Below, in pieces: positions 1 through 64,000 of a DNA stretch of 64,000 nucleotides. The position numbers and the translations under genes were made by a program. The notes under the pieces are model-generated. The model saw only the letters and a program-made list of their open reading frames with translations, searched no databases and was not told the DNA's origin. This DNA is from a virus (taxonomy: Duplodnaviria > Caudoviricetes): positions 1 through 64,000 of IMG/VR virus record IMGVR_UViG_2883187667_000001; one strand, given 5' to 3'. The number at the start of each line of letters is the position of its first letter. Positions within the stretch are counted from its first letter, which is position 1.

Positions 1-1059
1 TTAACCCACTTTTCTCAGGAGAACCATTTCAGTTCCTCCATCATCGTTTATCAGTCTATCGACGCATGACATAAGCCTGTCAATTGTCGCTTTACTGTAA
101 TGCTGGGTGACAGTTCCGTGTCTATGCCCAAGCAGATCAGCAATATCCTCCTGTGAAACGTCAGCGCTACGTAGTCTCCTGGCAAATGTATGGCGCAAAT
201 CATGTACGCGCACATCATCCAAGCTAACCTTTGCGCGTGCGCTTTTCCACGCGCGATTATTCATCCGTGAAATTCTATTACCTTCCAGGGTAAATACCCA
301 CTCGCTTGACCTACCGCGCTGCGTGTTTACCGATGAGGCCGCAGTTGCGTTTAGCGGCACCATCTTATCGTATCCGTTCTTTGTTACCGATCCGGGTATA
401 ACAAACACGATACGATCACTGCCGGATACTGTAAATTCCCACTCCCATCTCAACCCGCATATTTCCTGATCCCTGCATCCAGTGTGTACTGCGAATGTTG
501 CCATATTCGCAAGGTAAGCAGGCAGCTCCTTGAACAACCTTACCTGTTCGGCCTGCGTTATCGGGCGCGGCTTTCTTGGGTCTAGCTTCATAATCGGCAG
601 CGTGGGTATTTTCTCAAGCCAGTAGTGCCCGCTTGCATCCCTCCATGCGGTGGCAGCATCGGATAACACGGCGCGAAACGCGCCTATTTCCCTCTTTATG
701 GTTGATGGAGATACATCCCTTGACTTAATATAATCATCGAAAATTTCAGCTCTCACCGCAGATAATTGCATATTGCCAAAGCATTTGACGATATGGCTCA
801 GTGCAATTATCTGCCGCTCTATGCCCCTCGCATCTTTGTTTTCCTTTACATACCGCTCGCATGCCTCGTCTACCGTGTGAGGCTCGCGCTCGCCATACAG
901 AATTGTGCTCCTTACCCGTCGCGTGACTTCCTCAAGGAGCCGCTCCGCCTCTGCGAGATCACTGCTGTGGCAGCTTTCGAAAATCCTGACGCCGCAGATT
1001 GTTTTTTCAATATGCCAAATTCCACTCCTTTTTCTAAGGCCTGGTGTTGGTTTTGCCAT
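1..1059 (-). CDS. int: Tyrosine recombinase / phage integrase
   Basis: Catalytic motifs HTGCR, HDLRH, LLGH...HY. Confidence 0.95.
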   Translation of the reverse strand: MAKPTPGLRKRSGIWHIEKTICGVRIFESCHSSDLAEAERLLEEVTRRVRSTILYGEREPHTVDEACERYVKENKDARGIERQIIALSHIVKCFGNMQLSAVRAEIFDDYIKSRDVSPSTIKREIGAFRAVLSDAATAWRDASGHYWLEKIPTLPIMKLDPRKPRPITQAEQVRLFKELPAYLANMATFAVHTGCRDQEICGLRWEWEFTVSGSDRIVFVIPGSVTKNGYDKMVPLNATAASSVNTQRGRSSEWVFTLEGNRISRMNNRAWKSARAKVSLDDVRVHDLRHTFARRLRSADVSQEDIADLLGHRHGTVTQHYSKATIDRLMSCVDRLINDDGGTEMVLLRKVG

Positions 1060-1283
1060 TTTACTTGCTCCATTTTTTCCCCAGGCTTTCCGTTCGCCGC
1101 TTTATATTGATCTACCCACGCGTCAATCTCAAGTCTGTCGTAGGCCACCGAGCGGCCGCCATCCTCCTGAATCTTTGTCAGATATGGGCGCACCTTCTTG
1201 TTAAACTCAGGTTCAGACATGTCCACATAAGCCGGGGCGCGGGCTTGCCTGATTAATCGCGGCTGCGTGCTGCCTCTGCTCAT
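912..1283 (-). CDS. Putative excisionase-like DNA-binding protein
   Basis: Directly upstream of and overlapping int; AlpA/Xis-like N-terminus (LIRQARAPAYVDMSEPEF...YDRLEIDAWVD). Confidence 0.6.
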   Translation of the reverse strand: MSRGSTQPRLIRQARAPAYVDMSEPEFNKKVRPYLTKIQEDGGRSVAYDRLEIDAWVDQYKAANGKPGEKMEQVKWQNQHQALEKGVEFGILKKQSAASGFSKAATAVISQRRSGSLRKSRDG

Positions 1284-1284
1284 A

Positions 1285-1458
1285 CTACCTCCGATAAAGC
1301 TGATGCCCCGCTGTTTCCCACCAGTACCGCATCGGGTGGAATATCTGCATGACCAGCTCGTTGTGAATCCGCTTTTTCTGCACAGCGATCTCGTGATCTA
1401 CGTTTGCCTTAAGATTTTCCCATTTTGATAATTGCACAAGCATTTTTTCGATTGTCAT
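1285..1458 (-). CDS. Small phage hypothetical protein (57 aa, not in ORF track)
   Basis: ATG overlapping upstream stop (ATGA), MTIEKMLVQLSKWENL..., fills gap in operon. Confidence 0.5.
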   Translation of the reverse strand: MTIEKMLVQLSKWENLKANVDHEIAVQKKRIHNELVMQIFHPMRYWWETAGHQLYRR

Positions 1459-1790
1459 TGCTTTATCTCTTTTTCCGATTGATGCACTGTGAAATTCCCG
1501 CTTTGCGCCACAAAAGCCATCGGGCTACGAGGAACCACCCCATGCTGTTCCATGCATGCAACGCCAACAGCAACTACCTTGCGTAACTCGTCGAGTGCTC
1601 CGGTATCTCCGCTCTGGCTCATGTAGGCGCGTTCTGCGTCGCTCAGCAGTTGGCGCATAATGAGTAACCAAGACCCGACTTCGTGCGGATGTTGTTCAAT
1701 AGTTCCCCACTTTCTATTTTGGTATACGCGCTCGTCATTAATTGCTGAATAAATTGCTTTTCTGTCTATCATTGTTTTTCCTGTGTTCAT
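1455..1790 (-). CDS. MazG/NTP-PPase-like helical phage protein
   Basis: ERVYQNRKWG...ELRKVVAVGVAC pattern; ATGA-coupled start at 1790. Confidence 0.5.
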   Translation of the reverse strand: MNTGKTMIDRKAIYSAINDERVYQNRKWGTIEQHPHEVGSWLLIMRQLLSDAERAYMSQSGDTGALDELRKVVAVGVACMEQHGVVPRSPMAFVAQSGNFTVHQSEKEIKQ

Positions 1791-2449
1791 GGATCGATCC
1801 TTTTGAATTCGATAACCCATACCCACGGATTTTTATCCCATGAGCCGGGGCCGTTGATTGATTCCCATAATTCTTTATAGGCATCCTCTGCGTAGCACTT
1901 GTTGTTCGGGTGCGGCGTAGTATGCGTAGCGTGATAAAAATCACCTTCGCGCCCATGTGTAATTCGGTTAATTCCTTCTGCTAGGACATCTTCTGTGCTA
2001 ATACCCTGCAACCGCTCGACCCTCACACCAGTAATCTCCAGCACTATACGGCTGGCCCAGCGCGGCATATGAATAGAGGGGTGCCAACGAATACCTCCCG
2101 CACCGCGATCAAACGATGCTTGGTAAATTGCCGCATAGTCGACATCGTTATGGTTAATTGTTATCGGCACACCGGCGCTACGAGCATATGCCATGCTAGG
2201 AACAATTGCGTGTGTTTCACGTACCCACAGCCAATCATCCTTACGCCCATAGGGACACTTCCAATTACCGCCAGCTCCACACGGATAACGCCACGTACCA
2301 AAAGATGAGTTATAGGTAATAGGTTTATCGATCCATCCTTGTACGTCGGGCTGGTTTTTTATAACCCGCCGTGTTTGCGTTTTTCTACCGTCAAGAATGG
2401 CTCGAACCATGCCGCCTGAAAAAATGATTGGTCGTTCTATTTTCGTCAT
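1787..2449 (-). CDS. ASCH/PUA-like phage protein
   Basis: PIIFSGGMVRAILDGRKTQTRR, WHPSIHMPRWASRI, NPWVWVIEF. Confidence 0.8.
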   Translation of the reverse strand: MTKIERPIIFSGGMVRAILDGRKTQTRRVIKNQPDVQGWIDKPITYNSSFGTWRYPCGAGGNWKCPYGRKDDWLWVRETHAIVPSMAYARSAGVPITINHNDVDYAAIYQASFDRGAGGIRWHPSIHMPRWASRIVLEITGVRVERLQGISTEDVLAEGINRITHGREGDFYHATHTTPHPNNKCYAEDAYKELWESINGPGSWDKNPWVWVIEFKRIDP

Positions 2450-2724
2450 ACAATCAATATTTCCCGTTGATTATTTGAACACATTCCTGGAACGTCGCTT
2501 TCCCCGTACCACCGGAGCAGCCAAGTATCACGCCATTTTGCGCGCCACATTTTTCCGGGGTAAACCCCGCTGGGTATTGATGAGCTGTATTCACTCAAAC
2601 GATTTAGATCATCATTACTCATGAGCGCATGCGTATCGTCAATAATGATGTTTTGCAACGACGGCTGATCCCAGCATTTACCCATTGGATCGGTTATTTT
2701 TGGTATTGTATTTATTGCCATCAC
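2446..2724 (-). CDS. Phage hypothetical protein
   Basis: Translationally coupled ORF in leftward early operon. Confidence 0.65.
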   Translation of the reverse strand: MMAINTIPKITDPMGKCWDQPSLQNIIIDDTHALMSNDDLNRLSEYSSSIPSGVYPGKMWRAKWRDTWLLRWYGESDVPGMCSNNQREILIV

Positions 2725-2963
2725 TCACCCCTTGCTTTTGCGTACATTGCCCGGTCAAAATCGTGCATGGCAGCAATAGGTGTATCCCCAAAACCGCAAA
2801 CTCCTGATTGCAGATCGTCACCCCACAAAAAACAGTAACTGTTTCCGTCGATTTTTGGTTTGATGCCCAATGCAACAGCCCAATAATTACGTTTAATCGC
2901 AGCCTCTTGCTCAATGGCTATAAGTTCACCAGCATGCGCGTGGAAGTGTTCAGGTATGTTCAT
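2721..2963 (-). CDS. Phage hypothetical protein
   Basis: Coupled ORF; LWGDDLQSGVCGFGDTP motif typical of small phage proteins. Confidence 0.65.
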   Translation of the reverse strand: MNIPEHFHAHAGELIAIEQEAAIKRNYWAVALGIKPKIDGNSYCFLWGDDLQSGVCGFGDTPIAAMHDFDRAMYAKARGE

Positions 2964-2965
2964 GA

Positions 2966-3349
2966 CTAATTACTCCTTGCTTTTGCGAGTATGGCGCGGG
3001 CGAATCCATATAAGCACTCATTTGCTCGCATGGCCCCAACTTCCGAGCACCATATTCTGAAAATCTCCCCGTCCGTAAGTTCGCGCAGCGGTGCTGGATG
3101 CGTATATAGATTTTCATAGTTCGGATGATCCTTGATTTCCGCTATATCTTCGTCATCCAGGTGATCTGCGTTAAGAATTATCGGAGCGCCGACTACTCTC
3201 GCGAATGCTACCGGCTTCTGCTCAACCTCCGGTAGCGCATGGTAAACGGCGCTATAAATAGCGTCAGCGCTTAGATCGGCGGGGAGCATGACACTTCTCA
3301 ATATGGATTGCAGTACTTCACGCGTTGGCTCTTTCTGTAAAGTTTTCAT
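2966..3349 (-). CDS. Phage hypothetical protein
   Basis: Coupled ORF; LYTHPAPLRELTDGEI...FARAI pattern of early phage proteins. Confidence 0.6.
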   Translation of the reverse strand: MKTLQKEPTREVLQSILRSVMLPADLSADAIYSAVYHALPEVEQKPVAFARVVGAPIILNADHLDDEDIAEIKDHPNYENLYTHPAPLRELTDGEIFRIWCSEVGAMRANECLYGFARAILAKARSN

Positions 3350-3693
3350 TCCGCACCTCCAGTAATAGTTGCATTTCTACCCCTGCTTCTCTGCTCCAGC
3401 GCAAACCCGTTACCGGCTGACCGCGATTGCGCAAACTCCATTTCACGCCGATAAAAAAACGTCATTGTGCGCGCCCACAAAATGGGTATTGGAATGCCAC
3501 AGTCCATATCCCAACGCACAGATTTATCACTATCGCGCAATACCAGGGCGCGGGTTTCGTCATACGGCAACGCACTGAGCATCATTAATTGCGTGTCGTG
3601 CTTAATGCGCATGTCATCAAGCTGTTTTTTAATTGCAGCGGTTTCTGCTTTCGACTGGCGCAGTTTTTCTGTTAGGTGGTCAATTGCGGTCAT
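3346..3693 (-). CDS. Phage hypothetical protein
   Basis: Coupled ORF in operon. Confidence 0.55.
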   Translation of the reverse strand: MTAIDHLTEKLRQSKAETAAIKKQLDDMRIKHDTQLMMLSALPYDETRALVLRDSDKSVRWDMDCGIPIPILWARTMTFFYRREMEFAQSRSAGNGFALEQRSRGRNATITGGAE

Positions 3694-3699
3694 TTGTAT

Positions 3700-3921
3700 C
3701 TATCCGCACTCCGGTTTGTCGAAAAACCGTATATGCTCAACAGGAATATTACCTATGGTTCCGTCCTGTCGCTCAATAATTGCGGTGGTAAAATTCCCTG
3801 CCCCGCCCTCAAACTCTTCGTAATTGGTGCCAAATTGATGAAATATGGCCTCATATTGTCCTGTGAGAACATTTCGCCCGTTTTCACATTCGTACACGCT
3901 AACCATAACTTTTCTGATCAT
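3700..3921 (-). CDS. Phage hypothetical protein
   Basis: FHQFG..YEEFE.GAGNFTTAIIE..DG motif; good RBS. Confidence 0.65.
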   Translation of the reverse strand: MIRKVMVSVYECENGRNVLTGQYEAIFHQFGTNYEEFEGGAGNFTTAIIERQDGTIGNIPVEHIRFFDKPECG

Positions 3922-4018
3922 CTAATCCCCCTCTGCCGCCGCAATTTGCGGCGCTCGCTGTAATTGCGTCTGCTGTTTATCTGGATTTTGTCTATTGACC
4001 AGTAGCGGGAATGGGCGG

Positions 4019-4207
4019 TCATGCGCTAACCTCATCTTGTTTTTTAAAAACAAACCGCGACGGAGACCAGTCGCAATTAATATCTGTATCAACATGCCCA
4101 AAAATAAATTTGCAGCGACTAATGTGTGCGCAATCTCCGCATGTAAGCCCTGCGGGAAGCATCATTTTGTCAGGGTCTTCAGGATTGTAATTTAGGCTAT
4201 TACTCAT
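4019..4207 (-). CDS. Small Cys-rich phage protein
   Basis: CGDCAH..RC...CDWSPSRF; coupled start. Confidence 0.6.
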   Translation of the reverse strand: MSNSLNYNPEDPDKMMLPAGLTCGDCAHISRCKFIFGHVDTDINCDWSPSRFVFKKQDEVSA

Positions 4208-4539
4208 GATGCACTCTCCGCAATTTCTTGCGCATATGCTGGATTTTCTCTAAACGAAATAGGCTCGAATTCGTCGAGCTTAAGTCCGAGGCGCTTGCCG
4301 TCACGCGCCGTTACACTCACAGCACCCCATTTATTTACCATACAGTCGTGCTCGCCAGCGGCAACGCCAGCGCCACGGAACGGGAAATCTCCGAACTTAT
4401 CTTTTAAAACGCGGATGCGATCAGGAATAAACCTGGGCATTATTTTCAGTGCTGCGGCCTTATAATAGACATAATGTTTTTCAAGATTTATGCAGTATTC
4501 ACGATGCATGCAAGCATTGAATTCGCTATGAATGGTCAT
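4204..4539 (-). CDS. Phage hypothetical protein
   Basis: Coupled ORF. Confidence 0.55.
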   Translation of the reverse strand: MTIHSEFNACMHREYCINLEKHYVYYKAAALKIMPRFIPDRIRVLKDKFGDFPFRGAGVAAGEHDCMVNKWGAVSVTARDGKRLGLKLDEFEPISFRENPAYAQEIAESAS

Positions 4540-4928
4540 AATGTAACTCTATCGATTTCGGCTATTACGGAATCAATAAATATGGCGGTATCTGCCATAA
4601 CGCAATCATTCTCTACTATGTCTGATTGTGTCTGTTTTAGCGCAGCAAGCAACCGATCGCGCTGTTTTTCAAGCTTTGCCGCATATGTACTCGCACCTGC
4701 CGCCGTCCATCCTCCATCAAGCGCATCTTGCGGTAATCCGGCGCATGCGTTGACGCAAGCTACAGCTCGGCGCATATTGAGAATTGACTGTTCATCGCTT
4801 TCACTTGTTGCATACAGCATGAAGTTAGCTATGAGCTTACAGCCTGGGCCGGTTATGTATCCTGGTTCAGTTTCAGCCACGTACCACGGCTCATTTTCAT
4901 GAGACGGCTCCCTTTCGTGAGCGGTCAT
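4536..4928 (-). CDS. Phage hypothetical protein
   Basis: NMRRAVACVNACAG motif of early phage proteins; coupled. Confidence 0.65.
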   Translation of the reverse strand: MTAHEREPSHENEPWYVAETEPGYITGPGCKLIANFMLYATSESDEQSILNMRRAVACVNACAGLPQDALDGGWTAAGASTYAAKLEKQRDRLLAALKQTQSDIVENDCVMADTAIFIDSVIAEIDRVTL

Positions 4929-6676
4929 GCGGCCTCCTGCATTTTTTGGTTTTCGATAACACCGCCCTCAATCCAGTACGATTGATTCACGCGACTCGGT
5001 AAATTCGGTGCGGATTTGAGAGTTCCCAGCACGATTGCCGTTTCAATTTCTCCCTGCAATGCCAACTCTTCCAGCCAGCAAAACAGGTCTTCACGACCCT
5101 TCAGGCTCAGCACGTCGAAACCGTCCAGCACGATGAATTTCAACCCGGACAAATGACTGATAGCCTCGGCGATCATTGCGTCAGCGCGCCACTTTGCGGA
5201 TACCGATAACAACCTGTAGTCGATGGGCTGCTCGCCTTCTTCGGCAGCGTAGATTTCCATATCCGGACCGATATTGATGCGCTTCCATTCGGCGATATTG
5301 GCCGAGTACGCAAGCCGCTCGTTAATCGGTTCGAGCGCCGCTTTCAGCATGTCGCCAGGTATGCCGTCGGGCGCCAGGGCGTCGGCGATCTTCGACCAGT
5401 CCGACACGCTGTTATGTGCGACCAGCGCTTTTTTTGTATTTACGTCCGCCTGTTCTGCAGCGGTTTTGGCTGATTTCAATGCGTCCAGCGCACGTCTTTT
5501 TTCCTGCTGTTCGGCCTGCAGTTTTTCTGCCGACTCACGGGCGGCGTCGATCTGCCCCGGCGCGGGCGCATCGCCGAGCGTTGAGTTGATCTCCTCCAGC
5601 TGCGCCTTCGCCTTCTTGGCTTCTTCAATGGCGCGCTTGCCGTTGTTTACGCAGGACTCCAGTAGTGCGTAGGATTTTTCGTGCGTCGCTATGCCGGACT
5701 CGGTAACCGGGTTTTCAACTTCCGGTAGTTCTGGATATGGTTCCAGCCTATCAACCTGAAAATACAGTGCTGCGCCGCACTCCGGGCAACCGTACATGGT
5801 TGGCGTGTGGCTTTTGATGCGTCCACGCATATCCTCGATTAAGGCGCGCTCGCGCTCCAGATCGGTTTGATCTATTCCGAGTTTGCGCTGCAGACGTTCA
5901 ATCATGCCGGCCTTCTGTTCCAGCTCGGCGCGGCGCTGTAGGCTGTCTTGATGCTGCTGCCATGACTGATTTAGCGCGCCCAGCGTTTGCTGAGCGATCG
6001 GCAGGCGTTCGCGATTAATAAAATCAATTTGCTTTTCCAGATCAACAATCGCTGCTTCGTCAAATTCAGGTTTTGACACCTGCCAACCATCCGCTTTTTT
6101 CTCGCCGTACACTTCGCCGGTTATCGCCTTCCATGCCGCTTTTTCATCTCGCGCACGTTGCGCCGCTTCCTTATTTGCGGCATCGAATCCAGAGCGTAGC
6201 ATCGGGAGTATGATTTCTGTTTTTGTTGCATCACAGCCTCTTTCCAGTAGCTTGGTTTTTACGAATTCCGGTTTGGCCGATACCCCCATTAAATCAAACA
6301 GGAGTGCGCGGCGACTGTTTGTATCGAGCCGAGCAAATCGGCTTGTAGCGAGCAAATAGGTCAGCCGCTCTGACGCATATTCGCCGACGCCAATCTTTAT
6401 TTGCCGCGGCGTTATCGACGCCGAAAACGTGCCAACATTCGTTTCTATGCAAATTTCAGCGCGCTTGTCGGTTGATCCATGGTTGATGAGCTCATGCGAT
6501 TCGCTCTTCTTGCTGACCCGGCACAGCTCGCCGGTCAGCGCCAATGCGATTGCGTCGCGGATACTGCTTTTGCCGGCTTCGTTGTTTCCAGCGATCACCG
6601 TTACCGGTACGCGTGCCGATATATTTACCGACCGCACGGCGAGAAAGTCGGTGATGCTGATACTTTGGATTTTCAT
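4925..6676 (-). CDS. SbcC/Rad50-like coiled-coil ABC ATPase
   Basis: Walker A GNNEAGKS, CPEC zinc hook in coiled coil, LS-S signature, VLDGFD Walker B. Confidence 0.85.
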   Translation of the reverse strand: MKIQSISITDFLAVRSVNISARVPVTVIAGNNEAGKSSIRDAIALALTGELCRVSKKSESHELINHGSTDKRAEICIETNVGTFSASITPRQIKIGVGEYASERLTYLLATSRFARLDTNSRRALLFDLMGVSAKPEFVKTKLLERGCDATKTEIILPMLRSGFDAANKEAAQRARDEKAAWKAITGEVYGEKKADGWQVSKPEFDEAAIVDLEKQIDFINRERLPIAQQTLGALNQSWQQHQDSLQRRAELEQKAGMIERLQRKLGIDQTDLERERALIEDMRGRIKSHTPTMYGCPECGAALYFQVDRLEPYPELPEVENPVTESGIATHEKSYALLESCVNNGKRAIEEAKKAKAQLEEINSTLGDAPAPGQIDAARESAEKLQAEQQEKRRALDALKSAKTAAEQADVNTKKALVAHNSVSDWSKIADALAPDGIPGDMLKAALEPINERLAYSANIAEWKRINIGPDMEIYAAEEGEQPIDYRLLSVSAKWRADAMIAEAISHLSGLKFIVLDGFDVLSLKGREDLFCWLEELALQGEIETAIVLGTLKSAPNLPSRVNQSYWIEGGVIENQKMQEAA

Positions 6677-7953
6677 TATTCAATGCTCCCGATGTTTCCG
6701 CGACGGCGCTGGCCGGCCTGCTGTTTCGGCGACTTCTTTGCCGCTATCGCCGCGTTGAGTTGCGCCCATTCGGATTCGGTGAATTGGCCCGGTTGTTCGG
6801 TTTGCGCGTTATTCAGTTCGCGCTCGGCCTCGGCAATATCCGCTTCTGCGCTGGATCCGTTGATGTAGTCGAGCCATGGCGTGAGTTTTTCTGACGGCGC
6901 GCGCTGCTCTGAGTCCAGTTTTTGCTGATGGCGCTCTTGGCGTGACGTGCTTTGCTGGCGAGTTTGTTGCACCGGATCAGGCTCCGGTTCTACATTTTTA
7001 GTGAAATTCTTTGGCAGTGTTTCGCCTTGCTTGTGTTCCAGGCTGGTTACTTCGCCGGTTTCCGTGTCGATGTTTTCGTCTTCGTAAATCGGCGCGTCAT
7101 CAGGAACCAGGTTGTAATCGCCGTCTATCGCATCGAGACCTTGATCCTTACCTGCGTCTGCCATGCTGTCCAGTGCAGCAGCGGTCTGGAACTCAATGGA
7201 AAGCGGCAGGTATTTTGACAGTCGGCGAATAACCGTCTTGCGCCCCATTTCTGTAAAATGATCCCACCAAGGCGAGTTGGCTTTTACTTTTTCACCCGTC
7301 TTTTTTCCGTTCTTCCATTCGTCCTTATATGCGCTTTGGCTGCTGTCGCGGATACTTTCAATTTGTTGGCGGCTCATGAATTCAAACGAGTGTCCGCCGT
7401 CCTTGAGTTTGGCAACGGCATAGAAACCAATGATTTCTCCCCGCTCACCGAGAGCCGGTTTATGCTCCAGCTTTTCATCCAATCCATAAACCATTTCAAA
7501 GTGGTCTTTCTCGCATACCTCGTGAGCGGCAATGCTGACAATCTGTCCAGAACGGCGCGCCAGATCGATCAGTCCCTTGTAACCGATAATGACCTGGACA
7601 GAATTCACCCAGCGCTCATTGCCCTGTGGATCCTTGCGCTTGGTATTGAACGGAACCAGATATGCATGACCCAGCACTGTATTGGGCTCCAGCCCCATCT
7701 GTGCGCACTGGTCGATAGCGCCGATCAGGCTGGGTACGTCGCACTTTGCAAGGGCTGGCGTCGTTGTGGCGGCAATCTGAGCTACTTTCAGAAGCCGCTC
7801 AATATTCAGGTGCTGCGGCAGCATCTTGGCTATTTCCGCCTTTTTGCTGTTCAGCAGGTAGGCTACCTGCTCCTTGGGCTTCATTTCGGAAACCGGACGA
7901 TGCTTTCCTTGGCCGGATTTCATATCGGATAAATTTTGTACTTGTGCATTCAT
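6676..7953 (-). CDS. recT: RecT single-strand annealing protein
   Basis: GLEPN..LGHAYLVPF, IIGYKGLIDLARRSG, EMGRKTVIRRL; start taken at MNAQVQ (RBS AGAGGA). Confidence 0.9.
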   Translation of the reverse strand: MNAQVQNLSDMKSGQGKHRPVSEMKPKEQVAYLLNSKKAEIAKMLPQHLNIERLLKVAQIAATTTPALAKCDVPSLIGAIDQCAQMGLEPNTVLGHAYLVPFNTKRKDPQGNERWVNSVQVIIGYKGLIDLARRSGQIVSIAAHEVCEKDHFEMVYGLDEKLEHKPALGERGEIIGFYAVAKLKDGGHSFEFMSRQQIESIRDSSQSAYKDEWKNGKKTGEKVKANSPWWDHFTEMGRKTVIRRLSKYLPLSIEFQTAAALDSMADAGKDQGLDAIDGDYNLVPDDAPIYEDENIDTETGEVTSLEHKQGETLPKNFTKNVEPEPDPVQQTRQQSTSRQERHQQKLDSEQRAPSEKLTPWLDYINGSSAEADIAEAERELNNAQTEQPGQFTESEWAQLNAAIAAKKSPKQQAGQRRRGNIGSIE

Positions 7954-7957
7954 GGTT

Positions 7958-8767
7958 TTATTCCTCTTTAAATGGGCAGCTTTTGTAGCGTGCGCAGTAT
8001 TTCTCACTACAAAGTAATGACTTGGGGTTCGGGTAAAACCTGCCCGTCCTGAACATGTCTGCGGCGAACTCAATCAATCCCGGTTGATCTTCGGTCCCGA
8101 CCATTACGCGCTTTGCGTTGTTGATTTCTCCGTAGCCTATTTCCGGCGTACCTTTCGTTTTCAGGCCGATGATTTCACCCGGAGCCGATATTTCTGTTCC
8201 CGTGCTGTGTTCGAACAGCAGTTCGTAGGTTCCGATCTGCGCGCCATGGCCCTTGGTGACTGCCGCCTTTTTCTGCACCGCGTTCGATCCGCTCTTCAGA
8301 TCGGTTATGCCGATAGCGCCGTCTTTGTGTTTATGCACGCGCGCCCGATCCAGTGTCCCGGTCAGCCTGACATGGATATCCGAGCCGCAATCGATTACCA
8401 GCGGCTTCGTTTCCATCTCAACCGACACGTAGTCGTAATTTGGCGCAACCTCGGCGCAGTATTTCGATAGCAGACTGATACCGATGCGCTCCGCGTCCTT
8501 TACTGACAGGTCATCTCGCGCTGGGTCGTATTCGTTTTCCGGGTCGCGCAACTTATCAACCAGCACGCCGGCTGCATCATCTATGGTTAGCGAGTCGCCG
8601 GAGATACGCGCCTGATCGAAAACAGCGGTCCCAGCATGGATAGCGGTTCCCAGCGCGGCGCGCAGGCCGATTGTATTTTTCATTCCAAGAAGATGAACGC
8701 CCTCCCACTTCATAGCGCAGTCAAACAGACCAGCCCATGAACTCGCTCTAACAGTTATCTCAGTCAT
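7958..8767 (-). CDS. PD-(D/E)XK RecB/Cas4-like exonuclease
   Basis: GTAIH, GTLD, DLKSG, QIGTY, C-terminal C..C....C cluster; adjacent to recT; start MTEITVRASS. Confidence 0.85.
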   Translation of the reverse strand: MTEITVRASSWAGLFDCAMKWEGVHLLGMKNTIGLRAALGTAIHAGTAVFDQARISGDSLTIDDAAGVLVDKLRDPENEYDPARDDLSVKDAERIGISLLSKYCAEVAPNYDYVSVEMETKPLVIDCGSDIHVRLTGTLDRARVHKHKDGAIGITDLKSGSNAVQKKAAVTKGHGAQIGTYELLFEHSTGTEISAPGEIIGLKTKGTPEIGYGEINNAKRVMVGTEDQPGLIEFAADMFRTGRFYPNPKSLLCSEKYCARYKSCPFKEE

Positions 8768-9015
8768 GCCGCCCTCCTCATCTCCAGCCGCTGCCGCCTT
8801 TCTTCCCGAGCCATTGCAATAATCTGCTGCTCCAGCTCGCGGAATGCACATTCGAGAATTATTTCCGTGACATCCTTGCCTTGATAGAAGACCTTGTCGA
8901 TAACGACGCTTTCCGGCGCTCCCGGCTCTGATTGCGTAGGTCCATATCCGCGCTCGTAATCGCAGTGCACCAGAACCACATCGTTGTTTAATTTGCATTC
9001 GACTATGTTTATCAT
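8764..9015 (-). CDS. Phage hypothetical protein
   Basis: Coupled ORF ending MRRAA. Confidence 0.6.
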   Translation of the reverse strand: MINIVECKLNNDVVLVHCDYERGYGPTQSEPGAPESVVIDKVFYQGKDVTEIILECAFRELEQQIIAMAREERRQRLEMRRAA

Positions 9016-9263
9016 TGGTCACCTACCCTGCTGAGTGCGGAAACGTCAGCGTTTGCCACCAACTCGGCATCTTCGCTATCAATCCGCCCTGAAATACCGA
9101 TTAACGCGAGGATCAGCATCAAAATTGCCAGCTCACGAAGTTTTTTTATTACGATGCCTGTTGTTAAACGTCGGCGCGCCCACCGTAGCGACATACATGA
9201 TCGATATTTGCAGTGCATGGCATACGCGATAAGCGCGTGTCTCTGATTAATGCTCTGGTTCAT
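9012..9263 (-). CDS. Phage hypothetical protein with one hydrophobic helix
   Basis: RBS AGGAG, coupled to next gene. Confidence 0.55.
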   Translation of the reverse strand: MNQSINQRHALIAYAMHCKYRSCMSLRWARRRLTTGIVIKKLRELAILMLILALIGISGRIDSEDAELVANADVSALSRVGDQ

Positions 9264-9491
9264 GATTACTCCTGCTGCGAATTAGTACCGGTATGCGATC
9301 CGGTAACGGACAACCTGGATTGACGGGATTCGTGTATCTAACGTCCCCAGCCGGTTGCCATGATTCCGATAACACTCGGTTTTCTTGTGTGCACTACCTA
9401 CCCTACGTAAACTTCATTTATCCAGCGTTTTACGGCGCTTTCGGATAAAGGAAGCGCCCTCGTGAGAAGGCGCTATACCTGGAGCTCTGGA

Positions 9492-9671
9492 TTAATCTGG
9501 ATCGTGCGTTTGCAGCGCTTCTTCGATTTCTTCTTCAGCGTTCGGATCTGCCGCAGCCAGTACCTGGGTCTCAGGATCGAAGTCGCCGACGATCAGCTCC
9601 CTGTCGCGCAAAGTATCAATTGCGTCCTGAAGAAACGGATCGATTTCAGATTTTTCATTTTCATTGGTCAT
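9492..9671 (-). CDS. Small highly acidic protein (candidate DNA mimic/anti-defence)
   Basis: 59 aa, 19 D/E vs 3 K/R; in pL leader downstream of the solitary CRISPR repeat. Confidence 0.6.
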   Translation of the reverse strand: MTNENEKSEIDPFLQDAIDTLRDRELIVGDFDPETQVLAAADPNAEEEIEEALQTHDPD

Positions 9672-9812
9672 TTGTATTTCCAAAAGTTGTGTTTAAAAAG
9701 TGCGTTCTCTCCCGCCGTCGCGAATCTTTCGGCCATCGTTGCGGCTGTAACGGTAATCAGCTACCGACTGCTTTGTTGATCCGGCTACCGTCGCTTTGAT
9801 TTCAGTGTTTCC

Positions 9813-9840
9813 TTTCTAAGCTGCCTATACGGCAGCGAAC
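9813..9840 (-). CRISPR. Solitary type I-F CRISPR repeat unit (candidate Racr)
   Basis: Minus strand reads GTTCGCTGCCGTATAGGCAGCTTAGAAA: 28 nt, CTGCC-GTATA-GGCAG Cas6f hairpin and 8-nt CTTAGAAA handle; no second repeat or cas operon seen. Confidence 0.9.
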
Positions 9841-10061
9841 GGCAACCGGATCAAGAAAGCATTGGGTGCGCGCTCTTACCCGGCGCGCTTAGGATGCGAT
9901 ACATACAGCCAACCGCTATTGCGCAAGCGGAGGTGTAACCAGGACTGACTCGCGTCTTTTTTCCGTGCGCGAGGACACGGTGTATCGCATTCGCTTTACC
10001 GACCATTCTGGTGACATCAACAAAATGGTCAGGAAAGCGCCTTGTAACCAAGGCAGCAGAA

Positions 10062-10313
10062 TTACGCTGTCGCATCGGTTTCTTTTGCCGGTTGCGGCAT
10101 TTGGTAGACGAGCCGGAGGAATCTGGCTTCATCCGCACGATCACAATCGTCACCGACCAAGGCGATCCAGAAGTTGTTTACGCCGGTTGCTATTGCGCGA
10201 TGGCAAGCCGCATCAGCACCGCTTTTGGATTTTTCTGCCAGATCAACGGCGATTTTGATCTGCCGCTCGGCCTCCTCGGTTATCTCTGTGTACGTCCAGG
10301 TTTTTTGTGTCAT
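10062..10313 (-). CDS. First gene of leftward (pL) operon, hypothetical
   Basis: MTQKTWTYTEITEEAERQ with RBS GAGGA. Confidence 0.6.
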   Translation of the reverse strand: MTQKTWTYTEITEEAERQIKIAVDLAEKSKSGADAACHRAIATGVNNFWIALVGDDCDRADEARFLRLVYQMPQPAKETDATA

Positions 10314-10510
10314 GTCGTCCTCGCGTGTTTTTTGGTGCCGGCATTCTTCCGTCCACCGCTTTGTTGAGCAGGCCCACTGTTTGCCCTGCGCTTTACGCGC
10401 TGTAACCTGCTCAAGAAAGCGCCCTTTTGCTATCAAGGGCGTTCGTTTGCTCCGCGCTTCGGTTCAAGGGCGCGTCAGGCCTTGGGCGAAATACGCCTTT
10501 TATCCTCCGA

Positions 10511-10540
10511 TGAGTCCGTGGGACTCGCTGTTAAAGAGCG
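10511..10540 (-). promoter_or_regulatory. nut-like antitermination site (boxA + hairpin)
   Basis: Minus strand CGCTCTTTAACA (boxA, 10529-10540) followed by hairpin GAGTCC-CAC-GGACTC, just downstream of pL. Confidence 0.75.
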
Positions 10541-10574
10541 CCGCCCGGTTGGGTGGGTGGCTGCGTCGGGTGAA

Positions 10575-10618
10575 ATATTACACTTACCGTGTAATTTATG
10601 TCAACACATTACGTGTAA
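10575..10618 (-). promoter_or_regulatory. pL promoter with two repressor operators
   Basis: TTGACA-18-TAATAT; operators TTACAC-N5-GTGTAA (10578-10594) and CAACAC-N5-GTGTAA (10602-10618). Confidence 0.85.
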
Positions 10619-10685
10619 ATATTTTTATAATCCCCTCGCGCCAACCGACAGGCACAAAAAAACCCGCTCGTAGCAGGTTGCGGGC

Positions 10686-10716
10686 AATAAAAAGCCCGCC
10701 GAAGCGGGCTGATTTT
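10686..10716 (-). terminator. Rho-independent terminator ending the cI-downstream cassette
   Basis: AGCCCGC-TTCG-GCGGGCT followed by TTTTT; second hairpin + T7 at ~10655-10678. Confidence 0.8.
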
Positions 10717-10736
10717 GTTATGGGCAACAGGTAGCG

Positions 10737-11717
10737 CTATAGTGACATTTCTTCCTGTTTTGCAGTTTCAATCCGCTTAAATGACGAAACGAGCATAAAT
10801 CTAGGTCTTCCTCGCCCATCCATTTCGTACTCACCCGTTACCTCTACTGTTGAACCAAGTAGCGGACGCACTGCTTCAGCGGTAACTTCCGGAAATACAC
10901 ACCGCAAAGTACCTACCCCAGAGATGTTGCGTAAATGGAATCTTGTCTTATCAAGGTCAACCTCACGAAATTCACCAGTAAACGTTCCATGTTTTTTGGA
11001 ATGAAGTTTGGGTTTTTTCAGGGCATCATGAATAACAACGCGCTCGCGTTGTGATAGTTCAGATGGTTTCTGTCCGGGTACAAAAAGCTCTACCGTATGT
11101 ATTCCCAACCGGCCTGTTGGCGATAAGCGGTATGCGGCCGTAAGTCCGGCATCCCGAGCGGCGGGATCGGGCATGGCCTCATAGATACCCGCATTCAAGC
11201 CTTCATCGTCCACAAAACCTGGAATTATAGATAGTTGCCTAATGGCTGATCGGACTGTTACAAAAACGGGCTCTTGATCGCCATCGAAAAACACATCACC
11301 ATCACCTGGCTGCAGCTTAACTCCCGCATAAATACTCCCCGGAGCAAAGCCTGTGAGCCTAATATCAAGATTCTTTGCTAGATGATTGGCGCTACTTTCT
11401 GTGAGATCAAAAATTGCCTTTGCAAGCAATCTTAGTTGCTTTTCTGCTCCACCAACCAGCCAGTTTATAGCATGTATGCTTGGCAGATAACCTTTAGTGT
11501 CCGGGCCTTCTGCATGAAAAACCAAATCTGAGTTTTCAAGCAGTCGCGCCAGTGGATATTCCTCAGCATAAAGCTGGTCAAGTAACTTGTAATAAGGATT
11601 TTCAGCCGCAAAAAACTCATCGTGGGTCATCTGCCCCTGCAGAAGACGCCATGCCTCCGCCATTTGCTCATGTATCATGGCTGCGCGATGATGGATCAAT
11701 GCGTAATTATTCACCAT
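10737..11717 (-). CDS. Unknown 326-aa protein, partner of nucleotidyltransferase
   Basis: Start overlaps stop of upstream gene; FAPGS motif, beta-rich OB-like C-terminus. Confidence 0.8.
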   Translation of the reverse strand: MVNNYALIHHRAAMIHEQMAEAWRLLQGQMTHDEFFAAENPYYKLLDQLYAEEYPLARLLENSDLVFHAEGPDTKGYLPSIHAINWLVGGAEKQLRLLAKAIFDLTESSANHLAKNLDIRLTGFAPGSIYAGVKLQPGDGDVFFDGDQEPVFVTVRSAIRQLSIIPGFVDDEGLNAGIYEAMPDPAARDAGLTAAYRLSPTGRLGIHTVELFVPGQKPSELSQRERVVIHDALKKPKLHSKKHGTFTGEFREVDLDKTRFHLRNISGVGTLRCVFPEVTAEAVRPLLGSTVEVTGEYEMDGRGRPRFMLVSSFKRIETAKQEEMSL

Positions 11718-12166
11718 GAATCTATCCTCAAAATACCTTTTTTATCCTTTGCTTCAAGGCCTTTCGTACACGCGGTTTTTTCACCAACATACTGAAAAAA
11801 TGACGCGAAGTCATTACCTCCTTGCAATACCGGATAAAAATCTACAAGCATATCAGTGCGAAGGCGAAGATGATTACGCTGACAATATAGCACCACCTTT
11901 CCGGCAATCAGATCATCAGCGCTACGCAGGTCTATTAATAGCTCTACATCGGATGGTATCGGCTTATCGGTAACATAGCTACCGTCTACAAACAATGGGG
12001 CGCGCGGAAAACTTTGGGCTCTGAATTCATTCAGCACATCGCCAAGTTTGCACCATAGGCTTGCGCGGTGATCATTCCAGCACAAGACTGATTCAGCCTC
12101 ATCAAGTGTGCACGAATGTACACCGACAGGTAGAAGCCCTTTCTCATTCATTTGAGGTATCGACAT
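11711..12166 (-). CDS. Pol-beta-fold nucleotidyltransferase (DUF6932-like)
   Basis: IP....GLLPVGVH N-terminus and VDGSYVTDKPIPSDVE (GS...DxE) motif. Confidence 0.7.
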   Translation of the reverse strand: MSIPQMNEKGLLPVGVHSCTLDEAESVLCWNDHRASLWCKLGDVLNEFRAQSFPRAPLFVDGSYVTDKPIPSDVELLIDLRSADDLIAGKVVLYCQRNHLRLRTDMLVDFYPVLQGGNDFASFFQYVGEKTACTKGLEAKDKKGILRIDSW

Positions 12167-12283
12167 TACTCATTTCGTCCAGAACTGTAACCGATCTGTA
12201 CCCGCCTGAAAAATACATTAACAAAACCTGTCAACTTTGACAGGTTACAACCGCAAAACCACCCACTAAAATAGTGGGTCTAA

Positions 12284-12766
12284 TCAACCAATCTTCCGTT
12301 TGACCAGATCAGACGTGGTCGGCTTTTCGCCTCCATTTTTTATAGTCTGCAAACCGTCCATCGCCAACCCCTCCAAGGCTGTCATCACTGATTCAACTGG
12401 TGTTCCGCTGAGCAATTTTCGCTCACTCAACGGTGCTAGCAACAAATCAACTGCCGTCTGAGTTTCAGGGGGTGCGGCGCTATATTGATCCACTATCTGA
12501 TATGTGGTGGATGTCCTGTACATGTCTGGTACTGGAGCGCTGATCTCATTGCTCGACTGACTGCCAAACATCAGGAAGCATGGTGTTTTTCCTAGTTTGG
12601 TCGCCAGCAGCATGACAGTTTGCGCATCCGGCTCGCGCAGTCCTTGCTCAAAATTTGAAATCCTTGATACCGACAACTGCCCTCCCGTCAGATCAGACAG
12701 TTGTTGGAGTTTCAGCCCTGCAGCTTCTCTCGCGGCTTTGATGCGTAATCCAATTTCTTTTTTCAT
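12284..12766 (-). CDS. CI-like Xre-family repressor without S24 peptidase domain
   Basis: HTH (IKAAREAAGLKLQQLS...SRISNFEQGLREP), divergent from cro-like gene. Confidence 0.85.
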   Translation of the reverse strand: MKKEIGLRIKAAREAAGLKLQQLSDLTGGQLSVSRISNFEQGLREPDAQTVMLLATKLGKTPCFLMFGSQSSNEISAPVPDMYRTSTTYQIVDQYSAAPPETQTAVDLLLAPLSERKLLSGTPVESVMTALEGLAMDGLQTIKNGGEKPTTSDLVKRKIG

Positions 12767-12783
12767 TGCTCAATTAAGCCCGC

Positions 12784-12854
12784 ATACACAACTCGTGTAA
12801 ATCAACTATTCGTGGAATTCACGCTTGACTATTACACTTTTGGTGTAATAATCT
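12784..12854 (+). promoter_or_regulatory. oR operators and pR promoter
   Basis: ATACAC-N5-GTGTAA (12784-12800), TTACAC-N5-GTGTAA (12832-12848); TTGACT-18-TAATCT. Confidence 0.85.
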
Positions 12855-12860
12855 ATTCAC

Positions 12861-13058
12861 ATGAACCTGATTACATACATCGAGAAAACCGGAGACGCGG
12901 CGGCGGCGCACGAGTTCGGGATATCTGAGCGAGCAGCGGCTTCATGGCGTCGACGAGAGCGATTCCCTAGCCTGAAAAAGGCCAGAGAAATATCCGCACT
13001 GAAAGGATGGACGCTTGAGCAGGTCTATCCAAAACAGGCAGAAGAATGCCACCAGTAA
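12861..13058 (+). CDS. Cro-like regulator
   Basis: 65-aa HTH (AAAHEFGISERAAASWRRRERFP) divergent from cI. Confidence 0.85.
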   Translation: MNLITYIEKTGDAAAAHEFGISERAAASWRRRERFPSLKKAREISALKGWTLEQVYPKQAEECHQ

Positions 13059-13117
13059 ACCGTTCCTCCTGCTCATGCGCCCGCGCCCGTGGCGAGTAAC
13101 GACGACGTTCGCAGCTT

Positions 13118-13142
13118 GCCCTCTTCCGGTAGGGCTTTTTTT
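13118..13142 (+). terminator. tR1-like intrinsic terminator
   Basis: GCCCT-N8-AGGGC followed by T7. Confidence 0.6.
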
Positions 13143-13212
13143 GAATTTTAGGCTTCAGTGCATACAGGTACTCCAATGATTAAGGCGATTAAGCTCGTGA
13201 TTGAAGACTGCT

Positions 13213-13473
13213 TCAGCTTATCCAGGACTGATCGTCATTTAGGTAGAGCGCCCTGTAAGCGTAGCCTGCTCTATCAGCACAATCGACGATGTGAGATAGA
13301 AAGAGCAGCCCGCTCTTGGCGGGTAGCAAGTAGGCACTATCGGATATGGCTTGATAGCCTTCTGGAGCCGATTCCAACTTTGATTTTAGGTTGCGCTGGA
13401 ACGTATCAAGACGTCTGTAATCGTAGCCTTCATGCCATTCAGGTATTTCGATCAAAAGCAGTATTTGGTTCAT
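13213..13473 (-). CDS. Hypothetical protein (counter-oriented moron)
   Basis: 86-aa ORF with GGAG RBS. Confidence 0.5.
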   Translation of the reverse strand: MNQILLLIEIPEWHEGYDYRRLDTFQRNLKSKLESAPEGYQAISDSAYLLPAKSGLLFLSHIVDCADRAGYAYRALYLNDDQSWIS

Positions 13474-13513
13474 TTTTTAAGCTCCATGGGAAAAAGAATG
13501 ATGAGGAAGACGC

Positions 13514-13810
13514 ATGAGCGATAAATCCCAAGGGAATAGCGGTACGTCTTTCGAAGCAAGTGATGAAATCATGGATAAATTCATGGAAAAAACGCTTGCT
13601 ATCGACGCCGAAACGGATAGATCCAATACCAAAAAAAACCATGTGGGCTTGATATACCAATTCGTTACCAACCATGTAGTGCAAACCTCTGTCGCCCTGA
13701 GCGCTGATGAAAGCGGCAAACAAAAGCTGGAATACCTACCCGTTGAAGAAGTGATTGAGCGGTTGTGTGCTGCGTTTGAAAAGGTCAATGACCGCGTAGC
13801 AGGCTGGTGA
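13514..13810 (+). CDS. Hypothetical protein
   Basis: 98-aa ORF with GAGGA RBS. Confidence 0.45.
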   Translation: MSDKSQGNSGTSFEASDEIMDKFMEKTLAIDAETDRSNTKKNHVGLIYQFVTNHVVQTSVALSADESGKQKLEYLPVEEVIERLCAAFEKVNDRVAGW

Positions 13811-14009
13811 TCGCTGTAACGATGCTTTTTTTTGATGCGATGGGATCTTCCTGTATGGATATGGCTTTGGCGCACAAGGGGCATGAATACACTGCGCACT
13901 GGATTTTATCCGTGTTGCGAACACCGGGTTGCCGATATTCGGCGTCCAGCTTGTTGATTACGAGCGATTGAATGAATTTTTCGCAGTGTGGACATTTGAC
14001 TATTTCCAT
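13785..14009 (-). CDS. Small zinc-ribbon protein (counter-oriented)
   Basis: CPHC...YSCPLC; GGAGG RBS. Confidence 0.6.
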   Translation of the reverse strand: MEIVKCPHCEKFIQSLVINKLDAEYRQPGVRNTDKIQCAVYSCPLCAKAISIQEDPIASKKSIVTAITSLLRGH

Positions 14010-14151
14010 AGAGGGTTCCTCCCATGCAAAGCGTTGTTGTGTGGAAACTCAATTCTATACGCACGGTCATGAACCCTCGCCATTTTTCCATGGTGCGCAG
14101 TATCCCACCGGAAGCGCACCCAGATAATACGACTACAAAACGGAGTTCGTT

Positions 14152-14610
14152 GTGAGAAGAATTGCTAAACAGACACACCGCGCCCTATTCCTCGCGTTGC
14201 AGGCCGACGCAAAGGAGTTCCCTGGCGGCATTCGCTCTATCGCCGAATCAATGGGGATGAACGGAACCAATCTGGCCAATGGCCTGAACCCTGATCACGA
14301 TGCCCTTCCCCCATCTTTCGGCGTGGTGCTCGAAGTCATCATGCTCGCGCAAGCAAAAAGAGCCGTTTTTTACCTGACCCAGATGGTTGGGCAAGTGCCG
14401 ATGGATTTCGAAGTGCTGGAGCCCCGGTCACCGGCTGAAGCGATCGCATTGTTTCTGTCGTTGGTTGAGAAAGTATCTGCTGTGCTGGGCCATGGGTCGC
14501 ATGCCGCAAAAGACGGGCATTTTGACGCCGAAGAGCGCAAAGCGCTTGAGCCTATGTTGTTTGCGCTGATGCAGGCCTGCGGCATTTTGTTGCAGGCGAT
14601 CAAGCGATAG
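14152..14610 (+). CDS. CII-family phage regulatory protein
   Basis: FPGGIRSIAESMGMN...LANGLNP and DGHFDAEERK motifs; position after cro. Confidence 0.75.
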   Translation: MRRIAKQTHRALFLALQADAKEFPGGIRSIAESMGMNGTNLANGLNPDHDALPPSFGVVLEVIMLAQAKRAVFYLTQMVGQVPMDFEVLEPRSPAEAIALFLSLVEKVSAVLGHGSHAAKDGHFDAEERKALEPMLFALMQACGILLQAIKR

Positions 14611-14822
14611 ATTTTATGCGGAACAACGACATCACCAGACCGATATCGCCCATTTGCTGCGGTTGCGGAGCGGAAATACAAGTTGAAGGAGAGCTGTGTC
14701 GCGAATGCGCCGCAGGATTCTGCCGTATGGCTTTCAGGTACGTCAACGTATCTGTTGGCGCCATTACCCCGTTATCAGCCGTATGTAATTGATCCTGATG
14801 ATCCGGTTATTGGTGATTTCGC

Positions 14823-16031
14823 ATGACTGCCTATTACAACGAAATCGACAAAAACGCCGCCGCTTGGCTGCGAGAATTGATAGCAGACGGCCAGATCGCT
14901 CCGGGAGACGTTGATGAGAGCAGTATTGAATATGTCAAACCAGACGACCTTGTGGGATATACCCAATGTCACTTCTTTGCCGGGATCGGTGGCTGGAGCT
15001 ATGCGCTTAGACTCGCCGGATGGCCGGATGATAGACCGGTCTGGACAGGAAGTTGTCCATGCCAACCGTTCAGCGCGGCAGGCAAAAGAAAAGGGGTTGC
15101 TGACGAGCGGCACCTATGGCCGGCCTGGTTTCACCTCATTGAGCAGCGTCGCCCTCCAGTCGTGTTTGGTGAGCAAGTTGAATCAGCGATTAAACATGGG
15201 TGGCTTGATCTTGTTCAAGATGATCTGGAAGGAATCGGTTACGCCGTCGGGGCGGTCGGTTTGCCTGCTGCGAGCATCGGCGCGGCGCATATCCGTCAGC
15301 GACTATGGTTCGTGGCCAACGCCGAGAGCAAACGACAATACCGGATCACAGGAATGCCCGAATCGTCAGGGCGGCCAATCGTTGCAACAGGCAGCGACAC
15401 TGGCTTCATGGGCTACGCCGCGAGTAACAACGAACAACGGTATCGGTTCTCCGGATCGAGCCATAGACAACAAGAGCAGACTGGAAGACCAGGTGCATCT
15501 GTCGGGATGGTGTACCCCTTCTGCGAGAGACTGGAAGGATACCGCCGGGATGGCGACAGCAGCGACGAATCCGGACGGGTCGATACGGAACAGGGTGGAT
15601 CAGTTACCGAGACAGGCGCAGTTAGCCCCGTGGCCGACCCCAATGGCGGGAACACCGGCACAGAACGGCAACAATGCGGCGGGGAACAACGACAGCTCCC
15701 GGAAAACCGTGTTCCTGGCGTCGTGGGCGACTCCGACCGTAACGGACGAGAGGCGCGGAGTGAAGCCGCCACGTCCGCACGACACGGGGGTTCCGTTGAC
15801 TCAGCAAGTGACTGGCATTGGATCGAATGCCGAGACGGCAAGTTCCGCCCAATTGAACCCGGCGTTTTCCCGCTGGTTAATGGGCTACCCCGTGGAGTGG
15901 TGCCAAGCAGCGATCCGAGCGCACCGGGGTATGCCAACGCGACGAGCGAAGCGCGCATGATGCGGCTCAAGGGATATGGCAACGCGATTCACCCAGAGCT
16001 GGCGGCTGAATTTATCAGGGCTGCATCATGA
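14823..16031 (+). CDS. C5-cytosine DNA methyltransferase, alpha polypeptide
   Basis: FFAGIGG, GSCPCQPFS, EQV, RQRLW, GYGNAI motifs; lacks motif IX. Confidence 0.9.
   Translation: MTAYYNEIDKNAAAWLRELIADGQIAPGDVDESSIEYVKPDDLVGYTQCHFFAGIGGWSYALRLAGWPDDRPVWTGSCPCQPFSAAGKRKGVADERHLWPAWFHLIEQRRPPVVFGEQVESAIKHGWLDLVQDDLEGIGYAVGAVGLPAASIGAAHIRQRLWFVANAESKRQYRITGMPESSGRPIVATGSDTGFMGYAASNNEQRYRFSGSSHRQQEQTGRPGASVGMVYPFCERLEGYRRDGDSSDESGRVDTEQGGSVTETGAVSPVADPNGGNTGTERQQCGGEQRQLPENRVPGVVGDSDRNGREARSEAATSARHGGSVDSASDWHWIECRDGKFRPIEPGVFPLVNGLPRGVVPSSDPSAPGYANATSEARMMRLKGYGNAIHPELAAEFIRAAS
14911..15960 (+). CDS. Overlapping +1-frame methyltransferase beta polypeptide (TRD repeats + motif IX); start uncertain
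   Basis: Five WxTP repeats and LNPAFSRWLMGYPVEW (motif IX). Confidence 0.75.
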   Translation: MMRAVLNMSNQTTLWDIPNVTSLPGSVAGAMRLDSPDGRMIDRSGQEVVHANRSARQAKEKGLLTSGTYGRPGFTSLSSVALQSCLVSKLNQRLNMGGLILFKMIWKESVTPSGRSVCLLRASARRISVSDYGSWPTPRANDNTGSQECPNRQGGQSLQQAATLASWATPRVTTNNGIGSPDRAIDNKSRLEDQVHLSGWCTPSARDWKDTAGMATAATNPDGSIRNRVDQLPRQAQLAPWPTPMAGTPAQNGNNAAGNNDSSRKTVFLASWATPTVTDERRGVKPPRPHDTGVPLTQQVTGIGSNAETASSAQLNPAFSRWLMGYPVEWCQAAIRAHRGMPTRRAKRA

Positions 16032-16507
16032 CGACGCCACAAAACAAAACCATTGCATTCACTGTGCCGGGCGAACCCACAGCAAAGGGTAGGGCGCGCT
16101 CAACTAAATCCGGGCGTCATTACACGCCGGATAAAACAGCGCGTTACGAGAATCTGGTAAAAATTATTGCGAGCCAGGCTATGAGCGACGCCTTTCCATT
16201 CACTGTGTCAGGCGTTGATGAGTTTTCCCACAAAAACGATATAGAGCGCCTATTTACAGGCGCCGTCATCCTGACATTTCGCGCGTTTTTCTCAGTGCCA
16301 GAAAGTTGGAGCGCTAAAAAGAAAAAATCGTGTCTTCTCGGTGAGATTTACCCGACAAAAAAACCCGACATCGACAATATCGAAAAAGCGTTGCTGGACG
16401 GGATGAATGGCGTTGTGTGGCGCGATGATGTGCAGGTGGTCGATGTGATTAAAAGCAAGCGATTTGGAAGCCCCGCGCGCGTTGAGGTTGAGGTTACGGC
16501 GTTATGA
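16028..16507 (+). CDS. rusA: RusA Holliday junction resolvase
   Basis: VPGEPTAKGRAR, KKPDIDNIEKALLDGMNG, DDVQV. Confidence 0.9.
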   Translation: MTTPQNKTIAFTVPGEPTAKGRARSTKSGRHYTPDKTARYENLVKIIASQAMSDAFPFTVSGVDEFSHKNDIERLFTGAVILTFRAFFSVPESWSAKKKKSCLLGEIYPTKKPDIDNIEKALLDGMNGVVWRDDVQVVDVIKSKRFGSPARVEVEVTAL

Positions 16508-17466
16508 GCGTACTACACGTAGTTTCCGTTTCCGGAGGTAAAGACTCAGACGCAACTCTGTTCTTGGCGCTGAATCGATACCCGAAATCCCGAGTGATTC
16601 CATGTTTCGCCGACACCGGAAACGAACATGATGCTGTTTATGAGCATCTTGATTATCTTGAGGCCGCCCTCGATATAAAAATTGTGCGCCTGAAAGCGAA
16701 TTTCGAGCGGCAGATCGCACGGAAGCGTCTGTTTATTGCTCGCGACCAGCGCACCGGTCGCGATGACCGGGGGCGCAAGTTGCGGTGGAGCAATAAGAGC
16801 AAGCGTCGCGCGCTGGAAGCATTGCACCCCACAGGAAACCCTTATCTCGATCTGTGTATGTGGAAAGGACGCTTTCCTTCCAGGAAAGCTCAGTTTTGCA
16901 CGCAAGAGTTGAAGCGTGATTTGCTGGTCAACTTCCAAATGGACTTAGTAGACGCGGGTCATCGCGTAGTGAGCTGGCAAGGAGTCCGACGCGATGAATC
17001 GCTCAATCGGCGCAATGCAAAATTGTTCGAGCGCCTGAACCCACGCTTATACGCCTATCGCCCGCTTGTTGATTGGACAGCACAACAGGTTTTCGACTAT
17101 CTGCGAGAGCGAAGACTAATCCCCAATACCCTCTATAAACAAGGCATGAGCCGCGTCGGCTGTATGCCCTGCATTAACGCCAACAAAAACGAAATCGCAC
17201 AAATAGCCGCGCGTTTCCCAGGGCACATACAGCGCATTGCGGAGTGGGAGCGTCTTGTTTGCGCTGTCAGCAAGCGCGGCTTTGCGACATTTTTCAACAA
17301 GGAATTGCATACCGATAAAGGCAATGATCAGCATGTGCATGCCACTAACTGTATTGAATCGGTTGTCGACTATGCGCGCACTACCCGAGGCGGAAAGCAA
17401 TACGGTCTGTTTGAGTCGCATATTGATGTAAGTGAGTGTGCATCAGCTTATGGGTTGTGCGAATGA
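16504..17466 (+). CDS. PAPS-reductase-family (PP-loop) phage protein
   Basis: SGGKDS, FADTG, FCTQELK, GVRRDES, RVGCMPC. Confidence 0.9.
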   Translation: MSVLHVVSVSGGKDSDATLFLALNRYPKSRVIPCFADTGNEHDAVYEHLDYLEAALDIKIVRLKANFERQIARKRLFIARDQRTGRDDRGRKLRWSNKSKRRALEALHPTGNPYLDLCMWKGRFPSRKAQFCTQELKRDLLVNFQMDLVDAGHRVVSWQGVRRDESLNRRNAKLFERLNPRLYAYRPLVDWTAQQVFDYLRERRLIPNTLYKQGMSRVGCMPCINANKNEIAQIAARFPGHIQRIAEWERLVCAVSKRGFATFFNKELHTDKGNDQHVHATNCIESVVDYARTTRGGKQYGLFESHIDVSECASAYGLCE

Positions 17467-18326
17467 CCATCAATCACACCCACAACCAGCTCATCGACGA
17501 TTTGGCAGCGCATCTACGCGGCACAACAAATCGTCTTGTTTGGACGGACATGCAGCTCGGCCCCGCAGGATCGCCGCGCCCCGACCTGTTTACGCTTGAT
17601 AAATCGTACTCAAAATTCCTGCCCCTGGCATACGAGATCAAGGTAACGTTATCTGACTTCAGGCGAGATATTACTGCCGGAAAATGGCAGTCGTATCTCA
17701 AATATGCCAGCGGGGTTTATTTCGCTGTGCCGCAAGGATTAGTGTCTCGCGACGACATACCGCCCGGATGCGGGCTGATTGTGCGCACTGAGACCGGCTG
17801 GCGGAGTCTGCGCAAGCCGACACTCCAGCATAAAGAAAGCTTGCCACACGCAGCATGGATGAAACTTGTGCTCGACGGTTGCGATCGATCAGCAACTGAT
17901 TTACGGCTGAGATCAGGATCAACGTATCGAGCAAACAGGGAAATACAACGCAAATTTGGCGAGCGTGTTGCCGCAGCCCTATCCGACAGAGATAGGGCTG
18001 AATCAAACCTGAAGCAAGAACAAGCCATTCTTGAATCCAGATTGCAGGATTTGCGCGACAGCCACGAGAAAAACCGCCTGAAGTTAATCGACGAGATCAG
18101 ACGGGAAGATGCCATCGGCGTACGCGCCCATACTGAGCTGGCTACTGCGTTGGGTCTGAGTCCGGATGCTGACGTGTACACCATTAGGCAGGCCGCACAC
18201 AGCGCTGCAAGGCGTCTTGATGCAAACAGCGAGATAGCCGCCCTAAGAAATGTTTTGTCGCGTACAAAAATCGCTCTGGATGATGCGCTGAGGCGCGATC
18301 CACTGCTGTCTATGGAGCAAGAATGA
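17463..18326 (+). CDS. PD-(D/E)XK (MmcB-like) nuclease domain + coiled coil
   Basis: RPDL...YEIKVTLSDFRRD...KWQSY...YFAVP. Confidence 0.7.
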   Translation: MTINHTHNQLIDDLAAHLRGTTNRLVWTDMQLGPAGSPRPDLFTLDKSYSKFLPLAYEIKVTLSDFRRDITAGKWQSYLKYASGVYFAVPQGLVSRDDIPPGCGLIVRTETGWRSLRKPTLQHKESLPHAAWMKLVLDGCDRSATDLRLRSGSTYRANREIQRKFGERVAAALSDRDRAESNLKQEQAILESRLQDLRDSHEKNRLKLIDEIRREDAIGVRAHTELATALGLSPDADVYTIRQAAHSAARRLDANSEIAALRNVLSRTKIALDDALRRDPLLSMEQE

Positions 18327-18392
18327 CTATTGACGCGCCGGCAATTCGGAACTATGCCGCATGCTCTGGCAGCAATTCCTTGAGCGCGTCGT

Positions 18393-18608
18393 TCAAGCCG
18401 CCTGTAATTCGCGTAGCGGAAGATTCGATACCACAATGGATTGAATATCCGTTTTCTGGCTGGCATGTTGTATATCAATACCCACCAAAGTGCCATCAGT
18501 GGAAAAGTCCAATACCACATCATCGGCTACTTCGTCAGAATCCGCTGCCTGTGAATCAGAAATATGGATATAGAGCGAATCGGTTTCAGCATCGTAACTT
18601 AGTTTCAT
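18393..18608 (-). CDS. DUF2283-family antitoxin
   Basis: MKLSYDAETDSLYI...DF..DG.LVGIDI. Confidence 0.85.
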   Translation of the reverse strand: MKLSYDAETDSLYIHISDSQAADSDEVADDVVLDFSTDGTLVGIDIQHASQKTDIQSIVVSNLPLRELQAA

Positions 18609-18844
18609 GGGTTGAATCTCCTGTCAGGAAAAGCGTTATGCAAAGTTACGCCGTCACTCAGCGTGACTACGCGCAAGTATTTGCCAAGTTCAGGCACATA
18701 GACCCAGTATCGAATCCGGCCATCCGGCTGAATTTCTCGGCGGACGGGATTATTCAGCGCCTCAATGCACCATTCCAGCTTGAGATAAACGCGTTTAATC
18801 AGCACATCATTCTGAAAGTACAGCGTGGTGGGATGGTTATTCAC
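18605..18844 (-). CDS. DUF4258/RelE-like toxin paired with DUF2283
   Basis: EW....L.NP...EIQPDGRIRYW...GKYLRVV..DG..LHNAFPDR; coupled to antitoxin. Confidence 0.75.
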   Translation of the reverse strand: MNNHPTTLYFQNDVLIKRVYLKLEWCIEALNNPVRREIQPDGRIRYWVYVPELGKYLRVVTLSDGVTLHNAFPDRRFNP

Positions 18845-19021
18845 CTGGGTCAGTTCTCCGTTTATCTGACTCGCAGTCTACAACATTTGACAAGCGCCTG
18901 CTTCCGTGGTTTGCTATTGGCTATCGCCCCTCATGGGCGATACGGGTTTGGTCGCCCGGTAGTTGCAGGCGCAGAAGTTACGCGCCGACAGGTTCGTGGC
19001 TTTTTTTATGCCCTCACGATT

Positions 19022-19101
19022 ATGGTGGGTGGCGTATGGGGAGGCCGCGAGGCCTGCCGGTTCCTGTACCCGGTCGACCAACCCCCTACGTCATCCGCCG
19101 C
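19022..19101 (+). ncRNA. c4-type antisense RNA (P1/P4 immI-like)
   Basis: Cloverleaf-like fold with GGCC-GCGA-GGCC hairpin; loops TCCTGTA and CGACCAA complementary to TACAGGA (19140) and TTGGTCG (within GTTTGGTCG at 18946 and 19107). Confidence 0.85.
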
Positions 19102-19153
19102 CCTGAGTTTGGTCGCTTCGGTCGGCGGTTACTTAACCGTACAGGAGCCCACC

Positions 19154-20068
19154 ATGAATACCATTACCCAAGTCACGCCCGAAATCCGTCTGCACGATGG
19201 AAAAGCCGTCACTACGTCAATTGCTGTCGCTCAATATTTCACCAAGACGCACGACAACGTACTCAAAAAAATCCGTTCACTGATAACTCAGTTATCGCCC
19301 GACGACTGTGCCGTTACTTTTAACGAGACAGTAATCGACGTTGTCGTGCCAGCCAGCGGTGGAACCCGCAAAGACCCCGCCTACGAAATAACCAAACGCG
19401 GCTTCACCCTACTGGCAATGGGATTCACCGGCGAGAAAGCGCTGCAATTCAAACTGCGTTACATCGACGCCTTCGAGGCGATGGAAGCGCAATTGTCGCC
19501 AACCCAAATAAAAAAGCGCCTCCGCCGCTCCGTAGCCCAACACCCCGCACTGCCTCCATCGCGTCGTATACGCAGCCGAGACGATCTGAGCTTTACCAAG
19601 CGCGACACAGAGGGGAGATTAATCAACTGGATAGTGCAAAGTCCGGTCAACAGCTGGCACGAACACCACGGAATCGGAGAAATCTGGTTCAACGAAATCG
19701 TCGAACTAGCGCGCCATAGCCCAGAGGATGCCTATATCGCCATGAAGTGCGCAGGGCCCGCGCTGATGCGTTATTCCGGGTCAGGCCATGCCGACGGCTT
19801 CTTTGACCGCATGGCGCGCTGGGCGCTGTCCGCAATCCTGACGCAGGACGCGCCCGATCTACCGTTCCAGTGTCTGCAGATGGGCATGGCGCCCCTGGTG
19901 GGAATGGATAGCTTTCTGGAGAAAGCAGCACCTAATGAACTCGAATTTAAATCCATCGTCAGCCGCTTGCGTGACCCTGATTTACGGATTGATAACGAAC
20001 TCATTTCTGAAATTGGCAGAGCCTGTCTTGAGGTTCTCGTTAAACGTGCGCAAGGGGGAAACCATTAA
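19154..20068 (+). CDS. Rha-family antirepressor/regulator
   Basis: TTSIAVAQYFTKTHDNVLKKI, GFTLLAMGFTGEKALQFKLRYIDAFEAME; AGGAG RBS. Confidence 0.9.
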   Translation: MNTITQVTPEIRLHDGKAVTTSIAVAQYFTKTHDNVLKKIRSLITQLSPDDCAVTFNETVIDVVVPASGGTRKDPAYEITKRGFTLLAMGFTGEKALQFKLRYIDAFEAMEAQLSPTQIKKRLRRSVAQHPALPPSRRIRSRDDLSFTKRDTEGRLINWIVQSPVNSWHEHHGIGEIWFNEIVELARHSPEDAYIAMKCAGPALMRYSGSGHADGFFDRMARWALSAILTQDAPDLPFQCLQMGMAPLVGMDSFLEKAAPNELEFKSIVSRLRDPDLRIDNELISEIGRACLEVLVKRAQGGNH

Positions 20069-20187
20069 TCCGACAACCGCCAAGATCCTCACCGGCCTGC
20101 TGATACTCCCGGCAGGCGTGGTGTTTATCGCGCTGTTCTGCGTGGTCATGGCTGCTCGCGTGGCACTTTGGAGGGCGTGTCGATTTT

Positions 20188-20237
20188 ACCTGCAACGCAC
20201 CTGTAACGTTTCAGGTTTGTTTCAGGTCGTTGCAGGT
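20188..20237. repeat. Iteron cluster 1 (ACCTGHAACG-like, 2 direct + 3 inverted)
   Basis: Copies at 20188, 20199 and inverted at 20207, 20218, 20228. Confidence 0.7.
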
Positions 20238-20287
20238 TTGTTTATGTCTTGTTTCCGTTCGTTTCAGTTGAGAAATTCAGGTAACAA

Positions 20288-21187
20288 ATGAACTATTTTC
20301 CATTCCACATCGGCGACTACATCAGTTCCACGCGGCATTTGACGTGGGACGAAGACTGCGCCTATCGACGGCTGATGGATGTTTATTACACGACTGAAAA
20401 GCCGCTACCACTTGATGAAAGGAAACTGTTCAGACTCGTGCTTGCGTCTACCGACGCGCAACGGGAAGCGGTTTCAGTTGTGATAGAGGAGTTTTTTACT
20501 AAAACAGATGGTGGATGGGTTAATAAGCGAGCGGATTCCGAAATAGCGTCTATGCGCGAAAAACAATCTGAACACGAGATTCGCTCGGCCCATGAGCGCG
20601 ACAGAATGTCCAGGCACAGAGAGCGCAGATCTGAAATGTTTTCCGCCCTGCGCGAAGTCGGAGTTGTTCCCGCCTGGGATATATCCATGAAGGAGTTGCA
20701 GCGTTTATTCGGCGAGAACTGTGAGGATTTATCGTCTGATGAACCTGAAACGCACCTGAAACGCGAACAGGCCGTTGCAGGTTCACTACCTGCAACGGCT
20801 ATACCAATACCAACACCAATACCAACACCAGTAATAAAAGAAAAGAGAGTATCCGCTCCTCCGGAGCGGACGCGCGCGAAAAAAAATTTGGTAACGGCGA
20901 TCAATGAAAATTTCGAGCCTTCCGAAGCCGTGTTGTCGTGGTATGCACGTCAGGGTTACACCGAGCCGATAGCTGCCCATGTCGATTCATTCGTGAACAA
21001 ATGCAAGGCAAAAAACTACCGATACGCAGACTGGGACGCGGCATTCCGCAATGCAATTACGGATGACTGGGCGAGGTCTCGAACGAGGAAAGTCAATGAG
21101 TCAGGAAAAAACCCGATGCAAATCAATTCAGGATTTGCTGAAAAATATGCCGGAATTGGACAAACCGGCGCCAGCGATGAGCGCTGA
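20288..21187 (+). CDS. YdaU/DUF1376-family replication initiator
   Basis: MNYFPFHIGDY...TRHL...AYRRLMDVYY; C-terminal DWDAAFRN; upstream of DnaC-like gene. Confidence 0.85.
   Translation: MNYFPFHIGDYISSTRHLTWDEDCAYRRLMDVYYTTEKPLPLDERKLFRLVLASTDAQREAVSVVIEEFFTKTDGGWVNKRADSEIASMREKQSEHEIRSAHERDRMSRHRERRSEMFSALREVGVVPAWDISMKELQRLFGENCEDLSSDEPETHLKREQAVAGSLPATAIPIPTPIPTPVIKEKRVSAPPERTRAKKNLVTAINENFEPSEAVLSWYARQGYTEPIAAHVDSFVNKCKAKNYRYADWDAAFRNAITDDWARSRTRKVNESGKNPMQINSGFAEKYAGIGQTGASDER
20743..20797. repeat. Iteron cluster 2 inside initiator gene (probable ori)
   Basis: ACCTGAAACG x2 (20743, 20754), inverted CGTTGCAGGT (20773), ACCTGCAACG (20788). Confidence 0.7.
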
Positions 21188-21854
21188 AGAGTTGATGATG
21201 CAAGTCGCTGAAATCAGCAGAAAAGCTGCGCAAACGCTCGCTGATGAACGTAAAGCGAACCGGCAGCGCCATATCACCGAAATGCTGAGGCGATCCGCGT
21301 TACCGCGAAGATTCTCCGGTGCGCGCATGATGGACTGCAAGAGAACTCAAGCTCCAGCCTATGCGCAAGCTCGTGAATTTATTTCTGGTTTTCGCGCCCG
21401 CCTTGAGACGGGGTCAGGGATGGTTGTCTGGGGTGATGTCGGAACCGGGAAAACACATCTGGTTTGCGCCATAGCCAACGAGCTGATTGCTCAAGGCCAC
21501 TCTGCAATGTACTGCACGGCGCTGGAGGCGGTAACCCTGGTGAAATCAACATGGAAGCGCGGCAGCAATGGGTTAACAGAATACGATGTATACGGTCGAT
21601 TCGGTGACCCTGAGTTGCTGATTATGGACGAAATTGGGGTGCAAATGGGATCTGATTTTGAACGCATGGTTTTGACCAGCATTGCCGATACCCGCAGCAG
21701 AAACTGCATGCCAACGATCATCGTATCGAACCTGGATTTATCGGGAATTTATGAGCTGATCGGTGAGCGCATGTTTGATCGACTGGTTGGGTTTGACGCG
21801 AAGATTGTGCGGATGGAAGGTAGATCACTGCGCCTGAATACGGTTGCGGCCTGA
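21177..21854 (+). CDS. DnaC/IstB-like helicase loader ATPase
   Basis: GDVGTGKTHL, LLIMDEIG, PTIIVSNL, RMFDRL. Confidence 0.9.
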   Translation: MSAEELMMQVAEISRKAAQTLADERKANRQRHITEMLRRSALPRRFSGARMMDCKRTQAPAYAQAREFISGFRARLETGSGMVVWGDVGTGKTHLVCAIANELIAQGHSAMYCTALEAVTLVKSTWKRGSNGLTEYDVYGRFGDPELLIMDEIGVQMGSDFERMVLTSIADTRSRNCMPTIIVSNLDLSGIYELIGERMFDRLVGFDAKIVRMEGRSLRLNTVAA

Positions 21855-22321
21855 TGCGCGTTTTCGCCATCAAATCACCCTCAGGTGCGCTGATACCGCA
21901 CGGCGATGAAGCTGCGGAACTGTTCAGGTCGCTAAAGGTCGGCCACCCGGTTTCCGTTGAGATCAAGCGCCCAAGGAACTACCGGTTTCACAAGAAGATG
22001 TTCGCGCTGTTCAAGCTGGCATTCGATGTGTGGGAGCCGGGTGAACTGAAATACAAGGGCATTGTTGTCGAGAAGGAATTCAACCGGTTTCGGAAGGATA
22101 TGACCATATTGGCCGGGTTTTGCAAGCCGGTGTACTGCATCAACAGCGAGGTGCGCCTGGAAGCCGAAAGCCTGTCGTATTCCGGCATGGACGCTGACCG
22201 GTTCGATCTGGTTTACCGCGCAGTGCGGAATGTCGTCTGGAAGCATGTGCTACAGCACGCCGGTTATCGCAGTGAAGCGGAAGTTGACCGTGTTGTGAAT
22301 GAGTTGATGGGGTTTGATTGA
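21854..22321 (+). CDS. DUF1367/NinB-like protein
   Basis: RPRNYRFHKKMFAL, FRKDMTILAG, SLSYSGMD. Confidence 0.75.
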   Translation: MRVFAIKSPSGALIPHGDEAAELFRSLKVGHPVSVEIKRPRNYRFHKKMFALFKLAFDVWEPGELKYKGIVVEKEFNRFRKDMTILAGFCKPVYCINSEVRLEAESLSYSGMDADRFDLVYRAVRNVVWKHVLQHAGYRSEAEVDRVVNELMGFD

Positions 22322-22629
22322 TGAGCACAGCCGCCGAAAAACGCTACATGGCGCAAGTAGCGGCGCTGGGATGCGCGATATGCCGGCGGCTTGGTTTGGG
22401 GGTGACGCCGGCGCAAGTGCATCACCCGCGGGCAGATGCGGGCATGGGGCAACGGGCCAGCGACTTCGACACGATACCGCTTTGTCCCTATCACCATACC
22501 GGGGACGGCGGGTTTCATGCGCTGGGGCCTGTTCGGTTTGCGGCGGAGTACGGGGTTACGGAGCGCGAGTTGACGGAGCAGACGCGGCGGGATGTCGAGC
22601 AAGCGAATACCGATGCGCGGTTGTGGTAG
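22321..22629 (+). CDS. Ref-like HNH recombination-enhancement nuclease
   Basis: VAALGCAIC...AQVHH...GMGQRAS...IPLCPYHH. Confidence 0.8.
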   Translation: MSTAAEKRYMAQVAALGCAICRRLGLGVTPAQVHHPRADAGMGQRASDFDTIPLCPYHHTGDGGFHALGPVRFAAEYGVTERELTEQTRRDVEQANTDARLW

Positions 22630-23003
22630 GTCAGGCGCCCGTTTGGTTGAAATGCTCCGAATGCAAGTACCTGTTCATGCCGGAGGGTATTTGCAAGGTA
22701 GCGGAGCGTAGGCAGCAGGAATACCATCATAATCCGGATAACGTGATCGGATTATTTCCGCGGTACCGATACAGGCCGGTGCTTGATAAGTATCGTTGGT
22801 GTGATTTTGGGAGGATCAGATGAATAGAAAAACACGACAGGTTTTACGGCGCTGCTTCAAGCCCCGCATAAAGCGGATCGGCGACGTTTATTGGTGCAGG
22901 TATCGGGAGTTCAATATTTCAGGATGGACGCCAACCGACGCCTATAGAAATCTAATGCAGCAGGTGTTACATGGATAAAAACTAACCCGAGTAAGGCTGA
23001 AAT

Positions 23004-23735
23004 ATGAATGACACGGCGATTCCAGAAGCTTCAGGACCGGTTAATCAGGGTACGATAACCGGCGTTATCAATCGCAACCATAAAAAACCGCAGCTCAGGA
23101 AGGCGGTTTCATACCACGGAGCAACGATAAAGGAAGAGCGTCGCGAGTTGGTTCGAACCTTCGGTGAACGCATGCGAGCGGCTCGCGAGCTATGCAATCT
23201 GACGCAAAGCGAGGCGGCCAGACGCTTGGGGTATGGAAACTCATCGAAGCTCGCAAAAATTGAAAATTCGTCCGACACCAATTCAATTCCGTTCCTGCTG
23301 ATCAGGCGCGCCGCCAAGGTTTATGAGGTTTCCGCCGATTATCTGCTCGGCGCGGCCGATGATTGGGAGACGGACGCACGAATGACTCAAGAGCGGGCCA
23401 CTTCCGCTTGGCTCATGGATGCTTGGGAAAACACGCGGCGGCGTGACTTGGAAACCCTGCGAAAATTGCATGACAAGTTTTCGAATATGGAGCGCTGCAT
23501 TGTCGCAATGGTGGCCGCTGGCCATGACGCAGAGCAAGCGATACTCCGGTTCAGTGAGTTGAACCCCACGTTCGAGGACGAGATGCGTGGCGGCGCCAAA
23601 CTGATAACGGCTATCGGCGACATATCGGATATTACCCGGTATGCCGAAGAGGTTATGCGCAGGTTCCGCATTGAGTGTATAGCCACCAAGCAAACGGACA
23701 TGTTCAACTCGTCATGGCAGCAAAACCTAAACTAA
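23004..23735 (+). CDS. Xre-family HTH regulator (candidate late activator)
   Basis: RMRAARELCNLTQSEAARRLG...LAKIEN; last gene before terminase. Confidence 0.75.
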   Translation: MNDTAIPEASGPVNQGTITGVINRNHKKPQLRKAVSYHGATIKEERRELVRTFGERMRAARELCNLTQSEAARRLGYGNSSKLAKIENSSDTNSIPFLLIRRAAKVYEVSADYLLGAADDWETDARMTQERATSAWLMDAWENTRRRDLETLRKLHDKFSNMERCIVAMVAAGHDAEQAILRFSELNPTFEDEMRGGAKLITAIGDISDITRYAEEVMRRFRIECIATKQTDMFNSSWQQNLN

Positions 23736-24562
23736 CCCCGGGGGAGTGGCTTAATGTCAGATCCAGATGGCAGGAAGACCCGAGAAAGGGATTCTCGTGG
23801 CTGATTGAGGAACTCAGCTTGCCGGTGAGCGATGAAGCCGTGCGTCAACGATCAAAGGCCGAAGGTTGGGCCAAAGGATCGGTAGCGCCACAACAACCCA
23901 AGAAACCAGCCACAACAAGACCTGCTGCCTGTATCAAGAAAAAATCCAAGCTTGGAAATACAGAAACCAAGCTTGGAAAAGCAAATCAGCATCAACCCAA
24001 GCTTGGAAGCGATGAGCCCAAGCCTGGGAGTGAGCGTGGGATTGGTCGCCCTACCCTGTACCGTGACGAGTATGCGGAGCAAGCATATAAACTTTGCCTG
24101 CTTGGCATGACCGATGCGGAAATGGCCGAGTTCTTCGAAGTTTCCGAATCGACGATCAATCTATGGAAGATAGAGTACCCCGAATTTTCGGAGTCCATAG
24201 CGATGGGTAAAGGCGTAGCCGATGCAGCCGTTGCGGAAGCGCTCTACAAATCGGCAACCGGCGCTCATTTTATCAAGGAAGACCGCGCCGTCAGCGATGG
24301 CTGCGGCGGAACCAAGATCATCACCATGGAGAAGCAACTACCGCCAGAATCGCGCGCGCAATCCTTCTGGCTGAAGAACCGGCAGCCCCAGCAATGGCGC
24401 GACAAGGTGGAAGTCAATGCGACTATGAAACTGGATCAAGAAACCCTGGCGATGATAGAAACGCAGTTCGTCGCCCGAATGGCCGCTGCCCATGAACGGC
24501 AGCGCGCGGTGCTGATCGAGCGCGGGATCGTGATTGATGCCGAAGACACTGATCTTCCATGA
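23714..24562 (+). CDS. Terminase small subunit (PacA-like)
   Basis: GRPTLY..EY, FFEVSESTINLW, FWLKNRQPQQWRDK; upstream of large subunit. Confidence 0.85.
   Translation: MAAKPKLTPGEWLNVRSRWQEDPRKGFSWLIEELSLPVSDEAVRQRSKAEGWAKGSVAPQQPKKPATTRPAACIKKKSKLGNTETKLGKANQHQPKLGSDEPKPGSERGIGRPTLYRDEYAEQAYKLCLLGMTDAEMAEFFEVSESTINLWKIEYPEFSESIAMGKGVADAAVAEALYKSATGAHFIKEDRAVSDGCGGTKIITMEKQLPPESRAQSFWLKNRQPQQWRDKVEVNATMKLDQETLAMIETQFVARMAAAHERQRAVLIERGIVIDAEDTDLP
23946..24027. repeat. Four CCAAGCTTGG palindromes in terS (candidate pac site)
   Basis: Copies at 23946, 23967, 23997 and 24018 (CCAAGCCTGG); spacing 21/30/21. Confidence 0.7.
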
Positions 24563-26102
24563 TCCGCGTTACCTCGACTTTGTAGACAAGTACCACGCCG
24601 ATCCCCTGCGTTTTGCTGTCAGCGTATGTGGCATGTCGCCGTCTCAGGACCAGGAAGACCTCCTGCATGCCATCACCCCGGCCAACGCCAAGGTATCGGT
24701 CGTATCAGGCACATCGACAGGAAAAACGGCTGGTTTTGGGCGAATTGCCCTATGGCACCTGCTCTGTCACCCCGTTGCGGTTTACGAAGGAAAGATCGAG
24801 ATAGGTTCGAACACCTACATCGGCGCGCCGCGAATCAATCAGGTGTCCGATGGCGTATGGAAGGAGATGAACGACGTTTATCTTGCCATCGCCAGCGGGC
24901 CGTATGCCTGGATCAACGACTATTACGAAATCAACAAGACGCGCGTGGTGGTCAAGGGGTTCGAGGATCAGTGGTTTATTGCCCAGGTCGCCATGCAACA
25001 AGGTCAGTCGATTGGCGTGGCCGGCAAGCACCGGTATTGGCAGCTCATTATCATCGACGAAGCCGCCGGCGTGTCGGATGATCACTTCGATGTGATTGAT
25101 GGCACCCAGACCCAGCCCGGAAACAGAACGCTGATGGCGTCTCAGGGAGTCAAGAATGCCGGGCGTTTTTATGAGTCACACAACAACCTTTCCAAGGCCA
25201 ATGGCGGCTCATGGACGGCGCTGCGCTTCAGTTCCGAGCGGTCGCCATTCGTTACGCGGCAATGGCTGAAGGATCGCGCCGATGAAACCGGTGGGCGGAA
25301 GTCCATAGAATACCGTATTCGCGTGCTTGGTCAGTTTGCCGAGGATTCAGGTAGCATTCTGCTGACGCGCGTGGATCTTGAAAAAGCGTTTAACCGTGGC
25401 AGCATCATCGGCGATGACGAGCCTTACGGCATACTGGTGTTGGGCGACGTGGGCATGGGCGAATACCGCGACGATTCAGTTGCAGTCATCGCCAAGGTAA
25501 TCGGATATGGCGATTTCGGGCCGGACGCAAGGCGCGTCGAATACATTGAAATACCCTACTGCACCAACAGCAAAAACGAGATTATTTTCGCGGGTGACTT
25601 GGTAAATCTGGTTGGCAAACTGTCGAACGCTACGCTGCTGGTCGACAACGGCGGCGTCGGCGCCACGGTCAACAAACTGATTGAGGCCTCCGGCGTCCCA
25701 GTGGTAAAGATCAACTGGGGCAGTCCATGCTTCAAGAAGGAGTACAAGGACCGGTTTTACAATCGCCGGGCCTGCGCCATGGTCCGCTTCCGCGATGCCA
25801 TCAAATCCGGGCGCGTATCGTTCCGAATGGAGATAGACAAGCGGCTGAAGGAAAAGATTCTGCTACAGGGTTCCCGCCTGCCCTACCACTTCGCGGAAGC
25901 CGGTGGGCTGCGCTATGTCATGGAGAAAAAGGAAGTGATGCGCGCCAATGGCATCAAGTCGCCGGACATCATCGACGCGAAGTCGTTCGCGTTTCTGGAG
26001 GACGCGGTTTACATGGCGCGCGAGGGAGACGGTGTCAATTCTGCCGGCGTGGTGGCTTCGGCTCTGGCAGAGGCTGAAGAGATGTTTGCGGATTTGGTTT
26101 AG
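24537..26102 (+). CDS. Terminase large subunit (P1 PacB-like)
   Basis: SGTSTGKT, IIIDEAAGV, EYRIRVLGQF, KSPDIID. Confidence 0.9.
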   Translation: MPKTLIFHDPRYLDFVDKYHADPLRFAVSVCGMSPSQDQEDLLHAITPANAKVSVVSGTSTGKTAGFGRIALWHLLCHPVAVYEGKIEIGSNTYIGAPRINQVSDGVWKEMNDVYLAIASGPYAWINDYYEINKTRVVVKGFEDQWFIAQVAMQQGQSIGVAGKHRYWQLIIIDEAAGVSDDHFDVIDGTQTQPGNRTLMASQGVKNAGRFYESHNNLSKANGGSWTALRFSSERSPFVTRQWLKDRADETGGRKSIEYRIRVLGQFAEDSGSILLTRVDLEKAFNRGSIIGDDEPYGILVLGDVGMGEYRDDSVAVIAKVIGYGDFGPDARRVEYIEIPYCTNSKNEIIFAGDLVNLVGKLSNATLLVDNGGVGATVNKLIEASGVPVVKINWGSPCFKKEYKDRFYNRRACAMVRFRDAIKSGRVSFRMEIDKRLKEKILLQGSRLPYHFAEAGGLRYVMEKKEVMRANGIKSPDIIDAKSFAFLEDAVYMAREGDGVNSAGVVASALAEAEEMFADLV

Positions 26103-26130
26103 AGAAAACATGAGGATAGTAGGAAAATCT

Positions 26131-26817
26131 ATGCACGATATTTTAAGGCGAACCATTTATTCACTGAACGATCGGAAAGAAAAACTCGCACGCTTCAGTT
26201 TGAAGGCCGCAGGACTCAATGACGACCCATCGTTTCTCGCAATTGGATTGCGGGAATATCTTCCAACAAAAAAACTTACCGTACAACAGGCCGTAGCCTT
26301 ATCCGTAGGGATTAATCCCAAGCATGAGTTCAGCACCCTTACATACGATGAACGCGACGTTATCCAATACGCTACCGGCGACGCTCAGGCGCGTTTAAAG
26401 GAGTTTTTCGAGCGTTGCAAGCTGATTCGGGATCACCTGCACGAGCGATCTATCCCCGTACTGGAAGTTTCTCCGAATTATCTGTTCCACAAGGTCATGC
26501 TTGATGATGTATTGTCATGGGTTGAAACAATTGTCGAACAGAAACCTAAAATTGGCGTAACTAAAGCAACAACAAAGCCCCCTGGAAAAATGTCTGATGT
26601 CGAGTTAAGTCAAGCCTACGGAATGACGGTTTACATGGCAAACAATCTTCTGATAATTTTTCTGGAAGCGGACAGACTAAGTATTGATCTTAACGCACCG
26701 CTCCGTGGTGAGCGCGCCAAACTACAGCAGAACGTCATAAAACATCTTAGCGTAGGTAAATTCAATCGTGCCTGGAAATCCGGACTAGAATGCGGGGTCA
26801 TCGCTCAAGGAACGTGA
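26131..26817 (+). CDS. Hypothetical moron protein
   Basis: AT-richer ORF between terL and late promoter; AGGA RBS. Confidence 0.6.
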   Translation: MHDILRRTIYSLNDRKEKLARFSLKAAGLNDDPSFLAIGLREYLPTKKLTVQQAVALSVGINPKHEFSTLTYDERDVIQYATGDAQARLKEFFERCKLIRDHLHERSIPVLEVSPNYLFHKVMLDDVLSWVETIVEQKPKIGVTKATTKPPGKMSDVELSQAYGMTVYMANNLLIIFLEADRLSIDLNAPLRGERAKLQQNVIKHLSVGKFNRAWKSGLECGVIAQGT

Positions 26818-26829
26818 AATTAACACTCG

Positions 26830-26952
26830 TGAACAGCCCATCGAAGGTCGCCAATTCCAATGACTCCTTGGTTTTACTGGGTACCCGCCGGTGAATAACT
26901 TCGGATTTGTACAAGCCGTTGATGGTTTCAGCTAGCGCGTTGTCGTAGCACA
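26830..26952 (-). pseudogene. IS3-family transposase (OrfB) fragment
   Basis: Minus strand translates to YDNALAETINGLYKSEVIHRR...KTKESLELAT. Confidence 0.85.
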
Positions 26953-26978
26953 CTGCCAGCTGTAACCCATCAATAAAG

Positions 26979-27019
26979 CGGAAACTCGCCCGTTTCGCCC
27001 CTTTCGCATCAGGTATTTT
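26979..27019 (+). promoter_or_regulatory. Late promoter motif (before protease operon)
   Basis: CGGAAAC ... TATTTT ending 40 nt later, same geometry as five other copies. Confidence 0.55.
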
Positions 27020-27051
27020 GACTGCATCATCACAAAATACCCAGCCATGCC

Positions 27052-27888
27052 ATGGAAACCCCTTTAATCGTTTACAACCTGGGCGATCGCGGACGCAAGC
27101 ACCGGGGAAAGGAACGAAACTTCAACCTGCGCAAGCTGGCGGCGGCCATCAACAGCGACGAGACTCAGGAGCGCGTCAAGAACCGCGACATGCCGGGTTT
27201 CTACGGGCACCTGTTCCGCGCGCGCTTTGGCCTGAACCCACCGGAAACCGTCATCGTCGGCGGCAATGTCGTGCGGCTGGACCCTGCTTTCGTAACCACC
27301 CACCTGCGCGCCCTGCCCGATGGCACCATTGAACACAAGGCCGAATTTCTCAATACCGACGCCGGACAACTGGCGCAGAAGGCCTATGCCAGCAAGTTCG
27401 GAGGATTCTCCTCGGCAATTGACCAGATAAAGCCGGAATTCTGTGGATTCGATTATGTGTTCGAGCCCAATTTCAACAACAACCGCGGCTACAGCGTGGC
27501 GCTGGATTCTGTTTCGGTCGCTGAACGCGATGCCGTGTTCGACAGCATTATCGTGGCCGAATACAAAGACCAGATGACCGGCTGCCTGCGCCTGCTCGAC
27601 AGCGTGTCCAAGGCGCATGAGTTGGCCCTGCAGTCGGTGGACCATCTTCGCCAGGAGAACGAGGAGTTGATGTCCATGCTGGCTGTGGGTCGAGACGAGG
27701 CGGCGCTCGATAGCGTTCCCATTCTCCCGCTGTCGGTTTCTCGCGCTCCCGCGCAACGCATCATTTCCGACATCGCCTCATTTCGCAACGCGCGCCTACC
27801 CCGCTTTGTCGAGCCCAAGGGCGACGAATCAGGGCAGATGGAGCGCGCCTACGACAGATTATTAAACCGTTTCGGCATTGGAGGATAA
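27052..27888 (+). CDS. Prohead protease (P1 Pro-like)
   Basis: ETQER...GFYGH..R...PET, GGFSSA, GFDYVFEPNF resemble P1 Pro. Confidence 0.75.
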   Translation: METPLIVYNLGDRGRKHRGKERNFNLRKLAAAINSDETQERVKNRDMPGFYGHLFRARFGLNPPETVIVGGNVVRLDPAFVTTHLRALPDGTIEHKAEFLNTDAGQLAQKAYASKFGGFSSAIDQIKPEFCGFDYVFEPNFNNNRGYSVALDSVSVAERDAVFDSIIVAEYKDQMTGCLRLLDSVSKAHELALQSVDHLRQENEELMSMLAVGRDEAALDSVPILPLSVSRAPAQRIISDIASFRNARLPRFVEPKGDESGQMERAYDRLLNRFGIGG

Positions 27889-27894
27889 ACCAGT

Positions 27895-28623
27895 ATGTTC
27901 CAGCCAGTAAAAGCAGGTTTTGGCGAGTATATGGGCGCGTTTTACGCGCAGTTGAGCGTCACCACGATGCCCATGCGCGAATTTTGCACCCGAGGGTTGG
28001 CCAAGAGCATCGCGTTTGTGCCTGGACGCATGATCGACTCGGTAGAGGAAATGCTGGGGCTATGGCAGCGCAACGATAACGACAACGCGCCTACCCAGCC
28101 GCGCAAGCTGCCGGTGGTGTTGGTCGCGGTTGACAAGGATTACACCCCTACCGCCCGCGATTTTACCCGTCAGGTGGTTGACGCCCAGTGGTTGACGATT
28201 CCCTCGGATACCAAGGAACGCGCGTTCAAGATACGCACTATCGCCGGAGACATTCGCGCCCAGGTGGTGGTGATCGCCGCCGACGACCCTACGGCCAAAT
28301 CCATCGCCGCGCAGTTCGATTTGTTCATCGACTCGCCGTCGAATCGCGCGTTCAATGCCGCCTATGAATTCGCGGGGCAGGTCATGGATTGGCCGGTGAT
28401 GCTGGAAACCAGCGATACACCGGCCAGCAATATCAAGGTTGAGGCTAAAAACCTGAGCATTCTGGCCCTCGACCTGAATCTGCACACCACCATCCCGCTG
28501 TTCGATGCGCCCAAGGATGGCGAGGTAAGCGACGGCAAGGGAGCGGCGGGCGATGCCGGTGATCCATCAGGTTACCCGGTTGTCATCCAGACCAATCGCA
28601 CCGCAATGGATGTGGAGCCATGA
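27895..28623 (+). CDS. P1-like virion (tail/neck) protein
   Basis: Position in late operon, codon style. Confidence 0.6.
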   Translation: MFQPVKAGFGEYMGAFYAQLSVTTMPMREFCTRGLAKSIAFVPGRMIDSVEEMLGLWQRNDNDNAPTQPRKLPVVLVAVDKDYTPTARDFTRQVVDAQWLTIPSDTKERAFKIRTIAGDIRAQVVVIAADDPTAKSIAAQFDLFIDSPSNRAFNAAYEFAGQVMDWPVMLETSDTPASNIKVEAKNLSILALDLNLHTTIPLFDAPKDGEVSDGKGAAGDAGDPSGYPVVIQTNRTAMDVEP

Positions 28624-29126
28624 GCATGACGCCCATTCAAGCCACGTTTGTCGGTTATTCGTCGCGGCCCTGCACGCTGTTCTCCGCCTACAACACCCAT
28701 ACCGGCGTGTTGGCCATCAGTGTCGAGGCCGATTATAGAAAGGATCGGCGCGAGGGCTGCGTGGTAATCACCAACGACAAAACCGTCGACCGAGACGCCC
28801 TGTTCAGTGATGACCACCTACATGACGCCATTGCCGCTTTCTTCTTGCTGCAGGCCGGCATGGCTTCCGACAACAAAAGCCCGCGACTCGTGTTTTCCGA
28901 GAAAACGCAGCGCGTTAACCCTTCCAACGCCATTGAAAAGGATGGAATGGATGCCTCCGGACCACGCTATCGCATATCCGAGAGCATCACCTGCGCACAG
29001 ATGGCGGCGCTGGCGACGGCCTGGTATGCAAGCTGTCGCGCGGATTCCGTTGAAGGGGCGTTGGAAATGTTCGATAAAGTGAATGCGCTTAACGATTTGC
29101 TGTCGGGGAAAATCGTATCCATATGA
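28620..29126 (+). CDS. Phage hypothetical (late) protein
   Basis: Coupled ORF in late operon. Confidence 0.65.
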   Translation: MSMTPIQATFVGYSSRPCTLFSAYNTHTGVLAISVEADYRKDRREGCVVITNDKTVDRDALFSDDHLHDAIAAFFLLQAGMASDNKSPRLVFSEKTQRVNPSNAIEKDGMDASGPRYRISESITCAQMAALATAWYASCRADSVEGALEMFDKVNALNDLLSGKIVSI

Positions 29127-29455
29127 TCGACAACCAGACAACCGCCGCAAAGTCGTTTTACCGCGAAATAAGAACGTTCTCGGAGCGCACGCGGCCATGG
29201 GACACCGCAGTGTTCTATCACACCAAGCCGGATGAGGCTTTGGACGCCACGCTGGTATCGGAGCGGGTATATGGTCGGCGCGACGAATTCCTGGCGGTAA
29301 TGGCCGCTGCCGGGATCGACACCGCGAATCAACCCATACCGCAAAAAATGCTGACGCTTCCGACTGAAACGCAATTGGCGGCTATCAAGCGCCGTACCGG
29401 CTTCGAATCGATTGCCGATTATCGCGAAAATTTCGCGCCGACATGGGCAAGTTGA
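29123..29455 (+). CDS. LysM-like baseplate protein (P1 gp26-like)
   Basis: PDE..DATLVSERVYG....LAVMAAAG.......LTLPT. Confidence 0.6.
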   Translation: MIDNQTTAAKSFYREIRTFSERTRPWDTAVFYHTKPDEALDATLVSERVYGRRDEFLAVMAAAGIDTANQPIPQKMLTLPTETQLAAIKRRTGFESIADYRENFAPTWAS

Positions 29456-29456
29456 A

Positions 29457-30473
29457 ATGGTAGATACCTCATGGCTAGGTAAGCTAAAGGGATCTGCGGG
29501 AGAAGCCAAAGGACGATTGGCTGATGATGCCGCGCAACGCTCTGCCGCAGCCAAAGAAAAGCACAGCATCATCCTGAATCAGAATGAGGTGCTGACAGGA
29601 AACTGGGACGCGCACAAGGTTCTCTTCACCACGCTGGGTGGAAAGTTAAGGACGATAACATCCGATGACCTCACCGCGTTCAGGAGAAATATTCAAACCG
29701 CGCAGGCAAACTTCACCAAGGGTATCACCGCCAAGCAAGTAATTGAGCTTTCCTTGCACGCTGATCGCATGGCATCGACGGAAGAAATACACATGGCGGT
29801 TCCCGTCAGCGCAACTAACGGAACCGTGCGCTATATCACCAACTCCGGCCCCAACTCCAAGGTGACGCGCCATCATGTCACGGTTCAATTTCTCAACTAC
29901 ATGGCTGAGGCATCCTCCGGAGCCGGTGGTGCGCGCAAGTCCGCTCAGCGCCTGCGCCTTGCCCCGCTTAAATTCGATTGCGATTGCGAACGGCACCGCT
30001 ACTGGTTTCGGTATATCACCACCATTGGTGGCTTCAATGCTGGCCGCGCTGAAACCGGATATCCGAAAATAAGAAATCCCAATCTTTATGGCGTGGGCTG
30101 CAAGCATGTCCTGCGCGTCATGGCCGACATCCGCAGCGGCGGCGCAACGCTTGCGTTTTTAACCAGGCTACTGAAAAAAGGCAAGGCTGCTGACAACGCC
30201 AAGGCAGCCGTGCGGCAGGCGCAAAGCGAAGCAGAAAAAGTTGCCGCCAACCAGGAAAAAAGGAAATCGGCAAAAGAGCTTAACGCCATACGAAAGGCGG
30301 TCAATAACGCCACGAAGCCGAAGAATCTCTCCGCGCGGTCGAGGCAGGTGAAGCGGTCGCCAGATCCAGAGGAAGCTATTCGAGTAAATATGCGCGCGAT
30401 GGGTATCAAGGATGAGCGGCAAATTGAATCAATGATCCAGCTGATGCGCACGCAAGCGCAGGCAGACAAATAA
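29457..30473 (+). CDS. SWIM-zinc-finger tail protein (P1 gp25-like)
   Basis: FDCDCERHRYWFRY...PKIRNP.L.GVGCKHVL. Confidence 0.75.
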   Translation: MVDTSWLGKLKGSAGEAKGRLADDAAQRSAAAKEKHSIILNQNEVLTGNWDAHKVLFTTLGGKLRTITSDDLTAFRRNIQTAQANFTKGITAKQVIELSLHADRMASTEEIHMAVPVSATNGTVRYITNSGPNSKVTRHHVTVQFLNYMAEASSGAGGARKSAQRLRLAPLKFDCDCERHRYWFRYITTIGGFNAGRAETGYPKIRNPNLYGVGCKHVLRVMADIRSGGATLAFLTRLLKKGKAADNAKAAVRQAQSEAEKVAANQEKRKSAKELNAIRKAVNNATKPKNLSARSRQVKRSPDPEEAIRVNMRAMGIKDERQIESMIQLMRTQAQADK

Positions 30474-30485
30474 AACGGATACCCG

Positions 30486-30974
30486 ATGCTGAGCAATGTG
30501 CCAACGGCTATCAACAAGATGACGCGCAAGGTGATCAAACATCACCCGAATGCCTATAACTGCCAGATATTCAGAAAGGCGGTGAATCGCCCCGACCCAC
30601 AGATGGGAGGAATCCCCACGCTCGGCGGCATCGGCGTCCTTGATACCGAGGATGAGGAAGATATTTCATGGGAGTGGATCGCGAACGGCTACTCAATGAC
30701 GGTGGAATCGTTCCAGCCCAGCCCGATGATGTCCAGACAGGACGCAAACAACGGCGATACCGAGGAATACCGATTTCTGATCGTCCCCGAGGATGACGCC
30801 GCAGATCTTCAGCTAAAAAAACATGATGTGGTGTACCTGCTGCTGGGTGAGTTTATCCGACTGGCCTACGAGATCGTCGGCATCGAGACCGTCATCAACA
30901 TCCCGCCTTACGCCATGCGCTATGTCATGAACCGGCGCGACGATCTACACATGGTTGGGCAGTCGGCTTGGTAA
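30486..30974 (+). CDS. Putative head-tail/neck protein
   Basis: Late-operon ORF, beta-rich. Confidence 0.55.
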   Translation: MLSNVPTAINKMTRKVIKHHPNAYNCQIFRKAVNRPDPQMGGIPTLGGIGVLDTEDEEDISWEWIANGYSMTVESFQPSPMMSRQDANNGDTEEYRFLIVPEDDAADLQLKKHDVVYLLLGEFIRLAYEIVGIETVINIPPYAMRYVMNRRDDLHMVGQSAW

Positions 30975-31012
30975 TCATCTCAGATATAAGCCTGTAACCG
31001 GGCATCAATTAG

Positions 31013-31054
31013 CGGAAAACCGCGCAAAGCTCCCCATTGTCGTCGTCATATTCT
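31013..31054 (+). promoter_or_regulatory. Late promoter motif (before darA)
   Basis: CGGAAAAC...TATTCT ending 41 nt later. Confidence 0.65.
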
Positions 31055-31061
31055 TTTCGGT

Positions 31062-34000
31062 ATGACTACCGACACGCCGATCTACACGCAATTCAAACAC
31101 AACGCCAAAGCCGCTATTGCCCACTTAATTAAAGAGCAAAAGGGAATCGCAGTGGCTGCGCTCTATCACCCGGAAATAGGCGATATTGATCTGGTCTGGG
31201 GAAAAACGACAGATGATGCGAGATCGAAAGGAACCGGCATTGCCAAAATACTTAGGTGGCATCCCGAAGTCCTGCGCGACCTGCAAGGTTTTATCTCATC
31301 GCTACACGTTCATCAACGACACGGCAAAAAGATTCACTTGACTGGAAACGCTGGTGAGAGGGCAGCTGTGCAGGTTGATTACGATCAACGCAATGGACAT
31401 TGGTTGTTGACCGCGTATATCAAGGGATATGCCGCCACCCATGCCGATACTTCAGCGGCAGACATGGCGAACGGGAGACCGGATTCTGCTATTCCCCCGA
31501 GCGGCGACGAAAAAACATTAGACTCATTAGTGTCTAATGTCAATACCTCCTTTGAAAAAGGTCGCAGCAGTCTTGGTACGAGGACGGACACTACCAAGTT
31601 TGACGCCAAGGATGACACAGCTCGCCTTAACCCTGCTACAGGAAAAACTGTAGACTCAGCAAATACGCCTGTCAATAGCGCTGATGCGCTTCTTCACATC
31701 GAAAACGCCGCCCACGAAGGCGCGTTCGGTAATAACCCCCTGCCCTCGCCCAGCGATGCCCAATGCACTGCCGGTAACTACAAGGTTGGGCGAGTTGAAA
31801 TTGCCGGGTTCAAGATTGCCATAGAGCAGCCGCGCGGCACCTATCGCACTGGAATCGACGCCAAAACCGGAAAGCGCTGGGCTACGCGTCTCGCCGGACA
31901 CTACGGCTATTTCTCTGGAACCAAGGGTGCTGACGGCGACCCGGTTGACGTGTTCATCGGTTTTTACCCCTACTCTGAAATGGCCTACGTCATCAACCAG
32001 TTCATCAATGGTCGCTTCGACGAGCATAAAGTAATGCTGTGTTACCCCGACGAATACAGTGCGCGCAAGGCGTATCTCGACAGCTATGAGCGCGGCTGGA
32101 AAGGCCTGCAAAACATGATCCCAGCCACTCTGGAACAACTTCGCTGGTGGCTTAAAAACGGCAATACCAGCCGACCGCTACGCCCTGAATTTCTCCCCTT
32201 TGCCGGACTTGAAACCATGAACCAGAAAATTTACTGGGATGGCAACGCCATGCCCATTGATGCATCGCTCGATAAAGTGCTGTACGACATCCGCCGCTCC
32301 GTGGATGGCGCGCTTATTTTCGATGCGGTCAGCATGACGGACATTGTTGAGGATGCCGATGGACTGGCAGCGTTCGATGCGCTGGTTACGCCCTATGCGT
32401 CACTGGAACGCAAGATGGCAGTGCTGCAGCGGGTGATGGATCGTTACGGACAAGCGGTAAAGGTAACCGCGATGCAGATCAGCGATCCGTTCACGCAGCG
32501 CGGCGTCGCCAATGTCGCCGTCATCTACGAACTGAGCGACGGGCAAACGGTAAGCGTTTTTCTGCACAACCCGGATGTAACGCCGAGAAAGATCGCGCCT
32601 ACCGACGAGCTGATTTCATGGAAGTGGCTGCTTAACAAGAAGGACATCACCATCGTGGTGGCGCCCGAAAAAGGCCAGGACTTGGACGTTAAGGAGGTAG
32701 GTAAGCGCATCATGCGACTGGTCGAGAAAAATAGCGCGTTGTTCGGCAAGGCCAATGCCCAACGCGCCGAGCGCATGCAGTCCATAGAAGATATTAAAAC
32801 TGAAATCGTCGGCCTGGAGGCCGAGCTGAAAACCAAGCTGCATGAGCTTGAGGTAGCGAAGGTTGAGGCCGAAGACCGGGCGATGAAATCAACGCCTTCA
32901 GAGGGTGTTGTGGTTACGTACCGTGAAGCACTTCCACCTACAACCAATGCCGTGGAATCGCCAACACCAGAAGCGCAGGAAGGTACAGATCATCAGGATG
33001 TATCCGACATTGATGTCGGATACATCAATGAACCTGTAACTGAAGCGCCCTTATCGGAAGCGCGGCCGCAACATGATGGTCAACAAACGCCAGACACTGC
33101 CGTCGCAGTTTTAAAGGATGGATATTCCAAGCTATCCCCGGAAGAGATCATCGTTACCAAGATGAACGAGGCAATGCTAGCATTGATTGCAGCAAAGGAT
33201 AACGGCGATGCGCGCAGTATCTCGGAAGCAGAGCAATTGATGCGTGAAGCCTATGGCTCGGAAGAAGCGACGCCGATGCTGAAAATGTCTGCGGCAGAAC
33301 TGCGCGACCTGCATAACGCGGTTGCTGGGAAGCCGTTTGAGGCTACCGTAGCGGCGTCTGCTTTTGGTGGGCTAAGGCCTGCGCTTGATCTTGTTGGCGC
33401 GGAAGTACCTGAAAATAAAATCGTCTTAGCTGGTAACGAGATTGGAGATTTCCCCGATACGCCCGAGGGAAAAAAAGAGTTAAGAGTGGCGGCGCGAGCG
33501 GTCTTCGAATCTATGCTTGGAAAGTGGGTTTCATGCCCCGCTCTGGATGGGGACGTTGAGATTCGCAAAAGCGGTATGAATAAAACGCTAAGCCTGAGCG
33601 GAGACCCACGCAAGTTGAAACTCGTTGCCGCGCTAGAAGAACTTATTCGTATCGGAAAGAAACTGGATACCAAACCCAGCTATGCGCCAGAAATTGAAAG
33701 AAGTGTTATAGCCTACCACTACATGCGATCTCTTGCGAATCTTGAGGGTACGGACATCGCCGTTCGCTTTATCGTTAAGGAAGATGAAAAAGGTAAATTC
33801 CACTGGGATCATAGCGTTCATGATACCGATGCAACGTTTGATAGCACAAAAGAAAACGGGCCGAATTTCTCCGACCCGCTTCTTGTCACTACTTCATGCG
33901 GCGGGGGAACGTATCCTTCCCGCTTAGCGAGCGACCAACTTGATGGCACTGTAGAAGAAGGATCAGCAGATTTCAACGGTGATTTCATTGTTGATGAAAA

Positions 34001-34859
34001 CGAAATTGGCGATACATTTGAAGTTGAAACTTCCACCGATGAAGAAGACATAACCAATACGCTGGATTCAGCTGTAGGTGGTGGGCATATGGTATTCAAC
34101 CTGTTTATTGAAGGTGAGCCGCCTGAAGTAGTTGATGAAAATGATTCTGGAGATAACCCCGGAGACGAAACCACCAAGCCAGCGCCAGAAATACCCGTTA
34201 TCGAGCTGACCAGCGAGAGCGGCGGAGAAAACGTGAATGCCGATGGAGGAAAAACGGGCTCCGTCGACGCCGCCTACCTATTCGCCAACGCAACCGATGA
34301 ATTCAAGGAATGGCTGTCCGAATACCTGAAAAAGCCGGATTATTCACCATTTGTTACCGCCAGGGAAATGGATCAAGCGGCCAAACGCAACGGAGCCAGT
34401 GTTGACTGGGGCGTGTTTTCCGGCACAGACCAGGATATCGACTCAGACGGCTATGTGGGCGAGGTCAAGAAGGGCGGAGAGATCGTTGGCCGCATCGACA
34501 TTGGCAATGATGGCAAGGCGATGGTGTTCGTTGGTGCGACCGGAGATCAGCGCGTTGTCTTCCCATCCGGCGTGGAGGCGGTCTATTCCGATGATGATGC
34601 CATCGAAATGGTTGACGTCCTGTTTTCTACCCAATCTGGAGATACGCAGCCCGCTATTGCTACTGACCCGCAGCTGGTAGCAGACTTAGCCCTGCTTCAC
34701 TCCGTCATAGATGGGACCGTAGCCGATATCCTTTCTCCCGAACTCGGCGAACAGATGGCCGCCACATTCGAGCGCAATCAGGACAACGCGGAGTTCATGG
34801 AATTGTTCAACCGGGCTGTGAATGCCTACACCGCCGCCATGATGGCGGCCACGGCATAA
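31062..34859 (+). CDS. darA: DarA-like polyvalent head protein (PBECR-like, pyrophosphatase-like, DarA N-terminal, LPD3-like domains)
   Basis: IGDIDLVWG...GIAKILRWH; GNYKVG...HYGY..GT.GADGDPVDVF...FDEHKVML; ELSDGQTVSVFLHNPD...WLLNKKDIT.VVAPE. Confidence 0.8.
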   Translation: MTTDTPIYTQFKHNAKAAIAHLIKEQKGIAVAALYHPEIGDIDLVWGKTTDDARSKGTGIAKILRWHPEVLRDLQGFISSLHVHQRHGKKIHLTGNAGERAAVQVDYDQRNGHWLLTAYIKGYAATHADTSAADMANGRPDSAIPPSGDEKTLDSLVSNVNTSFEKGRSSLGTRTDTTKFDAKDDTARLNPATGKTVDSANTPVNSADALLHIENAAHEGAFGNNPLPSPSDAQCTAGNYKVGRVEIAGFKIAIEQPRGTYRTGIDAKTGKRWATRLAGHYGYFSGTKGADGDPVDVFIGFYPYSEMAYVINQFINGRFDEHKVMLCYPDEYSARKAYLDSYERGWKGLQNMIPATLEQLRWWLKNGNTSRPLRPEFLPFAGLETMNQKIYWDGNAMPIDASLDKVLYDIRRSVDGALIFDAVSMTDIVEDADGLAAFDALVTPYASLERKMAVLQRVMDRYGQAVKVTAMQISDPFTQRGVANVAVIYELSDGQTVSVFLHNPDVTPRKIAPTDELISWKWLLNKKDITIVVAPEKGQDLDVKEVGKRIMRLVEKNSALFGKANAQRAERMQSIEDIKTEIVGLEAELKTKLHELEVAKVEAEDRAMKSTPSEGVVVTYREALPPTTNAVESPTPEAQEGTDHQDVSDIDVGYINEPVTEAPLSEARPQHDGQQTPDTAVAVLKDGYSKLSPEEIIVTKMNEAMLALIAAKDNGDARSISEAEQLMREAYGSEEATPMLKMSAAELRDLHNAVAGKPFEATVAASAFGGLRPALDLVGAEVPENKIVLAGNEIGDFPDTPEGKKELRVAARAVFESMLGKWVSCPALDGDVEIRKSGMNKTLSLSGDPRKLKLVAALEELIRIGKKLDTKPSYAPEIERSVIAYHYMRSLANLEGTDIAVRFIVKEDEKGKFHWDHSVHDTDATFDSTKENGPNFSDPLLVTTSCGGGTYPSRLASDQLDGTVEEGSADFNGDFIVDENEIGDTFEVETSTDEEDITNTLDSAVGGGHMVFNLFIEGEPPEVVDENDSGDNPGDETTKPAPEIPVIELTSESGGENVNADGGKTGSVDAAYLFANATDEFKEWLSEYLKKPDYSPFVTAREMDQAAKRNGASVDWGVFSGTDQDIDSDGYVGEVKKGGEIVGRIDIGNDGKAMVFVGATGDQRVVFPSGVEAVYSDDDAIEMVDVLFSTQSGDTQPAIATDPQLVADLALLHSVIDGTVADILSPELGEQMAATFERNQDNAEFMELFNRAVNAYTAAMMAATA

Positions 34860-34872
34860 GGGAGCGCTGGCG

Positions 34873-37800
34873 ATGTCACTATTAGAAAAGCTTTTCGGCG
34901 CAATCGCCACAAGAAGGAGCGCGCTTGATGCCGCCGCCCCGCCCTGCCCCGTCTTGGATGCCGTTACCAACCCAATTGAGCAACTGAAGCTGACCACCGA
35001 GCTGGGAAAAGTACGCAAGGAAATTGCTGGGCTGGGTGATTCGGCAATGGACGCCATGAAGCGCCTTGGGCTTACTACCCGGCTTGGCAAGATTCGCATG
35101 GAGCTGGGCGGACAACAGAATCAAGCTCTGGCTTTGGAGCCAGATACAGCGCCCCAGCAACCTGAACCAATTCAGGAAGCCCATGACGCCCCCGTGGAGA
35201 CCGTTCAATTCGGCCTGCAAGCAAGTGGCGTCAAGACCCGTGAAAAGATCAACGCGCAGGTGTCGGCCATAACCGACCAGATTCGCGCCGGCAGAAACCC
35301 TGCGACGCTGACCGACGATGAAATAGCGCTGCTCAAGCAATATTCCGGCAAGGGTGGGTTGACGATCAACTCCCAGCACGAGTATTACACCCCGCCCCAT
35401 GTTGCCGAAGGGGTGTGGGACGCGCTTAAAGCCAATGGCTTTGAAAATGGCAACGCTCTGGAACCGGCCACCGGCGCCGGTGTATTTCTGGCTACCAAGC
35501 CCAGCGGCGTCATTGCCACAGGTACCGAGATCGACCAGACCAGCGCCACTGTTGCGCAGATCTTGAACCCTGGGGACGTGGTATCTAACCAGTCATTCGA
35601 GTATCTGGCCGCGTCATCGCCCGATAACAGCTTTGACGCCGTGATCGGAAACGTACCCTTTGGCAACGCCCGAGGCCCGAGCGCGCACGATGACCCGCCC
35701 TACAAATCCGAAAAGCTGATCGAGCGCTATTTCGTGCAGCGCGTGATTGACAAGGTTAGGCCGGGCGGACTCATCTGCCTGGTTGTGCCGGTGAATATCA
35801 TTCAGGCAAAGGGCAAGGCTTGGGAGAAGTTTCGTATTGCCATCAGCAAGAAAGCCGAATTCCTGGGCGGTCACAAGCTGCCATCCAAGACGTTTTCGAA
35901 GCAAGGCACCGATGTCGTGGTCGACGTGCTGGTGATGCGCAAGCATGGCGCCGATTTTCTCGCGCAAGTGGATAACCTGCCGTTCGACACATTGACCGCG
36001 GCCAACGTGGTTTGGGCGGAGTTCATCGAGGGCCGCTACTGGCAAGGCGAAGGAAAGCGCTACATCAAGGGCGAGTTCGTACCCAAAGACCCGACCAAGT
36101 TCCGCGACTCGGACAAGGTTATCGCCGGCGAAAACATGACCGATGAGGCGCTAAAGCGCGCGCTTGCGGTTAAATTCCACTCTCGCATTGATTGGGAGAT
36201 GCTGGATAGCGCCGAACCGATTGTCCGCAACTACATAGACGGCGACCGCAAGGAGATCAATGGCATTGATTACGAAATGCAGGGCGGCGCGTGGGTAAAG
36301 ATAGCCTACACCGAAAGCAAAACCGAGCTGGATACGACTATTTACGGCGTTGACTCGTTGGACGCGCTGGAGTCCATCATGCAATCGGATTCCGGCATCC
36401 TGTCGTTGGGCTGGGGAAATATCGAAGCGGCATGCGATGCGTTTCCCAACCTCGTGCCGCAACATGTCAAGGACGCGCTAAATTTTTCTCGCTTGCAGTC
36501 GGATGACAACCAATGGCGGGCATTTCGCGGCGCGGTAATCGGCGCCAGGATCGAGTCGTACCTGAACAGCGGCAGCGATGACGCAAGTGATCTGGCCGAA
36601 CTGAAAGAATTGATCCTGCATGAGATCGTTAAATACGGACACCCCAACAGCGTTACCGGCCTGACCGTGGCCGGCAAGGAATCGAAGCGTTTAGGATTGT
36701 TCATCAACTCGGTGGATGAGGCGGGTAACTTCTCGCCGCTACTGGAAACCGGGACCATTCGCCAGGAAACAGCGGAATTTAATTCCGCCGATCCGGTATC
36801 GATCGTCACCTATCTGTTTGAGCAGAACCAGGACCCGGTAGAACTCAGTACGGTGCTGTCGATGTACGACGGAGAAGCCATGATGGAAGACCTGGGCGAC
36901 ATCACCAAAATACCGGGGCTGGCCGTGTCGCCCGATGGTTTCATCTACCCATTCGATCAATATTGCTCGGGCGATGTATTCCCCAAACTCCGGGCAATGC
37001 GCGAAGCGATGCTATCGGAGAAAGATCCGCGCATTATCGAGCAATACAAGCGCCAGATCGAAAGCATCGACGCCAAGCGCCGCAAAACGCCGACCGAAGA
37101 CATTACCTTCCGCATGAGGCAAAAGTGGTTCGATCAGAAAAACTACGTGATTGAATTCCTGCATGCCAATGGGTTTAAGGTTACGATTCAGTACGACGAA
37201 GAACGTGGTGAATTCGTTTCCCGGGGAACCGGTGGCGGACTGATACCGCAAATCGTCAATTACCTGAACGAAAAGCCGGTAATGGGCGGCGTCAAGGTCT
37301 CGGATTACAAGGACGCCATCAAGGCGCTGGAGGATCAATTCGACGCCTTCATGAAGTCGCACCCGAACAGCGAAGACCTGACCAATCAGTACAATGAAAA
37401 GTTTAACGGCTATGTCGATTTCAGCTACTCCTGTAGCGACCTGGGGCTGACCAATCTGGGCGACAGAATTAAGCCGCATACCTACCAGAATGAAGCCATT
37501 CGCCGACTGTCGCGTGAAGGAAAAGGGATTCTTGGTTTCGACGTGGGCCTGGGAAAAACCTTTACCTCCCTGGCGCTGCAAGCCTACAACGAGCAGATGG
37601 GGCGTTCCAAGCGCACCTGCATTGTTGTTCCTGACTCGGTGTTGGCAAACTGGTATCACGAACACAAGGCGTTCTATAAGGATACCTCACGCATGCTGGT
37701 TGTCGGCATGTCGCCGAAAACAAACAAGGATGGCACTGCGCAACGTGAGGCGATTGTCGACGAACAAGGCAATCCGAAGCTGCTCAACGGAGAACCCATA

Positions 37801-40800
37801 TACCAGGATGTCTTGACCAAGGACGACGCGGAAACCATCTGGGCGAAAATGCACAGCATTCCGCAGTCCGACTTGTCGCTGGTGATCATGTCGCATTCCC
37901 GCTTCGGCATGATACCGGTCAAGCAGCAGACCAAAAAGAAATACACCGAAGAAATGCTGTCGCGGGAGCTGATGAGCGCCGGGGATGCCGACAAGCTGAT
38001 GTCCGCAAATCCGGGCAAGCTGTCATATGCCGACGCGCAGAATCAAGACCGCATGGAGCAGAAATACTCCGACGAAGGCACGCGCAAACAGGACGCATAC
38101 CCGTATTTCGAGGACATGGGGTTTGATACCGTCATGCCCGATGAGGCGCATTTTTATAAAAACGCCTTCAAGCCGGGCAAGGAAGCGAGCCGCATCGCTT
38201 ATCTGCCAACGCCCGACCCATCGCAACGCGCCATCGACCTGTCGTTGAAACTGGCGCATATCCGCGAAATGAACGGCGGGCGCGGCGTTGTGTTGCTGAC
38301 GGCCACCCCGGTTACCAACAGCCCGCTTGAAATCTACAACATGTTGTCATTCCTGATTCCGGCAGAGGAATTCGAGCAGTTTGGCGTCTACACACCCGAT
38401 GATTTCGTGCGCGTGTTCGCCGATGTGCAACAGATCGAGAAGCTCAAGGTTTCCGGAGACGTGGGTAACGTCGACGCGATGGTCGGCTTCCAGAATCTGG
38501 ATGGCCTGCGTTCGCTGTTCCACAAGTACGCGATTATTAAAAATGCCGAGGACGTAAACCTTCCCCTCCCCGGCATCGAAGAAACCCAATCAACCGTTGA
38601 GCTATCCGAGGAACAGCAGGGTATCTATGTGGCGCTGCGCGCCGAGGCCAAGACGGCATCGTCTCCCAAGAAAGAGGAGCGTGAAACGGTACGACCGCTG
38701 TTCTCTATCATCCGCGACATGGACAGAACCACCACCGATCTGGACATGTATTACAAGCAGATCACCTTCATCTTCGCGCCCGCGCACAAGGAAGCGCTGG
38801 AAAAAGCGCTGGCGATGATGCCGAAAACGGTACAGCGCAAGGAGTACGACGCCGACAAGGAAAGAGATGTGGTCATGACGGTGCCGTTAGAGTACACGCT
38901 CACCGAAAAAGACGGCAAACTGGTGGTGGTCATGACCGACGCCGGCGAAGAGGACATGGTGGCCGCCATGCAGAAGGTCGGCATCCCGGAAGATGAAGTG
39001 GCGCACCCGATCACGCCAAAATATGCCGAACTGCTGAAGAACCTGAAAAAGGAACTGGATGTTGGCGGAAAGCAGCTAATTTTCATCGAGGAAAAAACCC
39101 AGCACCGGAAGCTGGCCCGGGTCATCGTGCATCACCTGCCCATTACGCTGGAGAACATCGGCATTATCAACGCCACGGATGCCTCCGGCGAAAAGCTACA
39201 GCGCATTTCAGACAGCTACAACGCCGGCAAGATCAAGATTGTTATCGCCAACAAGAAAGCGGAGGTCGGCGTCAACCTGCAAAAAGGCACGACGGCGATT
39301 CATCACCTGACGTTCCCCTGGGTTCCGGCCAGCATGCAGCAGCGCAATGGCCGCGGCGTCCGGCAAGGCAACACTGCGGCGACGGTCAATATCTACTACT
39401 ACATAGGGAAAGGATCGTTCGATCTGTTCCGCCTGAACCTGATCAATAAGAAAGGCAACTGGATTAACGATGTGCTGCGCGGCACCGAATCGAACATGGA
39501 ATCCAAGGGCGACGGCCACCTGTCGGCGGAGGATGTCATGGTGCTGCTGTCCGATAACCCGGAAGAGGCCAAGGCGCGCATGGAGGAAGCAAAAGCCAAG
39601 CGCGAAGCCGCAAAACGGGCTAAATCCGACAAAGCCATGGTCATCAACCTGAACCAGCTCATAGAGGCGCGGCGCAAACTCGCATTGCTGGATGGCTGGA
39701 AATCGGACGAAAAGACCAAGATAGAAGCGGAGCTGGCGAAACTGGCGGCGCGCATTGCCGCGCTTGAGGAAGATGATGGCGAGGAAGCCCGTAAAGACCG
39801 CTCCGATAGTAGGCGCAAGCAGTCCCTGCAGCAAAAAAAGCTCGATACCCTGGACGCCCGTTATCTGGCTATCGAGGAAAGCGCATCGGCGACAGTGAAA
39901 CAAAAAACCGTATTCCTGAAAGCCAAGGCGGCAGCAGGCGAACTACCCTTTGATGCGGGCGCTGTCGACAATCCGGAATCGGTGCTGGTTACCAACGATG
40001 GCCGGATAATAAAGCCGGGCATGGTGTTCGACATTAAAGACGCGAAGTACGACCGTGACCGCAAATTGACCAAAGGCCTAAATCTGGTTGAAGCCATTGA
40101 CGCATCGGCGCGCACCATCACCTTCAAGCCCAAGAGAGAAAATTACAGCTCGCGGCCCATCAGTCTGAACGATCTGCACAACTACGAGCTGAAGCCGGTA
40201 TCCATGACGATTGAGGAATGGGACTTGGCGAACAAACTCGCCAATAACCTAACGCTGAAGGATGTCATCGGGTTGGGGTTTGCCACCTACGACAAGTTCA
40301 AGGATCAAATCAAACTGGCCTATAGGGAATACTATATCGCCGATCTGGGGGACGGCACGGTAACACTGACCAGGGAAAGCTCCAGTTATCGTTCCCTGGT
40401 GGATGCCCGCTTCGTCTGGCCGGATGGCGGCAGCGAGGCCATTAAGCGCCAAGTGGTCAAGGATTACTACCGCAACATCACTGTTTATGGCACGGACTAC
40501 GGCGGCCCGATTATGGAAACCCTGTTCGGCGAGGATTGGAATGCCGCCATTCAGCAATATGCAGAAATGGCGACGCAGGAAGACGTGTTGCGTCAGGCGC
40601 AAGCCATTTTTGAGGCCGACGTTCAATCCAGGGGCATGGATGAATACCAGTTCATCGAGCGCAACAAGTGGTTCGTAGCCAATAATTGGCGCGAATATAC
40701 TGCAAAGATACCAGGCGACAATGTACAGGAGATAATGGATTGGGTGCGAACATTCATGGCGGACAAGATTGCGGCCTACGAAGCCGAGTCCCGGAGACGC

Positions 40801-41355
40801 CAGGACGAGGCCAACCAGAAAGCCGCCGAAGCGATTAAATCCAGCCCGGACTACAAAGAGATTCCAGAGGGTATTGCGCTAAAGCTCTCGGAAAAAGGCA
40901 TCACCGCCCTGTACAACACCGAATCGGTCTACATTAAGCGGAGCAATTGGCCGGCCTTCTCGCTGCTGCTGTTGCAGGACTCGAATGGCAAGCAAGGATT
41001 GCTGTACGCCGCCAAGGAGCGGCTGAAAAGCGCCTATGGCGCGCAATTCGCCGCCGATATATCGACAAAGTTCAGCGGCGCATGGTGGTATATGCCCTCC
41101 TCCCATAAGCTCGACGATATCGTTTCCGTTATACTCAACGATCAGGACGCGCCGGTGATCGAGACCAACAGGGACGCTCCGGAAAAGCTGAAAGTTCCTG
41201 CCGACAAAATAGCCGTTGGCGATGAACTGAATGGATTTGTCGTCCGATCGCTGGGTAAAACCTGGGCGGCTAAGGAATATGAAATCAGCGCCGTCAAGCG
41301 GGATTCGGGCTTCGATATCGAAGAAGGCGACTTGATCCAATACGCGAGATTTTAA
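34873..41355 (+). CDS. darB: DarB-like N6-methyltransferase + SNF2 helicase antirestriction protein
   Basis: EYYTP, LEPATGAG, GNVPF; DVGLGKT, DEAH, TATP, QRNGRGVRQGN. Confidence 0.9.
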   Translation: MSLLEKLFGAIATRRSALDAAAPPCPVLDAVTNPIEQLKLTTELGKVRKEIAGLGDSAMDAMKRLGLTTRLGKIRMELGGQQNQALALEPDTAPQQPEPIQEAHDAPVETVQFGLQASGVKTREKINAQVSAITDQIRAGRNPATLTDDEIALLKQYSGKGGLTINSQHEYYTPPHVAEGVWDALKANGFENGNALEPATGAGVFLATKPSGVIATGTEIDQTSATVAQILNPGDVVSNQSFEYLAASSPDNSFDAVIGNVPFGNARGPSAHDDPPYKSEKLIERYFVQRVIDKVRPGGLICLVVPVNIIQAKGKAWEKFRIAISKKAEFLGGHKLPSKTFSKQGTDVVVDVLVMRKHGADFLAQVDNLPFDTLTAANVVWAEFIEGRYWQGEGKRYIKGEFVPKDPTKFRDSDKVIAGENMTDEALKRALAVKFHSRIDWEMLDSAEPIVRNYIDGDRKEINGIDYEMQGGAWVKIAYTESKTELDTTIYGVDSLDALESIMQSDSGILSLGWGNIEAACDAFPNLVPQHVKDALNFSRLQSDDNQWRAFRGAVIGARIESYLNSGSDDASDLAELKELILHEIVKYGHPNSVTGLTVAGKESKRLGLFINSVDEAGNFSPLLETGTIRQETAEFNSADPVSIVTYLFEQNQDPVELSTVLSMYDGEAMMEDLGDITKIPGLAVSPDGFIYPFDQYCSGDVFPKLRAMREAMLSEKDPRIIEQYKRQIESIDAKRRKTPTEDITFRMRQKWFDQKNYVIEFLHANGFKVTIQYDEERGEFVSRGTGGGLIPQIVNYLNEKPVMGGVKVSDYKDAIKALEDQFDAFMKSHPNSEDLTNQYNEKFNGYVDFSYSCSDLGLTNLGDRIKPHTYQNEAIRRLSREGKGILGFDVGLGKTFTSLALQAYNEQMGRSKRTCIVVPDSVLANWYHEHKAFYKDTSRMLVVGMSPKTNKDGTAQREAIVDEQGNPKLLNGEPIYQDVLTKDDAETIWAKMHSIPQSDLSLVIMSHSRFGMIPVKQQTKKKYTEEMLSRELMSAGDADKLMSANPGKLSYADAQNQDRMEQKYSDEGTRKQDAYPYFEDMGFDTVMPDEAHFYKNAFKPGKEASRIAYLPTPDPSQRAIDLSLKLAHIREMNGGRGVVLLTATPVTNSPLEIYNMLSFLIPAEEFEQFGVYTPDDFVRVFADVQQIEKLKVSGDVGNVDAMVGFQNLDGLRSLFHKYAIIKNAEDVNLPLPGIEETQSTVELSEEQQGIYVALRAEAKTASSPKKEERETVRPLFSIIRDMDRTTTDLDMYYKQITFIFAPAHKEALEKALAMMPKTVQRKEYDADKERDVVMTVPLEYTLTEKDGKLVVVMTDAGEEDMVAAMQKVGIPEDEVAHPITPKYAELLKNLKKELDVGGKQLIFIEEKTQHRKLARVIVHHLPITLENIGIINATDASGEKLQRISDSYNAGKIKIVIANKKAEVGVNLQKGTTAIHHLTFPWVPASMQQRNGRGVRQGNTAATVNIYYYIGKGSFDLFRLNLINKKGNWINDVLRGTESNMESKGDGHLSAEDVMVLLSDNPEEAKARMEEAKAKREAAKRAKSDKAMVINLNQLIEARRKLALLDGWKSDEKTKIEAELAKLAARIAALEEDDGEEARKDRSDSRRKQSLQQKKLDTLDARYLAIEESASATVKQKTVFLKAKAAAGELPFDAGAVDNPESVLVTNDGRIIKPGMVFDIKDAKYDRDRKLTKGLNLVEAIDASARTITFKPKRENYSSRPISLNDLHNYELKPVSMTIEEWDLANKLANNLTLKDVIGLGFATYDKFKDQIKLAYREYYIADLGDGTVTLTRESSSYRSLVDARFVWPDGGSEAIKRQVVKDYYRNITVYGTDYGGPIMETLFGEDWNAAIQQYAEMATQEDVLRQAQAIFEADVQSRGMDEYQFIERNKWFVANNWREYTAKIPGDNVQEIMDWVRTFMADKIAAYEAESRRRQDEANQKAAEAIKSSPDYKEIPEGIALKLSEKGITALYNTESVYIKRSNWPAFSLLLLQDSNGKQGLLYAAKERLKSAYGAQFAADISTKFSGAWWYMPSSHKLDDIVSVILNDQDAPVIETNRDAPEKLKVPADKIAVGDELNGFVVRSLGKTWAAKEYEISAVKRDSGFDIEEGDLIQYARF

Positions 41356-41357
41356 GC

Positions 41358-41771
41358 ATGAGACTCTACAGCAAAGACGATTTACAAGACGCCCTGTTCG
41401 AAGCGCTGAACAGCAATAAAAGCTCGGCTGAGTTCGTCAAGAAATATGTCACCAATCTGGGCAAAATCATCAAGAAAAGGCCGCAGCATTACCGCTATTT
41501 CGGTCCGTACTGGTGGGCGCTGAAGTCGATCATGCTCAAGTACGAAGTACCCGGCATTGATGATTTTGTAGATCTGGAGTGGCTGGAAAAAATCAATCAG
41601 GCGCTGACCGGCGATGACTATGTCTGCGTGGCGTCCTGGGCCATGCAGGAAAGCCGGTTCGGCGGTCTGGAACTACCCACCAACACCGTGATGCTTGAAG
41701 ACGCCGAGGGCAATATGACCGAATGCGTCACCATAGACCCGTTTCTTGAGGCGCTGATTAAAAGCGGTTGA
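41358..41771 (+). CDS. ulx: Ulx-like DarB-packaging accessory protein
   Basis: Directly after darB; P..YRYFGPYWWALK resembles P1 Ulx. Confidence 0.7.
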   Translation: MRLYSKDDLQDALFEALNSNKSSAEFVKKYVTNLGKIIKKRPQHYRYFGPYWWALKSIMLKYEVPGIDDFVDLEWLEKINQALTGDDYVCVASWAMQESRFGGLELPTNTVMLEDAEGNMTECVTIDPFLEALIKSG

Positions 41772-41779
41772 TTTTGGAC

Positions 41780-42175
41780 TCACTTACCCATCGCTAAACG
41801 GGCGGCATCCGCCAGAAATCCACTCCGGGTAGAGTGATGGGCGCGGGCGTAATCGTCAATCTTCGCCAGCAGTCGGCGCGGCAGGGTGATATTAATTTTT
41901 TCGGAACGCCCATCGAAACGCGCGGTATCTACGTCGACCAAGGCCCATACGCCGCCCTCGAAGTCAGGGTTTAGCCTATGCTCGGCGATCGGTCGCGGAA
42001 CCGGAATTTCCTCATCGTCGTCGGTCATGCCTTCAAGGTGCAGGTCAATAGCTTCCGCCACACTGTTCAGGGCGTCGTCGAAGGTGTCGCCCGCCGAAAA
42101 ACATCCGGGAAGATCGGGAACGGTAACGCCAAAACGCACGCCGTCATCGGTATGCAATACCACGGGAAAGCGCAT
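41780..42175 (-). CDS. hicB: HicB antitoxin (RHH C-terminus)
   Basis: GVTVPDLPGCFSAGDT...EAIDLHLE; KINITLP...TRSGFL. Confidence 0.92.
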   Translation of the reverse strand: MRFPVVLHTDDGVRFGVTVPDLPGCFSAGDTFDDALNSVAEAIDLHLEGMTDDDEEIPVPRPIAEHRLNPDFEGGVWALVDVDTARFDGRSEKINITLPRRLLAKIDDYARAHHSTRSGFLADAARLAMGK

Positions 42176-42184
42176 AATAAACTC

Positions 42185-42385
42185 CTATTTCCACCCCGCC
42201 TGTTTCTCGATGCTGCGTAGCGCACCGGCAGGGATGTCGCTGTCAGGGTGCTTTACAGTCACCCGGCCCGGATTTGTCGGATGCTTGAATTGATGGTGCG
42301 AACCTCTGACTCTATCCAGATACCAGCCTTCCGACTCCAGGCGCTTGATGACTTGCTTGCTGTCCCTGGTGGTTATTATAACCAC
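42185..42385 (-). CDS. hicA: HicA toxin (start codon doubtful)
   Basis: VIKRLESEGW....RGSHHQFKHP...GRVTV.HP..DIP.G. Confidence 0.85.
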   Translation of the reverse strand: MVIITTRDSKQVIKRLESEGWYLDRVRGSHHQFKHPTNPGRVTVKHPDSDIPAGALRSIEKQAGWK

Positions 42386-42388
42386 CAG
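42366..42388. promoter_or_regulatory. hicAB operator palindrome overlapping -10
   Basis: CTGGTGGTTAT-T-ATAACCACCAG perfect inverted repeat containing minus-strand TATAAT. Confidence 0.7.
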
Positions 42389-42642
42389 TCAGTAATTGAC
42401 AATGTATTTGACAGGGACGCGGCTACCGGAAGATTACCACTGTCAACCTGTCAATTTTTACAGTTACGCCGATGCACGGCGCAGGGCTATAATGCCGGTG
42501 AGCAATCAGGAAACATAAGCCGTGCAGGGACAGCCGCTTCAACCGTTTACCGCAATAATCACAATAGCCGCCGATATGAGGCAAAGTTTTGCGTCATATA
42601 GGTGGGCGAATTTTTCGTTATGCCCCTTAGGGATTTGCACGA

Positions 42643-43491
42643 ATGCAAACTATAGATGAAGCCCTGATCGAAAAATTCAAACAAATCCTTTGTGAGCCCC
42701 CCTCCCCGGGACGCCAGAAGGAGCAGGTTGTACAGGACTTTCTTGAGCAACACACAGAGCTGATTCCGATTCCGAACCGCTTGAACCACCATCTCCATTT
42801 TCAATCTGTAGTGTCCAAGTTCCCACTTGGTACTGAACTGACTACAGACTACGTCTACATCACAAAAAGTTCTGACGTTTGGAGAGTAACCCTTGTCGAA
42901 TTGGAGTCTCCGGATAAGCGCATCTTTACCAGTGACGTTAAGAAAACGAATACTTCAGCAGAGTTCAATGCAGCGTTGAATCAGGTAAGAAGTTGGAAAC
43001 ACTACCTTGATGAAAACAAAGCCGAAGTAATTCGTCGCCTTGACCCGTTGCTACAACCAATAAACATGAGGCGGAACCCCATCGAGTTTCACTTCCAACT
43101 CATCATTGGCCGATCCGAAGACAAAAACCTAAGCGTGGAACGGAAGAAACACTTTAGAGGACTCATTGATGAAACTGGGATCGACCTTTTAACATTTGAC
43201 CAACTGATTGACTGGTACAGAAACGATCAGCGCTATAAGAAGCTTGTGCTGCGCCTCACGGGCGCGCAATACGCTTTCAAGCATATGCATTTCGAGCCGA
43301 CACAAATTCTTTCGTATGTGGGGCCTGACCGTCTATCCCTAAGCTCCGACGAGTTTGGGCGCTTAAAGGCTGCTGGATACGAAATGGACAAGTGGAGCAA
43401 GGGTGACTTGCTCACCTACAACGTCAAATTTGCAGAATCGACAAGAAACCAAGAGCTAAATAAAGGACGGCACTCTTTTTACTCTAAATAA
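42643..43491 (+). CDS. sduA: Shedu (SduA/DUF4263) anti-phage nuclease
   Basis: E...QDFLE, D, VELESP, A.NQV..W, LIIGR, LLTFDQL. Confidence 0.8.
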   Translation: MQTIDEALIEKFKQILCEPPSPGRQKEQVVQDFLEQHTELIPIPNRLNHHLHFQSVVSKFPLGTELTTDYVYITKSSDVWRVTLVELESPDKRIFTSDVKKTNTSAEFNAALNQVRSWKHYLDENKAEVIRRLDPLLQPINMRRNPIEFHFQLIIGRSEDKNLSVERKKHFRGLIDETGIDLLTFDQLIDWYRNDQRYKKLVLRLTGAQYAFKHMHFEPTQILSYVGPDRLSLSSDEFGRLKAAGYEMDKWSKGDLLTYNVKFAESTRNQELNKGRHSFYSK

Positions 43492-43532
43492 AGGTGTATA
43501 ATTTACTTTAGTCGCAACAGGCCATCATTCAA

Positions 43533-44315
43533 ATGAGCTGTTTAGCAATGAAGACCAAGGAAAGATCTATGTCTCACGATAATACAATCAAAAATTACAT
43601 GAAGTTTCTTTGGGGACCTCACTTAGCGGAGATTGTTTTTGAGTCGCCCAGCCGACAAGCAGTATCTAGCTCCGTTCAAAATGCTTCCGTAATTTCCGGG
43701 TTTAGTATTGCAGCTATAGCCATAATTTTGGCTACCACCCCTCTAACCTCACCTTTATTGATCACTCTTGTTTATTTATTTCTAGCATTAATGCTACTAT
43801 TTAAATGCGGCGATTGCTTGACCAATTCACTGCATTTTGATGACCCCATAACCAACCAGAAAGAACTAAAGTTTTATCGCAGGCAGGTTTACTGGGGATG
43901 GAGGCATTATAATCTGGCCATAATAATAATTATTGCATCGATAGCATTTTTTTCCATTATAAAAATACAAGACCAAAATATACCAAGCCACCTAAAGCTA
44001 TCCTTGTACACTGCAATTACCTTGGTTTTCGCATGGTGGGCATCATTTTGGTTTGTGGATTTATGGAAAACAATTATTTTCATTGTAAAATGTGAAGACA
44101 AGAATTACAGCAACTACTCGACAGAGCAAAAGAAGTTAATTGAGCGCAATATTCTTTTCAAGTTAATCTTGTATTCCGGTATAACTGTAACTTTAACTAT
44201 ATTATTAACTCTTTTGCCTTTTGGTTTTTTTTCTTCATGTGTAGATGTGCAGGCATTATTAATTACATTGATATTGTTTGCAGTCCTTCGAGCGATAGTA
44301 ATAGATACATTTTGA
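43533..44315 (+). CDS. AT-rich multi-pass membrane protein (~6 TM); start may be 43569
   Basis: Six hydrophobic stretches; much lower GC than flanks. Confidence 0.75.
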   Translation: MSCLAMKTKERSMSHDNTIKNYMKFLWGPHLAEIVFESPSRQAVSSSVQNASVISGFSIAAIAIILATTPLTSPLLITLVYLFLALMLLFKCGDCLTNSLHFDDPITNQKELKFYRRQVYWGWRHYNLAIIIIIASIAFFSIIKIQDQNIPSHLKLSLYTAITLVFAWWASFWFVDLWKTIIFIVKCEDKNYSNYSTEQKKLIERNILFKLILYSGITVTLTILLTLLPFGFFSSCVDVQALLITLILFAVLRAIVIDTF

Positions 44316-44434
44316 CCAGTCACTATGCTTGAGAGATTTATGATCTACGCTGGATTCTGCCTTGTTTTCTGTCTTGGATTAACAAAAAAAGCACCCACTT
44401 CGGCGCTAGACTCAGTCTCGTTTGTTGTGCCACG

Positions 44435-44521
44435 GCCTAACGAAGCGTTCGAAGCGGACGCGCTTGACGATCAGCCTACTTACCACAGTTTTTGCGCGTA
44501 CCGCTCAACTTTGCGTTGGTC
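44435..44521 (+). other. Integron attC site 1
   Basis: R'' GCCTAAC; inner boxes GTTCGAAGCGGACGCGC / GCGCGTACCGCTCAAC with extrahelical bases; R' GTTGGTC. Confidence 0.75.
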
Positions 44522-44544
44522 ATCTTGATACTGAGGCGCGAACG

Positions 44545-45036
44545 ATGAGCGAATTTGATACGCGGAAGAAGGCTCTACTAGAACCATTATTCATCGAAGC
44601 TGGCAACGCATTGATGGATTGCCAGACTTTCGAGTACGGCCTAACGCTTCTGCTCTTTCATCTTGCCAGACTCGATAGCATAACTCTCGACCCTCAAAAG
44701 GTTGCTCTAATTTTGGAGAACCAAGACAAGAAAACGGCAGGCCAGCTAATTGCCATGCTGAAGAAAAAGGCCAACGTAAGCGACGGTATCGAAAAAGCCT
44801 TGGAAGTTGCTCTCGCTTCACGCAACACACTTATCCATCGCATATTGATAGACAACGCAGAGAAACTTCCCCAAGCAGAAACGAGGGCATCGCTGCTTAA
44901 GGAAATTCGAAGCCTGCGCGCTAATGTTCAAAAGGCAGACAAGAAGTTGCGCCCGTTCATCCACGCATTTGGTCTCGAACTCGATGGCTTTGACAATCGC
45001 CAATTCGAAGCCGAAGCAAAGGCAACGTTTACGTGA
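44545..45036 (+). CDS. HEPN-like putative RNase (cassette gene)
   Basis: All-helical 163 aa; Q.FE and RNTLIH (Rx4H) motifs; flanked by attC sites. Confidence 0.65.
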   Translation: MSEFDTRKKALLEPLFIEAGNALMDCQTFEYGLTLLLFHLARLDSITLDPQKVALILENQDKKTAGQLIAMLKKKANVSDGIEKALEVALASRNTLIHRILIDNAEKLPQAETRASLLKEIRSLRANVQKADKKLRPFIHAFGLELDGFDNRQFEAEAKATFT

Positions 45037-45043
45037 ACCCGAT

Positions 45044-45109
45044 GCCCAACCCTTCAGTCGAGAGGGGCTGCGCAAAAGCGCGCAGCCCCTCACTTTTACG
45101 TTGTTGGGC
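45044..45109 (+). other. Integron attC site 2
   Basis: GCCCAAC...GTCGAGAGGGGCTGCGC-AAAAGC-GCGCAGCCCCTCAC...GTTGGGC. Confidence 0.85.
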
Positions 45110-45112
45110 ATC

Positions 45113-46039
45113 ATGATGAGGATCGTGCCATTTATTCTTGGCTTGGCGCTAGATATTGCACTCAAGCGCCTGACGCGGCCGCATACGGTCTACTCGAAGC
45201 TTGCGATAACAGCACTGCTCATCAGTGGCGGAGCCTTCATCACCCCATTTTGGCAACAAGCCGTTGAAGGTCTCATTGCGCCCTTGGACAATCCAGGATG
45301 CACCGGCCCACTTCCATCTATCGCATCAGGTTCGATTTTTCTCTTGTTATCCTTTTTGTTTGGATCTATATCGCAAAGGCATTCAACGCAACAACGGGAA
45401 TCACTTGTAGACACAAAATCGCTCAGTGGTCCTATCTCAATTGGGCAGGCGCAAGTTTATTGCTACTGCGGGTCGGTATTGGCAATGTCAAACATTGATG
45501 TGGTCATTACCTCAGAGAATAGAGATCTACATCTTGGAAGTATTAACGGCACTTCTGTTTCAGGAAGAATTAGGCGACTTGCCGCTTCATATAACAGCGA
45601 TGGAACACTAAGCGCCGACCATCTGCTTAATCACACCATCCAATGGAAATCGAATCAGCATCACAAGGGACCATACAGATTGGGGCAATGCATAGTCTCT
45701 CCCCCATTTAATGCCAAACGTCGCGGCATCAAATCCATAGTTCATGCAATCACACTTGAAAAACGTGACTCAGGATTAAATATCGTAGAGGAATCTGCGA
45801 ACCGAGAAGTAATCGATTTTGTTATCAAACATTGCAACGTACAACAGTATTCTTCCTTTTTTCTACCAATATTTGGACTCGGTAGTGGTGGCCTATCTCG
45901 AGATGATGCGATCTCCAGAACATTAACCCCTCTCATTGCCAAGCTTCGTACCACGGCTGCGCCCCTTTCTGTTTATGTGGGAACCTATCGTCTCTCTGAT
46001 GCAGCAATTGCTTCGACATTTTTGCTGAGAGCGCAATGA
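45113..46039 (+). CDS. 2TM + Macro-domain protein (cassette gene)
   Basis: Two N-terminal hydrophobic helices; Macro motifs IDVVITSEN, SVSGRI, GIKSIVHA, FLPIFGLGSGG. Confidence 0.75.
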   Translation: MMRIVPFILGLALDIALKRLTRPHTVYSKLAITALLISGGAFITPFWQQAVEGLIAPLDNPGCTGPLPSIASGSIFLLLSFLFGSISQRHSTQQRESLVDTKSLSGPISIGQAQVYCYCGSVLAMSNIDVVITSENRDLHLGSINGTSVSGRIRRLAASYNSDGTLSADHLLNHTIQWKSNQHHKGPYRLGQCIVSPPFNAKRRGIKSIVHAITLEKRDSGLNIVEESANREVIDFVIKHCNVQQYSSFFLPIFGLGSGGLSRDDAISRTLTPLIAKLRTTAAPLSVYVGTYRLSDAAIASTFLLRAQ

Positions 46040-46530
46040 CCCCCCATCTCGCAGAGGATGTTGCATCGCTCTTATGTCGGCTAGATGAGCGCAGGACAGG
46101 AGCAATTATAGGTTACACAAGCGGAGTCTTTGATCTTTTTCATCAAGGGCATCTCAACTATCTAAACGCATGCAAACTGGCTGTGGATGTATTGGTTGTC
46201 GGTGTAGACGCCGATATCTTGGTTCGGATTAGAAAGGGCAGTCATCGTGCTTACGAAAAATGCAACACAAGGGTCGCCCATGTACAAGAGACAGGCCTTG
46301 TAGACGAGTTATTTATCAAGACGAATTCCTCCGACGAGATAATTCCCATCATTCGACCGCATAGATACTTTATTCCAAGCAACCGCCAAATCAGCGCTCT
46401 GCGATCCCAACTTCTAAACGACTTATCAGTACGACTTGATGTGCTTCCTTATACAAGTGGGGTATCTACAACGAAAATGGCACGGCTAATTGGAATTTCT
46501 TCGGATAGCAGTGACTTTGAAAATAAGTGA
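46036..46530 (+). CDS. HxGH cytidylyl/adenylyltransferase (TagD/HldE-domain-II-like)
   Basis: GYTSGVFDLFHQGHLNYL, LVVGVDAD, YTSGVSTT; ATGA-coupled to Macro gene. Confidence 0.9.
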   Translation: MTPHLAEDVASLLCRLDERRTGAIIGYTSGVFDLFHQGHLNYLNACKLAVDVLVVGVDADILVRIRKGSHRAYEKCNTRVAHVQETGLVDELFIKTNSSDEIIPIIRPHRYFIPSNRQISALRSQLLNDLSVRLDVLPYTSGVSTTKMARLIGISSDSSDFENK

Positions 46531-46541
46531 ATTCGATCGAT

Positions 46542-46590
46542 GCCCAACCCATCATTCCACCGGACTTGCGCGAAAAACCACGCATGAAGC
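46542..46590 (+). other. Truncated attC site 3
   Basis: GCCCAAC-CCATCATTCCACCGGACTTGCGCGAAAAACCACGCA left half present, right half missing. Confidence 0.65.
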
Positions 46591-46632
46591 CCAATATCAT
46601 CGCCACCTGACAAGCTTATCGCTAACTCAACT

Positions 46633-46659
46633 TAAGCCCGCCCCACGCGGGCTTTTTTG
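46633..46659 (+). terminator. Intrinsic terminator closing the cargo island
   Basis: AAGCCCGC-CCCAC-GCGGGCTT followed by T run. Confidence 0.75.
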
Positions 46660-46703
46660 CGCCCGCAAAAAATAACCACCCCGCACCCCGCCCCCACCAA
46701 AAC

Positions 46704-46744
46704 CGGAAAACAGCGCAAAAACCGCCCTACCCTCACCCAAAACT
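46704..46744 (+). promoter_or_regulatory. Late promoter motif (before capsid)
   Basis: CGGAAAACAGCGCAAAAACCGCCCTACC...CAAAACT, near-identical to copy at 55370. Confidence 0.75.
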
Positions 46745-46802
46745 ATCACCTGAACCTCGGCGCGTCGCCGAACACAGTCTGATAACTTTTGGCGAGATCG
46801 AT

Positions 46803-48518
46803 ATGCCCAATAAAATCAAGCACCAATACTCCCGTAAATCAACCGCCGAGGTGGATGCGTTCACCCAGGGGTTGCGGGAAAACGCTTTTAACCAGCAGGG
46901 AACATTCGACTCTGCGGCAACCTACGACTTCCTGTCTAATGTCACCAACCAAAACACAGGAATCAAGGTTCCCGACAACCTGCAAGCGGTTTACGATGAA
47001 GTCGGCGAGAAGGGGAGCGATGTCGTTACCCGAGCCATTCTCGATGGCATCAATAACTATGAAACAGCGCACGGCTGCTCGGTTCCGGCTGACATTCTGG
47101 AGCAGGCGATACATGCCGCTTACGGAACCACGAATGAGGCGCGCCGAATAAATCAGCTTCCGGCGCTGGACTCGGCGAACAGCAACCACATGGACGAGCT
47201 GAGCCTGCAGCCCAATCGCGCCGTTGTCGCCATTCTTTCGATAATGGCGGAGGCGATCCCGTTCGCGCATTACCTGCCGGCGGACATCGGTTCGAATGAA
47301 GCGCGTCTGGCGATCATGCAACATCAGGCCGGCAGCACCTACGGCGGCTATCTCGAAAACGCCATTCTGGATGGGATCGCCAGCGGCGAAGTCTTTATCA
47401 CCTCGTCGCGGATTCATAAACTGGATATCAACAGTCAGGGCGCGGCTACCGCGAAACTGACGACAATCCAAACAGACGATGAGCATTGCGATCAAAGCGA
47501 CACGGCGGTAGCGCCAAAGCTGTTGCGCGGCACAACTATCGTCTACGTGAACGGCAAGGTGGCCGCGCGCGAAGTCGATAACACCGGTAGCGGCAATTCG
47601 CCCATCAGCGGTACCGCGATCGTTGCGGGAACCAGCTACGCCATATCGGGAACCATTAATTCCGATACCGGCGTGGTGACGCTGGCGACCACGCCAGCTA
47701 TCCCCAACACCAGCGATGTATCGGTCATTGTCGAAGGCTTTATCGACTATGAACGGAGCCCTGAGCTGACGCCGCGGATTATAACGGCGGTCAACATTTT
47801 CAAGCTGCACGCCAGCCCCTGGCGCGTGTTCACGCAACAGACCATCGACAGCCGTACCCAGATGTCGAACGAATTGGGGCTGGACCCTTACGGCGAAAGC
47901 GTGATCGGCATTCAGCAGCAATTCGCCAACGAGCGCCATTACAAGGTGCTGGCCATGGCGCGGCGCTTGGCGGTCAACAACCACACGCAATTCGATTTCA
48001 ATTGGGCGACCAATAATGGCGGCGAAAGCCTGCAAAAGACCCGCTCTCAAATCCTACAGGACTTCGCCACCCCGCTGGGCGTCGCCGATCAGCAAATGGC
48101 GAACGACACCATGAACCACGGTATCACCCACTTGTACGTGGGTAAGTTCATGGCGTCCATGCTGTTGTCGATGCCGAGCGACATTTTCGTGCCGTCAGGG
48201 CTACCCGCTCGTCCGGGCATTTACCGCGTTGGGCGTCTGTTTGGCCGTTTCGATGTGTATTACGCGCCCAAGGGCGTGAAGGAAGCGATCGTCAATGGCA
48301 CGCAAACCGCTCAGGTTTTGTGCATCGGACGCGCAACCGACGTCACGCGCAACCCGTTTGTGCTGGGCGACGCCGTGGCGCCCCAGGTTATACCGTTGGC
48401 GGTCAATTCCGACATGAAAACCGGGGCCGCGTTCTACGCGCGCAACTTTACCTCAGTCAATCCGCACTGCCCGTCTTCCATGGGCTGCGCGATGATCGAC
48501 GTCTACAACCTGACCTAA
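46803..48518 (+). CDS. Major capsid protein (P1 gp23-like)
   Basis: 571 aa, first gene of head/sheath operon, P1-like capsid-sheath order. Confidence 0.75.
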   Translation: MPNKIKHQYSRKSTAEVDAFTQGLRENAFNQQGTFDSAATYDFLSNVTNQNTGIKVPDNLQAVYDEVGEKGSDVVTRAILDGINNYETAHGCSVPADILEQAIHAAYGTTNEARRINQLPALDSANSNHMDELSLQPNRAVVAILSIMAEAIPFAHYLPADIGSNEARLAIMQHQAGSTYGGYLENAILDGIASGEVFITSSRIHKLDINSQGAATAKLTTIQTDDEHCDQSDTAVAPKLLRGTTIVYVNGKVAAREVDNTGSGNSPISGTAIVAGTSYAISGTINSDTGVVTLATTPAIPNTSDVSVIVEGFIDYERSPELTPRIITAVNIFKLHASPWRVFTQQTIDSRTQMSNELGLDPYGESVIGIQQQFANERHYKVLAMARRLAVNNHTQFDFNWATNNGGESLQKTRSQILQDFATPLGVADQQMANDTMNHGITHLYVGKFMASMLLSMPSDIFVPSGLPARPGIYRVGRLFGRFDVYYAPKGVKEAIVNGTQTAQVLCIGRATDVTRNPFVLGDAVAPQVIPLAVNSDMKTGAAFYARNFTSVNPHCPSSMGCAMIDVYNLT

Positions 48519-48531
48519 TATCGAGGCGATC

Positions 48532-48951
48532 ATGTCAAGAATCATTGAAATTGGCGCGCCGGTATCCGGTGAAAAAAGCGCAAACGACGCGTTGAAAGAA
48601 GCGTTTGAAGGAGCTGGTTACCCGCTGGATGTAACGATTGAAAGCCACCTGCAACGCGCTATCGCGCTGCCGGAAATCGGGGTCTATTTGCCCGCGTCGA
48701 AGAGAACGTTCGCCACCATACGCAATGAGGATGCGTTTCATCGCGCGGTATCCAGCATCGAGCAAATCGCGGCGCTCAACGGTTACCAGAAAATCGTGAC
48801 CATCGAGGAGGGGCATGCGGACCCGGCCGCGGACGGCGCAGCCGGCGCGGATGCAACCGAAACAAAGAGTCGAGCCAAAAAACCAGCGAATTCCGGGGCG
48901 GATGCGTCCACGCATAACGCATCCGATCCCAATTCCAAGCAAGGAGCATAA
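48532..48951 (+). CDS. Phage hypothetical protein
   Basis: Between capsid and sheath, GAGG RBS. Confidence 0.65.
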   Translation: MSRIIEIGAPVSGEKSANDALKEAFEGAGYPLDVTIESHLQRAIALPEIGVYLPASKRTFATIRNEDAFHRAVSSIEQIAALNGYQKIVTIEEGHADPAADGAAGADATETKSRAKKPANSGADASTHNASDPNSKQGA

Positions 48952-48954
48952 CCC

Positions 48955-50595
48955 ATGACCGGAGTGGCTTTTACTCGTCAATTGGGTTCGGAATCGGGAG
49001 TCCAGCTCAACCCGCTGAGGGACGAGTCGGAACTCCCAACGCTGGACAACGCGGACCAGACCTTCGCCGTCGCCATGCGCGCCACCCGTGGACGCATCGA
49101 CAAGCCGTTTGCCGTCAATAGCGGGAACATCGGCAAAAAGCTGGGCAGCGGCGAGTCGATTCGCCTGTCCGCGCTGAACGAAGCGTGGGTTCAGGTATGG
49201 GAGGCGGTGAACCGTGGCGCTTACAACGCCATAGTGCAGCGCCTGATAACGAATGCGGCGGTTATCAAATGGGCTGTGGTCACGCTGCCCGATTCCGCTC
49301 CCGATGCCCCGGCGTTTTCGGTATCCGCCATCGATCCGGCGCCGCCCTACCTGCTCGCCATCAAGCATCTGGAGTGCCATAACGACGGCATTAAACTGGC
49401 GTTTCATGCCGATGAATCTCGCTCTGGCGGGGTGCTGACCGAGAATAGCAAGATAACGCTGAGAATATTCGATTCTGCCGACATATTGCTCTATGAGTTC
49501 CGTGGATCGCTAGATCCCGCCGCCCGCGATGATTTCGGGAATTCAGCGTTTTTGCCGGATGTCGTGTCCGGGATAACCGACGCGGTGGAAATCGAAGTTG
49601 GCGCAACCACCGCGATCGCCATCACCTCGAATGCCTATGGATACGACGCGGCGGGCAAGGAGAAATGGGTTAAGTCGGACTTGCTGATGTGTTTCGATGA
49701 AGGGGGCAAGGCGTACAGCACTCAAGACTACCATAATGCGCGTGATAAACTGCAGCGCACGCAATTGGGTTATGCCTACATCGCATCGGGCGGCACGCAA
49801 TCAATCGGACTGATTGCGGCGCTGGCTCAATTATCGTTCGACACCAATAAGCAGTTCCGCCTCGACATACCCGGAAATTTAACGGTGGAGGAAGCGATTA
49901 CGTTTAAGGAACAGCTTAATCTGGAAGCCGTTGAAACGGCTCACTTGATACATGTGTACTGGGCGCCGCTAAAAAGCGACGATCCGACCGGAGTGAACGG
50001 TAAAGGCTATATTGGAACCTCGGCGCTTAATATCGCGTTGTCGTGCCTGCGTAACGCGCAGGCCAATTCCAAGGGGTTCGCGTCTAAAAACTACCCTATC
50101 GCCGGGCGCGAATGGCCGGTACAGCGCACCGGGCTGGTACAGGTCGTCACCCCTGGCGATCAGGAACTTAGCGCGCTGGCAAAAGCCAGGATCAACCCGG
50201 TGATTTTTGAAACATACACCGGCGGTGGGCGCTATGTGTTCAGAGACTCCTTGACCTGCGCTCCGGTTGAAAACGTCCTCAAAAAACTGATTTCCGTGGT
50301 TGAAATGTCCACCAGCATCGACGATGCCGTGACGCGCTACGCAAAGGATGTGCTGCAACTGCCGATGGACGTATGCATCAAGCGCATGACCGACTTTCTT
50401 CAAAATCTGTTCGAGGGGGCTCAGGGCGCAAAATGGATTACCCCGTCGAGCGATCCGGCCATGGGCGGTTCCGCGTTCCGTTTTACGGTTCAGCCGAACG
50501 CGGCGCGCCCTTACGACACAATGGACTATGCATACTGGCTGCATTATGACGGAACAAACCGCCAGAGCTATGTAACCCAGACATTAAGCAGGTAA
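48955..50595 (+). CDS. Tail sheath protein (P1 gp22-like)
   Basis: RGRIDKPF.V, YPIAG, LAKARINPV, DSLT sheath-like motifs. Confidence 0.8.
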   Translation: MTGVAFTRQLGSESGVQLNPLRDESELPTLDNADQTFAVAMRATRGRIDKPFAVNSGNIGKKLGSGESIRLSALNEAWVQVWEAVNRGAYNAIVQRLITNAAVIKWAVVTLPDSAPDAPAFSVSAIDPAPPYLLAIKHLECHNDGIKLAFHADESRSGGVLTENSKITLRIFDSADILLYEFRGSLDPAARDDFGNSAFLPDVVSGITDAVEIEVGATTAIAITSNAYGYDAAGKEKWVKSDLLMCFDEGGKAYSTQDYHNARDKLQRTQLGYAYIASGGTQSIGLIAALAQLSFDTNKQFRLDIPGNLTVEEAITFKEQLNLEAVETAHLIHVYWAPLKSDDPTGVNGKGYIGTSALNIALSCLRNAQANSKGFASKNYPIAGREWPVQRTGLVQVVTPGDQELSALAKARINPVIFETYTGGGRYVFRDSLTCAPVENVLKKLISVVEMSTSIDDAVTRYAKDVLQLPMDVCIKRMTDFLQNLFEGAQGAKWITPSSDPAMGGSAFRFTVQPNAARPYDTMDYAYWLHYDGTNRQSYVTQTLSR

Positions 50596-50600
50596 TACTC

Positions 50601-51293
50601 ATGAGCTTGACTGAAATTTTACGCAGCGCCATGGCGCGCAGCAAAACGCTGGACAGTTGCAAGGAAGAAAAAACCGTCGACTCGGCGGACACGCCCGAGC
50701 TGGAAGGCGCGGACCAGTACACGTTGAACGACGTGGCGTTAAAAACGGCGGCAGCCATACAGCAGTGGTGCGAAACCGATGACCTGGATTCCGGGGAAAC
50801 CTCCGCGAATCGCCTGATGGCGTTGATCGTGGGCATCGCCGATATCAATAAGGACGGCGACATCACTGATGATGAGGCCGATCTGCTGGATATGGCCCTG
50901 AACGCGGCGTGGGATTATCTCGCCTCGAAGGGGGCCGACGAAGAAGACATCGGCGCGCTGCTGAACGATTGGGACGACGATGCCGCTGACCGCATCCGGG
51001 ATCTGGTCACCAGCGCCTTGCCGGATGGCGATGACGCGGCTTCCGATGACCTGAACAGCTTCGTGTTCGGCGTCAGCCAGGAACCGGCGCTGGATGCCGT
51101 CTACAGAAACAAGGTAGCCATTCGCGGCGGTAAAAAGGTGCGCATACACAAGCGCATCTCAGGAACCGTGCATTTATCGGCCAAGCAAAAAGTGGCCGTG
51201 CGCAAAATGCTGATGAAAAGCCACTCTTCCACGGCGCAGATGCACCGGATGAAGTCGGTGCGCGTCCGTGGGCAATTTGGGATGAAGGTTTAA
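50601..51293 (+). CDS. Prohead core/scaffold-like protein
   Basis: Acidic body plus very basic C-terminus (LSAKQKVAVRK...RMKSVRVR). Confidence 0.55.
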   Translation: MSLTEILRSAMARSKTLDSCKEEKTVDSADTPELEGADQYTLNDVALKTAAAIQQWCETDDLDSGETSANRLMALIVGIADINKDGDITDDEADLLDMALNAAWDYLASKGADEEDIGALLNDWDDDAADRIRDLVTSALPDGDDAASDDLNSFVFGVSQEPALDAVYRNKVAIRGGKKVRIHKRISGTVHLSAKQKVAVRKMLMKSHSSTAQMHRMKSVRVRGQFGMKV

Positions 51294-51296
51294 TGG

Positions 51297-52055
51297 ATGG
51301 TCCTTGGCGCGCTGTCATCGCTGTGGGGCGAATTATCGCCGCACCTGATCGCCAGTTTTTTTGAGGTTGATCGAAGCGGCGCGCGTATGGGCTCCGGCGC
51401 GGAGGTAAAAGCGCCGCTGACGGATTCGAATCTGGAGGCTACGCTTAACTGGCAAAGCCCGTTCGAGCAGGCCGGGCCTGAGTCAAAGGCTCCGGCTCTA
51501 CTGGCCATGCTGCAATCCGGAGCCTTGCAGCCCATTATGGATGTAATGCTTGGAAAAGCTGCCAATGCAACCGGCATCGATGTGTCGGGAGCGCAACAGA
51601 AATCCAACGCCTTTCTTAAGCAATTCGACGGCAGAACCGGCATCACCAAGCTGAATTCCACACAGGTTTTTACCGGCATGCCGCCGGTAAAAATATCGGT
51701 CACCGCGCTATTTCGGGCATGGCGGGATGCTATTTCGGAAGTTGAGGCTCCAGTTGATCAGCTTTGGGATTGGGCGCTTCCGCAAGAGCTATCGAAAGAC
51801 GGCGCTATCGTCGGTAGCCTGAAGGCGGCAAGCGGGGAACAAAGCGCGCTGGATGCGTTACTGCCCTCGCACGCACCGACCATGATCGGCGTGACGTATA
51901 AGGGGCGGACCTATGCGCCGCTGGTAATCGAGTCAATCGGCTACCCCATAAGCTCGCCCATTTCATCAAGCGGCAATTATGTCGAGCTATCCGTACCCAT
52001 GACGCTGTGCACGCTGACCGCGTGGGATCGAAACGACCGGAAAAAAACCCGTTAA
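51297..52055 (+). CDS. Putative baseplate/tail protein
   Basis: Late-operon ORF; P.MIGV...GRTY.PLVIESI tube-initiator-like motif. Confidence 0.6.
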   Translation: MVLGALSSLWGELSPHLIASFFEVDRSGARMGSGAEVKAPLTDSNLEATLNWQSPFEQAGPESKAPALLAMLQSGALQPIMDVMLGKAANATGIDVSGAQQKSNAFLKQFDGRTGITKLNSTQVFTGMPPVKISVTALFRAWRDAISEVEAPVDQLWDWALPQELSKDGAIVGSLKAASGEQSALDALLPSHAPTMIGVTYKGRTYAPLVIESIGYPISSPISSSGNYVELSVPMTLCTLTAWDRNDRKKTR

Positions 52056-52071
52056 TTTATGTGAGAAACAC

Positions 52072-52857
52072 ATGATTTACATACCGCCACTCAGAACAAA
52101 ACGCCTCACGGTACAGCTCAAGGAGCTGTCCATTATGGATAGCATCGCGCTGGCCGGAATGCCTATCGCGCACGAGCAATCCAACATAACGCAGTTCCTG
52201 CGGCGCGCCACGGACAGCGCCAACGGCATCGATCCCGCCTTATGGACGGTTCAGGAGCGCCTATTGGCGGTTTGCCACTATATTGCCGCGGTAGCCGATG
52301 ACGGCCCTGATTTTTCAGTCGGCGCTGCGGCGCATTATTCCGATTACCTGGATGGCGAAGTCGATATCACCGGCGATGGAAAACCGCTGCCGGCCGGTGA
52401 GCTGTCCGGCGATAACTGGTCCATCCGGCATCTGACCGGCTGGTCCGCCGAGGTCATCGAACGCCTGGAAGGGGAAATACCGGGTCTTTCTGCAAGAGCG
52501 CATTGGCTGTTGGGCGCCATGGCCGCGCAACTGGTGCGCGACTCGGAGGAAATCAACGATGAGTTTACCGATGAATGGCTGCTGGAGCGCATGCGGATCA
52601 TGGCGGCGTTCCCGGAAAGTGACTTCATCGCGTTGAGCGCGATATTCATGGAGGGCAAGGCGACGCTGCATCACCTGATGCGCATCGAGTTCGGCGACGA
52701 CGGCGGCATCGTGGTACTGCCGAAGGAGGGCGGCCTGTTACCGCCCGCCCGATTTCGCCTATATTCCTGCCTCTCAACGTTCGCGCGCGGAATGGGCGGA
52801 AAACCTGACGAATCTGGCGATCAGCGTCAGTCTATTCTCTTCGACACCGCTGCATGA
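52072..52857 (+). CDS. Putative tail/baseplate assembly chaperone
   Basis: WTVQER..A..HY motif; followed by overlapping start-less +1 ORF. Confidence 0.6.
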   Translation: MIYIPPLRTKRLTVQLKELSIMDSIALAGMPIAHEQSNITQFLRRATDSANGIDPALWTVQERLLAVCHYIAAVADDGPDFSVGAAAHYSDYLDGEVDITGDGKPLPAGELSGDNWSIRHLTGWSAEVIERLEGEIPGLSARAHWLLGAMAAQLVRDSEEINDEFTDEWLLERMRIMAAFPESDFIALSAIFMEGKATLHHLMRIEFGDDGGIVVLPKEGGLLPPARFRLYSCLSTFARGMGGKPDESGDQRQSILFDTAA

Positions 52858-53029
52858 GGCGTTGCGGCTCACGAGCAACCAGGCATCCCACTTCTTTGAG
52901 TCCAAGGCATTTACCGACTATAGGAAAAATCGCGACGCCGAGATGAAAATACAGGTGGCGGTCGTTAACCGGCTGAATGACGTGGTCAAGTCGGTGGGCA
53001 TACTGGCGAAGGTGATGAGTAAACGGTAA
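52754..53029 (+). CDS. Start-less +1-frame ORF, probable frameshift extension
   Basis: Open 52679-53029: ...EWAENLTNLAISVSLFSSTPLHEALRL...FFESKAFTDYRK...RLNDVVK. Confidence 0.5.
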   Translation, partial: FAYIPASQRSRAEWAENLTNLAISVSLFSSTPLHEALRLTSNQASHFFESKAFTDYRKNRDAEMKIQVAVVNRLNDVVKSVGILAKVMSKR

Positions 53030-53034
53030 CGATA

Positions 53035-53472
53035 ATGGAAATGAACAATGTCGAAACAATGCTGGCCGGCGGCGCGGGCGGCATCACCGTAACCGGTTTT
53101 TTATTCTGGTCGGTGCGCCGCATGTTCCGGCAGTACTCGACCGAGATCACAGAGAAGCGCAAGGACGAAGCCGAGGCGGCGCTTTTTACCAATCTGCGCG
53201 CGGAGATAACGCGCATGGGCGAGGATATTCTCAAAATCAAGGAAGCGCATCGGCAGGAAAAGCATGCGCTTGACCGGCGCATTGAGGCGCTGGAACATAA
53301 AGTAGCGACGCTAAACGGCCAGCGCAACCGCACAAAACAGATCGCGGTGGACGGATACCGCAGTTGCGCGAAAGGAAGCTGCCAGCATCAACCGGACACG
53401 CTGGGCAAGTTCAACCAGATCATCGACCACGGCGATCCTAATAAGGAGTGGGATTTTAAAACCGCTCCATAG
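53035..53472 (+). CDS. Single-TM coiled-coil protein
   Basis: N-terminal hydrophobic helix followed by heptad pattern. Confidence 0.6.
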   Translation: MEMNNVETMLAGGAGGITVTGFLFWSVRRMFRQYSTEITEKRKDEAEAALFTNLRAEITRMGEDILKIKEAHRQEKHALDRRIEALEHKVATLNGQRNRTKQIAVDGYRSCAKGSCQHQPDTLGKFNQIIDHGDPNKEWDFKTAP

Positions 53473-53547
53473 ATTGACAGTAATTGCAGAGTGCAGCAGA
53501 ATAATTAGCCGTAACATAGCCGCCTCAGTCATTCTGGAGTAACCACC

Positions 53548-53820
53548 ATGTACCGCCTCGGCTGGCCTCTGTCCACATTTCTTGCATCACTCGGCATCCC
53601 GCTGCTGGTTAAAATTATTGTTTTTTATGACGATGAAGCGCATGTTTATGTTGCGACAAGTCCGGATGTAAAGGGGCTGGTCGTAGAATCCAGCGACTTT
53701 GAGGAACTCAAGCGCGAGATTACAGATTTGGTTCCCGAGCTGCTGTCGCTTAACCGGCCCAATCTACGCTCAAAACCCGCAACAGACCTGACGTTTACCC
53801 AGCATCTTTCCCATGCATGA
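53548..53820 (+). CDS. HicB-like (DUF1902) antitoxin
   Basis: YDDEAHVYVATSPDVKGLVVE......L......VPELL. Confidence 0.8.
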   Translation: MYRLGWPLSTFLASLGIPLLVKIIVFYDDEAHVYVATSPDVKGLVVESSDFEELKREITDLVPELLSLNRPNLRSKPATDLTFTQHLSHA

Positions 53821-54008
53821 ATGGCTACGAGAAGCAGGTTAAAGCGCTGCTGCTCCAAGCCGGTTGCAAACTGATACGCTCTGGAAAAGGATCGCACGAA
53901 ATCTGGCAATGTCCAAATGGCGTGAATGTTACGGTAAACCACGCCTGCAAATCCCGTCATACAGCAAACAGCATCTTACAGGCTGCGGGTATCAAGTTCA
54001 GATTTTGA
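53817..54008 (+). CDS. hicA: HicA-family toxin
   Basis: LLQAGC..IR.GKGSHEIW...SRHTANSILQAAGI. Confidence 0.85.
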   Translation: MNGYEKQVKALLLQAGCKLIRSGKGSHEIWQCPNGVNVTVNHACKSRHTANSILQAAGIKFRF

Positions 54009-54037
54009 GCCGCGTCCCTGCGGCTGGATTACCCGGT

Positions 54038-54721
54038 TCACCAAGCCTTGCTCAACTCCTCCACGCAGAAGCGCCGCGCCTTTTCTCGGTACTGAGGCGA
54101 CAGGTTCATGGTGCGCAAAAACGTCGCCATCAGCGCGGGCATGGTGGCGATGCCTTCGGATATCGAGGTCAGGCCCAAGGTGGACAGGTATTCGTCCACC
54201 AGCTCGCGCGTTAGCGGCTGGATGTTGCTCTGGCCGTTTTCGATGGTCAGCAGGTAGTGATTACGTCCGGCAGCCGAAGGGAGAACCCTACCCAGTAACC
54301 GCTCCCCTATTGTCTGGAGTATGCGCGCAGCGGCATACTGCACGCGCCTGATTGATCCCAACTCGATATCCCTGCAATGCGCCCATAGGGTTTCGTTTGG
54401 CAGCAGTATCAACTCAATCGCCATTTGGTCTTGCGGGCTGGCATTGCAGTAATGCTCGAATAGGGATTGTTTGAGGGATGCGTCCGGGGTTGCTTCCTGA
54501 GCGGGAATAAACTCACCTTCCAGCGGCAGCCGCGCAACCAGCGAGCAAACATCGGTAAACGACTCGGCGGGAACCTCTTTGTAACTGCATCCGAACTTGG
54601 ACTTGATCGACGACCAGCACTTGATGGCGGCCTTGGCGTGTTTGTCTTGCGGAAGTTCGGCGACGCGGGATTTGACCAGCGCCTTGATGACGTCCTGCTG
54701 GTCTGGCGTCAGGCAGATCAA
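54038..54721 (-). pseudogene. 5'-truncated antirepressor (ORF6C-like C-terminal part)
   Basis: LTPDQQ..IK.LV...WSSIKSKFGCSYKEVP...ARLPLEGEFIP; no N-terminal domain or RBS. Confidence 0.6.
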
Positions 54722-54809
54722 ATTTCCCCCTCAGTCTTATTGCTTCTTTTCTGACATTTACAATGCTAATCGGTTGAACTAAATAACCTCGAAGTTGATA
54801 ACTCTCCAT
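54716..54809 (-). pseudogene. N-terminal remnant of ImmA/IrrE-like peptidase gene
   Basis: MESYQLRGYLVQPISIVNVRKEAIRLR coupled to Xre gene, then reads into antirepressor DNA. Confidence 0.45.
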
Positions 54810-55165
54810 TAATCCTCTTCTTTCTTCGCTCCCAACAAATCCGCAAGTTTAGCAAGAGTTTCCGCGTCAAAACTCGATCTGGCAAAACCGGCGATTAACA
54901 TCTGCTGCTGCGGGTCGCATCCTTCCAGCGACACGCTTTTGTTTGCCATATCCGCGTAAACCCCTAAATCTTTAACCATAACGCCGCGCTCTTCAAAAAA
55001 CTGGGTGGTTTTTTTTACCCACTCTTCGGGAATTTTTTTTCTTCCGGTTTCCATGGCACTAAGAAAGGCCGGTGATACTTCGAGACTTTCAGCCATGGTG
55101 GACAAGGTTTCATGGGCATCCAGTCTGGCCTTTCTGACAGCTCTTCCAAAGTCAGTAAGCCTCAT
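54809..55165 (-). CDS. Xre-family HTH protein (ImmR/antitoxin-like)
   Basis: LTDFGRAVRKARL...MAESLEVSPAFLSAMETGRKKIP. Confidence 0.85.
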   Translation of the reverse strand: MRLTDFGRAVRKARLDAHETLSTMAESLEVSPAFLSAMETGRKKIPEEWVKKTTQFFEERGVMVKDLGVYADMANKSVSLEGCDPQQQMLIAGFARSSFDAETLAKLADLLGAKKEED

Positions 55166-55369
55166 TTTTTCAATCTCCCCTTTAGTTTGTTACACATTAC
55201 GGATCAATCATGATCCTGAGACGCGATTATACCTATCCGCACAACAATTTCAACCGTTTTGGTTAAAATTTTTTAACATGCGGTTCTTCCTGTCAATCGT
55301 GAACCTTATACGCTCCCCCAACTATCAAAAACTAAGGTAGCCCGATATTGCACGCATACCATTCAAAAC

Positions 55370-55411
55370 CGGAAAACAGCGCAAAAACCGCCCTACCCCA
55401 CACTCAAAACT
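55370..55411 (+). promoter_or_regulatory. Late promoter motif (before lysis genes)
   Basis: CGGAAAACAGCGCAAAAACCGCCCTACC...CAAAACT. Confidence 0.75.
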
Positions 55412-55440
55412 ACCCCCTGATAACTACATCAGGTGGGCAT

Positions 55441-55971
55441 ATGACCAAACACAGACAGGTATGCGACGCTGCCGTCGCTATCATTAAAAAATTCGAGTCC
55501 CTGCATGACGGCGATCTGAGTCATGTCGGGCTACAGCCCAAAATGGACCCGATTGGCATCTGGACTGAGGGCTGGGGTCACGCGATGCGTGATCCGGCTA
55601 CCGGTAAATTTCTCAAGGGTGCTGAAAACAAGGCAAAGGCCTACCGGTTGCACAGCATCAGCGACGAAGATCAGGCCAATGCTGTCCTGGACGAAGACTT
55701 GGCCGAGTTCTCCGATCACATTGCCACGCTGATCAAGGTTGATGTCAGTGACGACCAATTCGGCGCATTGGTCAGCTTTGCGTACAACGTGGGCTACGGC
55801 AAGGGTGGGTTGGGTGATTCAACGCTGCTCAAGTTGCTGAATGCCGGAAACTACATTGGCGCTGCCGACCAGTTTCCGCGCTGGAATAAATCCGGTGGCA
55901 AGGTACTTAACGGGCTTGTGAAAAGACGGGATTCCGAGCGTCTTCTGTTCCTGGATGGAACTTCTTCCTAA
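55441..55971 (+). CDS. GH24 endolysin (lysozyme)
   Basis: IKKFE, D..GIWT.GWGH, QFGALVSFAYNVG, STLLKLLN, GLVKRR.SE. Confidence 0.92.
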   Translation: MTKHRQVCDAAVAIIKKFESLHDGDLSHVGLQPKMDPIGIWTEGWGHAMRDPATGKFLKGAENKAKAYRLHSISDEDQANAVLDEDLAEFSDHIATLIKVDVSDDQFGALVSFAYNVGYGKGGLGDSTLLKLLNAGNYIGAADQFPRWNKSGGKVLNGLVKRRDSERLLFLDGTSS

Positions 55972-55982
55972 GCGGGTACATC

Positions 55983-56243
55983 ATGAGCATTCTATTTTTC
56001 ACGTTGATTGGGGCCTCCGGCCTCATTGCGCACTGGTGTAAACGCTGGCTGCGCGAACAAACCACGGCATCGCTGCTCGACTATTACCTGAAATACAACC
56101 GGCGCGCGACGGCGGCAACCGCCATTACATTTTCGGGCGCGCTATTCGGGTTTTTATCGAGCAGCCCCGAGCTTACGCCCGTAACGGCCTACGCCGTGTT
56201 TTTAACCGGTTACGGCATTGATTCTGCCATAAACGCTGAGTGA
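55983..56243 (+). CDS. Putative holin
   Basis: 86 aa with 2-3 TM helices next to endolysin; GY..DS..N ending. Confidence 0.65.
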   Translation: MSILFFTLIGASGLIAHWCKRWLREQTTASLLDYYLKYNRRATAATAITFSGALFGFLSSSPELTPVTAYAVFLTGYGIDSAINAE

Positions 56244-56253
56244 GGCAGTAAAG

Positions 56254-56808
56254 ATGAATAAATACAAAACGATATCGATTGTGGTATTGTCCTTTATGCT
56301 GTTTGGCATGGCCATGGGGGTGAAGTCCGCATCGGCGGATGACGCCGTGCCGCCAGTGCTCGTAGGCTTCTCGCGCGGCGAACCGTCGGCCAAGGACATT
56401 GTGTTGCAGGCCATCGCCGACGCGCAGGTATCGATCTACATGGCCGCGTACCAGTTTACCCAGGACGATATTGTCGGGGCTTTGCTGGGAGCGCAAAAGC
56501 GCGGCGTCAAGATCGCGGTTGTGCTGGATAAAACCCAGGCGCATGGCGCCGTGCAAGCCGAGCTTGTGAGATCGGGCATCGGTTGCGCAATCGACCACCG
56601 GCATAAGATCATGCATCACAAGTTTCTCGTGGTGGACATGACATCCGTGGAAACCGGCAGCTTCAATTACTCCGAGTCCGCCGACAAGGCCAACGCCGAA
56701 AACGCGATCTATATTCGAGGCTCGCCCAGCCTCGCCGCGAAGTACAAAGCACAGTGGGAAGATGTGAACCGCAAGGCGCTGCTGTGCGGCGGAGTCCGCC
56801 CCATATAA
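56254..56808 (+). CDS. Phospholipase-D-family nuclease (Nuc-like) with signal peptide
   Basis: Single HxKxxxxD (HHKFLVVD) and ETGSFNY...NAEN; N-terminal signal. Confidence 0.88.
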   Translation: MNKYKTISIVVLSFMLFGMAMGVKSASADDAVPPVLVGFSRGEPSAKDIVLQAIADAQVSIYMAAYQFTQDDIVGALLGAQKRGVKIAVVLDKTQAHGAVQAELVRSGIGCAIDHRHKIMHHKFLVVDMTSVETGSFNYSESADKANAENAIYIRGSPSLAAKYKAQWEDVNRKALLCGGVRPI

Positions 56809-56811
56809 AAC

Positions 56812-56852
56812 CGGAAAACCAAGCAAAAACCACGCTACCATTGTTCAAAACT
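56812..56852 (+). promoter_or_regulatory. Late promoter motif (before tube operon)
   Basis: CGGAAAACCAAGCAAAAACCACGCTACC...CAAAACT. Confidence 0.7.
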
Positions 56853-56886
56853 AAGCCCTTACGCAGCATGCATAAGGGCTTTTGTT

Positions 56887-57390
56887 ATGGCGATTTCATT
56901 ATCCAGTTACATGAAGGGTTTCTTCGATCTAACCAAGGCGATCGGATTGAAGGCCATATCCAGCGATTTCGCGTTCGAGATCGCCGGTTTTGAGGGGACT
57001 TATTTGCTGGTGAAGCAAGCGCCGTGGCCGGAACTGACGCCACAGGGCGAGATCGAGGTTCCGACCGTTCTCGGGGGCATGGCCTATCAGCCGCAACAGG
57101 TGAAGTTTGCCGGACAAGGCCCAATCTCGATCATGGAAACGCGCGCCGGTTCCGTCAATCAGTTGCTGGTTGGTCTGATTACCAAAAACCAGGGTGTTTT
57201 CGACGCGAAGATCTACGAAGGCACGCCCATGAAGTACATCAAGGCGAAGTCGATTCGCGATTGTTTTATTCAGCTGGACGCCCCGGATCGTGACTGGGAG
57301 AACCGTTCGCAGGTGCTGACCTTTTCCGGAACGCTGTTCTTCCACTATTTCGGCGACGACATGGCCGGTAATTCGACAGATTACCGTTAA
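56887..57390 (+). CDS. Tail tube-like protein (P1 Tub/BplB-like)
   Basis: 167 aa, tube-type beta pattern, first gene after late promoter. Confidence 0.6.
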   Translation: MAISLSSYMKGFFDLTKAIGLKAISSDFAFEIAGFEGTYLLVKQAPWPELTPQGEIEVPTVLGGMAYQPQQVKFAGQGPISIMETRAGSVNQLLVGLITKNQGVFDAKIYEGTPMKYIKAKSIRDCFIQLDAPDRDWENRSQVLTFSGTLFFHYFGDDMAGNSTDYR

Positions 57391-57398
57391 CACGCGTC

Positions 57399-57773
57399 AT
57401 GGCTTCTATTTCCGCGCTGTCGGCTAGATTTTCCAAAGATGAGCGCCCTATCGGCATTGTTATCGACCCGGAAACGGTGCTGAGGCAAGCGCTGGCCGCG
57501 ACGCGCATGTATGCAGGGTATGGGGTGCTGGAATGTGGGAACACCGGCGCTGAAATTACCGCCGATACCGATCTGAGCGATTCGGAGTGGGCGGTAATTC
57601 GTCCGCTGTTCCTTCTGTACGTCGAGCGCGAGTGCGCCATCCATCAGGAAGCGTCAAGGGCGATGGGGCTGGAGACTTTTGGACGAATGTCGTCGGAAAT
57701 CTCCGGGGATATCGCCCTGGCCGAGCAGAATCTTCCTGGGCAGGCGTTCTGCTATACGGTCATCACGGTATGA
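57399..57773 (+). CDS. Phage structural hypothetical protein
   Basis: EWAVIRPLF.LYVE...EASRAMG motif; late operon. Confidence 0.6.
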   Translation: MASISALSARFSKDERPIGIVIDPETVLRQALAATRMYAGYGVLECGNTGAEITADTDLSDSEWAVIRPLFLLYVERECAIHQEASRAMGLETFGRMSSEISGDIALAEQNLPGQAFCYTVITV

Positions 57774-58666
57774 ATGTCACGCTGGAAAACGGCAAGCCTG
57801 TGCGCGGAGACCTGATCAAGTCGGTCATACTACGCTCGGACGCCACGCCGATACCATCCACCGTCGAAGCCGAGATTAGAGTAGACGCGGACATGCGCAG
57901 GCAGTTGGCGGAGGGGAAAAGATTTTATGCGGGCAAGGACGGCGACGCCTACCGCATCATAAACGACCCCTATTCGGCTGGCGGCTATTACCAGGGCGGT
58001 CACGACATGGGCGCGGTCAAGCTGATCGGCGTGCTGGATTGCTGCCACGCGGTTTCGTTTGTCCGTTCGACGGCGATCATCAAGGAACGCGCCACGCTAT
58101 CGCAAATCTACCGGGCCTGCGGCGCGACGATAAAGGCAGTTGACGCCGACTTTCCGGTGCCACGCTTCGTATGCCCAATAGGCCAACCGCCTACCTTCCC
58201 CATCGCGCTGGCCCTACAGGAAGCGGGCGGAATTGTGCGCTGGAAGAGCGGTAAGCTCCGGTATTTCCGGCTGGCGGACCTGTTTACCCAAAAGACGGTC
58301 ATGTCCATCAGAAGCGAGTCTGCGGAAGATGTTGGCAGCGGGTTTTCCGAGCGCCCCGAGATACCCTGTTTTTATTCTGTCGACGATGCGGGTCAAATTA
58401 TTTTCGGCAATAGGGACAAGGCTCGGACGGCGCGTTTCGTGCCGGGAAAAAATATCCAGCAACTGCGCAATATGACGCGCTGCTTGGTCAAAAGAAAAAT
58501 TGCCCAGGTAGGTTTCACCCCGGCGATTGCAGCGGGCGATTTAATCGACGTTGTGGGCGGCGCGCCGCTGGCGGTCGTGACCGCCGCCCATGTGTATCAG
58601 TCCGGCACGGATGGCAGCGGCAGCAATCAATACAGCAAATTGTGGTTATCGAGTCTGGAGGGGTAA
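57770..58666 (+). CDS. Putative baseplate hub protein
   Basis: Upstream of spike and PAAR; LRSD..PIP.TVE motif. Confidence 0.55.
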   Translation: MNVTLENGKPVRGDLIKSVILRSDATPIPSTVEAEIRVDADMRRQLAEGKRFYAGKDGDAYRIINDPYSAGGYYQGGHDMGAVKLIGVLDCCHAVSFVRSTAIIKERATLSQIYRACGATIKAVDADFPVPRFVCPIGQPPTFPIALALQEAGGIVRWKSGKLRYFRLADLFTQKTVMSIRSESAEDVGSGFSERPEIPCFYSVDDAGQIIFGNRDKARTARFVPGKNIQQLRNMTRCLVKRKIAQVGFTPAIAAGDLIDVVGGAPLAVVTAAHVYQSGTDGSGSNQYSKLWLSSLEG

Positions 58667-59185
58667 GTGGAAAAAGGAGCGCTCATTGGCCGGCAACCGG
58701 CAGTCGTGCACAGTTACGACCCGGATACCCGTACCTGTATGGTAAAGATACCCGGCATCAGCGATGGCGGCGATACGCCGCTGGAGGCTGAAATAGAATA
58801 TTCGCTGGGCGATAGATCGGCACAATCCGATGGTAAGATTGCAACCGAGGTCGAGATACTTTCCGGCGATACCGTATGGGTTGATTTCATCGGCGGCGAT
58901 TCGCGCTATCCGTTAATCACCGGCTACCGTAACCCGCGCGTCGGCAACGACAAGGAGACGCGGCGCTGGCATCACCTCAATATTGCTCTTGAAAGCGACA
59001 AGGATACGATCATCAAGGCGGGGGGCAATGTAACGGTGATCTGCGAAAAGGATGTGTCGGTGCAGGCCAAGGGTGATATCAAGGGCAGCGCGCAGGGGTC
59101 AATATCCTGGGAGGCGCGGGGCGATATGTCGTTAACGGCGGGCGGCGCGATGAAAATCAACGGCGAAACAGTGGACTTAGGGTAA
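58667..59185 (+). CDS. Baseplate spike (gp5/gpV OB-fold + beta-helix)
   Basis: V.IPG, GDTVWVDFIGGD.RYPLI.G, C-terminal beta repeats. Confidence 0.8.
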   Translation: MEKGALIGRQPAVVHSYDPDTRTCMVKIPGISDGGDTPLEAEIEYSLGDRSAQSDGKIATEVEILSGDTVWVDFIGGDSRYPLITGYRNPRVGNDKETRRWHHLNIALESDKDTIIKAGGNVTVICEKDVSVQAKGDIKGSAQGSISWEARGDMSLTAGGAMKINGETVDLG

Positions 59186-59448
59186 TGGCCGGTATAGCAC
59201 GCGTAAACGTGGACAGCGCCGGCGGTGTGATTACCGGGGCGCTGGCACCAAAGGTGCGAGTAAACGGCGCGCCGATCGCGGTTGTCGGGGCGACGGTTGC
59301 GCCGCACGGACAGTATCAGCATGCGGCGCCGGTTATGGTTCAAGGATCTTCCAAAGTCCGCGCGGGCGGACTGCCGGTATGCCGCGCCGGAGATGAGGCT
59401 AGCTGCGGGCATGTGGCATCCGGTTCGGATACAGTTTCAGCAGCATAG
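59185..59448 (+). CDS. PAAR-domain spike tip
   Basis: VNGAPIAVVG..V.PHG..H....GS..V..GG.PVCRAGD.ASCGH. Confidence 0.9.
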   Translation: MAGIARVNVDSAGGVITGALAPKVRVNGAPIAVVGATVAPHGQYQHAAPVMVQGSSKVRAGGLPVCRAGDEASCGHVASGSDTVSAA

Positions 59449-59458
59449 GGAAAAACAG

Positions 59459-59959
59459 ATGAGCATCCAACACTTATTTTCATTCGCGGACTTATCGGTA
59501 AAGGACAAGGCGGCAAAGGCCGCGATGAAGTATTTCTCGCGCGCCGGCGCCAATGTCGCGCAGCAGGACGTTGACGGCAAAATCAAGCGGACGTCAGGTA
59601 TCAACTACCGGGAAATGACTTTCACCTTCGATGATTCTCAAACTGTGGTAATGCGCATCAACGCGACGGGCGACGTATTCCAGGTACTCATCAACGGCGC
59701 GGTTACGCCGATCAAGAACCAAAGCGACCAGGTTGCGGCCATCGCCGAAATCGTGCAGAAGCTCAACGCCGGACGCATGAAGTTTCAGCAAAAGTTGGCC
59801 AAGGCGCAGGTGGCTATTCCGCCCGGCATCAAGACGGCGGCTCCGAGGATGCTGGAGGTACTCACGCAAAAGCGCGATGGGTTGAAATCCGCGATTCAGG
59901 CGGTCGTGGAGGAAATTGCCATCGTGACCGGATCGAACACACAAGCGGCGGGCGAATAG
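59459..59959 (+). CDS. hdf: Hdf-like (DarA-related) head protein
   Basis: F.DSQTV..RIN.TGDVFQV.ING...KFQQKL resembles P1 Hdf. Confidence 0.65.
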   Translation: MSIQHLFSFADLSVKDKAAKAAMKYFSRAGANVAQQDVDGKIKRTSGINYREMTFTFDDSQTVVMRINATGDVFQVLINGAVTPIKNQSDQVAAIAEIVQKLNAGRMKFQQKLAKAQVAIPPGIKTAAPRMLEVLTQKRDGLKSAIQAVVEEIAIVTGSNTQAAGE

Positions 59960-60022
59960 ACTTGCGGCAAATTCGACAGGTAAACTCATCGGCGCTTACC
60001 CGCCCGCACTGATAAACCTAAC

Positions 60023-60233
60023 CTAAATCCCAAGAAACGCCCTGATTTGCGCATCCAGCGCGTCGCGGTTTTTAAGCTGGCACTCCCAGATCACCAGCGC
60101 CTCCCAGCCCATCGTCTTCAGCGCGTCCAGCGCTCCGGCGTCGCGCGCCCGGTTTCGTGAGATTTTATTGGCCCAATAGTCGGCGTTTTCCTTGGGAGCG
60201 CGCGCGCCGCGTTTGCAGTCGTGCCCACGCCAA
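60023..60233 (-). pseudogene. vsr: Vsr endonuclease C-terminal remnant
   Basis: W.GHDC...PKEN..YW..KI.RN.ARD......L...GW..LVIWEC. Confidence 0.85.
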
Positions 60234-60458
60234 ATCAGCCGCGCTGGGCATGTCGGTCGCCGCGAGGGTTTTGACATCGGCGGTTTTAAGCGCGCCCGCG
60301 CCCCAATTCAGCTCATAGCTACGGCTTTTTTTATAATCGAAGTCGTTGGCGAAAAGACATGTCCACTCCGGCCCCAGGCCGGCCCGCGCCATGCCGCCAC
60401 CCGCGAAGAATTCATAAAACGTGTACTTTCCACGCCGTTTTGGTTGATAGCTGTTCAT
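60222..60458 (-). pseudogene. Cytosine methyltransferase N-terminal remnant
   Basis: FYEFFAGGG, FANDFD..K, ADV, DLAW; breaks just before the PC motif. Confidence 0.85.
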
Positions 60459-60549
60459 GGATTGTATGATAGCGGCAATGCGTTAAAGTGCAACCGCGCT
60501 GTAAGGTTTGAGAGTAATCTTTGACTAAGAACTAATCATACGCTTACCG

Positions 60550-60618
60550 TGGTGCAACCGGCTGAAATCGCCAGCGTATACTACGCGCTGGAGCGAGCTG
60601 CCTATCGTGCGGGGGTAG
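60550..60618 (+). pseudogene. UmuC C-terminal (DUF4113-like) remnant
   Basis: Translates to W..RLKSPAYTTRWSELPIVRG*. Confidence 0.7.
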
Positions 60619-60792
60619 CGGGCGGCGCGGCATACCCGGCCAGCCGTTCGCTCAGCGCAGAATAGACAGTCCGTACCAAATTGTCTTATGTTCGCGCTAT
60701 ATTGCGGTGGTTAAGCCAAACCGGCGGAATGTATCCAATTGAGTGACAAGCCGCTTCTGGCCTGTACCTTTAGAATGTTAGGTTGGGTGTTT

Positions 60793-61011
60793 TTACTGTT
60801 GCGACGTTGCCCATTCTTTTACAAAAGCGGTCATCTTTGCTCTTGCCTCTGAATCTGTTTGCCCAAATACCTCGCCAAACTCATGCGATATTCTCTGTCT
60901 CTCACCACCCTGCATCACATACAAAGCCTGGACTTTCGCGGCATATTTGAAATCGCCTATCGGCCGTATTTTTTTCGTTGTCAGATACAGGTCATTTTCA
61001 TCGATTTTCAT
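60793..61011 (-). CDS. Small hypothetical protein (possibly cassette-derived)
   Basis: 72-aa AT-rich ORF; GTCTAGGC upstream and ACCTAAC downstream on minus strand. Confidence 0.55.
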   Translation of the reverse strand: MKIDENDLYLTTKKIRPIGDFKYAAKVQALYVMQGGERQRISHEFGEVFGQTDSEARAKMTAFVKEWATSQQ

Positions 61012-61236
61012 ATTTTTACCTATTGCTATGCGGCCTAGACACCCAAAGTAAATTATGTAGTGATTTTACTATATAAAACCAGTATTTTTGATTGGATAAA
61101 ATGAGCCAAAATATCTCGTGGCTATCGTGGCTACTCAGGCACGGCGCTGCTTACAGCGCGTCTTTCACTCCCCAACAACGACTGGCTTAACCACTTGCGT
61201 CTGTCGGGTGACGGACGATTCCACCTCCCAACAAAC

Positions 61237-61278
61237 CGGAAAACACAGGAAAGCCTCCAGCCACTCAATTGACAAAAT
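61237..61278 (+). promoter_or_regulatory. Late promoter motif (before portal)
   Basis: CGGAAAAC...CAAAAT ending 41 nt later. Confidence 0.65.
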
Positions 61279-61305
61279 AGCGCATGACCAAACAAATGCG
61301 CGCAC

Positions 61306-62838
61306 ATGGCCGAAAACCTTAAAACCAAGCTGATGAGCTTCGGCATGTCGGCGCGCCGCTTTGCCGCGTCGTTTTTGTCTCCGGCAAAGGAAATCACACA
61401 GGCCGATACCTGGATGTATGGCGCAGGTGCAACGACGGTTGCATCCCTGCTTACTTCCGGCAAGCGTCAAGCCAGAACGCGTCAGGTCATCTACCAGAAG
61501 TGGAGCGAGATGGAGGGAGACCCGCTGGTATCTTCGGCGCTCAAGCTTCAGGTGACATCCGCGCTAGGCGGGCATGAGACCAGCGGCAACACCGTATTCA
61601 TCGAGAAAAACCCGAAAATCGGCGCGGACCAGCGCAAGGGGAAAATCGTCGAGGAAATTTCTAAGGATCTAACCCCGCTGCTGAACCGCATCGCCTTTAC
61701 CATGGCGTACACCGGAGCGGCCTTCGGCGATGCCTACGCACGCATCTACACGAACTCGAGCGGCGTCGTCGATATTTATACCGATGAAATGGTGCGCCCT
61801 CCCCTCGTCCAGCCGTTCGAGCGCGCCAGTAGGACAGTCGGGTTTGCGGTCTATGTCGGGGAGCGCAACTTCGAGCGCCTGGATATATCGCAACTGGCGC
61901 GCCTGAAAATGCCGCGCACTCAATGGGTGCCGCAGTACGGCGTGGTTGAAAAGTCCCTCCGGCTGGCGTTGACCGAGGACGATGTGGACAATCTGCCGGT
62001 CATGCCGTCTATGGTCGGCGGCTCCATGCTCTACAACGCAGAGCCCTCATACGACAACCTCATCGCCTCACTACTCGGGCTGGTTGGTCAGCGCTGGATT
62101 GATTCCATCGACGAGCAAATCCTGATGCCGAACCTGGAGTCCATGACGCGCGCCCAGCAAGAGCGCTTTGTTTCGTCGCTGAAATCAATGTTGCAAGCCT
62201 CCAAGGAGCGCGCGGAACGGGCGGTGCGCGATGGCATGCCGATCATGGAGCGCATCCGGCACATTATCCCGGTCTTCAACGAAAAACAGATGACCAGTCT
62301 GGCGCCGGCCAATGGCGGTGGCACAAACCGCACGGCCAGCATCAGCGTCGACGACGTATTGCTGCACGCCAAGATGATGGCCGGGGCGCTGGGAACCGAT
62401 CTCGCCATGCTGGGCTTTGCCGACCAGTTGTCTGGCGGGCTGGGCGAAGGCGGCTTTTTCCGCGTGTCCGCGCAGGCGGCTGAAAACGCGCGCACCATGC
62501 GCAACGCCCTGGCTGAACTCTACAACGGCATCATCGACATCCACACGCTGAAACGTTACGGCATGGTGTTTGGCGAGCATGAGCGCCCGTGGACCATCAA
62601 TTTTTACGGTTCCATATCGGCGCTGGCGGCTGAACAGCAAAAGACGCGTAGCGACGCGATGAACGCCGGCATGATGCTGGTGCAGACGATGCAGGGGTTT
62701 AAGGACATGGGCGCGGATCAGGAAATGATGGAGGCATTTCTGTCGAAAACGCTGCTGGTCGATGAAGATCTGGCAAAACAGTATTCGGCGATCGTCAAAG
62801 CGCCCAATGCAAATGAACCGCCAAACAATCAGGAATAG
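61306..62838 (+). CDS. Portal protein (P1 Prt-like)
   Basis: R..IY....EME.DP.VSSAL, FGDAYAR, LG.D..MLGFAD.LSGGLGEGGF.R.S.QAA. Confidence 0.8.
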   Translation: MAENLKTKLMSFGMSARRFAASFLSPAKEITQADTWMYGAGATTVASLLTSGKRQARTRQVIYQKWSEMEGDPLVSSALKLQVTSALGGHETSGNTVFIEKNPKIGADQRKGKIVEEISKDLTPLLNRIAFTMAYTGAAFGDAYARIYTNSSGVVDIYTDEMVRPPLVQPFERASRTVGFAVYVGERNFERLDISQLARLKMPRTQWVPQYGVVEKSLRLALTEDDVDNLPVMPSMVGGSMLYNAEPSYDNLIASLLGLVGQRWIDSIDEQILMPNLESMTRAQQERFVSSLKSMLQASKERAERAVRDGMPIMERIRHIIPVFNEKQMTSLAPANGGGTNRTASISVDDVLLHAKMMAGALGTDLAMLGFADQLSGGLGEGGFFRVSAQAAENARTMRNALAELYNGIIDIHTLKRYGMVFGEHERPWTINFYGSISALAAEQQKTRSDAMNAGMMLVQTMQGFKDMGADQEMMEAFLSKTLLVDEDLAKQYSAIVKAPNANEPPNNQE

Positions 62839-62853
62839 ATCCACGAGGTATTT

Positions 62854-63276
62854 ATGAATTGGAAAGCAGATATTGTCCGAGTAGTAACCGGCATTGAAGA
62901 ACTTGCATCCGCCCAGGATGAGGCCGCAATACGGGAATCAGAACGCCGCAAGGTGTTTAACGAGCAACGGGATCATGCGCTGTTCGTATTGCGCAACGGT
63001 GCGAACGAGTTTTGTCGTGAAGCCAGGGTGACGGGCATTGATGCCTTCGTTAAAACCGAAGAAGACGGATTTTCGGTAACTGCAAACATCCGAAATGCCA
63101 GCGTTAAACTATTCGTGCTGGGTCGTGCGTCAAGTCAGGACTGGCATGTATTTTACACGGCATCCATCAAGCCGCAGGCGGGCCGCAAAATTGATCTTCC
63201 AGCCACTTTTATTCAGGTGTTCGACGAAGTAACGATTCCCGAGTTGATGACGAAACTCCTGGATAAAACGCTGTAA
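62854..63276 (+). CDS. Hypothetical protein
   Basis: GAGG RBS, in late operon. Confidence 0.6.
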   Translation: MNWKADIVRVVTGIEELASAQDEAAIRESERRKVFNEQRDHALFVLRNGANEFCREARVTGIDAFVKTEEDGFSVTANIRNASVKLFVLGRASSQDWHVFYTASIKPQAGRKIDLPATFIQVFDEVTIPELMTKLLDKTL

Positions 63277-63281
63277 CGATC

Positions 63282-64000
63282 ATGAGCCTTTTTAACGAAA
63301 TTGCATCGTCGCTGGCCCAGAGTACCGGCATCGGCGGCGCGCTATCGAGTCTTAACGCGCAGATTAACGCATTTACCGGCATGAATCCCGCCACTGCTGC
63401 GATGGCCGCGCAAGCGCGCGGCATGGCATCTACCGCGGTGGCGCAGTTGGCGAACAAATACACGCCGGCAGTGGTGAAGCGCATGGATGCGACAATGGGG
63501 GCAAGCGGTTACGGCGGATTGCTGGGCGGCGGGACCAATTCAGGCAATGTGCTGGATGCGATGGGCGTCACCACCTATTCAGCCGTAAACGGACTATCGT
63601 CCGTGAACAGCCAAGCACCTGGGGCTATCAGCATTCGGGGTTTTGACGGCAACCCCAACCCGCTATTCGGCGGCATCAGCATGGCCGAAGCCCGGCAAAT
63701 TTACCAGGAAGCGCAGTCAACCCGGTTCGCCAAGAAAAACCTGTTCCTGATTGACGTGTCCAGCAGGCTCAAGGGCAGTATTTCCAACTTCAACCTGTTC
63801 GTTACCGACATCGAATACGCGCCGTTCACCATCACCGGGGAAAAACGCCGGGTGGGATCGTCGGTGCTGGACAGCGTGCAATCGGGCGAACCGGTCGAGC
63901 TGCGCATTACCACGATGGACGATCAGGCGGGGACGCTGAAAAACTGGTTTCAGGCGCACTGCATGGCCGCTGTTGCGCTGGACGGAACCGTGGGGCTGCC
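63282..64000 (+). CDS. Tail/baseplate structural protein, truncated by window end
   Basis: Open frame MSLFNEIASSLAQ...FNLFVTDIEYAP...ELRITTMDD to end of window. Confidence 0.7.
   Translation, partial: MSLFNEIASSLAQSTGIGGALSSLNAQINAFTGMNPATAAMAAQARGMASTAVAQLANKYTPAVVKRMDATMGASGYGGLLGGGTNSGNVLDAMGVTTYSAVNGLSSVNSQAPGAISIRGFDGNPNPLFGGISMAEARQIYQEAQSTRFAKKNLFLIDVSSRLKGSISNFNLFVTDIEYAPFTITGEKRRVGSSVLDSVQSGEPVELRITTMDDQAGTLKNWFQAHCMAAVALDGTVGL

What the first reader, a model, noticed from the sequence alone, without database searches (positions are those of the whole stretch)
9776..9854. Solitary type I-F CRISPR repeat in the early operon, enclosed in an outer stem: candidate RNA anti-CRISPR (Racr)
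Seen: one 28-nt I-F repeat GTTCGCTGCCGTATAGGCAGCTTAGAAA (9813-9840, minus strand, same sense as pL) with no array or cas genes. Flanks pair: UUGAUCCGGUUGCCGUUCGC with GCGACGGUAGCCGGAUCAA, so the repeat 5' end and part of the pseudo-spacer are sequestered while the Cas6f hairpin stays free. Known: prophage solitary repeats processed by Cas6f can titrate Cas proteins (Racr). Inference: the outer stem may control maturation or define the 3' end, which may be a new feature.
Basis: partly seen in the sequence, partly recalled or inferred. Interest (0 to 1): 0.82.

Follow-up and report, generated by a model that had tools for sequence, protein, structure and literature searches.

The report
Lone CRISPR repeat in prophage early operon
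A prophage in a methane-oxidising bacterium carries one copy of its host's type I-F CRISPR repeat inside a long RNA hairpin in its early genes; this is most likely a known kind of RNA decoy against CRISPR immunity, in unusual packaging.

Summary
Window 9813-9840 (-) is one full type I-F repeat (Rfam CRISPR-DR4, 44.7 bits). It is truly solitary and sits at the tip of a ~170-nt RNA rod whose core is a 17+6 bp helix. That helix is far more stable than shuffled or random flanks give.

The repeat lies about 730 nt downstream of a repressor-controlled early-left promoter. It falls in a ~390-nt gap between two orphan small-protein genes of a ~85-kb P1-like/lambdoid prophage.

The host is Methylococcaceae-like and has a I-F cas operon. 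Its 39-repeat array differs from the lone repeat by one loop base. Three of its 38 spacers match this prophage, two of them with a CC PAM. The host cas7f gene is broken by a frameshifting deletion.

The best reading is a Racr-type RNA anti-CRISPR co-transcribed with early genes. In that reading the helix excises, insulates or stabilises it, perhaps through RNase III. None of this is tested.

It is not a Cracr: there is no second repeat and no match to a cas promoter. No relatives were found anywhere, so conservation and covariation could not be assessed. None of 23 other viral I-F solitary repeats has such a helix.

This scan has reported solitary repeats before on other DNA (types I-C and III).

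The parts
9813..9840 (-). Solitary type I-F CRISPR repeat unit (SRU), 28 nt. It matches the host array repeat at 27 of 28 positions; the difference is loop base 12, U here and C in the host.
9821..9835 (-). Cas6f-type hairpin CUGCC-GUAUA-GGCAG (C6 to G20). By analogy with RacrIF1 and crRNAs, cleavage is expected after G20, between window 9821 and 9820.
   Evidence: P>=0.9 for the 5 pairs; cleavage site inferred from PMC10651486, section read
9813..9820 (-). 5'-handle sequence CUUAGAAA, which would head the downstream cleavage product.
   Evidence: identical to the host repeat's last 8 nt
9781..9812 (-). 32-nt 'pseudo-spacer'. Nucleotides 1-20 are predicted single-stranded and nucleotides 21-32 lie in the 3' arm of the helix. 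No target was found.
9838..9854 (-). 5' arm of the 17-bp enclosing helix. It includes repeat bases 1-3, and CC (9842-9841) lies directly 5' of the repeat.
9776..9792 (-). 3' arm of the 17-bp enclosing helix. Its three G-U wobbles (9845/9785, 9843/9787, 9838/9792) pair only in the minus-strand RNA.
9856..9861 (-). 5' strand of the 6-bp helix extension, separated from the 17-bp helix by a C-C mismatch. It pairs with 9769-9774.
9769..9774 (-). 3' strand of the 6-bp helix extension.
9742..9911 (-). The whole structured RNA domain (~170 nt). It comprises the outermost stem 9910-9904/9743-9749, the side hairpin 9888-9868, the rod, and a three-way junction with the CRISPR hairpin. The sense fold is -77 kcal/mol and the antisense fold -69.4 kcal/mol.
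10575..10604 (-). Early-left (pL-like) promoter TTGACA-18-TAATAT, overlapped by operators at 10579-10593 and 10603-10617. It is the nearest predicted promoter upstream of the SRU.
10661..10710 (-). Two tandem terminator-like hairpins. They close the repressor/moron operon just upstream of the early promoter.
10062..10313 (-). First early-left ORF (P0001, 83 aa). It is an orphan and lies upstream of the SRU.
9492..9671 (-). Small, very acidic ORF (P0002, 59 aa). It is an orphan and lies downstream of the SRU.
12284..12766 (-). HTH repressor gene (CI/DicA-like). The divergent operators lie at 12785-12799 and 12833-12847.
52618..52649 (-). Protospacer of host spacer 33. It matches 30 of 32 with mismatches at positions 27 and 30, has a CC PAM, and lies in a head-morphogenesis-like gene.
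19388..19419 (-). Protospacer of host spacer 16. It matches 29 of 32 with mismatches at positions 3, 9 and 30, has a CC PAM, and lies in the Ant/Rha-like gene.

Best explanation
This is a solitary-repeat RNA anti-CRISPR (a Racr-type decoy) against type I-F systems. It is carried in the early-left operon of a temperate P1-like/lambdoid prophage.

Shown by the sequence:
- One complete I-F repeat lies in sense orientation about 730 nt downstream of a repressor-controlled early promoter.
- It sits in a ~390-nt non-coding gap between two small orphan genes.
- It forms the tip of a ~170-nt RNA rod.
- The host has the cognate system with an intact Cas6f, and its array holds spacers against this very prophage.

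Inferred mechanism: on infection or induction the early transcript carries the repeat. Host Cas6f binds the free CUGCC-GUAUA-GGCAG hairpin, cuts after G20 and stays bound. Cas6f, and probably other Csy subunits, are thereby drawn away from real crRNAs.

Inferred with less confidence: the enclosing 17+6 bp helix is a processing and insulation module. It makes the hairpin fold correctly inside a long mRNA and lets RNase III cut the unit out of the polycistronic transcript and/or protect its ends. The DicF sRNA is cut out of a prophage early operon in the same way.

The helix holds the RNA just 5' of the hairpin in a duplex. After Cas6f cleavage it would also keep the handle-bearing 3' piece attached. 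The complex trapped here should therefore differ from the Cas6f plus Cas7f filament formed on RacrIF1.
For: Repeat identity and orientation:
- CRISPR-DR4 at 44.7 bits, full length.
- 27 of 28 bases match the host repeat. All 39 host repeats lie within 2 mismatches of the lone repeat.

Solitary:
- The best 28-mer identity within +/-150 nt is 14 of 28.
- The genome holds no other repeat-like unit outside the array, apart from one 7-mismatch chance hit.

Mobile-element and early-operon context:
- Integrase, exonuclease, RecT-like and SbcC-like genes and an HTH repressor are present.
- P1-like Dar, Ulx, Hdf and Pmg genes and a C4 RNA are present.
- The promoter carries two of the window's four operators.
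- The two flanking ORFs score as coding, while the ORF that would overlap the gap does not.

Cognate host system:
- cas1, cas2-3, csy1, csy2 and cas6f are open.
- Cas6f aligns end to end with P. aeruginosa Csy4.

Arms race:
- 3 of 38 spacers match the prophage: 30/32 with a CC PAM, 29/32 with a CC PAM, and 32/32 with a TA PAM.

Helix:
- Fold z-score -7.5.
- Duplex -49.9 against -25.6 +/- 4.5 for shuffles, and 9 of 3000 random sites as good.
- Pair probabilities are given.
- All three non-Watson-Crick pairs are G-U in the transcribed sense, and the sense fold is 7.6 kcal/mol more stable than the antisense fold.

Literature (named sections read):
- RacrIF1 is bound and cut by Cas6f and inhibits I-F. 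Nine of nine tested candidates inhibited. RacrIC1 is co-transcribed with acrIC5 (PMC10651486).
- The host encodes RNase III.
Against: - The host's cas7f carries a ~26-codon deletion with a frameshift. In this strain the I-F effector cannot assemble, and that lesion alone explains why the self-targeting spacers are tolerated.
- No promoter-like site lies within 250 nt upstream, which was the selection criterion for the tested Racrs. The nearest is about 730 nt away, with a weak terminator-like hairpin at 10441-10420 in between.
- In RacrIF1 the inhibitory part is the single-stranded RNA upstream of the hairpin, on which Cas7f polymerises. Here that RNA is base-paired.
- No relative of the element or of its two neighbouring genes was found in any collection. 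There is therefore no conservation and no covariation.
- 0 of 23 non-redundant solitary I-F units from IMG/VR has a comparable enclosing helix; their duplex energies run from -7.5 to -29.7 kcal/mol.
- No known Acr or Aca family was found in 37 prophage ORFs.
- The rod still folds at -62.9 kcal/mol when the repeat is removed in silico. The hairpin may therefore predate the repeat and have nothing to do with it.
Confidence: 0.58

Rival explanations
1. It is a neutral scar. A single repeat was captured from a I-F array, or inserted between a PAM and a protospacer as an escape event, into the loop side of a pre-existing RNA hairpin of the early operon. It has no present function.
For: - CC, the I-F PAM, lies directly 5' of the repeat, so without the repeat the downstream 32 nt would be a CC-flanked protospacer. 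CC has a dinucleotide frequency of 0.064 on this strand.
- The rod folds without the repeat at -62.9 kcal/mol, with a 15-bp apical helix.
- The host effector is dead, so nothing selects for a decoy now.
- No relatives show conservation.
Against: - All 28 bases are intact, including every Cas6f determinant, and the orientation is the transcribed one.
- Three helix pairs use bases of the repeat itself.
- Neither flank matches any host spacer.
- No 'empty site' and no array spacer equal to the pseudo-spacer was found in 400 other genomes of the order, in IMG/VR or in metagenomes.
- Every tested SRU of this kind was inhibitory (PMC10651486 abstract and section 11 heading).
Confidence: 0.2
2. It is a two-piece guide RNA. 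After Cas6f cleavage the helix tethers the Cas6f-bound hairpin to the strand that starts with the 5' handle. This gives a circularly permuted crRNA mimic with an 18-20 nt free guide. It would either target relatives that lack the insert, where CC precedes the same sequence (a one-repeat competition or homing element), or repress a host gene in the manner of a Cracr.
For: - The geometry is handle, then 20 single-stranded nt, then a 17-bp duplex, then the hairpin.
- CC lies directly 5' of the repeat.
- Cracr RNAs work with short guides; mature sizes of 46 and 49 nt are reported (bioRxiv 10.1101/2024.10.29.618823, section read).
That is a lead only.
Against: - No target was found. There is no CC-PAM seed of 9 or more in the cas locus.
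- Only chance-level hits appear in phages and plasmids, at E>=3.
- Nothing was found in IMG/VR, in metagenomes or in 400 other genomes of the order.
- Genome-wide there are 11 CC-PAM sites with a seed of 10 or more, against 2.7 in shuffles, and 2.5% of shuffles reach 11. Most lie in a repeated element that is not visibly a promoter.
- Guide bases 21-32 are buried in the helix.
Confidence: 0.08
3. It is a Cas6f-dependent mRNA processing site used by the phage for its own gene control. It would uncouple or stabilise the upstream and downstream cistrons only in hosts that express I-F Cas6f.
For: - The unit lies inside an operon between two coding genes.
- Cleavage would leave a Cas6f-capped 3' end upstream and a 5'-OH end downstream (cleavage chemistry from PMC10651486).
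Against: - The benefit to the phage is not obvious.
- No RBS or start codon is sequestered by the structure. The next start is at 9671, about 70 nt beyond the rod.
- No precedent was found in the two literature searches.
Confidence: 0.07
4. It is a Cracr (a viral crRNA-like regulatory RNA) that reprograms Csy to silence cas genes or a CreT-type toxin promoter.
For: The host cas operon has a 1.35-kb insert with toxin-antitoxin-like genes between cas2-3 and csy1, the kind of place where CRISPR-safeguarding toxins sit.
Against: - There is no second repeat-like unit to mature a 3' end.
- There is no CC-PAM seed match of 9 or more anywhere in 4650000-4667000.
- There is no AcrIF24-sized HTH gene beside it.
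- The preprint's Tables S2 and S3 could not be opened, so its lists could not be checked.
Confidence: 0.03

Closest known systems
RacrIF1, the type I-F RNA anti-CRISPR of a Thiocystis violascens prophage (Camara-Wilpert et al. 2023, PMC10651486)
   Same: It is a single I-F repeat in an intergenic region of a prophage. The Cas6f hairpin and handle are intact, the host has a cognate I-F system, and there is no spacer target.
   Different: RacrIF1 has its own strong promoter and is a small RNA. Its active part is 70-76 nt of RNA 5' of the hairpin, which carries a Cas7f filament. Here the unit is about 730 nt into an early operon with no nearby promoter. The RNA 5' of the hairpin is locked in a 17+6 bp helix with the 3' flank. 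The exact 28-mer and its 22-nt core are absent from the paper's seven readable supplementary files; two PDF supplements could not be read.
RacrIC1 with acrIC5 (Bifidobacterium pseudocatenulatum prophage; same paper)
   Same: The solitary repeat is co-transcribed with a protein gene as one RNA.
   Different: RacrIC1 is type I-C, lies 11 nt after a known acr gene, and no enclosing helix is described for it. Here the neighbours are orphans with no Acr family match.
Cracr / viral crlRNAs (Liu et al., bioRxiv 10.1101/2024.10.29.618823)
   Same: It is a phage RNA built from I-F repeat sequence that engages Csy proteins.
   Different: Cracrs have two repeat-like units around a short spacer that matches a cas or creT promoter, and they often sit beside acrIF24. 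None of these features is present here.
DicF sRNA in the dicBF operon of the Qin cryptic prophage of E. coli K-12
   Same: [quoted passage not shown]
   Different: The sequence and function are unrelated: DicF is an Hfq-type antisense regulator. It is cited only as a precedent for the processing route.

Membership tests
Racr (solitary-repeat RNA anti-CRISPR) | Sequence and hairpin of a known CRISPR repeat subtype | tested here: met
   CRISPR-DR4 at 44.7 bits against a gathering score of 35. 27 of 28 bases match the host I-F repeat. Hairpin pairs have P>=0.9.
Racr (solitary-repeat RNA anti-CRISPR) | Solitary: no full or partial repeat (>70% identity) within 100 bp | tested here: met
   The best identity in +/-150 nt is 14 of 28, or 50%. 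There is no other unit with 7 or fewer mismatches outside the array, except one chance hit 2.3 Mb away.
Racr (solitary-repeat RNA anti-CRISPR) | Intergenic, on a virus or plasmid, not next to cas genes | tested here: met
   Prophage genes lie on both sides. The coding score of the only overlapping ORF is -0.04, against 0.21 and 0.44 for the neighbours. The cas genes are 2.3 Mb away.
Racr (solitary-repeat RNA anti-CRISPR) | Host carries a CRISPR-Cas system of the same subtype | tested here: met
   A I-F operon and a 39-repeat array are present. However, cas7f is a pseudogene.
Racr (solitary-repeat RNA anti-CRISPR) | Expressed: promoter within 250 bp (the paper's selection rule) or co-transcription with neighbours | tested here: inconclusive
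   The consensus scan finds no site within 250 nt. The nearest promoter is at 10604-10575, about 730 nt upstream on the same strand. No transcript data are available.
Racr (solitary-repeat RNA anti-CRISPR) | Bound and cleaved by the cognate Cas6 and inhibits interference | not testable with these tools
   The only indirect evidence is that host Cas6f aligns full length with Csy4.
Cracr (viral crRNA-like regulatory RNA) | Two repeat-like units flanking a short spacer | tested here: not met
Cracr (viral crRNA-like regulatory RNA) | [quoted passage not shown] | tested here: not met
   No CC-PAM seed of 9 or more occurs in G000 4650000-4667000.
Virus-borne mini-CRISPR array | Two or more repeats with a spacer that matches another mobile element | tested here: not met
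   There is one repeat only. The pseudo-spacer has no significant match.

The most novel reading that the evidence does not exclude
The enclosing helix turns a single repeat into a circularly permuted, two-piece crRNA. Cas6f cuts after the hairpin, and the helix then holds the Cas6f-bound hairpin next to the strand that begins with the 5' handle and carries about 20 free guide bases.

The particle would recruit Cas6f together with Cas5f/Cas8f and about three Cas7f. That makes a dead-end mini-Cascade, or a short-guide effector aimed at relatives that lack the insert, where CC directly precedes the same sequence.

This would be a way to make a complete Cascade-binding RNA from one repeat, and a Racr mechanism different from the Cas7f filament of RacrIF1.
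Probability: 0.1. Interest if true: 0.8.

Novelty: new variant of a known kind. Interest (0 to 1): 0.45.

Why it matters
Solitary repeats as RNA anti-CRISPRs were described in 2023, and more than 2,000 candidates are listed, so another one is not a surprise in itself.

What sets this one apart is its packaging. It is embedded in a repressor-controlled early operon, and it is enclosed by a long helix. That helix sequesters exactly the RNA that forms the inhibitory Cas7f platform in the only I-F Racr studied biochemically.

If the helix matters, two things follow. Racrs can be made by processing of phage mRNAs, and they can trap different Cas sub-complexes. Both bear on how such RNAs could be designed as CRISPR off-switches.

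The locus is also a compact natural case of a host-phage conflict. It holds three spacers against the resident prophage, a decoy in the prophage, and a host effector gene destroyed by a deletion.

Tried and rejected
**Searches for relatives all came back empty**
- blastn of 1.1 kb and of 91 nt against 50,697 phage records gave no match or chance hits only.
- A 231-nt query against 63 other genomes of the family hit only CRISPR arrays.
- Exact 32-33-mers spanning the repeat and its flanks gave 0 hits in genome contigs, viral contigs and metagenome contigs.
- The exact 28-mer in genome contigs gave 1 hit, a variant repeat inside a Comamonas array and not an SRU.
- P0001, P0002 and the 326-aa upstream gene have no relatives.

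**Pseudo-spacer targets: none found**
- Own genome: only self at 16 or more of 32, and no cas-locus seed.
- Phages and plasmids: chance-level hits only.
- IMG/VR with the 32-mer and metagenomes with a 26-mer: 0 hits.
- 400 other genomes of the order at 3 or fewer mismatches: 0 of 400.

**Is an enclosing helix general among I-F solitary repeats?**
- The first scan gave 34 loci, 14 of them with a single match, about 6 truly solitary, and none comparable.
Seventy had one match with enough flank. I dropped 42 that had a nearby repeat-like unit (more than 17 of 28 identical) and 5 duplicates, which left 23.
- All 23 have duplex energies between -7.5 and -29.7 kcal/mol.

**Flanking ORFs as anti-CRISPR proteins**
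- Pfam on 20 ORFs and NCBIfam on 37 gave no Acr or Aca family.
- The AlphaFold model of P0001 has pLDDT 55.6, too poor for a fold search, so none was run.
- The ESM Atlas nearest cluster is auto-named 'YdfA protein', at score 0.88 and TM 0.67. That is below the tool's own bar and is a lead only. P0002 gave no usable hit.

**Other checks**
- Rfam at relaxed threshold over 9300-10800 gave nothing beyond the repeat.
- RacrIF1's own sequence could not be obtained from the readable supplements, so its flanks were not folded.
- Two literature searches found no description of a helix-enclosed or RNase III-processed Racr: 'RNA anti-CRISPR/Racr/solitary repeat' and 'solitary repeat unit/anti-CRISPR/RNase III/type I-F'.
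Full report
**1. Observation**

On the minus strand, window 9840 to 9813 reads GTTCGCTGCCGTATAGGCAGCTTAGAAA. It is the only match in the window at up to 3 mismatches, and none is expected in 100 shuffles. Rfam assigns it to CRISPR-DR4 over the full 28-position model, at 44.7 bits against a gathering score of 35. It is the only significant RNA-family hit between 9300 and 10800.

A 111-nt fold gives -52.6 kcal/mol, z -7.5, and 0 of 200 shuffles fold as well. Base-pair probabilities give these elements:
- a 17-bp helix, 9854-9838 with 9776-9792, with 16 of 17 pairs at P>=0.86;
- a 6-bp extension across a C-C mismatch, 9861-9856 with 9769-9774;
- a free Cas6f-type hairpin, 9835-9831 with 9825-9821, at P>=0.9;
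- an outermost stem, 9910-9904 with 9743-9749, at P>0.98;
- a side hairpin, 9888-9868.

The unit is therefore the tip of a ~170-nt rod. The handle and the first 20 nt of the 'pseudo-spacer' form a single-stranded loop at a three-way junction.

As a control for chance I computed the duplex energy between the 5' and 3' flanks. It is -49.9 kcal/mol. One thousand shuffled flanks give -25.6 +/- 4.5 with a minimum of -45.4, and 9 of 3000 random genomic sites of the same geometry do as well. The three non-Watson-Crick pairs are all G-U in the minus-strand RNA. The sense fold (-77.0) is 7.6 kcal/mol more stable than the antisense fold (-69.4).

**2. Context in the window**

The window is part of a large integrated prophage.
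- The left end carries an integrase at 1-1059 (-), SbcC-like, RecT-like and exonuclease genes at 4925-9022 (-), an HTH repressor at 12284-12766 (-) and a CII-like gene at 14152-14610 (+).
- Further right lie terminase, P1-type DarB-, Ulx-, Hdf- and Pmg-like genes, sheath, tube and portal genes, and a C4 antisense RNA at 19018-19105.

Downstream of the repressor sit a DUF6932 gene and a 326-aa orphan, in the position where lambda carries rexAB. Two terminator-like hairpins follow at 10710-10661, and then a TTGACA-18-TAATAT promoter at 10604-10575 (-).

The palindrome TACAC-N5-GTGTA occurs four times in 64 kb, and 1 of 100 shuffles reaches four. Two copies lie on this promoter and two in the divergent region at 12785-12847. 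I therefore read 10604-10575 as the repressor-controlled early-left promoter.

The first ORF after it is P0001 (10313-10062, 83 aa). A ~390-nt gap holding the repeat follows, and then P0002 (9671-9492, 59 aa, very acidic). Both ORFs score as coding, at 0.21 and 0.44. The ORF that would run into the helix (9854-10153) scores -0.04. No promoter-like site lies between 10575 and the repeat.

**3. The host**

The genome is a single 4.70-Mb contig. Its Era protein is up to 77% identical to those of uncultured Methylococcaceae.

It carries one I-F locus at 4651175-4662886, in this order: cas1, cas2-3, a 1.35-kb insert, csy1, csy2, csy3, cas6f, and an array of 39 repeats and 38 spacers. The array repeat differs from the prophage unit only at loop base 12.

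Cas6f is open and aligns end to end with P. aeruginosa Csy4. From memory of the Csy4 literature, the catalytic His and Ser and the arginine-rich helix are conserved in that alignment.

csy3 (cas7f) is broken. An intact relative's residues 1-79 and 106-349 align in two different frames that overlap by 5 nt, and residues 80-105 have no counterpart. That is a deletion with a frameshift.

Three of the 38 spacers match the prophage:
- Spacer 33 matches 30 of 32, with mismatches at positions 27 and 30 and a CC PAM, at window 52618-52649.
- Spacer 16 matches 29 of 32, with mismatches at positions 3, 9 and 30 and a CC PAM, at window 19388-19419.
- Spacer 21 matches 32 of 32 with a TA PAM. Its target lies 19 kb beyond the window in an ORF of phage families, probably in the same prophage.

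No other spacer has a match of 24 or more of 32 in the genome.

By established knowledge of I-F seed rules (recalled), spacer 33 would be expected to interfere. The lysogen therefore needs either a dead effector, which it has, or an inhibitor.

**4. What it is**

The published definition of a Racr candidate is a repeat-like unit on a virus or plasmid that is intergenic and has no full or partial second repeat nearby. In most cases the host carries the same subtype (PMC10651486; sections read).

All of these features are met:
- The best 28-mer identity in +/-150 nt is 14 of 28.
- The genome has no further unit outside the array at 7 or fewer mismatches, except one 7-mismatch chance hit.

The alternative known kind is the Cracr. 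It needs two repeat-like units and a spacer matching a cas or creT promoter (preprint sections read). Neither is present, and no CC-PAM seed of 9 or more occurs in 4650000-4667000.

The pseudo-spacer has no significant match anywhere I could search. Genome-wide there are 11 CC-PAM sites with a seed of 10 or more, against 2.7 in shuffles, and 2.5% of shuffles reach 11. That excess comes mainly from a three-copy conserved element of unknown nature. I do not read it as targeting.

**5. How it most likely works**

Shown: the sequence, the structure prediction, the operon position, the cognate host system and the spacers. Everything else below is inferred.

The early transcript made at infection or induction contains the unit. 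Cas6f binds the hairpin and cuts after G20, as for RacrIF1. Cas6f is thereby titrated.

This element has to differ from RacrIF1 in one respect. In RacrIF1 the inhibitory product is 70-76 nt of single-stranded RNA 5' of the hairpin, which carries eight or nine Cas7f and lacks a handle. Here the 5' RNA is in a duplex with the 3' flank. After cleavage the handle-bearing piece would stay attached through 23 base pairs.

The most economical role for the helix is processing and insulation. A two-turn intramolecular stem is the classic RNase III substrate (PMC6212723, abstract and passages). The host encodes RNase III. A prophage early operon that releases an embedded RNA through RNase III and RNase E is known: DicF in the Qin dicBF operon.

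I put about 0.58 on the decoy function. Within that, I put roughly even odds on the helix being relevant to it, and about 0.25 on RNase III specifically.

**6. Evidence against, and limits**

- The host effector is already dead, so the element has no present target here. The lesion alone explains tolerance of the self-targeting spacers. If the unit depends on the repressed early promoter it would not protect a lysogen, which would fit the need for the cas7f lesion. That link is speculation.
- Nothing related to the unit, its flanks or its two neighbouring genes exists in the phage records, the 63 other family genomes, the representative genomes, IMG/VR, the metagenome contigs or the 5.8-billion-protein set. 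Conservation and covariation are therefore untestable.
- The enclosing helix is not a general property of I-F solitary repeats. I dropped 42 for a nearby repeat-like unit and 5 as duplicates. The remaining 23 have flank duplexes of -7.5 to -29.7 kcal/mol.
- The rod still folds at -62.9 kcal/mol without the repeat. The hairpin may be older than the insert.
- CC lies directly 5' of the repeat, with a chance of about 0.064. Without the repeat, the downstream 32 nt would therefore be a PAM-flanked protospacer. This keeps two other readings alive: an escape scar, and a guide against relatives that lack the insert.
- No known Acr or Aca family is near the unit. The model of P0001 was too poor to search.

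**7. Comparison and novelty**

This is a new, unlisted example of a solitary-repeat Racr candidate. Its 28-mer and its 22-nt core are absent from the seven readable supplementary files of PMC10651486. Two PDF supplements and the preprint's tables could not be read.

Its architecture has not been described for the characterised Racrs. It is operon-embedded without its own promoter and is enclosed by a 23-bp helix that sequesters the 5' platform. Two literature searches found no such description.

I rate it a new variant of a known kind, of moderate interest. The variant status rests on predicted structure in a single sequence.

Noticed in passing
outside the window: G000:C1:4654196-4655153 (-): The host csy3/cas7f gene is a pseudogene. 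About 26 codons (a relative's residues 80-105) are deleted and the frame shifts, while cas1, cas2-3, csy1, csy2 and cas6f stay open. Together with the three spacers against the resident prophage, this looks like autoimmunity resolved by loss of the effector.
   Followed up: yes
outside the window: G000:C1:4657311-4658658 (L292:300-1670): A 1.35-kb insert lies between cas2-3 and csy1. It holds a TacA-like antitoxin ORF on the opposite strand (Pfam PF08681, E 2.5e-12) and weak HicA/HicB-like fragments. These are toxin-antitoxin genes inside a cas operon.
   Followed up: partly
window 19018-19105 (+) and 31062-41771, 59282-59959: The prophage has a P1-type C4 antisense RNA (Rfam RF01695, 58.9 bits) with an Ant/Rha-like gene, plus DarB-, Ulx- and Hdf-like anti-restriction genes. 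These sit in an integrated prophage whose left arm is lambdoid (int, exo, RecT, repressor with operators). It is a P1/lambda hybrid rich in counter-defence genes.
   Followed up: partly
window 9802-9812 (-) and 15 other genome sites: The first 11 nt of the pseudo-spacer (GGAAACACTGA) occur 16 times in the genome, against 2.2 expected. About 11 of these are the outer end of a multi-copy inverted-repeat element (GGAAACACTGATTTAATCG...). One inverted pair lies at G000 4666155/4666252, 3.3 kb from cas1. None has a CC PAM. The meaning is unknown.
   Followed up: partly
outside the window: G000:C1:295743, 313137, 3612126: A three-copy conserved element of more than 190 nt contains CC followed by 8-11 nt identical to the start of the pseudo-spacer. 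Its nature was not determined.
   Followed up: no
window 10737-12166 (-): A DUF6932 gene (PF22014, E 2e-23) and a 326-aa orphan lie directly downstream of the repressor and upstream of two terminators. This is the position where lambda carries rexAB, so they may be a prophage-encoded defence or exclusion pair.
   Followed up: no
L073:233-260 (IMG/VR contig): A solitary I-F repeat in a viral contig is flanked on both sides by the same ~24-nt sequence in direct orientation (identical 'spacers' before and after one repeat).
   Followed up: no
outside the window: G000:C1:2392291-2392322 (L085:2292-2323): Host spacer 21 matches a phage-family ORF perfectly (32 of 32), but the PAM is TA instead of CC. 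This is the pattern of a PAM escape or a slipped acquisition.
   Followed up: partly

Follow-up and report, generated by a model that had tools for sequence, protein, structure and literature searches.

An array of integron gene cassettes of the CALIN kind (here at least two neighbouring attC sites on the same strand, away from any integron integrase, IntI) sits inside a P1-like prophage of a methanotroph. The cassettes are very likely genuine attC cassettes, built by IntI in an integron of the host lineage, with a piece of that array later entering the prophage. The window (the whole stretch of DNA analysed, 64 kb) contains no IntI and so no complete integron; sites 1 and 2 are both on the + strand about 520 nt apart. 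PHROG comparisons identified P1-type genes on both sides of the cassette block (DarB-, Ulx-, Hdf- and PmgG/PmgB-like genes, sheath, tube and portal) and a C4 RNA was detected at 58.9 bits. GC content is 44.7% in the block compared with 52.7% and 55.8% in its flanks. The features of the block and its surroundings are as follows.

41780..42385, - strand: hicB-hicA toxin-antitoxin (Pfam HicB_lk_antitox 2e-49, HicA_toxin 3e-22)
42608..42624, + strand: possible left boundary, GAATT...CGTTATGCC, resembling (by reading) the L'-R' end of host attC 3631991
42643..43491, + strand: sduA, Shedu defence nuclease family (PADLOC SduA PDLC00378 5.2e-90; Pfam SduA_C 6.7e-24)
43533..44315, + strand: multi-pass membrane ORF, 260 aa, 35.8% GC, near-orphan
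44435..44521, + strand: attC site 1, complete; R'' GCCTAAC at 44435-41, R' GTTGGTC at 44515-21
44545..45036, + strand: cassette 1, HEPN-like protein, 163 aa, all-helical, invariant R93-N94-x3-H98
45041..45112, + strand: attC site 2, complete; R'' GCCCAAC at 45044-50, R' GTTGGGC at 45103-09, 12-bp GC stem at 45062-91
45113..46039, + strand: cassette 2 gene a, membrane-anchored macrodomain protein, 308 aa; homologues carry PF01661
46036..46530, + strand: cassette 2 gene b, HxGH nucleotidyltransferase (NTase), 164 aa (Pfam CTP_transf_like 1.4e-7)
46539..46584, + strand: attC site 3, truncated; R''-L''-loop half kept, L'-R' lost
46634..46659, + strand: intrinsic terminator; an alignment with 7 related phage loci shows it conserved ahead of the capsid-side gene

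An attC site is an imperfect hairpin with an R box, an unpaired spacer and an L box in which the R''-L'' arm carries additional bases; the loop varies, and each end has a core site, R'' (RYYYAAC) at one and R' (GTTRRRY) at the other, in inverse orientation. Between 44435 and 46584 there are two complete attC sites and one missing its 3' half, all on the + strand, as are the genes. Site 2 matches the consensus at 7/7 positions in both cores and site 1 at 7/7 in R'' and 6/7 in R', while site 3 retains the R'' core GCCCAAC and lacks R'. The four 10-mers on which the preliminary description was built were all found where it had placed them: the R' 10-mer of site 1, GTTGGTCATC, at 44515-44524, that of site 2, GTTGGGCATC, at 45103-45112, and GATGCCCAAC twice, at 45041-45050 (site 2) and 46539-46548 (site 3). 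The complementarity proposed for the cassette ends was likewise reproduced, at 9/10 for cassette 1 (44515 vs 45041, by reading) and 10/10 for cassette 2 (45103-12 vs 46539-48, by repeat search), and the repeat search also returned 10/10 complementarity between 45041-50 and 45103-12, both within site 2. The extra GTT described for site 2 is a tandem GTT GTT at 45100-45105, and the genes do begin right after the GTT, with ATG codons at 44545 (30 nt on) and 45113 (10 nt on). Truncation of the third site is evident from its match to the attC of homologous cassettes (L062 and L063), which extends to about 46584 before the sequences diverge.

Site 2 folds strongly (-27.9 kcal/mol, z -7.35, with 0/200 shuffles as good) into an imperfect hairpin comprising a 10-bp R box, 11-nt spacers, a 12-bp stem and, by reading, what may be a 3-nt bulge on the '' arm; the genome as a whole contains the exact site-2 pattern once. 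Taken alone, site 1 gives a weak fold (z -1.3) and site 3 a weak fold or none (z +0.2), and their case therefore rests on model and sequence evidence. A plain RYYYAAC...GTTRRRY heuristic applied to the whole genome proved too crude, giving 61 matches per strand and no cluster. An attC covariance model, R1, was trained on six related genomes (19 attC sites in all), with no sequence from this genome; it is distinct from the IntegronFinder model and has 15 pairs, 7 of them with compensatory changes. The attC-model search, named beforehand as a check that could overturn the array, upheld it: over both strands of the 64-kb window site 1 ranked 1 of the 12 matches listed (24 bits, E 1.2e-4) and site 2 ranked 2 (19 bits, E 2.8e-3), followed by a match at 9.9 bits (E about 1), these E-values being modest and, owing to a short calibration, rough. 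Site 2 was absent among the matches listed in a whole-genome R1 scan, and site 3 gave no match to the full R1 model. A profile of the left half of the site returned site 1 as its top match and site 3 as its third, and a truncated-match search with R1 on both block edges gave near-zero scores in a setting that handles cut matches poorly. Rfam searches of the whole window at gathering thresholds returned only C4 and one CRISPR repeat, and no attC.

Cassette 1 encodes a member of a family with 259 cluster representatives at E<=1e-3, in which R93, N94 and H98 are invariant across 48 aligned sequences. The HEPN superfamily is marked by an Rx4-6H motif in an all-helical domain. The AF2 model of the 163-aa protein is all-helical (pLDDT 96.9), and, as modelled, this domain carries the motif. 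Pfam HepT-like matched weakly in 7/48 members (best E 2e-4) and not in the window protein itself, Foldseek searches with the model returned nothing at E<=1e-3, and VIA-align placed HEPN- or Csm6-titled entries at Z 5.9-6.8, a range usual for helical bundles. Elsewhere in the host genome a paralogue of the gene is flanked by an attC on each side. Judged by its attC sequences, cassette 1 alone has intact sites on both sides and is the only one that looks excisable.

In cassette 2, the 308-aa protein has predicted helices at 4-21, 26-43, 46-55 and 69-90 and a C-terminal macrodomain; its AF2 model (pLDDT 85.3) retrieved macrodomains in Foldseek (E 8e-11, TM about 0.8). G255, G257 and G259 are conserved glycines of this macrodomain. 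The 164-aa NTase has a cytidylyl/adenylyltransferase fold with PDB relatives and is closest to RfaE/HldE domain II, with a TIGR02199 match (2.6e-17) that is below the cut-off of that family. The two genes were adjacent in 17 of 18 metagenomic loci. In an array with 12 + strand attC sites (L066) the pair forms one cassette between the attC sites at 3912-3983 and 5383-5444, and in two other loci (L062 and L063) an attC follows the pair directly. Of the metagenomic loci, 13 extend 150 nt or more downstream of the pair, and only 3 of these had an R1 match there; the pair therefore also lives outside R1-detectable arrays. PADLOC gave no match for either gene, Pfam detected no TIR domain in any of the five block proteins, and a limited literature search found no paper on the pair, which is the most novel lead here and a candidate defence system. 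In TM-macro ThsA of Thoeris, ligand binding is described as oligomerising the macrodomain and clustering the TM domains (Shi et al. 2024, PMC11204291). The 308-aa protein shares with that ThsA (PMC11204291) its N-terminal TM helices and C-terminal macrodomain, a likeness of domain layout only, and the partner of ThsA is the TIR protein ThsB whereas here it is an HxGH nucleotidyltransferase. On a bolder reading, which we consider rather unlikely, the pair would be a new two-gene signalling and abortive-infection system resembling TM-macro Thoeris, in which the NTase replaces TIR and makes an ADP-linked ligand; it would spread as a single integron cassette, and its carrier here would be a temperate phage with intact attC through which the host integrase could reload it, making the prophage a mobile outpost of the integron.

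The array probably extends to the left, beyond the bounds drawn in the preliminary description, to about 42617, thereby taking in Shedu, and sduA and the membrane ORF probably form a two-gene cassette 0. The PADLOC match of SduA is nearly full length and its Pfam score is 85.3 bits against a cut-off of 27; the GC content of the gene is 45.9%. No relative of the window Shedu was found in viral contigs and no homologue in 400 other genomes sampled across the class. The 260-aa membrane ORF had no Pfam, PADLOC, PHROG or NCBIfam match and only 2 homologues in 5.8 billion proteins. The putative start of cassette 0, GTTATGCC, is complementary at 7/8 positions to the R'' region of site 1. A right-half (L'-R') profile missed the left edge, as it also missed known right halves, and no + strand promoter-like site was seen upstream of sduA. 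An opened circle, with the left edge and site 3 as the two halves of one attC, was rejected: their duplex (-11.3 kcal/mol) ranked 4121 of 12,792 positions in a procedure in which the control, site 2, found its own partner at rank 1.

The hicB-hicA genes are context to the left of the block and lie outside the array, and the phage backbone picks up again at the terminator on its right. Comparison of this slot among related phage loci, as had been proposed, gave no match to the block genes there and showed the backbone terminator to be conserved: nine non-structural query proteins gave no match in ten related phage loci (87.5 kb), and R1 returned one weak 44-nt match only from these loci. A megablast search with 12.6 kb against 50,697 phage records gave no match.

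The host chromosome encodes an IntI at C1:3623502-3624446, 1.25 Mb from the block, which is the only match above the TIGR02249 cut-off in the genome (495 bits against 265), full length and without stops. Absence of an integron integrase from the window was borne out, the 19 listed TIGR02249 matches all lying outside 2309037-2373036. The complete host integron (C1:3623502-3632053, with attI at about 3624600) is small and riddled with IS and introns, and a single candidate LexA box with one mismatch lies upstream of intI. Site 1 is 83-94% identical to five host attC copies, one of them in the host integron, and site 3 is 88-91% identical to left halves of host attC; the comparison with the host attC family that had been suggested thus places the window sites in the family of the host's chromosomal integron. 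Several other loci of the host genome carry attC clusters. One such second cluster, at 2.096-2.102 Mb, lies in IS-rich DNA; part of the late region of the phage is present a second time some 20 kb away. Known elements that target attC are the IS1111-attC insertion sequences and the group IIC-attC introns. Likewise, host attC of the site-1 type are hit by an attC-specific IS110-family element, beyond which R' resumes, and by group II introns, and in host attC of the window types the insertion point of these elements is fixed; the attC sites in the window itself are uninvaded.

These insertions bear on whether site 1 might be a mere terminus of a repeated 1.5-kb mobile element with an attC-like start, as three host copies sharing 94-98% identity over 0.3-1.5 kb from the attC-like stretch could suggest. 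The 1.5 kb is, however, an IS of the IS110 family, bounded by inverted ends of its own, R' is back after the IS (clearly in x2101, ACGTTAGAC, and with one mismatch in x3723), and x2512, x2096 and window site 1 are uninterrupted copies; R' beyond the IS and the uninterrupted copies effectively rule this explanation out. It is also highly improbable that the palindromes are terminators or REP-like hairpins between phage morons whose cores match by chance. The stem of site 2 with its T-rich tail was indeed flagged as terminator-like, and the weak folding of the other two sites would fit this explanation, but the independent covariance model puts sites 1 and 2 at the top, near-identical sites lie beside IntI in the host integron, the macro-NTase pair is flanked by attC in unrelated arrays, and the IS and introns that target attC enter sites of these same types.

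A stronger contender, to which we give somewhat less than an even chance, accepts the cassettes as genuine and holds that they entered by illegitimate or homologous recombination with a host attC locus and are now a fixed fossil, not mobile by IntI. Site 3 is cut within the site and not between G and TT, an R'-like core is the most that can be made out at the left edge, the attC clusters at several host loci are possible donors, and the disruption of the host integron by an IS and a group II intron points to little activity in recent times. Against fixation stand the completeness of sites 1 and 2, both of which the attC model recognises, and the intact host IntI.

The preferred origin, assembly by IntI followed by transfer to the phage, is consistent with the cassette ends, since each cassette start complements the R'' core at its own end, as it would in units that IntI had circularised and inserted between G and TT. 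The array would have been assembled by IntI in an integron belonging to this host lineage before part of it passed into the phage. Since site 3 lacks L'-R', an event not mediated by IntI probably created or reshaped at least the right junction. An attC array without adjacent IntI in a prophage, the core of the preliminary description, is thus borne out by the attC model, the match to host-family attC and the intact host IntI elsewhere. Its proposal that the phage captured host cassettes is supported as regards their source, the attC being those of the host integron family; the right junction is not an IntI product, and the route into the phage may have been another. Its suggestion that a host IntI might still shuffle them would apply at best to cassette 1 and to new insertions and not to cassette 2, as site 3 has lost L'-R'. 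Cassette 1, from site 1 to site 2, alone appears to retain what IntI needs for excision, and sites 1 and 2 could take new cassettes by attC x attC recombination under IntI expression. The cargo appears defence-like from its domains, comprising a HEPN-like protein, a macrodomain protein with an HxGH NTase and, upstream, Shedu with a membrane ORF; the prophage would probably gain superinfection or competitor exclusion for the lysogen, and phage transfer would carry the cassettes to new hosts.

CALINs in phages have been described, 17 in 10,705 genomes (Qi et al. 2023, PMC9892861), and the same survey lists class 1 integrons in mosaic form in an Escherichia coli P1 isolate, as well as pieces of the host sedentary integron in Vibrio prophages. 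The phage CALINs of that survey (PMC9892861) and the window have in common an attC cassette array on a phage with no adjacent IntI. They differ in that the window has a methanotroph host, a distant P1 relative, attC of the type of the host chromosomal integron and one truncated site; in that the cargo described there includes methyltransferases and toxin-antitoxin modules and here is defence-like; and in that the window array is known here from sequence alone (PMC9892861). Sedentary chromosomal integrons carry cassettes for compact anti-phage systems, among which Shedu ranks second in frequency, and HEPN-like systems of a single gene are described there as well (Darracq et al., 10.1101/2024.07.02.601686). 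Those cassettes reside in bacterial integrons whereas the window array is in a prophage, and in the main text of that preprint 'Macro' has 0 occurrences and the macro-NTase pair is unmentioned (10.1101/2024.07.02.601686).

As phage CALINs and integron defence cargo have already been published, the array in the P1-like methanotroph prophage is a well-supported new example of a known phenomenon and not a new phenomenon. Defence systems in mobile integrons are reportedly the subject of a separate preprint. A strictly conserved macrodomain-nucleotidyltransferase pair is flagged as a candidate defence system. Integron cassettes and the accessory slots of prophages, each a known reservoir of anti-phage genes, are joined here in one element, and the presence of a host IntI and a matching attC family in the same cell makes phage-mediated cassette transfer directly testable in an environmental methanotroph.

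The preliminary description had proposed an integron gene-cassette array within this prophage, built on three attC-like sites:

44435–44521, + strand: site 1, complete attC
45041–45112, + strand: site 2, complete attC
46539–46584, + strand: site 3, truncated attC

An Rfam search over the whole window gave no attC match, and a covariance model (R1) was trained on outside data, the integrons of host relatives; within the host's taxonomic family, 28 of 64 genomes score above cut-off with the integron integrase profile TIGR02249. The cassette sides (20 kb each) of nine integrons of relatives were screened with a strict heuristic (requiring the cores, a paired outer helix and < −0.2 energy per base), yielding 19 training sites from six regions and none from the other three; one more site, taken from the host integron itself, was deliberately kept out. 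The alignment consensus contains 15 pairs, seven with compensatory changes. Scanning both strands of the whole window with filters off (E ≤ 10) gave 12 matches, headed by site 1 (44432–44524, +, 24 bits, E 1.2e-4) and site 2 (45041–45112, +, 19 bits, E 2.8e-3), the third-ranked match reaching 9.9 bits (E ~1). The two complete palindromes are thus the two best attC covariance-model matches in the window. A left-half (R''-L'') sequence profile ranked sites 1, 2 and 3 first, second and third in the window, all on the + strand, at E values of 0.0055, 4 and 7.2, of which that for site 1 alone is significant.

The four 10-mers previously cited for complementarity of cassette ends were all found where they had been placed, and a repeat search returned 10/10 complementary pairs at 45041–45050/45103–45112 and 45103–45112/46539–46548, as well as a direct repeat of 38 nt in which the left half of site 2 matches that of site 3 (76%). 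On either strand, site 2 forms an outer helix of 10 bp, two unpaired spacers of 11 nt each and a GC-rich inner helix of 12–13 bp (−27.9 kcal/mol, z −7.35; equalled by 0 of 200 shuffles), and sites 1 and 3 folded alone gave no significant structure (z −1.3 and +0.2). The extra GTT reported in site 2 is a tandem GTT GTT at 45100–45105, the ORFs begin 30 and 10 nt downstream of the crossover GTT, and the reported absence of an integron integrase from the window was upheld by a TIGR02249 profile search.

The host genome is a single contig (C1) of 4.70 Mb in which the window occupies 2309037–2373036. It encodes one integrase above cut-off (3623502–3624446, minus strand; 495 bits against a cut-off of 265, model positions 1–315 of 315, stop-free), from which the host integron extends outward:

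first element outward from the integrase: attI-like ACGTTGGGC
3625212–3625277: attC at the end of the first cassette (R1, 42.9 bits)
next cassette: tRNA-like element and gene with RN...H
3626281: attC interrupted by an IS
3629403: attC into which a group II intron has inserted (D1-D4-3 120.6 bits and Intron_gpII 40.9 bits in Rfam)
between the intron-cut attC and 3631991–3632056: small two-gene cassette
3631991–3632056: further attC (32.4 bits)

In the second cassette, ARAGORN assigned the tRNA-like gene (C1:3625324–3625399; 878–953 of fetched locus L059) an abnormal 2-base anticodon, and the RN...H motif lies in an AT-rich ORF just downstream.

Over 36 nt, site 1 shares 94% identity with the attC that the IS interrupts in the host integron, and over 74–77 nt it shares 83–91% with host copies at 765.5, 2101.5 and 3723.8 kb; for the left half of site 3, identity to host sites at 3229.5 and 3629.4 kb is 88–91%. 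The comparison with the host integron's attC family proposed in the preliminary description thus places the prophage attC sites in the host's own family. Site 1 might instead have been the terminus of a dispersed repeat, three dispersed host copies having up to 1.5 kb of common sequence downstream of the attC-like stretch. This shared sequence is an IS110-family element inside attC, with inverted ends and a transposase beginning ...IGIDLAK; in the 2101-kb copy the missing R' is clearly back beyond the far end of the IS (ACGTTAGAC), in the 3723-kb copy it is back with one mismatch, and uninterrupted site-1-type copies are also present. The repeat-terminus reading is therefore rejected, and the dispersed copies are attC sites that an attC-targeting IS has invaded. 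Such invasion is an independent sign that the site-1 sequence type is treated as attC in the host cell.

The host genome contains four attC/group-II-intron junctions and four ends of the same IS110-family type. The IS ends lie at C1:765496, 2101551, 3719541 and 3723858; in the 765-, 2101- and 3723-kb copies examined, the IS occupies an identical position in a site-1-type attC, just before R', and we take this element to behave like the IS1111-attC group. The introns, with a common 5' end, cut attC inside R' at C1:2099073, 3629467, 3222298 (−) and 3229478 (−), that of the integron copy being confirmed by Rfam.

Downstream of the closest homologues of cassette 2, in fetched loci L062 and L063 (82% protein identity), lies an intact attC (R1, 38.6 bits), which site 3 tracks across R'', L'' and loop to ~46584 before diverging. 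The third site is truncated, as had been described, and with its L'-R' half lost the right junction is therefore something other than a G|TT crossover. Related phages have a conserved terminator upstream of the capsid-side gene; here it starts about 50 nt past the end of site 3, so the phage backbone picks up there. The left edge (42608–42624, GAATT...CGTTATGCC) is similar to the end of host attC 3631991, and its GTTATGCC shows 7/8 complementarity to the R'' region of site 1; no pairing was found between left edge and site 3, and a right-half attC profile was powerless and so has no bearing on this edge. Given these resemblances, the Shedu gene sduA (42643–43491) and a membrane ORF (43533–44315) would form a putative two-gene cassette 0.

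sduA was identified by PADLOC (5.2e-90), no + strand promoter-like site was found upstream of it, and no Shedu homologues were present in 400 other genomes of the host's class or in viral contigs. The 163-aa protein of cassette 1 belongs to a broad family without a name (259 cluster representatives at E ≤ 1e-3), has a predicted all-helical fold and shares invariant R93, N94 and H98, matching the HEPN Rx4-6H signature; weak HepT-like matches occurred in 7 of 48 family members. A Foldseek search with the predicted structure returned nothing at E ≤ 1e-3, and VIA-align gave Z 5.9–6.8 to HEPN- or Csm6-titled entries, values common among helical bundles. A paralogue (27% identity, C1:2098542–2099003) is flanked on both sides by attC, and a group II intron has inserted into the second of these sites.

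Cassette 2 encodes a 308-aa protein with four N-terminal helices and a macrodomain (predicted structure, pLDDT 85.3), matching MacroD/Af1521/YmdB-type structures (Foldseek E 8e-11), with homologues in scattered Proteobacteria, many carrying PF01661. Its neighbour is an HxGH nucleotidyltransferase nearest HldE/RfaE domain II. In 17 of 18 metagenomic loci, with identities as low as 31%, the two genes sit next to each other; the remaining contig stops 75 nt past the macro gene. At locus L066 the pair makes up a single cassette of an array with 12 + strand attC matches (R1); among 13 loci extending at least 150 nt beyond the pair, three have a downstream R1 match, so the pair also exists outside R1-visible arrays. 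PADLOC gave no match to the pair, and a literature search combining 'macro domain', 'cytidylyltransferase' and 'anti-phage' found no paper. Its architecture parallels TM-macro ThsA, for which ligand-induced oligomerisation is described as clustering TM domains (PMC11204291), although a TIR partner is missing here. By this analogy, and speculatively, the nucleotidyltransferase would make an ADP-linked signalling ligand and the macrodomain would sense it.

Comparison of 45 window ORFs with PHROGs gave matches to P1-type families on both sides of the block, listed here with the C4 antisense RNA:

19018–19105: C4 antisense RNA (Rfam)
34873–41355, + strand: DarB-like methyltransferase/helicase antirestriction protein, 2160 aa, upstream of the block
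after the DarB-like gene, upstream of the block: Ulx-like protein (PHROGs)
downstream of the block: phrog_1014 (2.5e-123), tail sheath, PmgG/PmgB-like proteins, endolysin, tube, portal (PHROGs)
59282–59959: Hdf-like protein, downstream of the block

The DarB-, Ulx- and Hdf-like proteins make up a P1-type capsid-borne antirestriction set. The phrog_1014 protein has relatives at 63–68% identity in four viral contigs, five genome contigs (Methylococcaceae and 'uncultured proteobacterium' MAGs) and, within the family, one of 63 further genomes. All ten related loci retain the capsid-sheath module; nine non-structural queries (DarB C-terminus, Ulx, HicB, HicA and five block proteins) gave no match in them, and R1 gave a single weak 44-nt match over their 87.5 kb. 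GC content is 44.7% in the block, 52.7% and 55.8% in its flanks and 54.0% in the genome. The slot comparison suggested earlier thus found no match to the block proteins in the ten related loci, and the sequence data mark the block as a lineage-specific gain within a variable slot.

On its left the block adjoins a hicAB toxin-antitoxin pair (41780–42385, −) with a strong promoter-like site (11/12) at 42402–42375; nearby operator-like repeats (42426–42469) recur outside the window at C1:2378667 and 2380767. Late-promoter-like repeats at 46698–46753 recur at window ~55364 and ~56796 and in a second, incomplete copy of the P1-like late region (C1:2072000–2077000; fetched locus L082, 6058–10565, −). 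This copy, in IS21-rich DNA ~20 kb from an attC cluster at 2.096–2.102 Mb, contains Hdf-like, tail protein and endolysin genes with bit scores near or equal to the window's. Five near-identical tyrosine-recombinase genes of the host, all with an internal stop, lie at C1:2095626, 2105355, 2399710, 2509613 and 3222533, three of them beside attC clusters; in the two copies examined, beside the 2.096–2.102 Mb cluster, a 360-aa ORF adjoins. A solitary CRISPR repeat in the prophage (window 9813–9840, −; Rfam CRISPR-DR4, 44.7 bits) is the repeat of the host's 39-repeat array (C1:4651175–4653454), a search allowing ≤ 4 mismatches returning 40 matches; we presume that such a phage-borne repeat could act against the host CRISPR system.

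These data demonstrate the cassette-array anatomy and its kinship with the host integron. IntI would have put the cassettes together, after which part of an array would have entered the phage slot, at least one non-IntI event being evident from the truncated right end. Among 10,705 phage genomes, the survey of Qi et al. (2023) reports three complete integrons, one In0 element and 17 CALINs (attC clusters without integron integrase), its examples including class 1 integrons in an E. coli P1 isolate and, in Vibrio prophages, pieces of the host sedentary integron, and describes recombination of phage attC sites by IntI1 (PMC9892861). Defence cargo in integrons has likewise been published (10.1101/2024.07.02.601686), and the array is therefore a well-documented addition to a known phenomenon. 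It is notable for the host integrase and matching attC family in the same genome, for the conserved macro-nucleotidyltransferase cassette and as a phage-borne CALIN with defence-type cargo, which, by analogy with integron defence cargo, would serve the prophage in excluding other phages.

Follow-up and report, generated by a model that had tools for sequence, protein, structure and literature searches.

A mobile unit of two genes, encoding a Macro-domain protein with two membrane helices and an HxGH nucleotidyltransferase, is kept in many bacteria and found among anti-phage genes, and is a good candidate for a new phage-defence or toxin-like module. Here, we describe the copy carried in a window of 64,000 nucleotides, positions 1 to 64,000 of a viral record (IMGVR_UViG_2883187667_000001; Duplodnaviria, Caudoviricetes). 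The Macro protein is most likely a ligand-gated membrane effector, the nucleotide ligand of which is under the control of the transferase, whether by its synthesis or by its removal. At 1.4 kb and with two genes, the module is a compact, self-contained integron cassette, and since it occurs naturally in two- and three-gene forms, a few constructs could separate the competing models.

Should the module prove to protect against phages, the use of Macro-domain membrane effectors would extend beyond Thoeris, and such effectors could be coupled to HldC/TagD-like HxGH transferases, which to our knowledge have so far been known solely from envelope and cofactor synthesis. It would also follow that signals of the NDP-sugar or ADP-ribose type can be produced without the cleavage of NAD. 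The presence of integron cassettes, Shedu included, inside a P1-like prophage provides a concrete link between two mobile stores of defence genes.

An integron cassette in a P1-like prophage

The Macro/transferase pair is a real integron cassette. Its start, at 45104 on the plus strand, is the exact G|TT point of the attC site of the preceding cassette (45044..45109, plus strand), in which R'' reads GCCCAAC and R' reads GTTGGGC (45103-45109). This site contains a perfect 10-bp inverted repeat, GATGCCCAAC / GTTGGGCATC, flanking a G+C-rich hairpin, and the Macro gene begins 4 nt past its GTTGGGC. At the other end, a remnant of the cassette's own attC extends from 46538 to about 46585 on the plus strand, which retains R'', L'' and some of the central stem but lacks the 3' arm (L' and R'). 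The remnant shares a direct repeat of CGATGCCCAACCC with position 45040, and it aligns to the intact attC found 3' of the same cassette in three other loci (L024, L001 and L002) until about 46585, where the sequences diverge; the window has no GTTRRRY-like site up to 125 nt from the transferase stop codon. The original prediction had placed the cassette at 45104-46548. The start is upheld by the G|TT point of the attC, but 46548 is no cassette end, the attC remnant continuing to about 46585. That both genes share a single cassette is borne out by attC boundaries in the window and in its relatives: the same cassette carries an intact attC in L001, L002, L024 and L028, other attC sites occur in L003 and L025, and the boundaries in the window's clade fit just the two genes. 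Sites were detected by script in 6 of the 12 clade A loci, and near-consensus sites were seen by eye in L011 and L026.

The genome encodes an integron integrase (TIGR02249, 495 bits against a cut-off of 265; G000:C1:3623502-3624446), 1.27 Mb off, and the attC at 45044-45109 can be aligned with a related attC beside this intI gene; no intI adjoins the array in the window. At the stringency of strict patterns, 45044-45109 is the sole site of its type genome-wide. An array of the same attC type belonging to the genome itself was considered and set aside: strict patterns gave the one perfect site and the one related site adjacent to intI, and may have missed weaker sites. The hairpin at 45062-45091, within the attC, is also terminator-like by score, and no sigma-70-like promoter is found upstream of the cassette on its strand in this genome. 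Because of the lack of such a promoter, the terminator-like attC hairpin upstream and the truncation of its own attC, the cassette may be silent in this genome.

The cassette is located in the accessory region of the prophage, beside Shedu and HicAB, the latter 3 kb from the pair. The Shedu (SduA) defence gene (42643..43491, plus strand) matches PADLOC SduA at 5.2e-90 and Pfam SduA_C at 6.7e-24, and the next gene encodes a 260-aa multi-pass membrane protein (43533-44315). A single-gene cassette lies immediately upstream of the pair, its gene (44545..45036, plus strand) encoding 163 aa; it is bounded 5' by an attC-like site identified by eye at 44434-44522 and 3' by the attC at 45044-45109. Its product is HEPN-like, an unconfirmed assignment that comes from weak structural leads to HepT-like proteins and DUF4145, with no Pfam, PADLOC, NCBIfam or PHROG match. 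Of the two neighbours named beforehand, Shedu is secure and HEPN is tentative. The absence of cell-wall and LPS genes nearby was noted correctly, since none occurs between 41 and 51 kb of the window, and no envelope-synthesis genes are found in the window.

At other loci, the neighbours include type I and type II restriction enzymes, Pycsar, Uzume, PDC-S21, PDC-S26 and mads, together with the integrases, resolvases and transposases of mobile elements (150 of 181 ORFs at 20 loci were scanned, with the ORFs of L032, L037, L038 and L043 set aside). The suggested defence-island context is supported by these restriction-modification, Pycsar, Uzume and PDC neighbours, in a tally of families rather than ORFs that gives no enrichment figure. 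Integron cassettes are described in a review as reservoirs of defence systems (PMC13434031).

A membrane-anchored Macro protein and its transferase partner

The 2TM-Macro gene (45113..46039, plus strand; ATG at 45113, TGA at 46039) encodes a protein of 308 aa, and the gene for the HxGH (cytidylyltransferase-like) nucleotidyltransferase (46036..46530, plus strand; ATG at 46036, TGA at 46530) one of 164 aa. The stop codon of the former and the start codon of the latter overlap as ATGA at 46036-46039, a coupling already proposed and evident from both the ORF map and the sequence. Both genes are judged to be intact because their homologues run to 307-312 aa (Macro) and 157-163 aa (transferase). 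The gene order, effector first and enzyme second, is uninformative for or against a toxin-antitoxin logic.

The Macro protein starts with an amphipathic helix, followed by two membrane helices that hydropathy places at about residues 30-47 and 66-86. Five K/R residues precede the helices, none lies in the intervening loop and three follow, and the Macro domain, about residues 100-308, is predicted to be cytoplasmic. PF01661 matches the window protein below the Pfam gathering threshold (13.3 bits against a cut-off of 22, E 0.085); in the family as a whole it matches 23 of the 24 members at E<=1, with a best value of 3.3e-8. All eight of the eight profile matches to PDB sequences are Macro domains. 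The AlphaFold model has a pLDDT of >90 across residues 100-308, and a Foldseek search with it returns the MacroD-type proteins OiMacroD, YmdB and Af1521 at an E of about 1e-10 and a target TM-score of about 0.8. The architecture of two N-terminal TM helices joined to a Macro domain, as originally described, is thus confirmed by hydropathy, model and fold matches.

Two loops are invariant in 24 sequences, G146-T-S-V-S-G-R152-x-R154 and P252-x-F-G-x-G-S-G259, and these are the two phosphate/ribose (ligand) loops. The catalytic Asp and His of MacroD, which we take to sit in its GGGVDGAIH loop, correspond here to S150 and R154, an equivalence read by eye from the 24-sequence alignment, with no tool alignment or structural superposition behind it. 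Judged from its sequence, the Macro domain appears to be without the hydrolytic residues of the MacroD type, and the presence of S150 and R154 in place of Asp and His would fit ligand binding over hydrolysis. The GSV previously read in place of the GD(I) motif, and the TSEN in place of NAAN, were reproduced in the family alignment and in an HMMER alignment to TTHA0132, in which this stretch is low-scoring. The accompanying suggestion of a ligand that is not adenine-based rests on the reading of Ser for the GD(I) Asp, and is weakly founded because this position varies across the Macro subfamily (D, S, N or P in ten second-tier sequences, by our own reading).

The transferase matches PF01467 above threshold (E 1.4e-7; 32.3 bits against a cut-off of 21), and residues H36, G38, H39, K67, R71, S144 and T146 are invariant in 17 sequences, the HxGH and S-T-T motifs being kept; its earlier description as a TagD/HldE-II-like HxGH nucleotidyltransferase stands. 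It scores far below the equivalog cut-offs for HldE domain II (TIGR02199 rfaE_dom_II; 2.6e-17, 63 bits against 181.5) and TagD (TIGR01518; 30.2 bits against 165.4). The best solved relative is 5x9q (E 4.8e-27), which is titled 'putative cytidylyltransferase' in the PDB and which we take to be Burkholderia HldC. Of the characterised relatives, heptose-1-phosphate adenylyltransferase is the nearest, and ethanolamine-phosphate and glycerol-3-phosphate cytidylyltransferases are also close. The protein consists of the catalytic domain alone, and no sensor can be discerned in it. Related transferases occur without any Macro gene at 59 viral loci.

Conservation of the pair and a three-gene sister clade

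The transferase gene lies directly downstream of the Macro gene in 30 of the 31 assessable loci, which come from Beta-, Gamma- and Alphaproteobacteria and from metagenomes; the conserved two-gene synteny that the original prediction proposed to look for is present. Divergence of the two proteins is correlated (Mantel r 0.85, with a value as high in 0 of 2000 permutations). Among the loci compared, the surroundings of the module contain no other conserved gene, no near DNA match was found in the phage collection, and the plasmid collection gave no protein match to the Macro protein or the transferase.

A sister clade carries, in 14 of 14 assessable loci, a PARP/CmdT-like ADP-ribosyltransferase besides the transferase, encoded divergently from the Macro gene and strictly adjacent to it. 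The enzyme is of the H-Y-E type (H13, Y43 and E161 invariant), its fold matches are PARP1, PARP2 and exotoxin A, and its matches to PADLOC PD-T4-9_A are weak to moderate (8e-7 in L005, 3.6e-3 in L009). PD-T4-9 has been renamed CmdTAC, according to a passage of PMC9519451. The window's clade keeps the Macro protein and transferase without the ADP-ribosyltransferase, of which no homologue was found in the window's genome. The co-occurrence of the two enzymes in the sister clade complicates the original proposal, in which the transferase would take the place of a TIR or cyclase and make the activating signal, and indicates that the transferase does not merely stand in for an enzyme that makes a signal by cleaving NAD; its extent (14 of 14 loci) shows that the transferase cannot be the sole nucleotide enzyme there. 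In the sister clade it may serve another purpose, for example resetting, scavenging or the supply of a substrate.

The Macro subfamily numbers 470 representatives. Among more distant, second-tier relatives, the Macro domain is found C-terminal to domains of conflict systems, the pattern expected of a sensor domain. The fusions comprise TIR_2 (7), CAP12-PCTIR_TIR (2), SIR2_2 (1), PNP_UDP_1 (1), EAD2 (1) and NUDIX (8), as counted in 98 of the 103 sequences P0119-P0221, with the shorter P0122, P0123, P0124, P0134 and P0136 (67-231 aa) left aside. One distant relative, found by plasmid tblastn on Streptomyces clavuligerus pSCL4, forms an operon with an RES NAD+ phosphorylase and a CHAT protein, with no transferase.

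Candidate mechanisms and comparison with known systems

We regard it as quite possible, if short of probable, that the pair is a mobile two-gene conflict module that provides phage defence of the abortive-infection type by means of a 2TM-Macro effector and a transferase-controlled ligand. In the scheme that we infer for ligand gating, membrane killing, enzyme substrates and trigger, the cytoplasmic Macro domain of the effector would bind an ADP-ribose-like nucleotide, and ligand binding would cause the membrane hairpins to cluster and damage the membrane, as for TM-Macro ThsA. The co-translated HldC-like HxGH transferase would set the level of the ligand. In the favoured version, it would join an NTP to a ribose or sugar phosphate that is available or abundant only during infection, and the activator would thereby be made without an NAD-cleaving enzyme. 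Whether HxGH transferases constitute a new class of immune signal synthase, converting NTP and ribose or sugar phosphate upon infection into a product that opens the 2TM-Macro effector, we consider doubtful. For such a synthase, ribose-5-phosphate is a candidate acceptor that would yield ADP-ribose without NAD; another is ADP-ribose-1''-phosphate, which would yield a pyrophosphate-bridged dinucleotide. The base of the product may be other than adenine. The CmdT-like ADP-ribosyltransferase of the three-gene relatives could then be a second arm or the supplier of the acceptor.

A toxin-antitoxin-like arrangement, in which the transferase would remove, mask or convert the activating nucleotide of a 2TM-Macro toxin (free ADP-ribose or ADP-ribose-1''-phosphate, for example) or make an inhibitory one, is rather unlikely. 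The ligand would come from NAD cleavage by phage enzymes, other defence systems or the sister-clade ADP-ribosyltransferase, and infection or loss of the cassette would reduce transferase activity and allow the toxin to fire. Toxin-antitoxin cassettes in integrons are typically built as overlapping two-gene operons, and the tight overlap of the two genes within one cassette conforms to this plan. The proximity of HicAB and the ties of Macro relatives to NAD-cleaving TIR, SIR2 and RES enzymes, rather than to transferases, point the same way; moreover, since the NAD-using enzyme of the sister clade could supply the ligand, a resetting role would be left for the transferase. However, HxGH enzymes in cells run toward NDP-X synthesis because pyrophosphate is removed, a direction that disfavours ligand removal, and neither protein has an antitoxin-like DNA-binding domain or proteolysis tag visible to Pfam or NCBIfam.

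The Macro domain might also act in the reversal of ADP-ribosylation, as immunity of the DarTG or PARG type, by stripping ADP-ribose from a target, with the transferase recycling the product; the target would be modified by the module's own ADP-ribosyltransferase in the sister clade, whereas in the window's clade a toxin of a phage or competitor would do so. Macrodomain-type hydrolases have been shown to act as immunity proteins (PMC11833690). The strict adjacency of ADP-ribosyltransferase and Macro genes in the sister clade agrees with such a role, as does the resemblance of this enzyme to the mRNA-modifying toxin CmdT. We nevertheless find it improbable: the MacroD catalytic Asp and His positions are replaced in our own reading of the alignment, the sister-clade ADP-ribosyltransferase is divergent and not co-transcribed as in DarTG, the membrane anchor and the transferase are given no role, and the window's clade keeps the pair in a genome without a homologue of the sister-clade ADP-ribosyltransferase. 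A function in envelope or small-molecule metabolism is highly improbable. Here, the transferase would make an NDP-sugar (ADP-heptose, for instance) or an NDP-alcohol (CDP-glycerol), the membrane protein would use or sense it, and the prophage would by lysogenic conversion change surface features such as a phage receptor. The nearest characterised relatives of the transferase do act on heptose-1-phosphate, ethanolamine-phosphate and glycerol-3-phosphate, and phages carry such enzymes, as the 59 viral loci with related transferases but no Macro gene attest. Yet the window transferase is far under the equivalog cut-offs (63 against 181.5 and 30 against 165 bits), the genes conserved with the pair include no envelope genes, such as those for a glycosyl- or phosphotransferase or a flippase, prediction puts the Macro domain in the cytoplasm, and we know of no Macro domain that acts as a transferase.

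The pairing of a 2TM-Macro protein with an HxGH transferase had been thought undescribed, and no description was found in the literature, outside the coverage of which the supplementary tables of large defence-prediction and integron-cassette studies could list the pair; no report of the HxGH fold class in immune signalling was found in the literature either. The proposed check for novelty agrees, in that the models of PADLOC 2.0.0 cover neither gene; at E<=0.1 there is no match, bar chance-level hits of the transferase to PDC-M31B (0.012) and REase_MTase_IIG (0.024).

The parallel drawn originally with the TM-Macro effector of type II Thoeris is real at the level of architecture. Like ThsA(TM-macro), the Macro protein has a two-helix N-terminal membrane hairpin and a cytoplasmic Macro domain within about 280-310 aa, and both systems are two-gene modules in defence and mobile contexts. 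Unlike type II Thoeris, the partner is an HxGH transferase rather than the TIR protein ThsB, which is encoded directly upstream of ThsA in a genuine Thoeris II comparison locus; the genome has no ThsB_TIR, and its sole TIR_2 match is 565 kb from the cassette. The language-model clusters nearest to the Macro protein are PF20016 ThsA_Macro clusters (scores 0.93, 0.89 and 0.83). The reading that they suggest, of a ThsA Macro family member that has diverged, was ruled out: PF20016 matches 0 of the 24 family members, hhalign of the Macro family against the ThsA Macro domain gives a probability of 1.1%, and PADLOC ThsA, which scores a real ThsA at 4e-124, does not match the window protein. With no profile-level kinship to the ThsA Macro domain, the mechanistic analogy is one of architecture only. 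Passages on ThsA state that its Macro domains oligomerise once a nucleotide is bound, with ensuing membrane damage by the TM domains (PMC11204291; review PMC13434031), and that D83 of EcThsA contacts adenine N6 (PMC11204291). The equivalent of D83 is Ser in the window Macro protein.

HldC, HldE domain II and TagD belong to the same fold family as the transferase, which has HxGH, KG..RP and S-T-T; the KGGDY-type segment of 5x9q, by contrast, is replaced in the transferase alignment, and the transferase loci are never accompanied by heptose or teichoic-acid genes, just by the 2TM-Macro gene. With CmdTAC (PD-T4-9) and DarTG, the sister clade alone has an ADP-ribosyltransferase in common, situated beside a Macro protein as in DarTG. 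Unlike those systems, it has divergently oriented genes, an additional transferase and a Macro protein with a membrane anchor; neither a SecB-like chaperone nor CmdA of CmdTAC is among the conserved genes of the sister clade, and Pfam and PADLOC find no DarT among the window genes. The module differs from CBASS and Pycsar systems with 2TM effectors in having no CD-NTase or pyrimidine cyclase and in using a Macro domain as its sensor, and is like them in combining a small nucleotide enzyme with a two-helix membrane effector that bears a nucleotide-binding domain.

The two-gene integron cassette

The 2TM-Macro gene (ATG 45113 to TGA 46039, plus strand; 308 aa) overlaps by ATGA with the gene for an HxGH nucleotidyltransferase (ATG 46036 to TGA 46530, plus strand; 164 aa), so that the ORF map and the sequence agree with the original prediction of two ATGA-coupled genes. 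Both genes are intact, since their homologues match them in length (307–312 aa for Macro and 157–163 aa for the transferase). Upstream of the pair is a textbook attC site (45044–45109), in which R'' (GCCCAAC) and R' (GTTGGGC) stand in a perfect 10-bp inverted repeat with a G+C-rich hairpin between them; the cassette start proposed from the sequence, 45104, is exactly the crossover point of this site, between G and TT. The sequence CGATGCCCAACCC is present again downstream of the pair at 46538, with no R' within the following 125 nt. Four related loci (L001, L002, L024 and L028) carry an intact attC directly after the same two genes, which the window sequence follows to ~46585 before diverging, and by this comparison the repeat is the cassette's own attC without its 3' arm (remnant 46538 to ~46585). 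In the window the cassette lacks that arm and is fixed in place.

In the clade that includes the window, which has the pair only, a script located attC directly 3' of the transferase gene in 6 of 12 loci. The attC sites that follow the pair in L003 and L025 differ from that one, and L025 shows the succession of short ORFs on one strand that is usual in cassette arrays. Near-consensus sites were seen by eye in L011 and L026. No convincing attC followed the transferase gene in any of eight loci of the sister clade. At a distance of 1.27 Mb, the host genome has a true integron integrase gene (model score 495 bits, cut-off 265), and the attC beside it is closely similar to that of the window. Together, the attC comparisons and this integrase establish the pair as a two-gene integron cassette, as had been proposed. 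On the same host contig (G000:C1), a tyrosine-recombinase-like gene occurs five times in nearly the same sequence (2095327–2096147, 2105056–2105876, 2399411–2400231, 2509613–2510433 and 3222533–3223353), each with its match to the integron-integrase model broken by TAA; they are probably a repeated mobile element.

The cassette array (44434–46585; context 41358–46800) is of integron type, has no adjacent integrase and sits inside a P1-like prophage, between a Ulx-like anti-restriction gene and the major capsid gene. The stretch around it is low in G+C (0.34–0.50, against 0.54–0.62 in the flanks). The Ulx-like gene and a DarB-like methyltransferase-helicase (2160 aa) occupy 34873–41771, directly upstream of the array, and on its downstream side the array is followed by genes for the major capsid protein (53.8% identity to Xanthomonas phage Rb1) and a tail sheath protein. 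Two minus-strand genes at 41780–42385, whose size is that of HicA and HicB and which we take to be these, have a near-consensus promoter at 42402–42375. The anticipated Shedu neighbour (SduA) is matched by PADLOC at 5e-90 and is followed after 41 nt by a multi-pass membrane protein of 260 aa with no family match (together 42643–44315); since no attC separates them, the two may be one unit. The predicted HEPN neighbour (163 aa) fared less well, with no family match and weak structural leads to HEPN families; given an attC-like site seen by eye at 44434–44522, this HEPN-like gene would be a separate cassette. Expression of the Macro–transferase pair in the present lysogen is uncertain, because no sigma-70-like promoter was found upstream on its strand and the attC hairpin before it scores as a terminator.

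Conservation of the pair and a three-gene sister clade

The 2TM-Macro family is rare, with 45 profile matches at E<=1e-30 among 1.84 billion representative proteins. Thirty-two loci were examined (12 genome, 1 viral and 19 metagenome), with recorded hosts including Hydrogenophaga, Albidiferax, Pseudomonas, Stutzerimonas, Methylophilus, Pseudoalteromonas, Colwellia, Azospirillum and Sinirhodobacter. In 30 of the 32, the Macro gene is followed directly by the transferase gene in the same orientation, which answers the question of co-occurrence raised by the original prediction; the sole assessable exception, L004 (Methylophilus), has a different small ORF in its place, and the contig of L027 stops 75 nt past the Macro gene. 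Across 24 loci, pairwise identities among the Macro proteins track those among the transferases (Mantel r 0.85, with 0 of 2000 permutations as high), a test inflated by the kinship of the loci. The Macro partner is a dedicated transferase subfamily, because related transferases are encoded at 63 viral loci, of which just the four best-scoring have the Macro gene. The module is a real, conserved and mobile two-gene unit. Homologous HNH_2 endonuclease genes (~300 aa) adjoin it in two unrelated genomes, L004 (6064–6984), which is the locus without a transferase, and L010 of Sinirhodobacter (8381–9259).

A sister clade comprises the loci in which the Macro protein shares no more than 46% identity with that of the window, and in it a third gene of ~190 aa is present wherever the flank can be assessed: in 8/8 among the first 13 loci, in 6/6 assessable metagenome loci and in L042–L044 (overall L005–L010, L012, L013, L030, L031, L035–L038 and L042–L044). 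As a rule it lies just upstream of the Macro–transferase operon in divergent orientation, and in L030 it lies downstream. On the viral contig L044 (2882–4991), the Macro gene is split into two ORFs by an insert of ~1 kb, with the third gene and the transferase gene intact. In the third protein H-G-T and one Glu are invariant; it also has a W-x-G-x-G-x-Y-F-F motif and a conserved, strongly basic segment, RRD..KKRKDIRLDD. All five sequences tested gave weak PARP matches in Pfam, and a confident model (pLDDT 84.9) had PARP1, PARP2 and exotoxin A as top fold matches (E ~3e-4, query TM-score 0.44–0.50). PADLOC PD-T4-9_A was matched at 8e-7 by L005 and 3.6e-3 by L009; this subunit is taken to be CmdT, since PD-T4-9 has been renamed CmdTAC and the CmdT homologue stands first in the operon (PMC9519451). 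CmdT is described as an mRNA ADP-ribosyltransferase (PMC11618068). The third gene encodes a PARP/CmdT-like ADP-ribosyltransferase of the H-Y-E type. It is absent from all 15 loci of the clade to which the window belongs (identity 49% or more; 10 with at least 1.8 kb upstream), and the window's host genome has no homologue. No further gene was found to be conserved around the module.

The Macro protein and its transferase

The predicted combination of two transmembrane segments with a Macro domain is borne out by hydrophobicity, family profile and structural model. An N-terminal amphipathic helix precedes hydrophobic segments at residues ~30–47 and 66–86; basic residues flank these on both their N- and C-terminal sides and none lies in the connecting loop, so that the C-terminal domain would be cytoplasmic. 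The window protein falls below the threshold of Pfam PF01661 (E 0.085), which 23 of 24 aligned relatives match at E<=1 (best 3.3e-8), and all eight matches of the family profile among PDB sequences are Macro domains. The AlphaFold model, with a mean pLDDT of 84.5 and values above 90 from residue 100 onward, resembles MacroD-type structures (E ~1e-10, target TM-score ~0.8). The ligand loops are invariant in the family, and in our reading of the alignment the residues that we take to be catalytic in MacroD have apparently been lost.

A second tier of profile matches (E 1e-20 to 1e-9) places the same Macro type C-terminal to other domains; 98 were scanned, with NUDIX in eight, TIR_2 in seven, CAP12-PCTIR_TIR in two, and SIR2_2, PNP_UDP_1, EAD2 and an alpha/beta hydrolase in one each. 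The fusions with TIR, SIR2, PNP-type phosphorylase or Nudix domains (P0120, P0121, P0130, P0147, P0168, P0181 and P0207) may represent additional effector or processing proteins of ADP-ribose-type signalling that have not been described before. On Streptomyces clavuligerus pSCL4 (L108, 5956–11421), a same-strand row of a Macro-subtype protein, a hypothetical protein, a RES family NAD+ phosphorylase and a CHAT-domain protein, adjoined by a caspase-family gene, looks like another candidate NAD-derived signalling system. Such NAD-cleaving and effector-domain company would lead one to expect this Macro subfamily to sense an ADP-ribose-derived ligand. The Ser noted in the GD(I) motif is present, and the suggestion of a non-adenine base drawn from it is weakened because, in our reading of ten second-tier sequences, the conserved Gly may be followed by D, S, N or P.

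The transferase is a cytidylyltransferase-like HxGH enzyme (PF01467, E 1.4e-7) with HldE domain II and TagD as its closest families, in line with its first assignment; it scores far under both equivalog cut-offs. Its best solved relative is 5x9q (E 4.8e-27). All 17 sequences compared retain HxGH, K67, R71 and S-T-T unchanged, which makes it very likely that the enzyme is active.

Candidate mechanism and relation to type II Thoeris

The 2TM-Macro protein is most likely a ligand-gated membrane effector: it has a membrane hairpin and ligand loops that do not vary, the MacroD catalytic residues have apparently been lost, and its relatives carry effector-like fusions. The transferase, always coupled and catalytically intact, would act on the ligand of this effector. 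We hold this model tentatively, as a real possibility short of an even chance. Within it, our preferred version is that the transferase makes the activator by joining an NTP to a ribose or sugar phosphate, because it is the sole enzyme in the cassette of the window's clade; this more specific claim is itself rather doubtful. The main rival, a toxin–antitoxin-like scheme in which the transferase removes the activator or converts it, gains plausibility from the sister clade, where the ADP-ribosyltransferase could supply the ligand, and we regard it as unlikely, if a serious contender. A role for the module in reversal or immunity fits the data more poorly and is improbable, and one in envelope metabolism, also a poorer fit, is very improbable.

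No account of a Macro and HxGH transferase pairing was found among the papers searched, supplementary tables excepted, and neither gene has a model in PADLOC 2.0.0, consistent with the novelty originally suggested. The nearest known system is type II Thoeris: language-model features place the 2TM-Macro protein closest to ThsA_Macro clusters (0.93), and its architecture equals that of the genuine locus compared (the TIR protein ThsB, then a 278-aa 2TM-Macro ThsA). Membership of the ThsA family was rejected. The families are distinct: PADLOC ThsA models do not match the window protein, PF20016 is matched by none of 24 2TM-Macro members, and hhalign gives a probability of 1.1% against ThsA Macro. 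Moreover, unlike in Thoeris, no TIR gene lies near the window pair. Nucleotide-induced oligomerisation of ThsA Macro domains followed by membrane damage is described in two papers (PMC11204291 and the review PMC13434031), and the 2TM-Macro protein, judged by its architecture, may work in a like manner. What is new, with a putative function, is the union of a known effector architecture with an unprecedented partner, the HxGH transferase.
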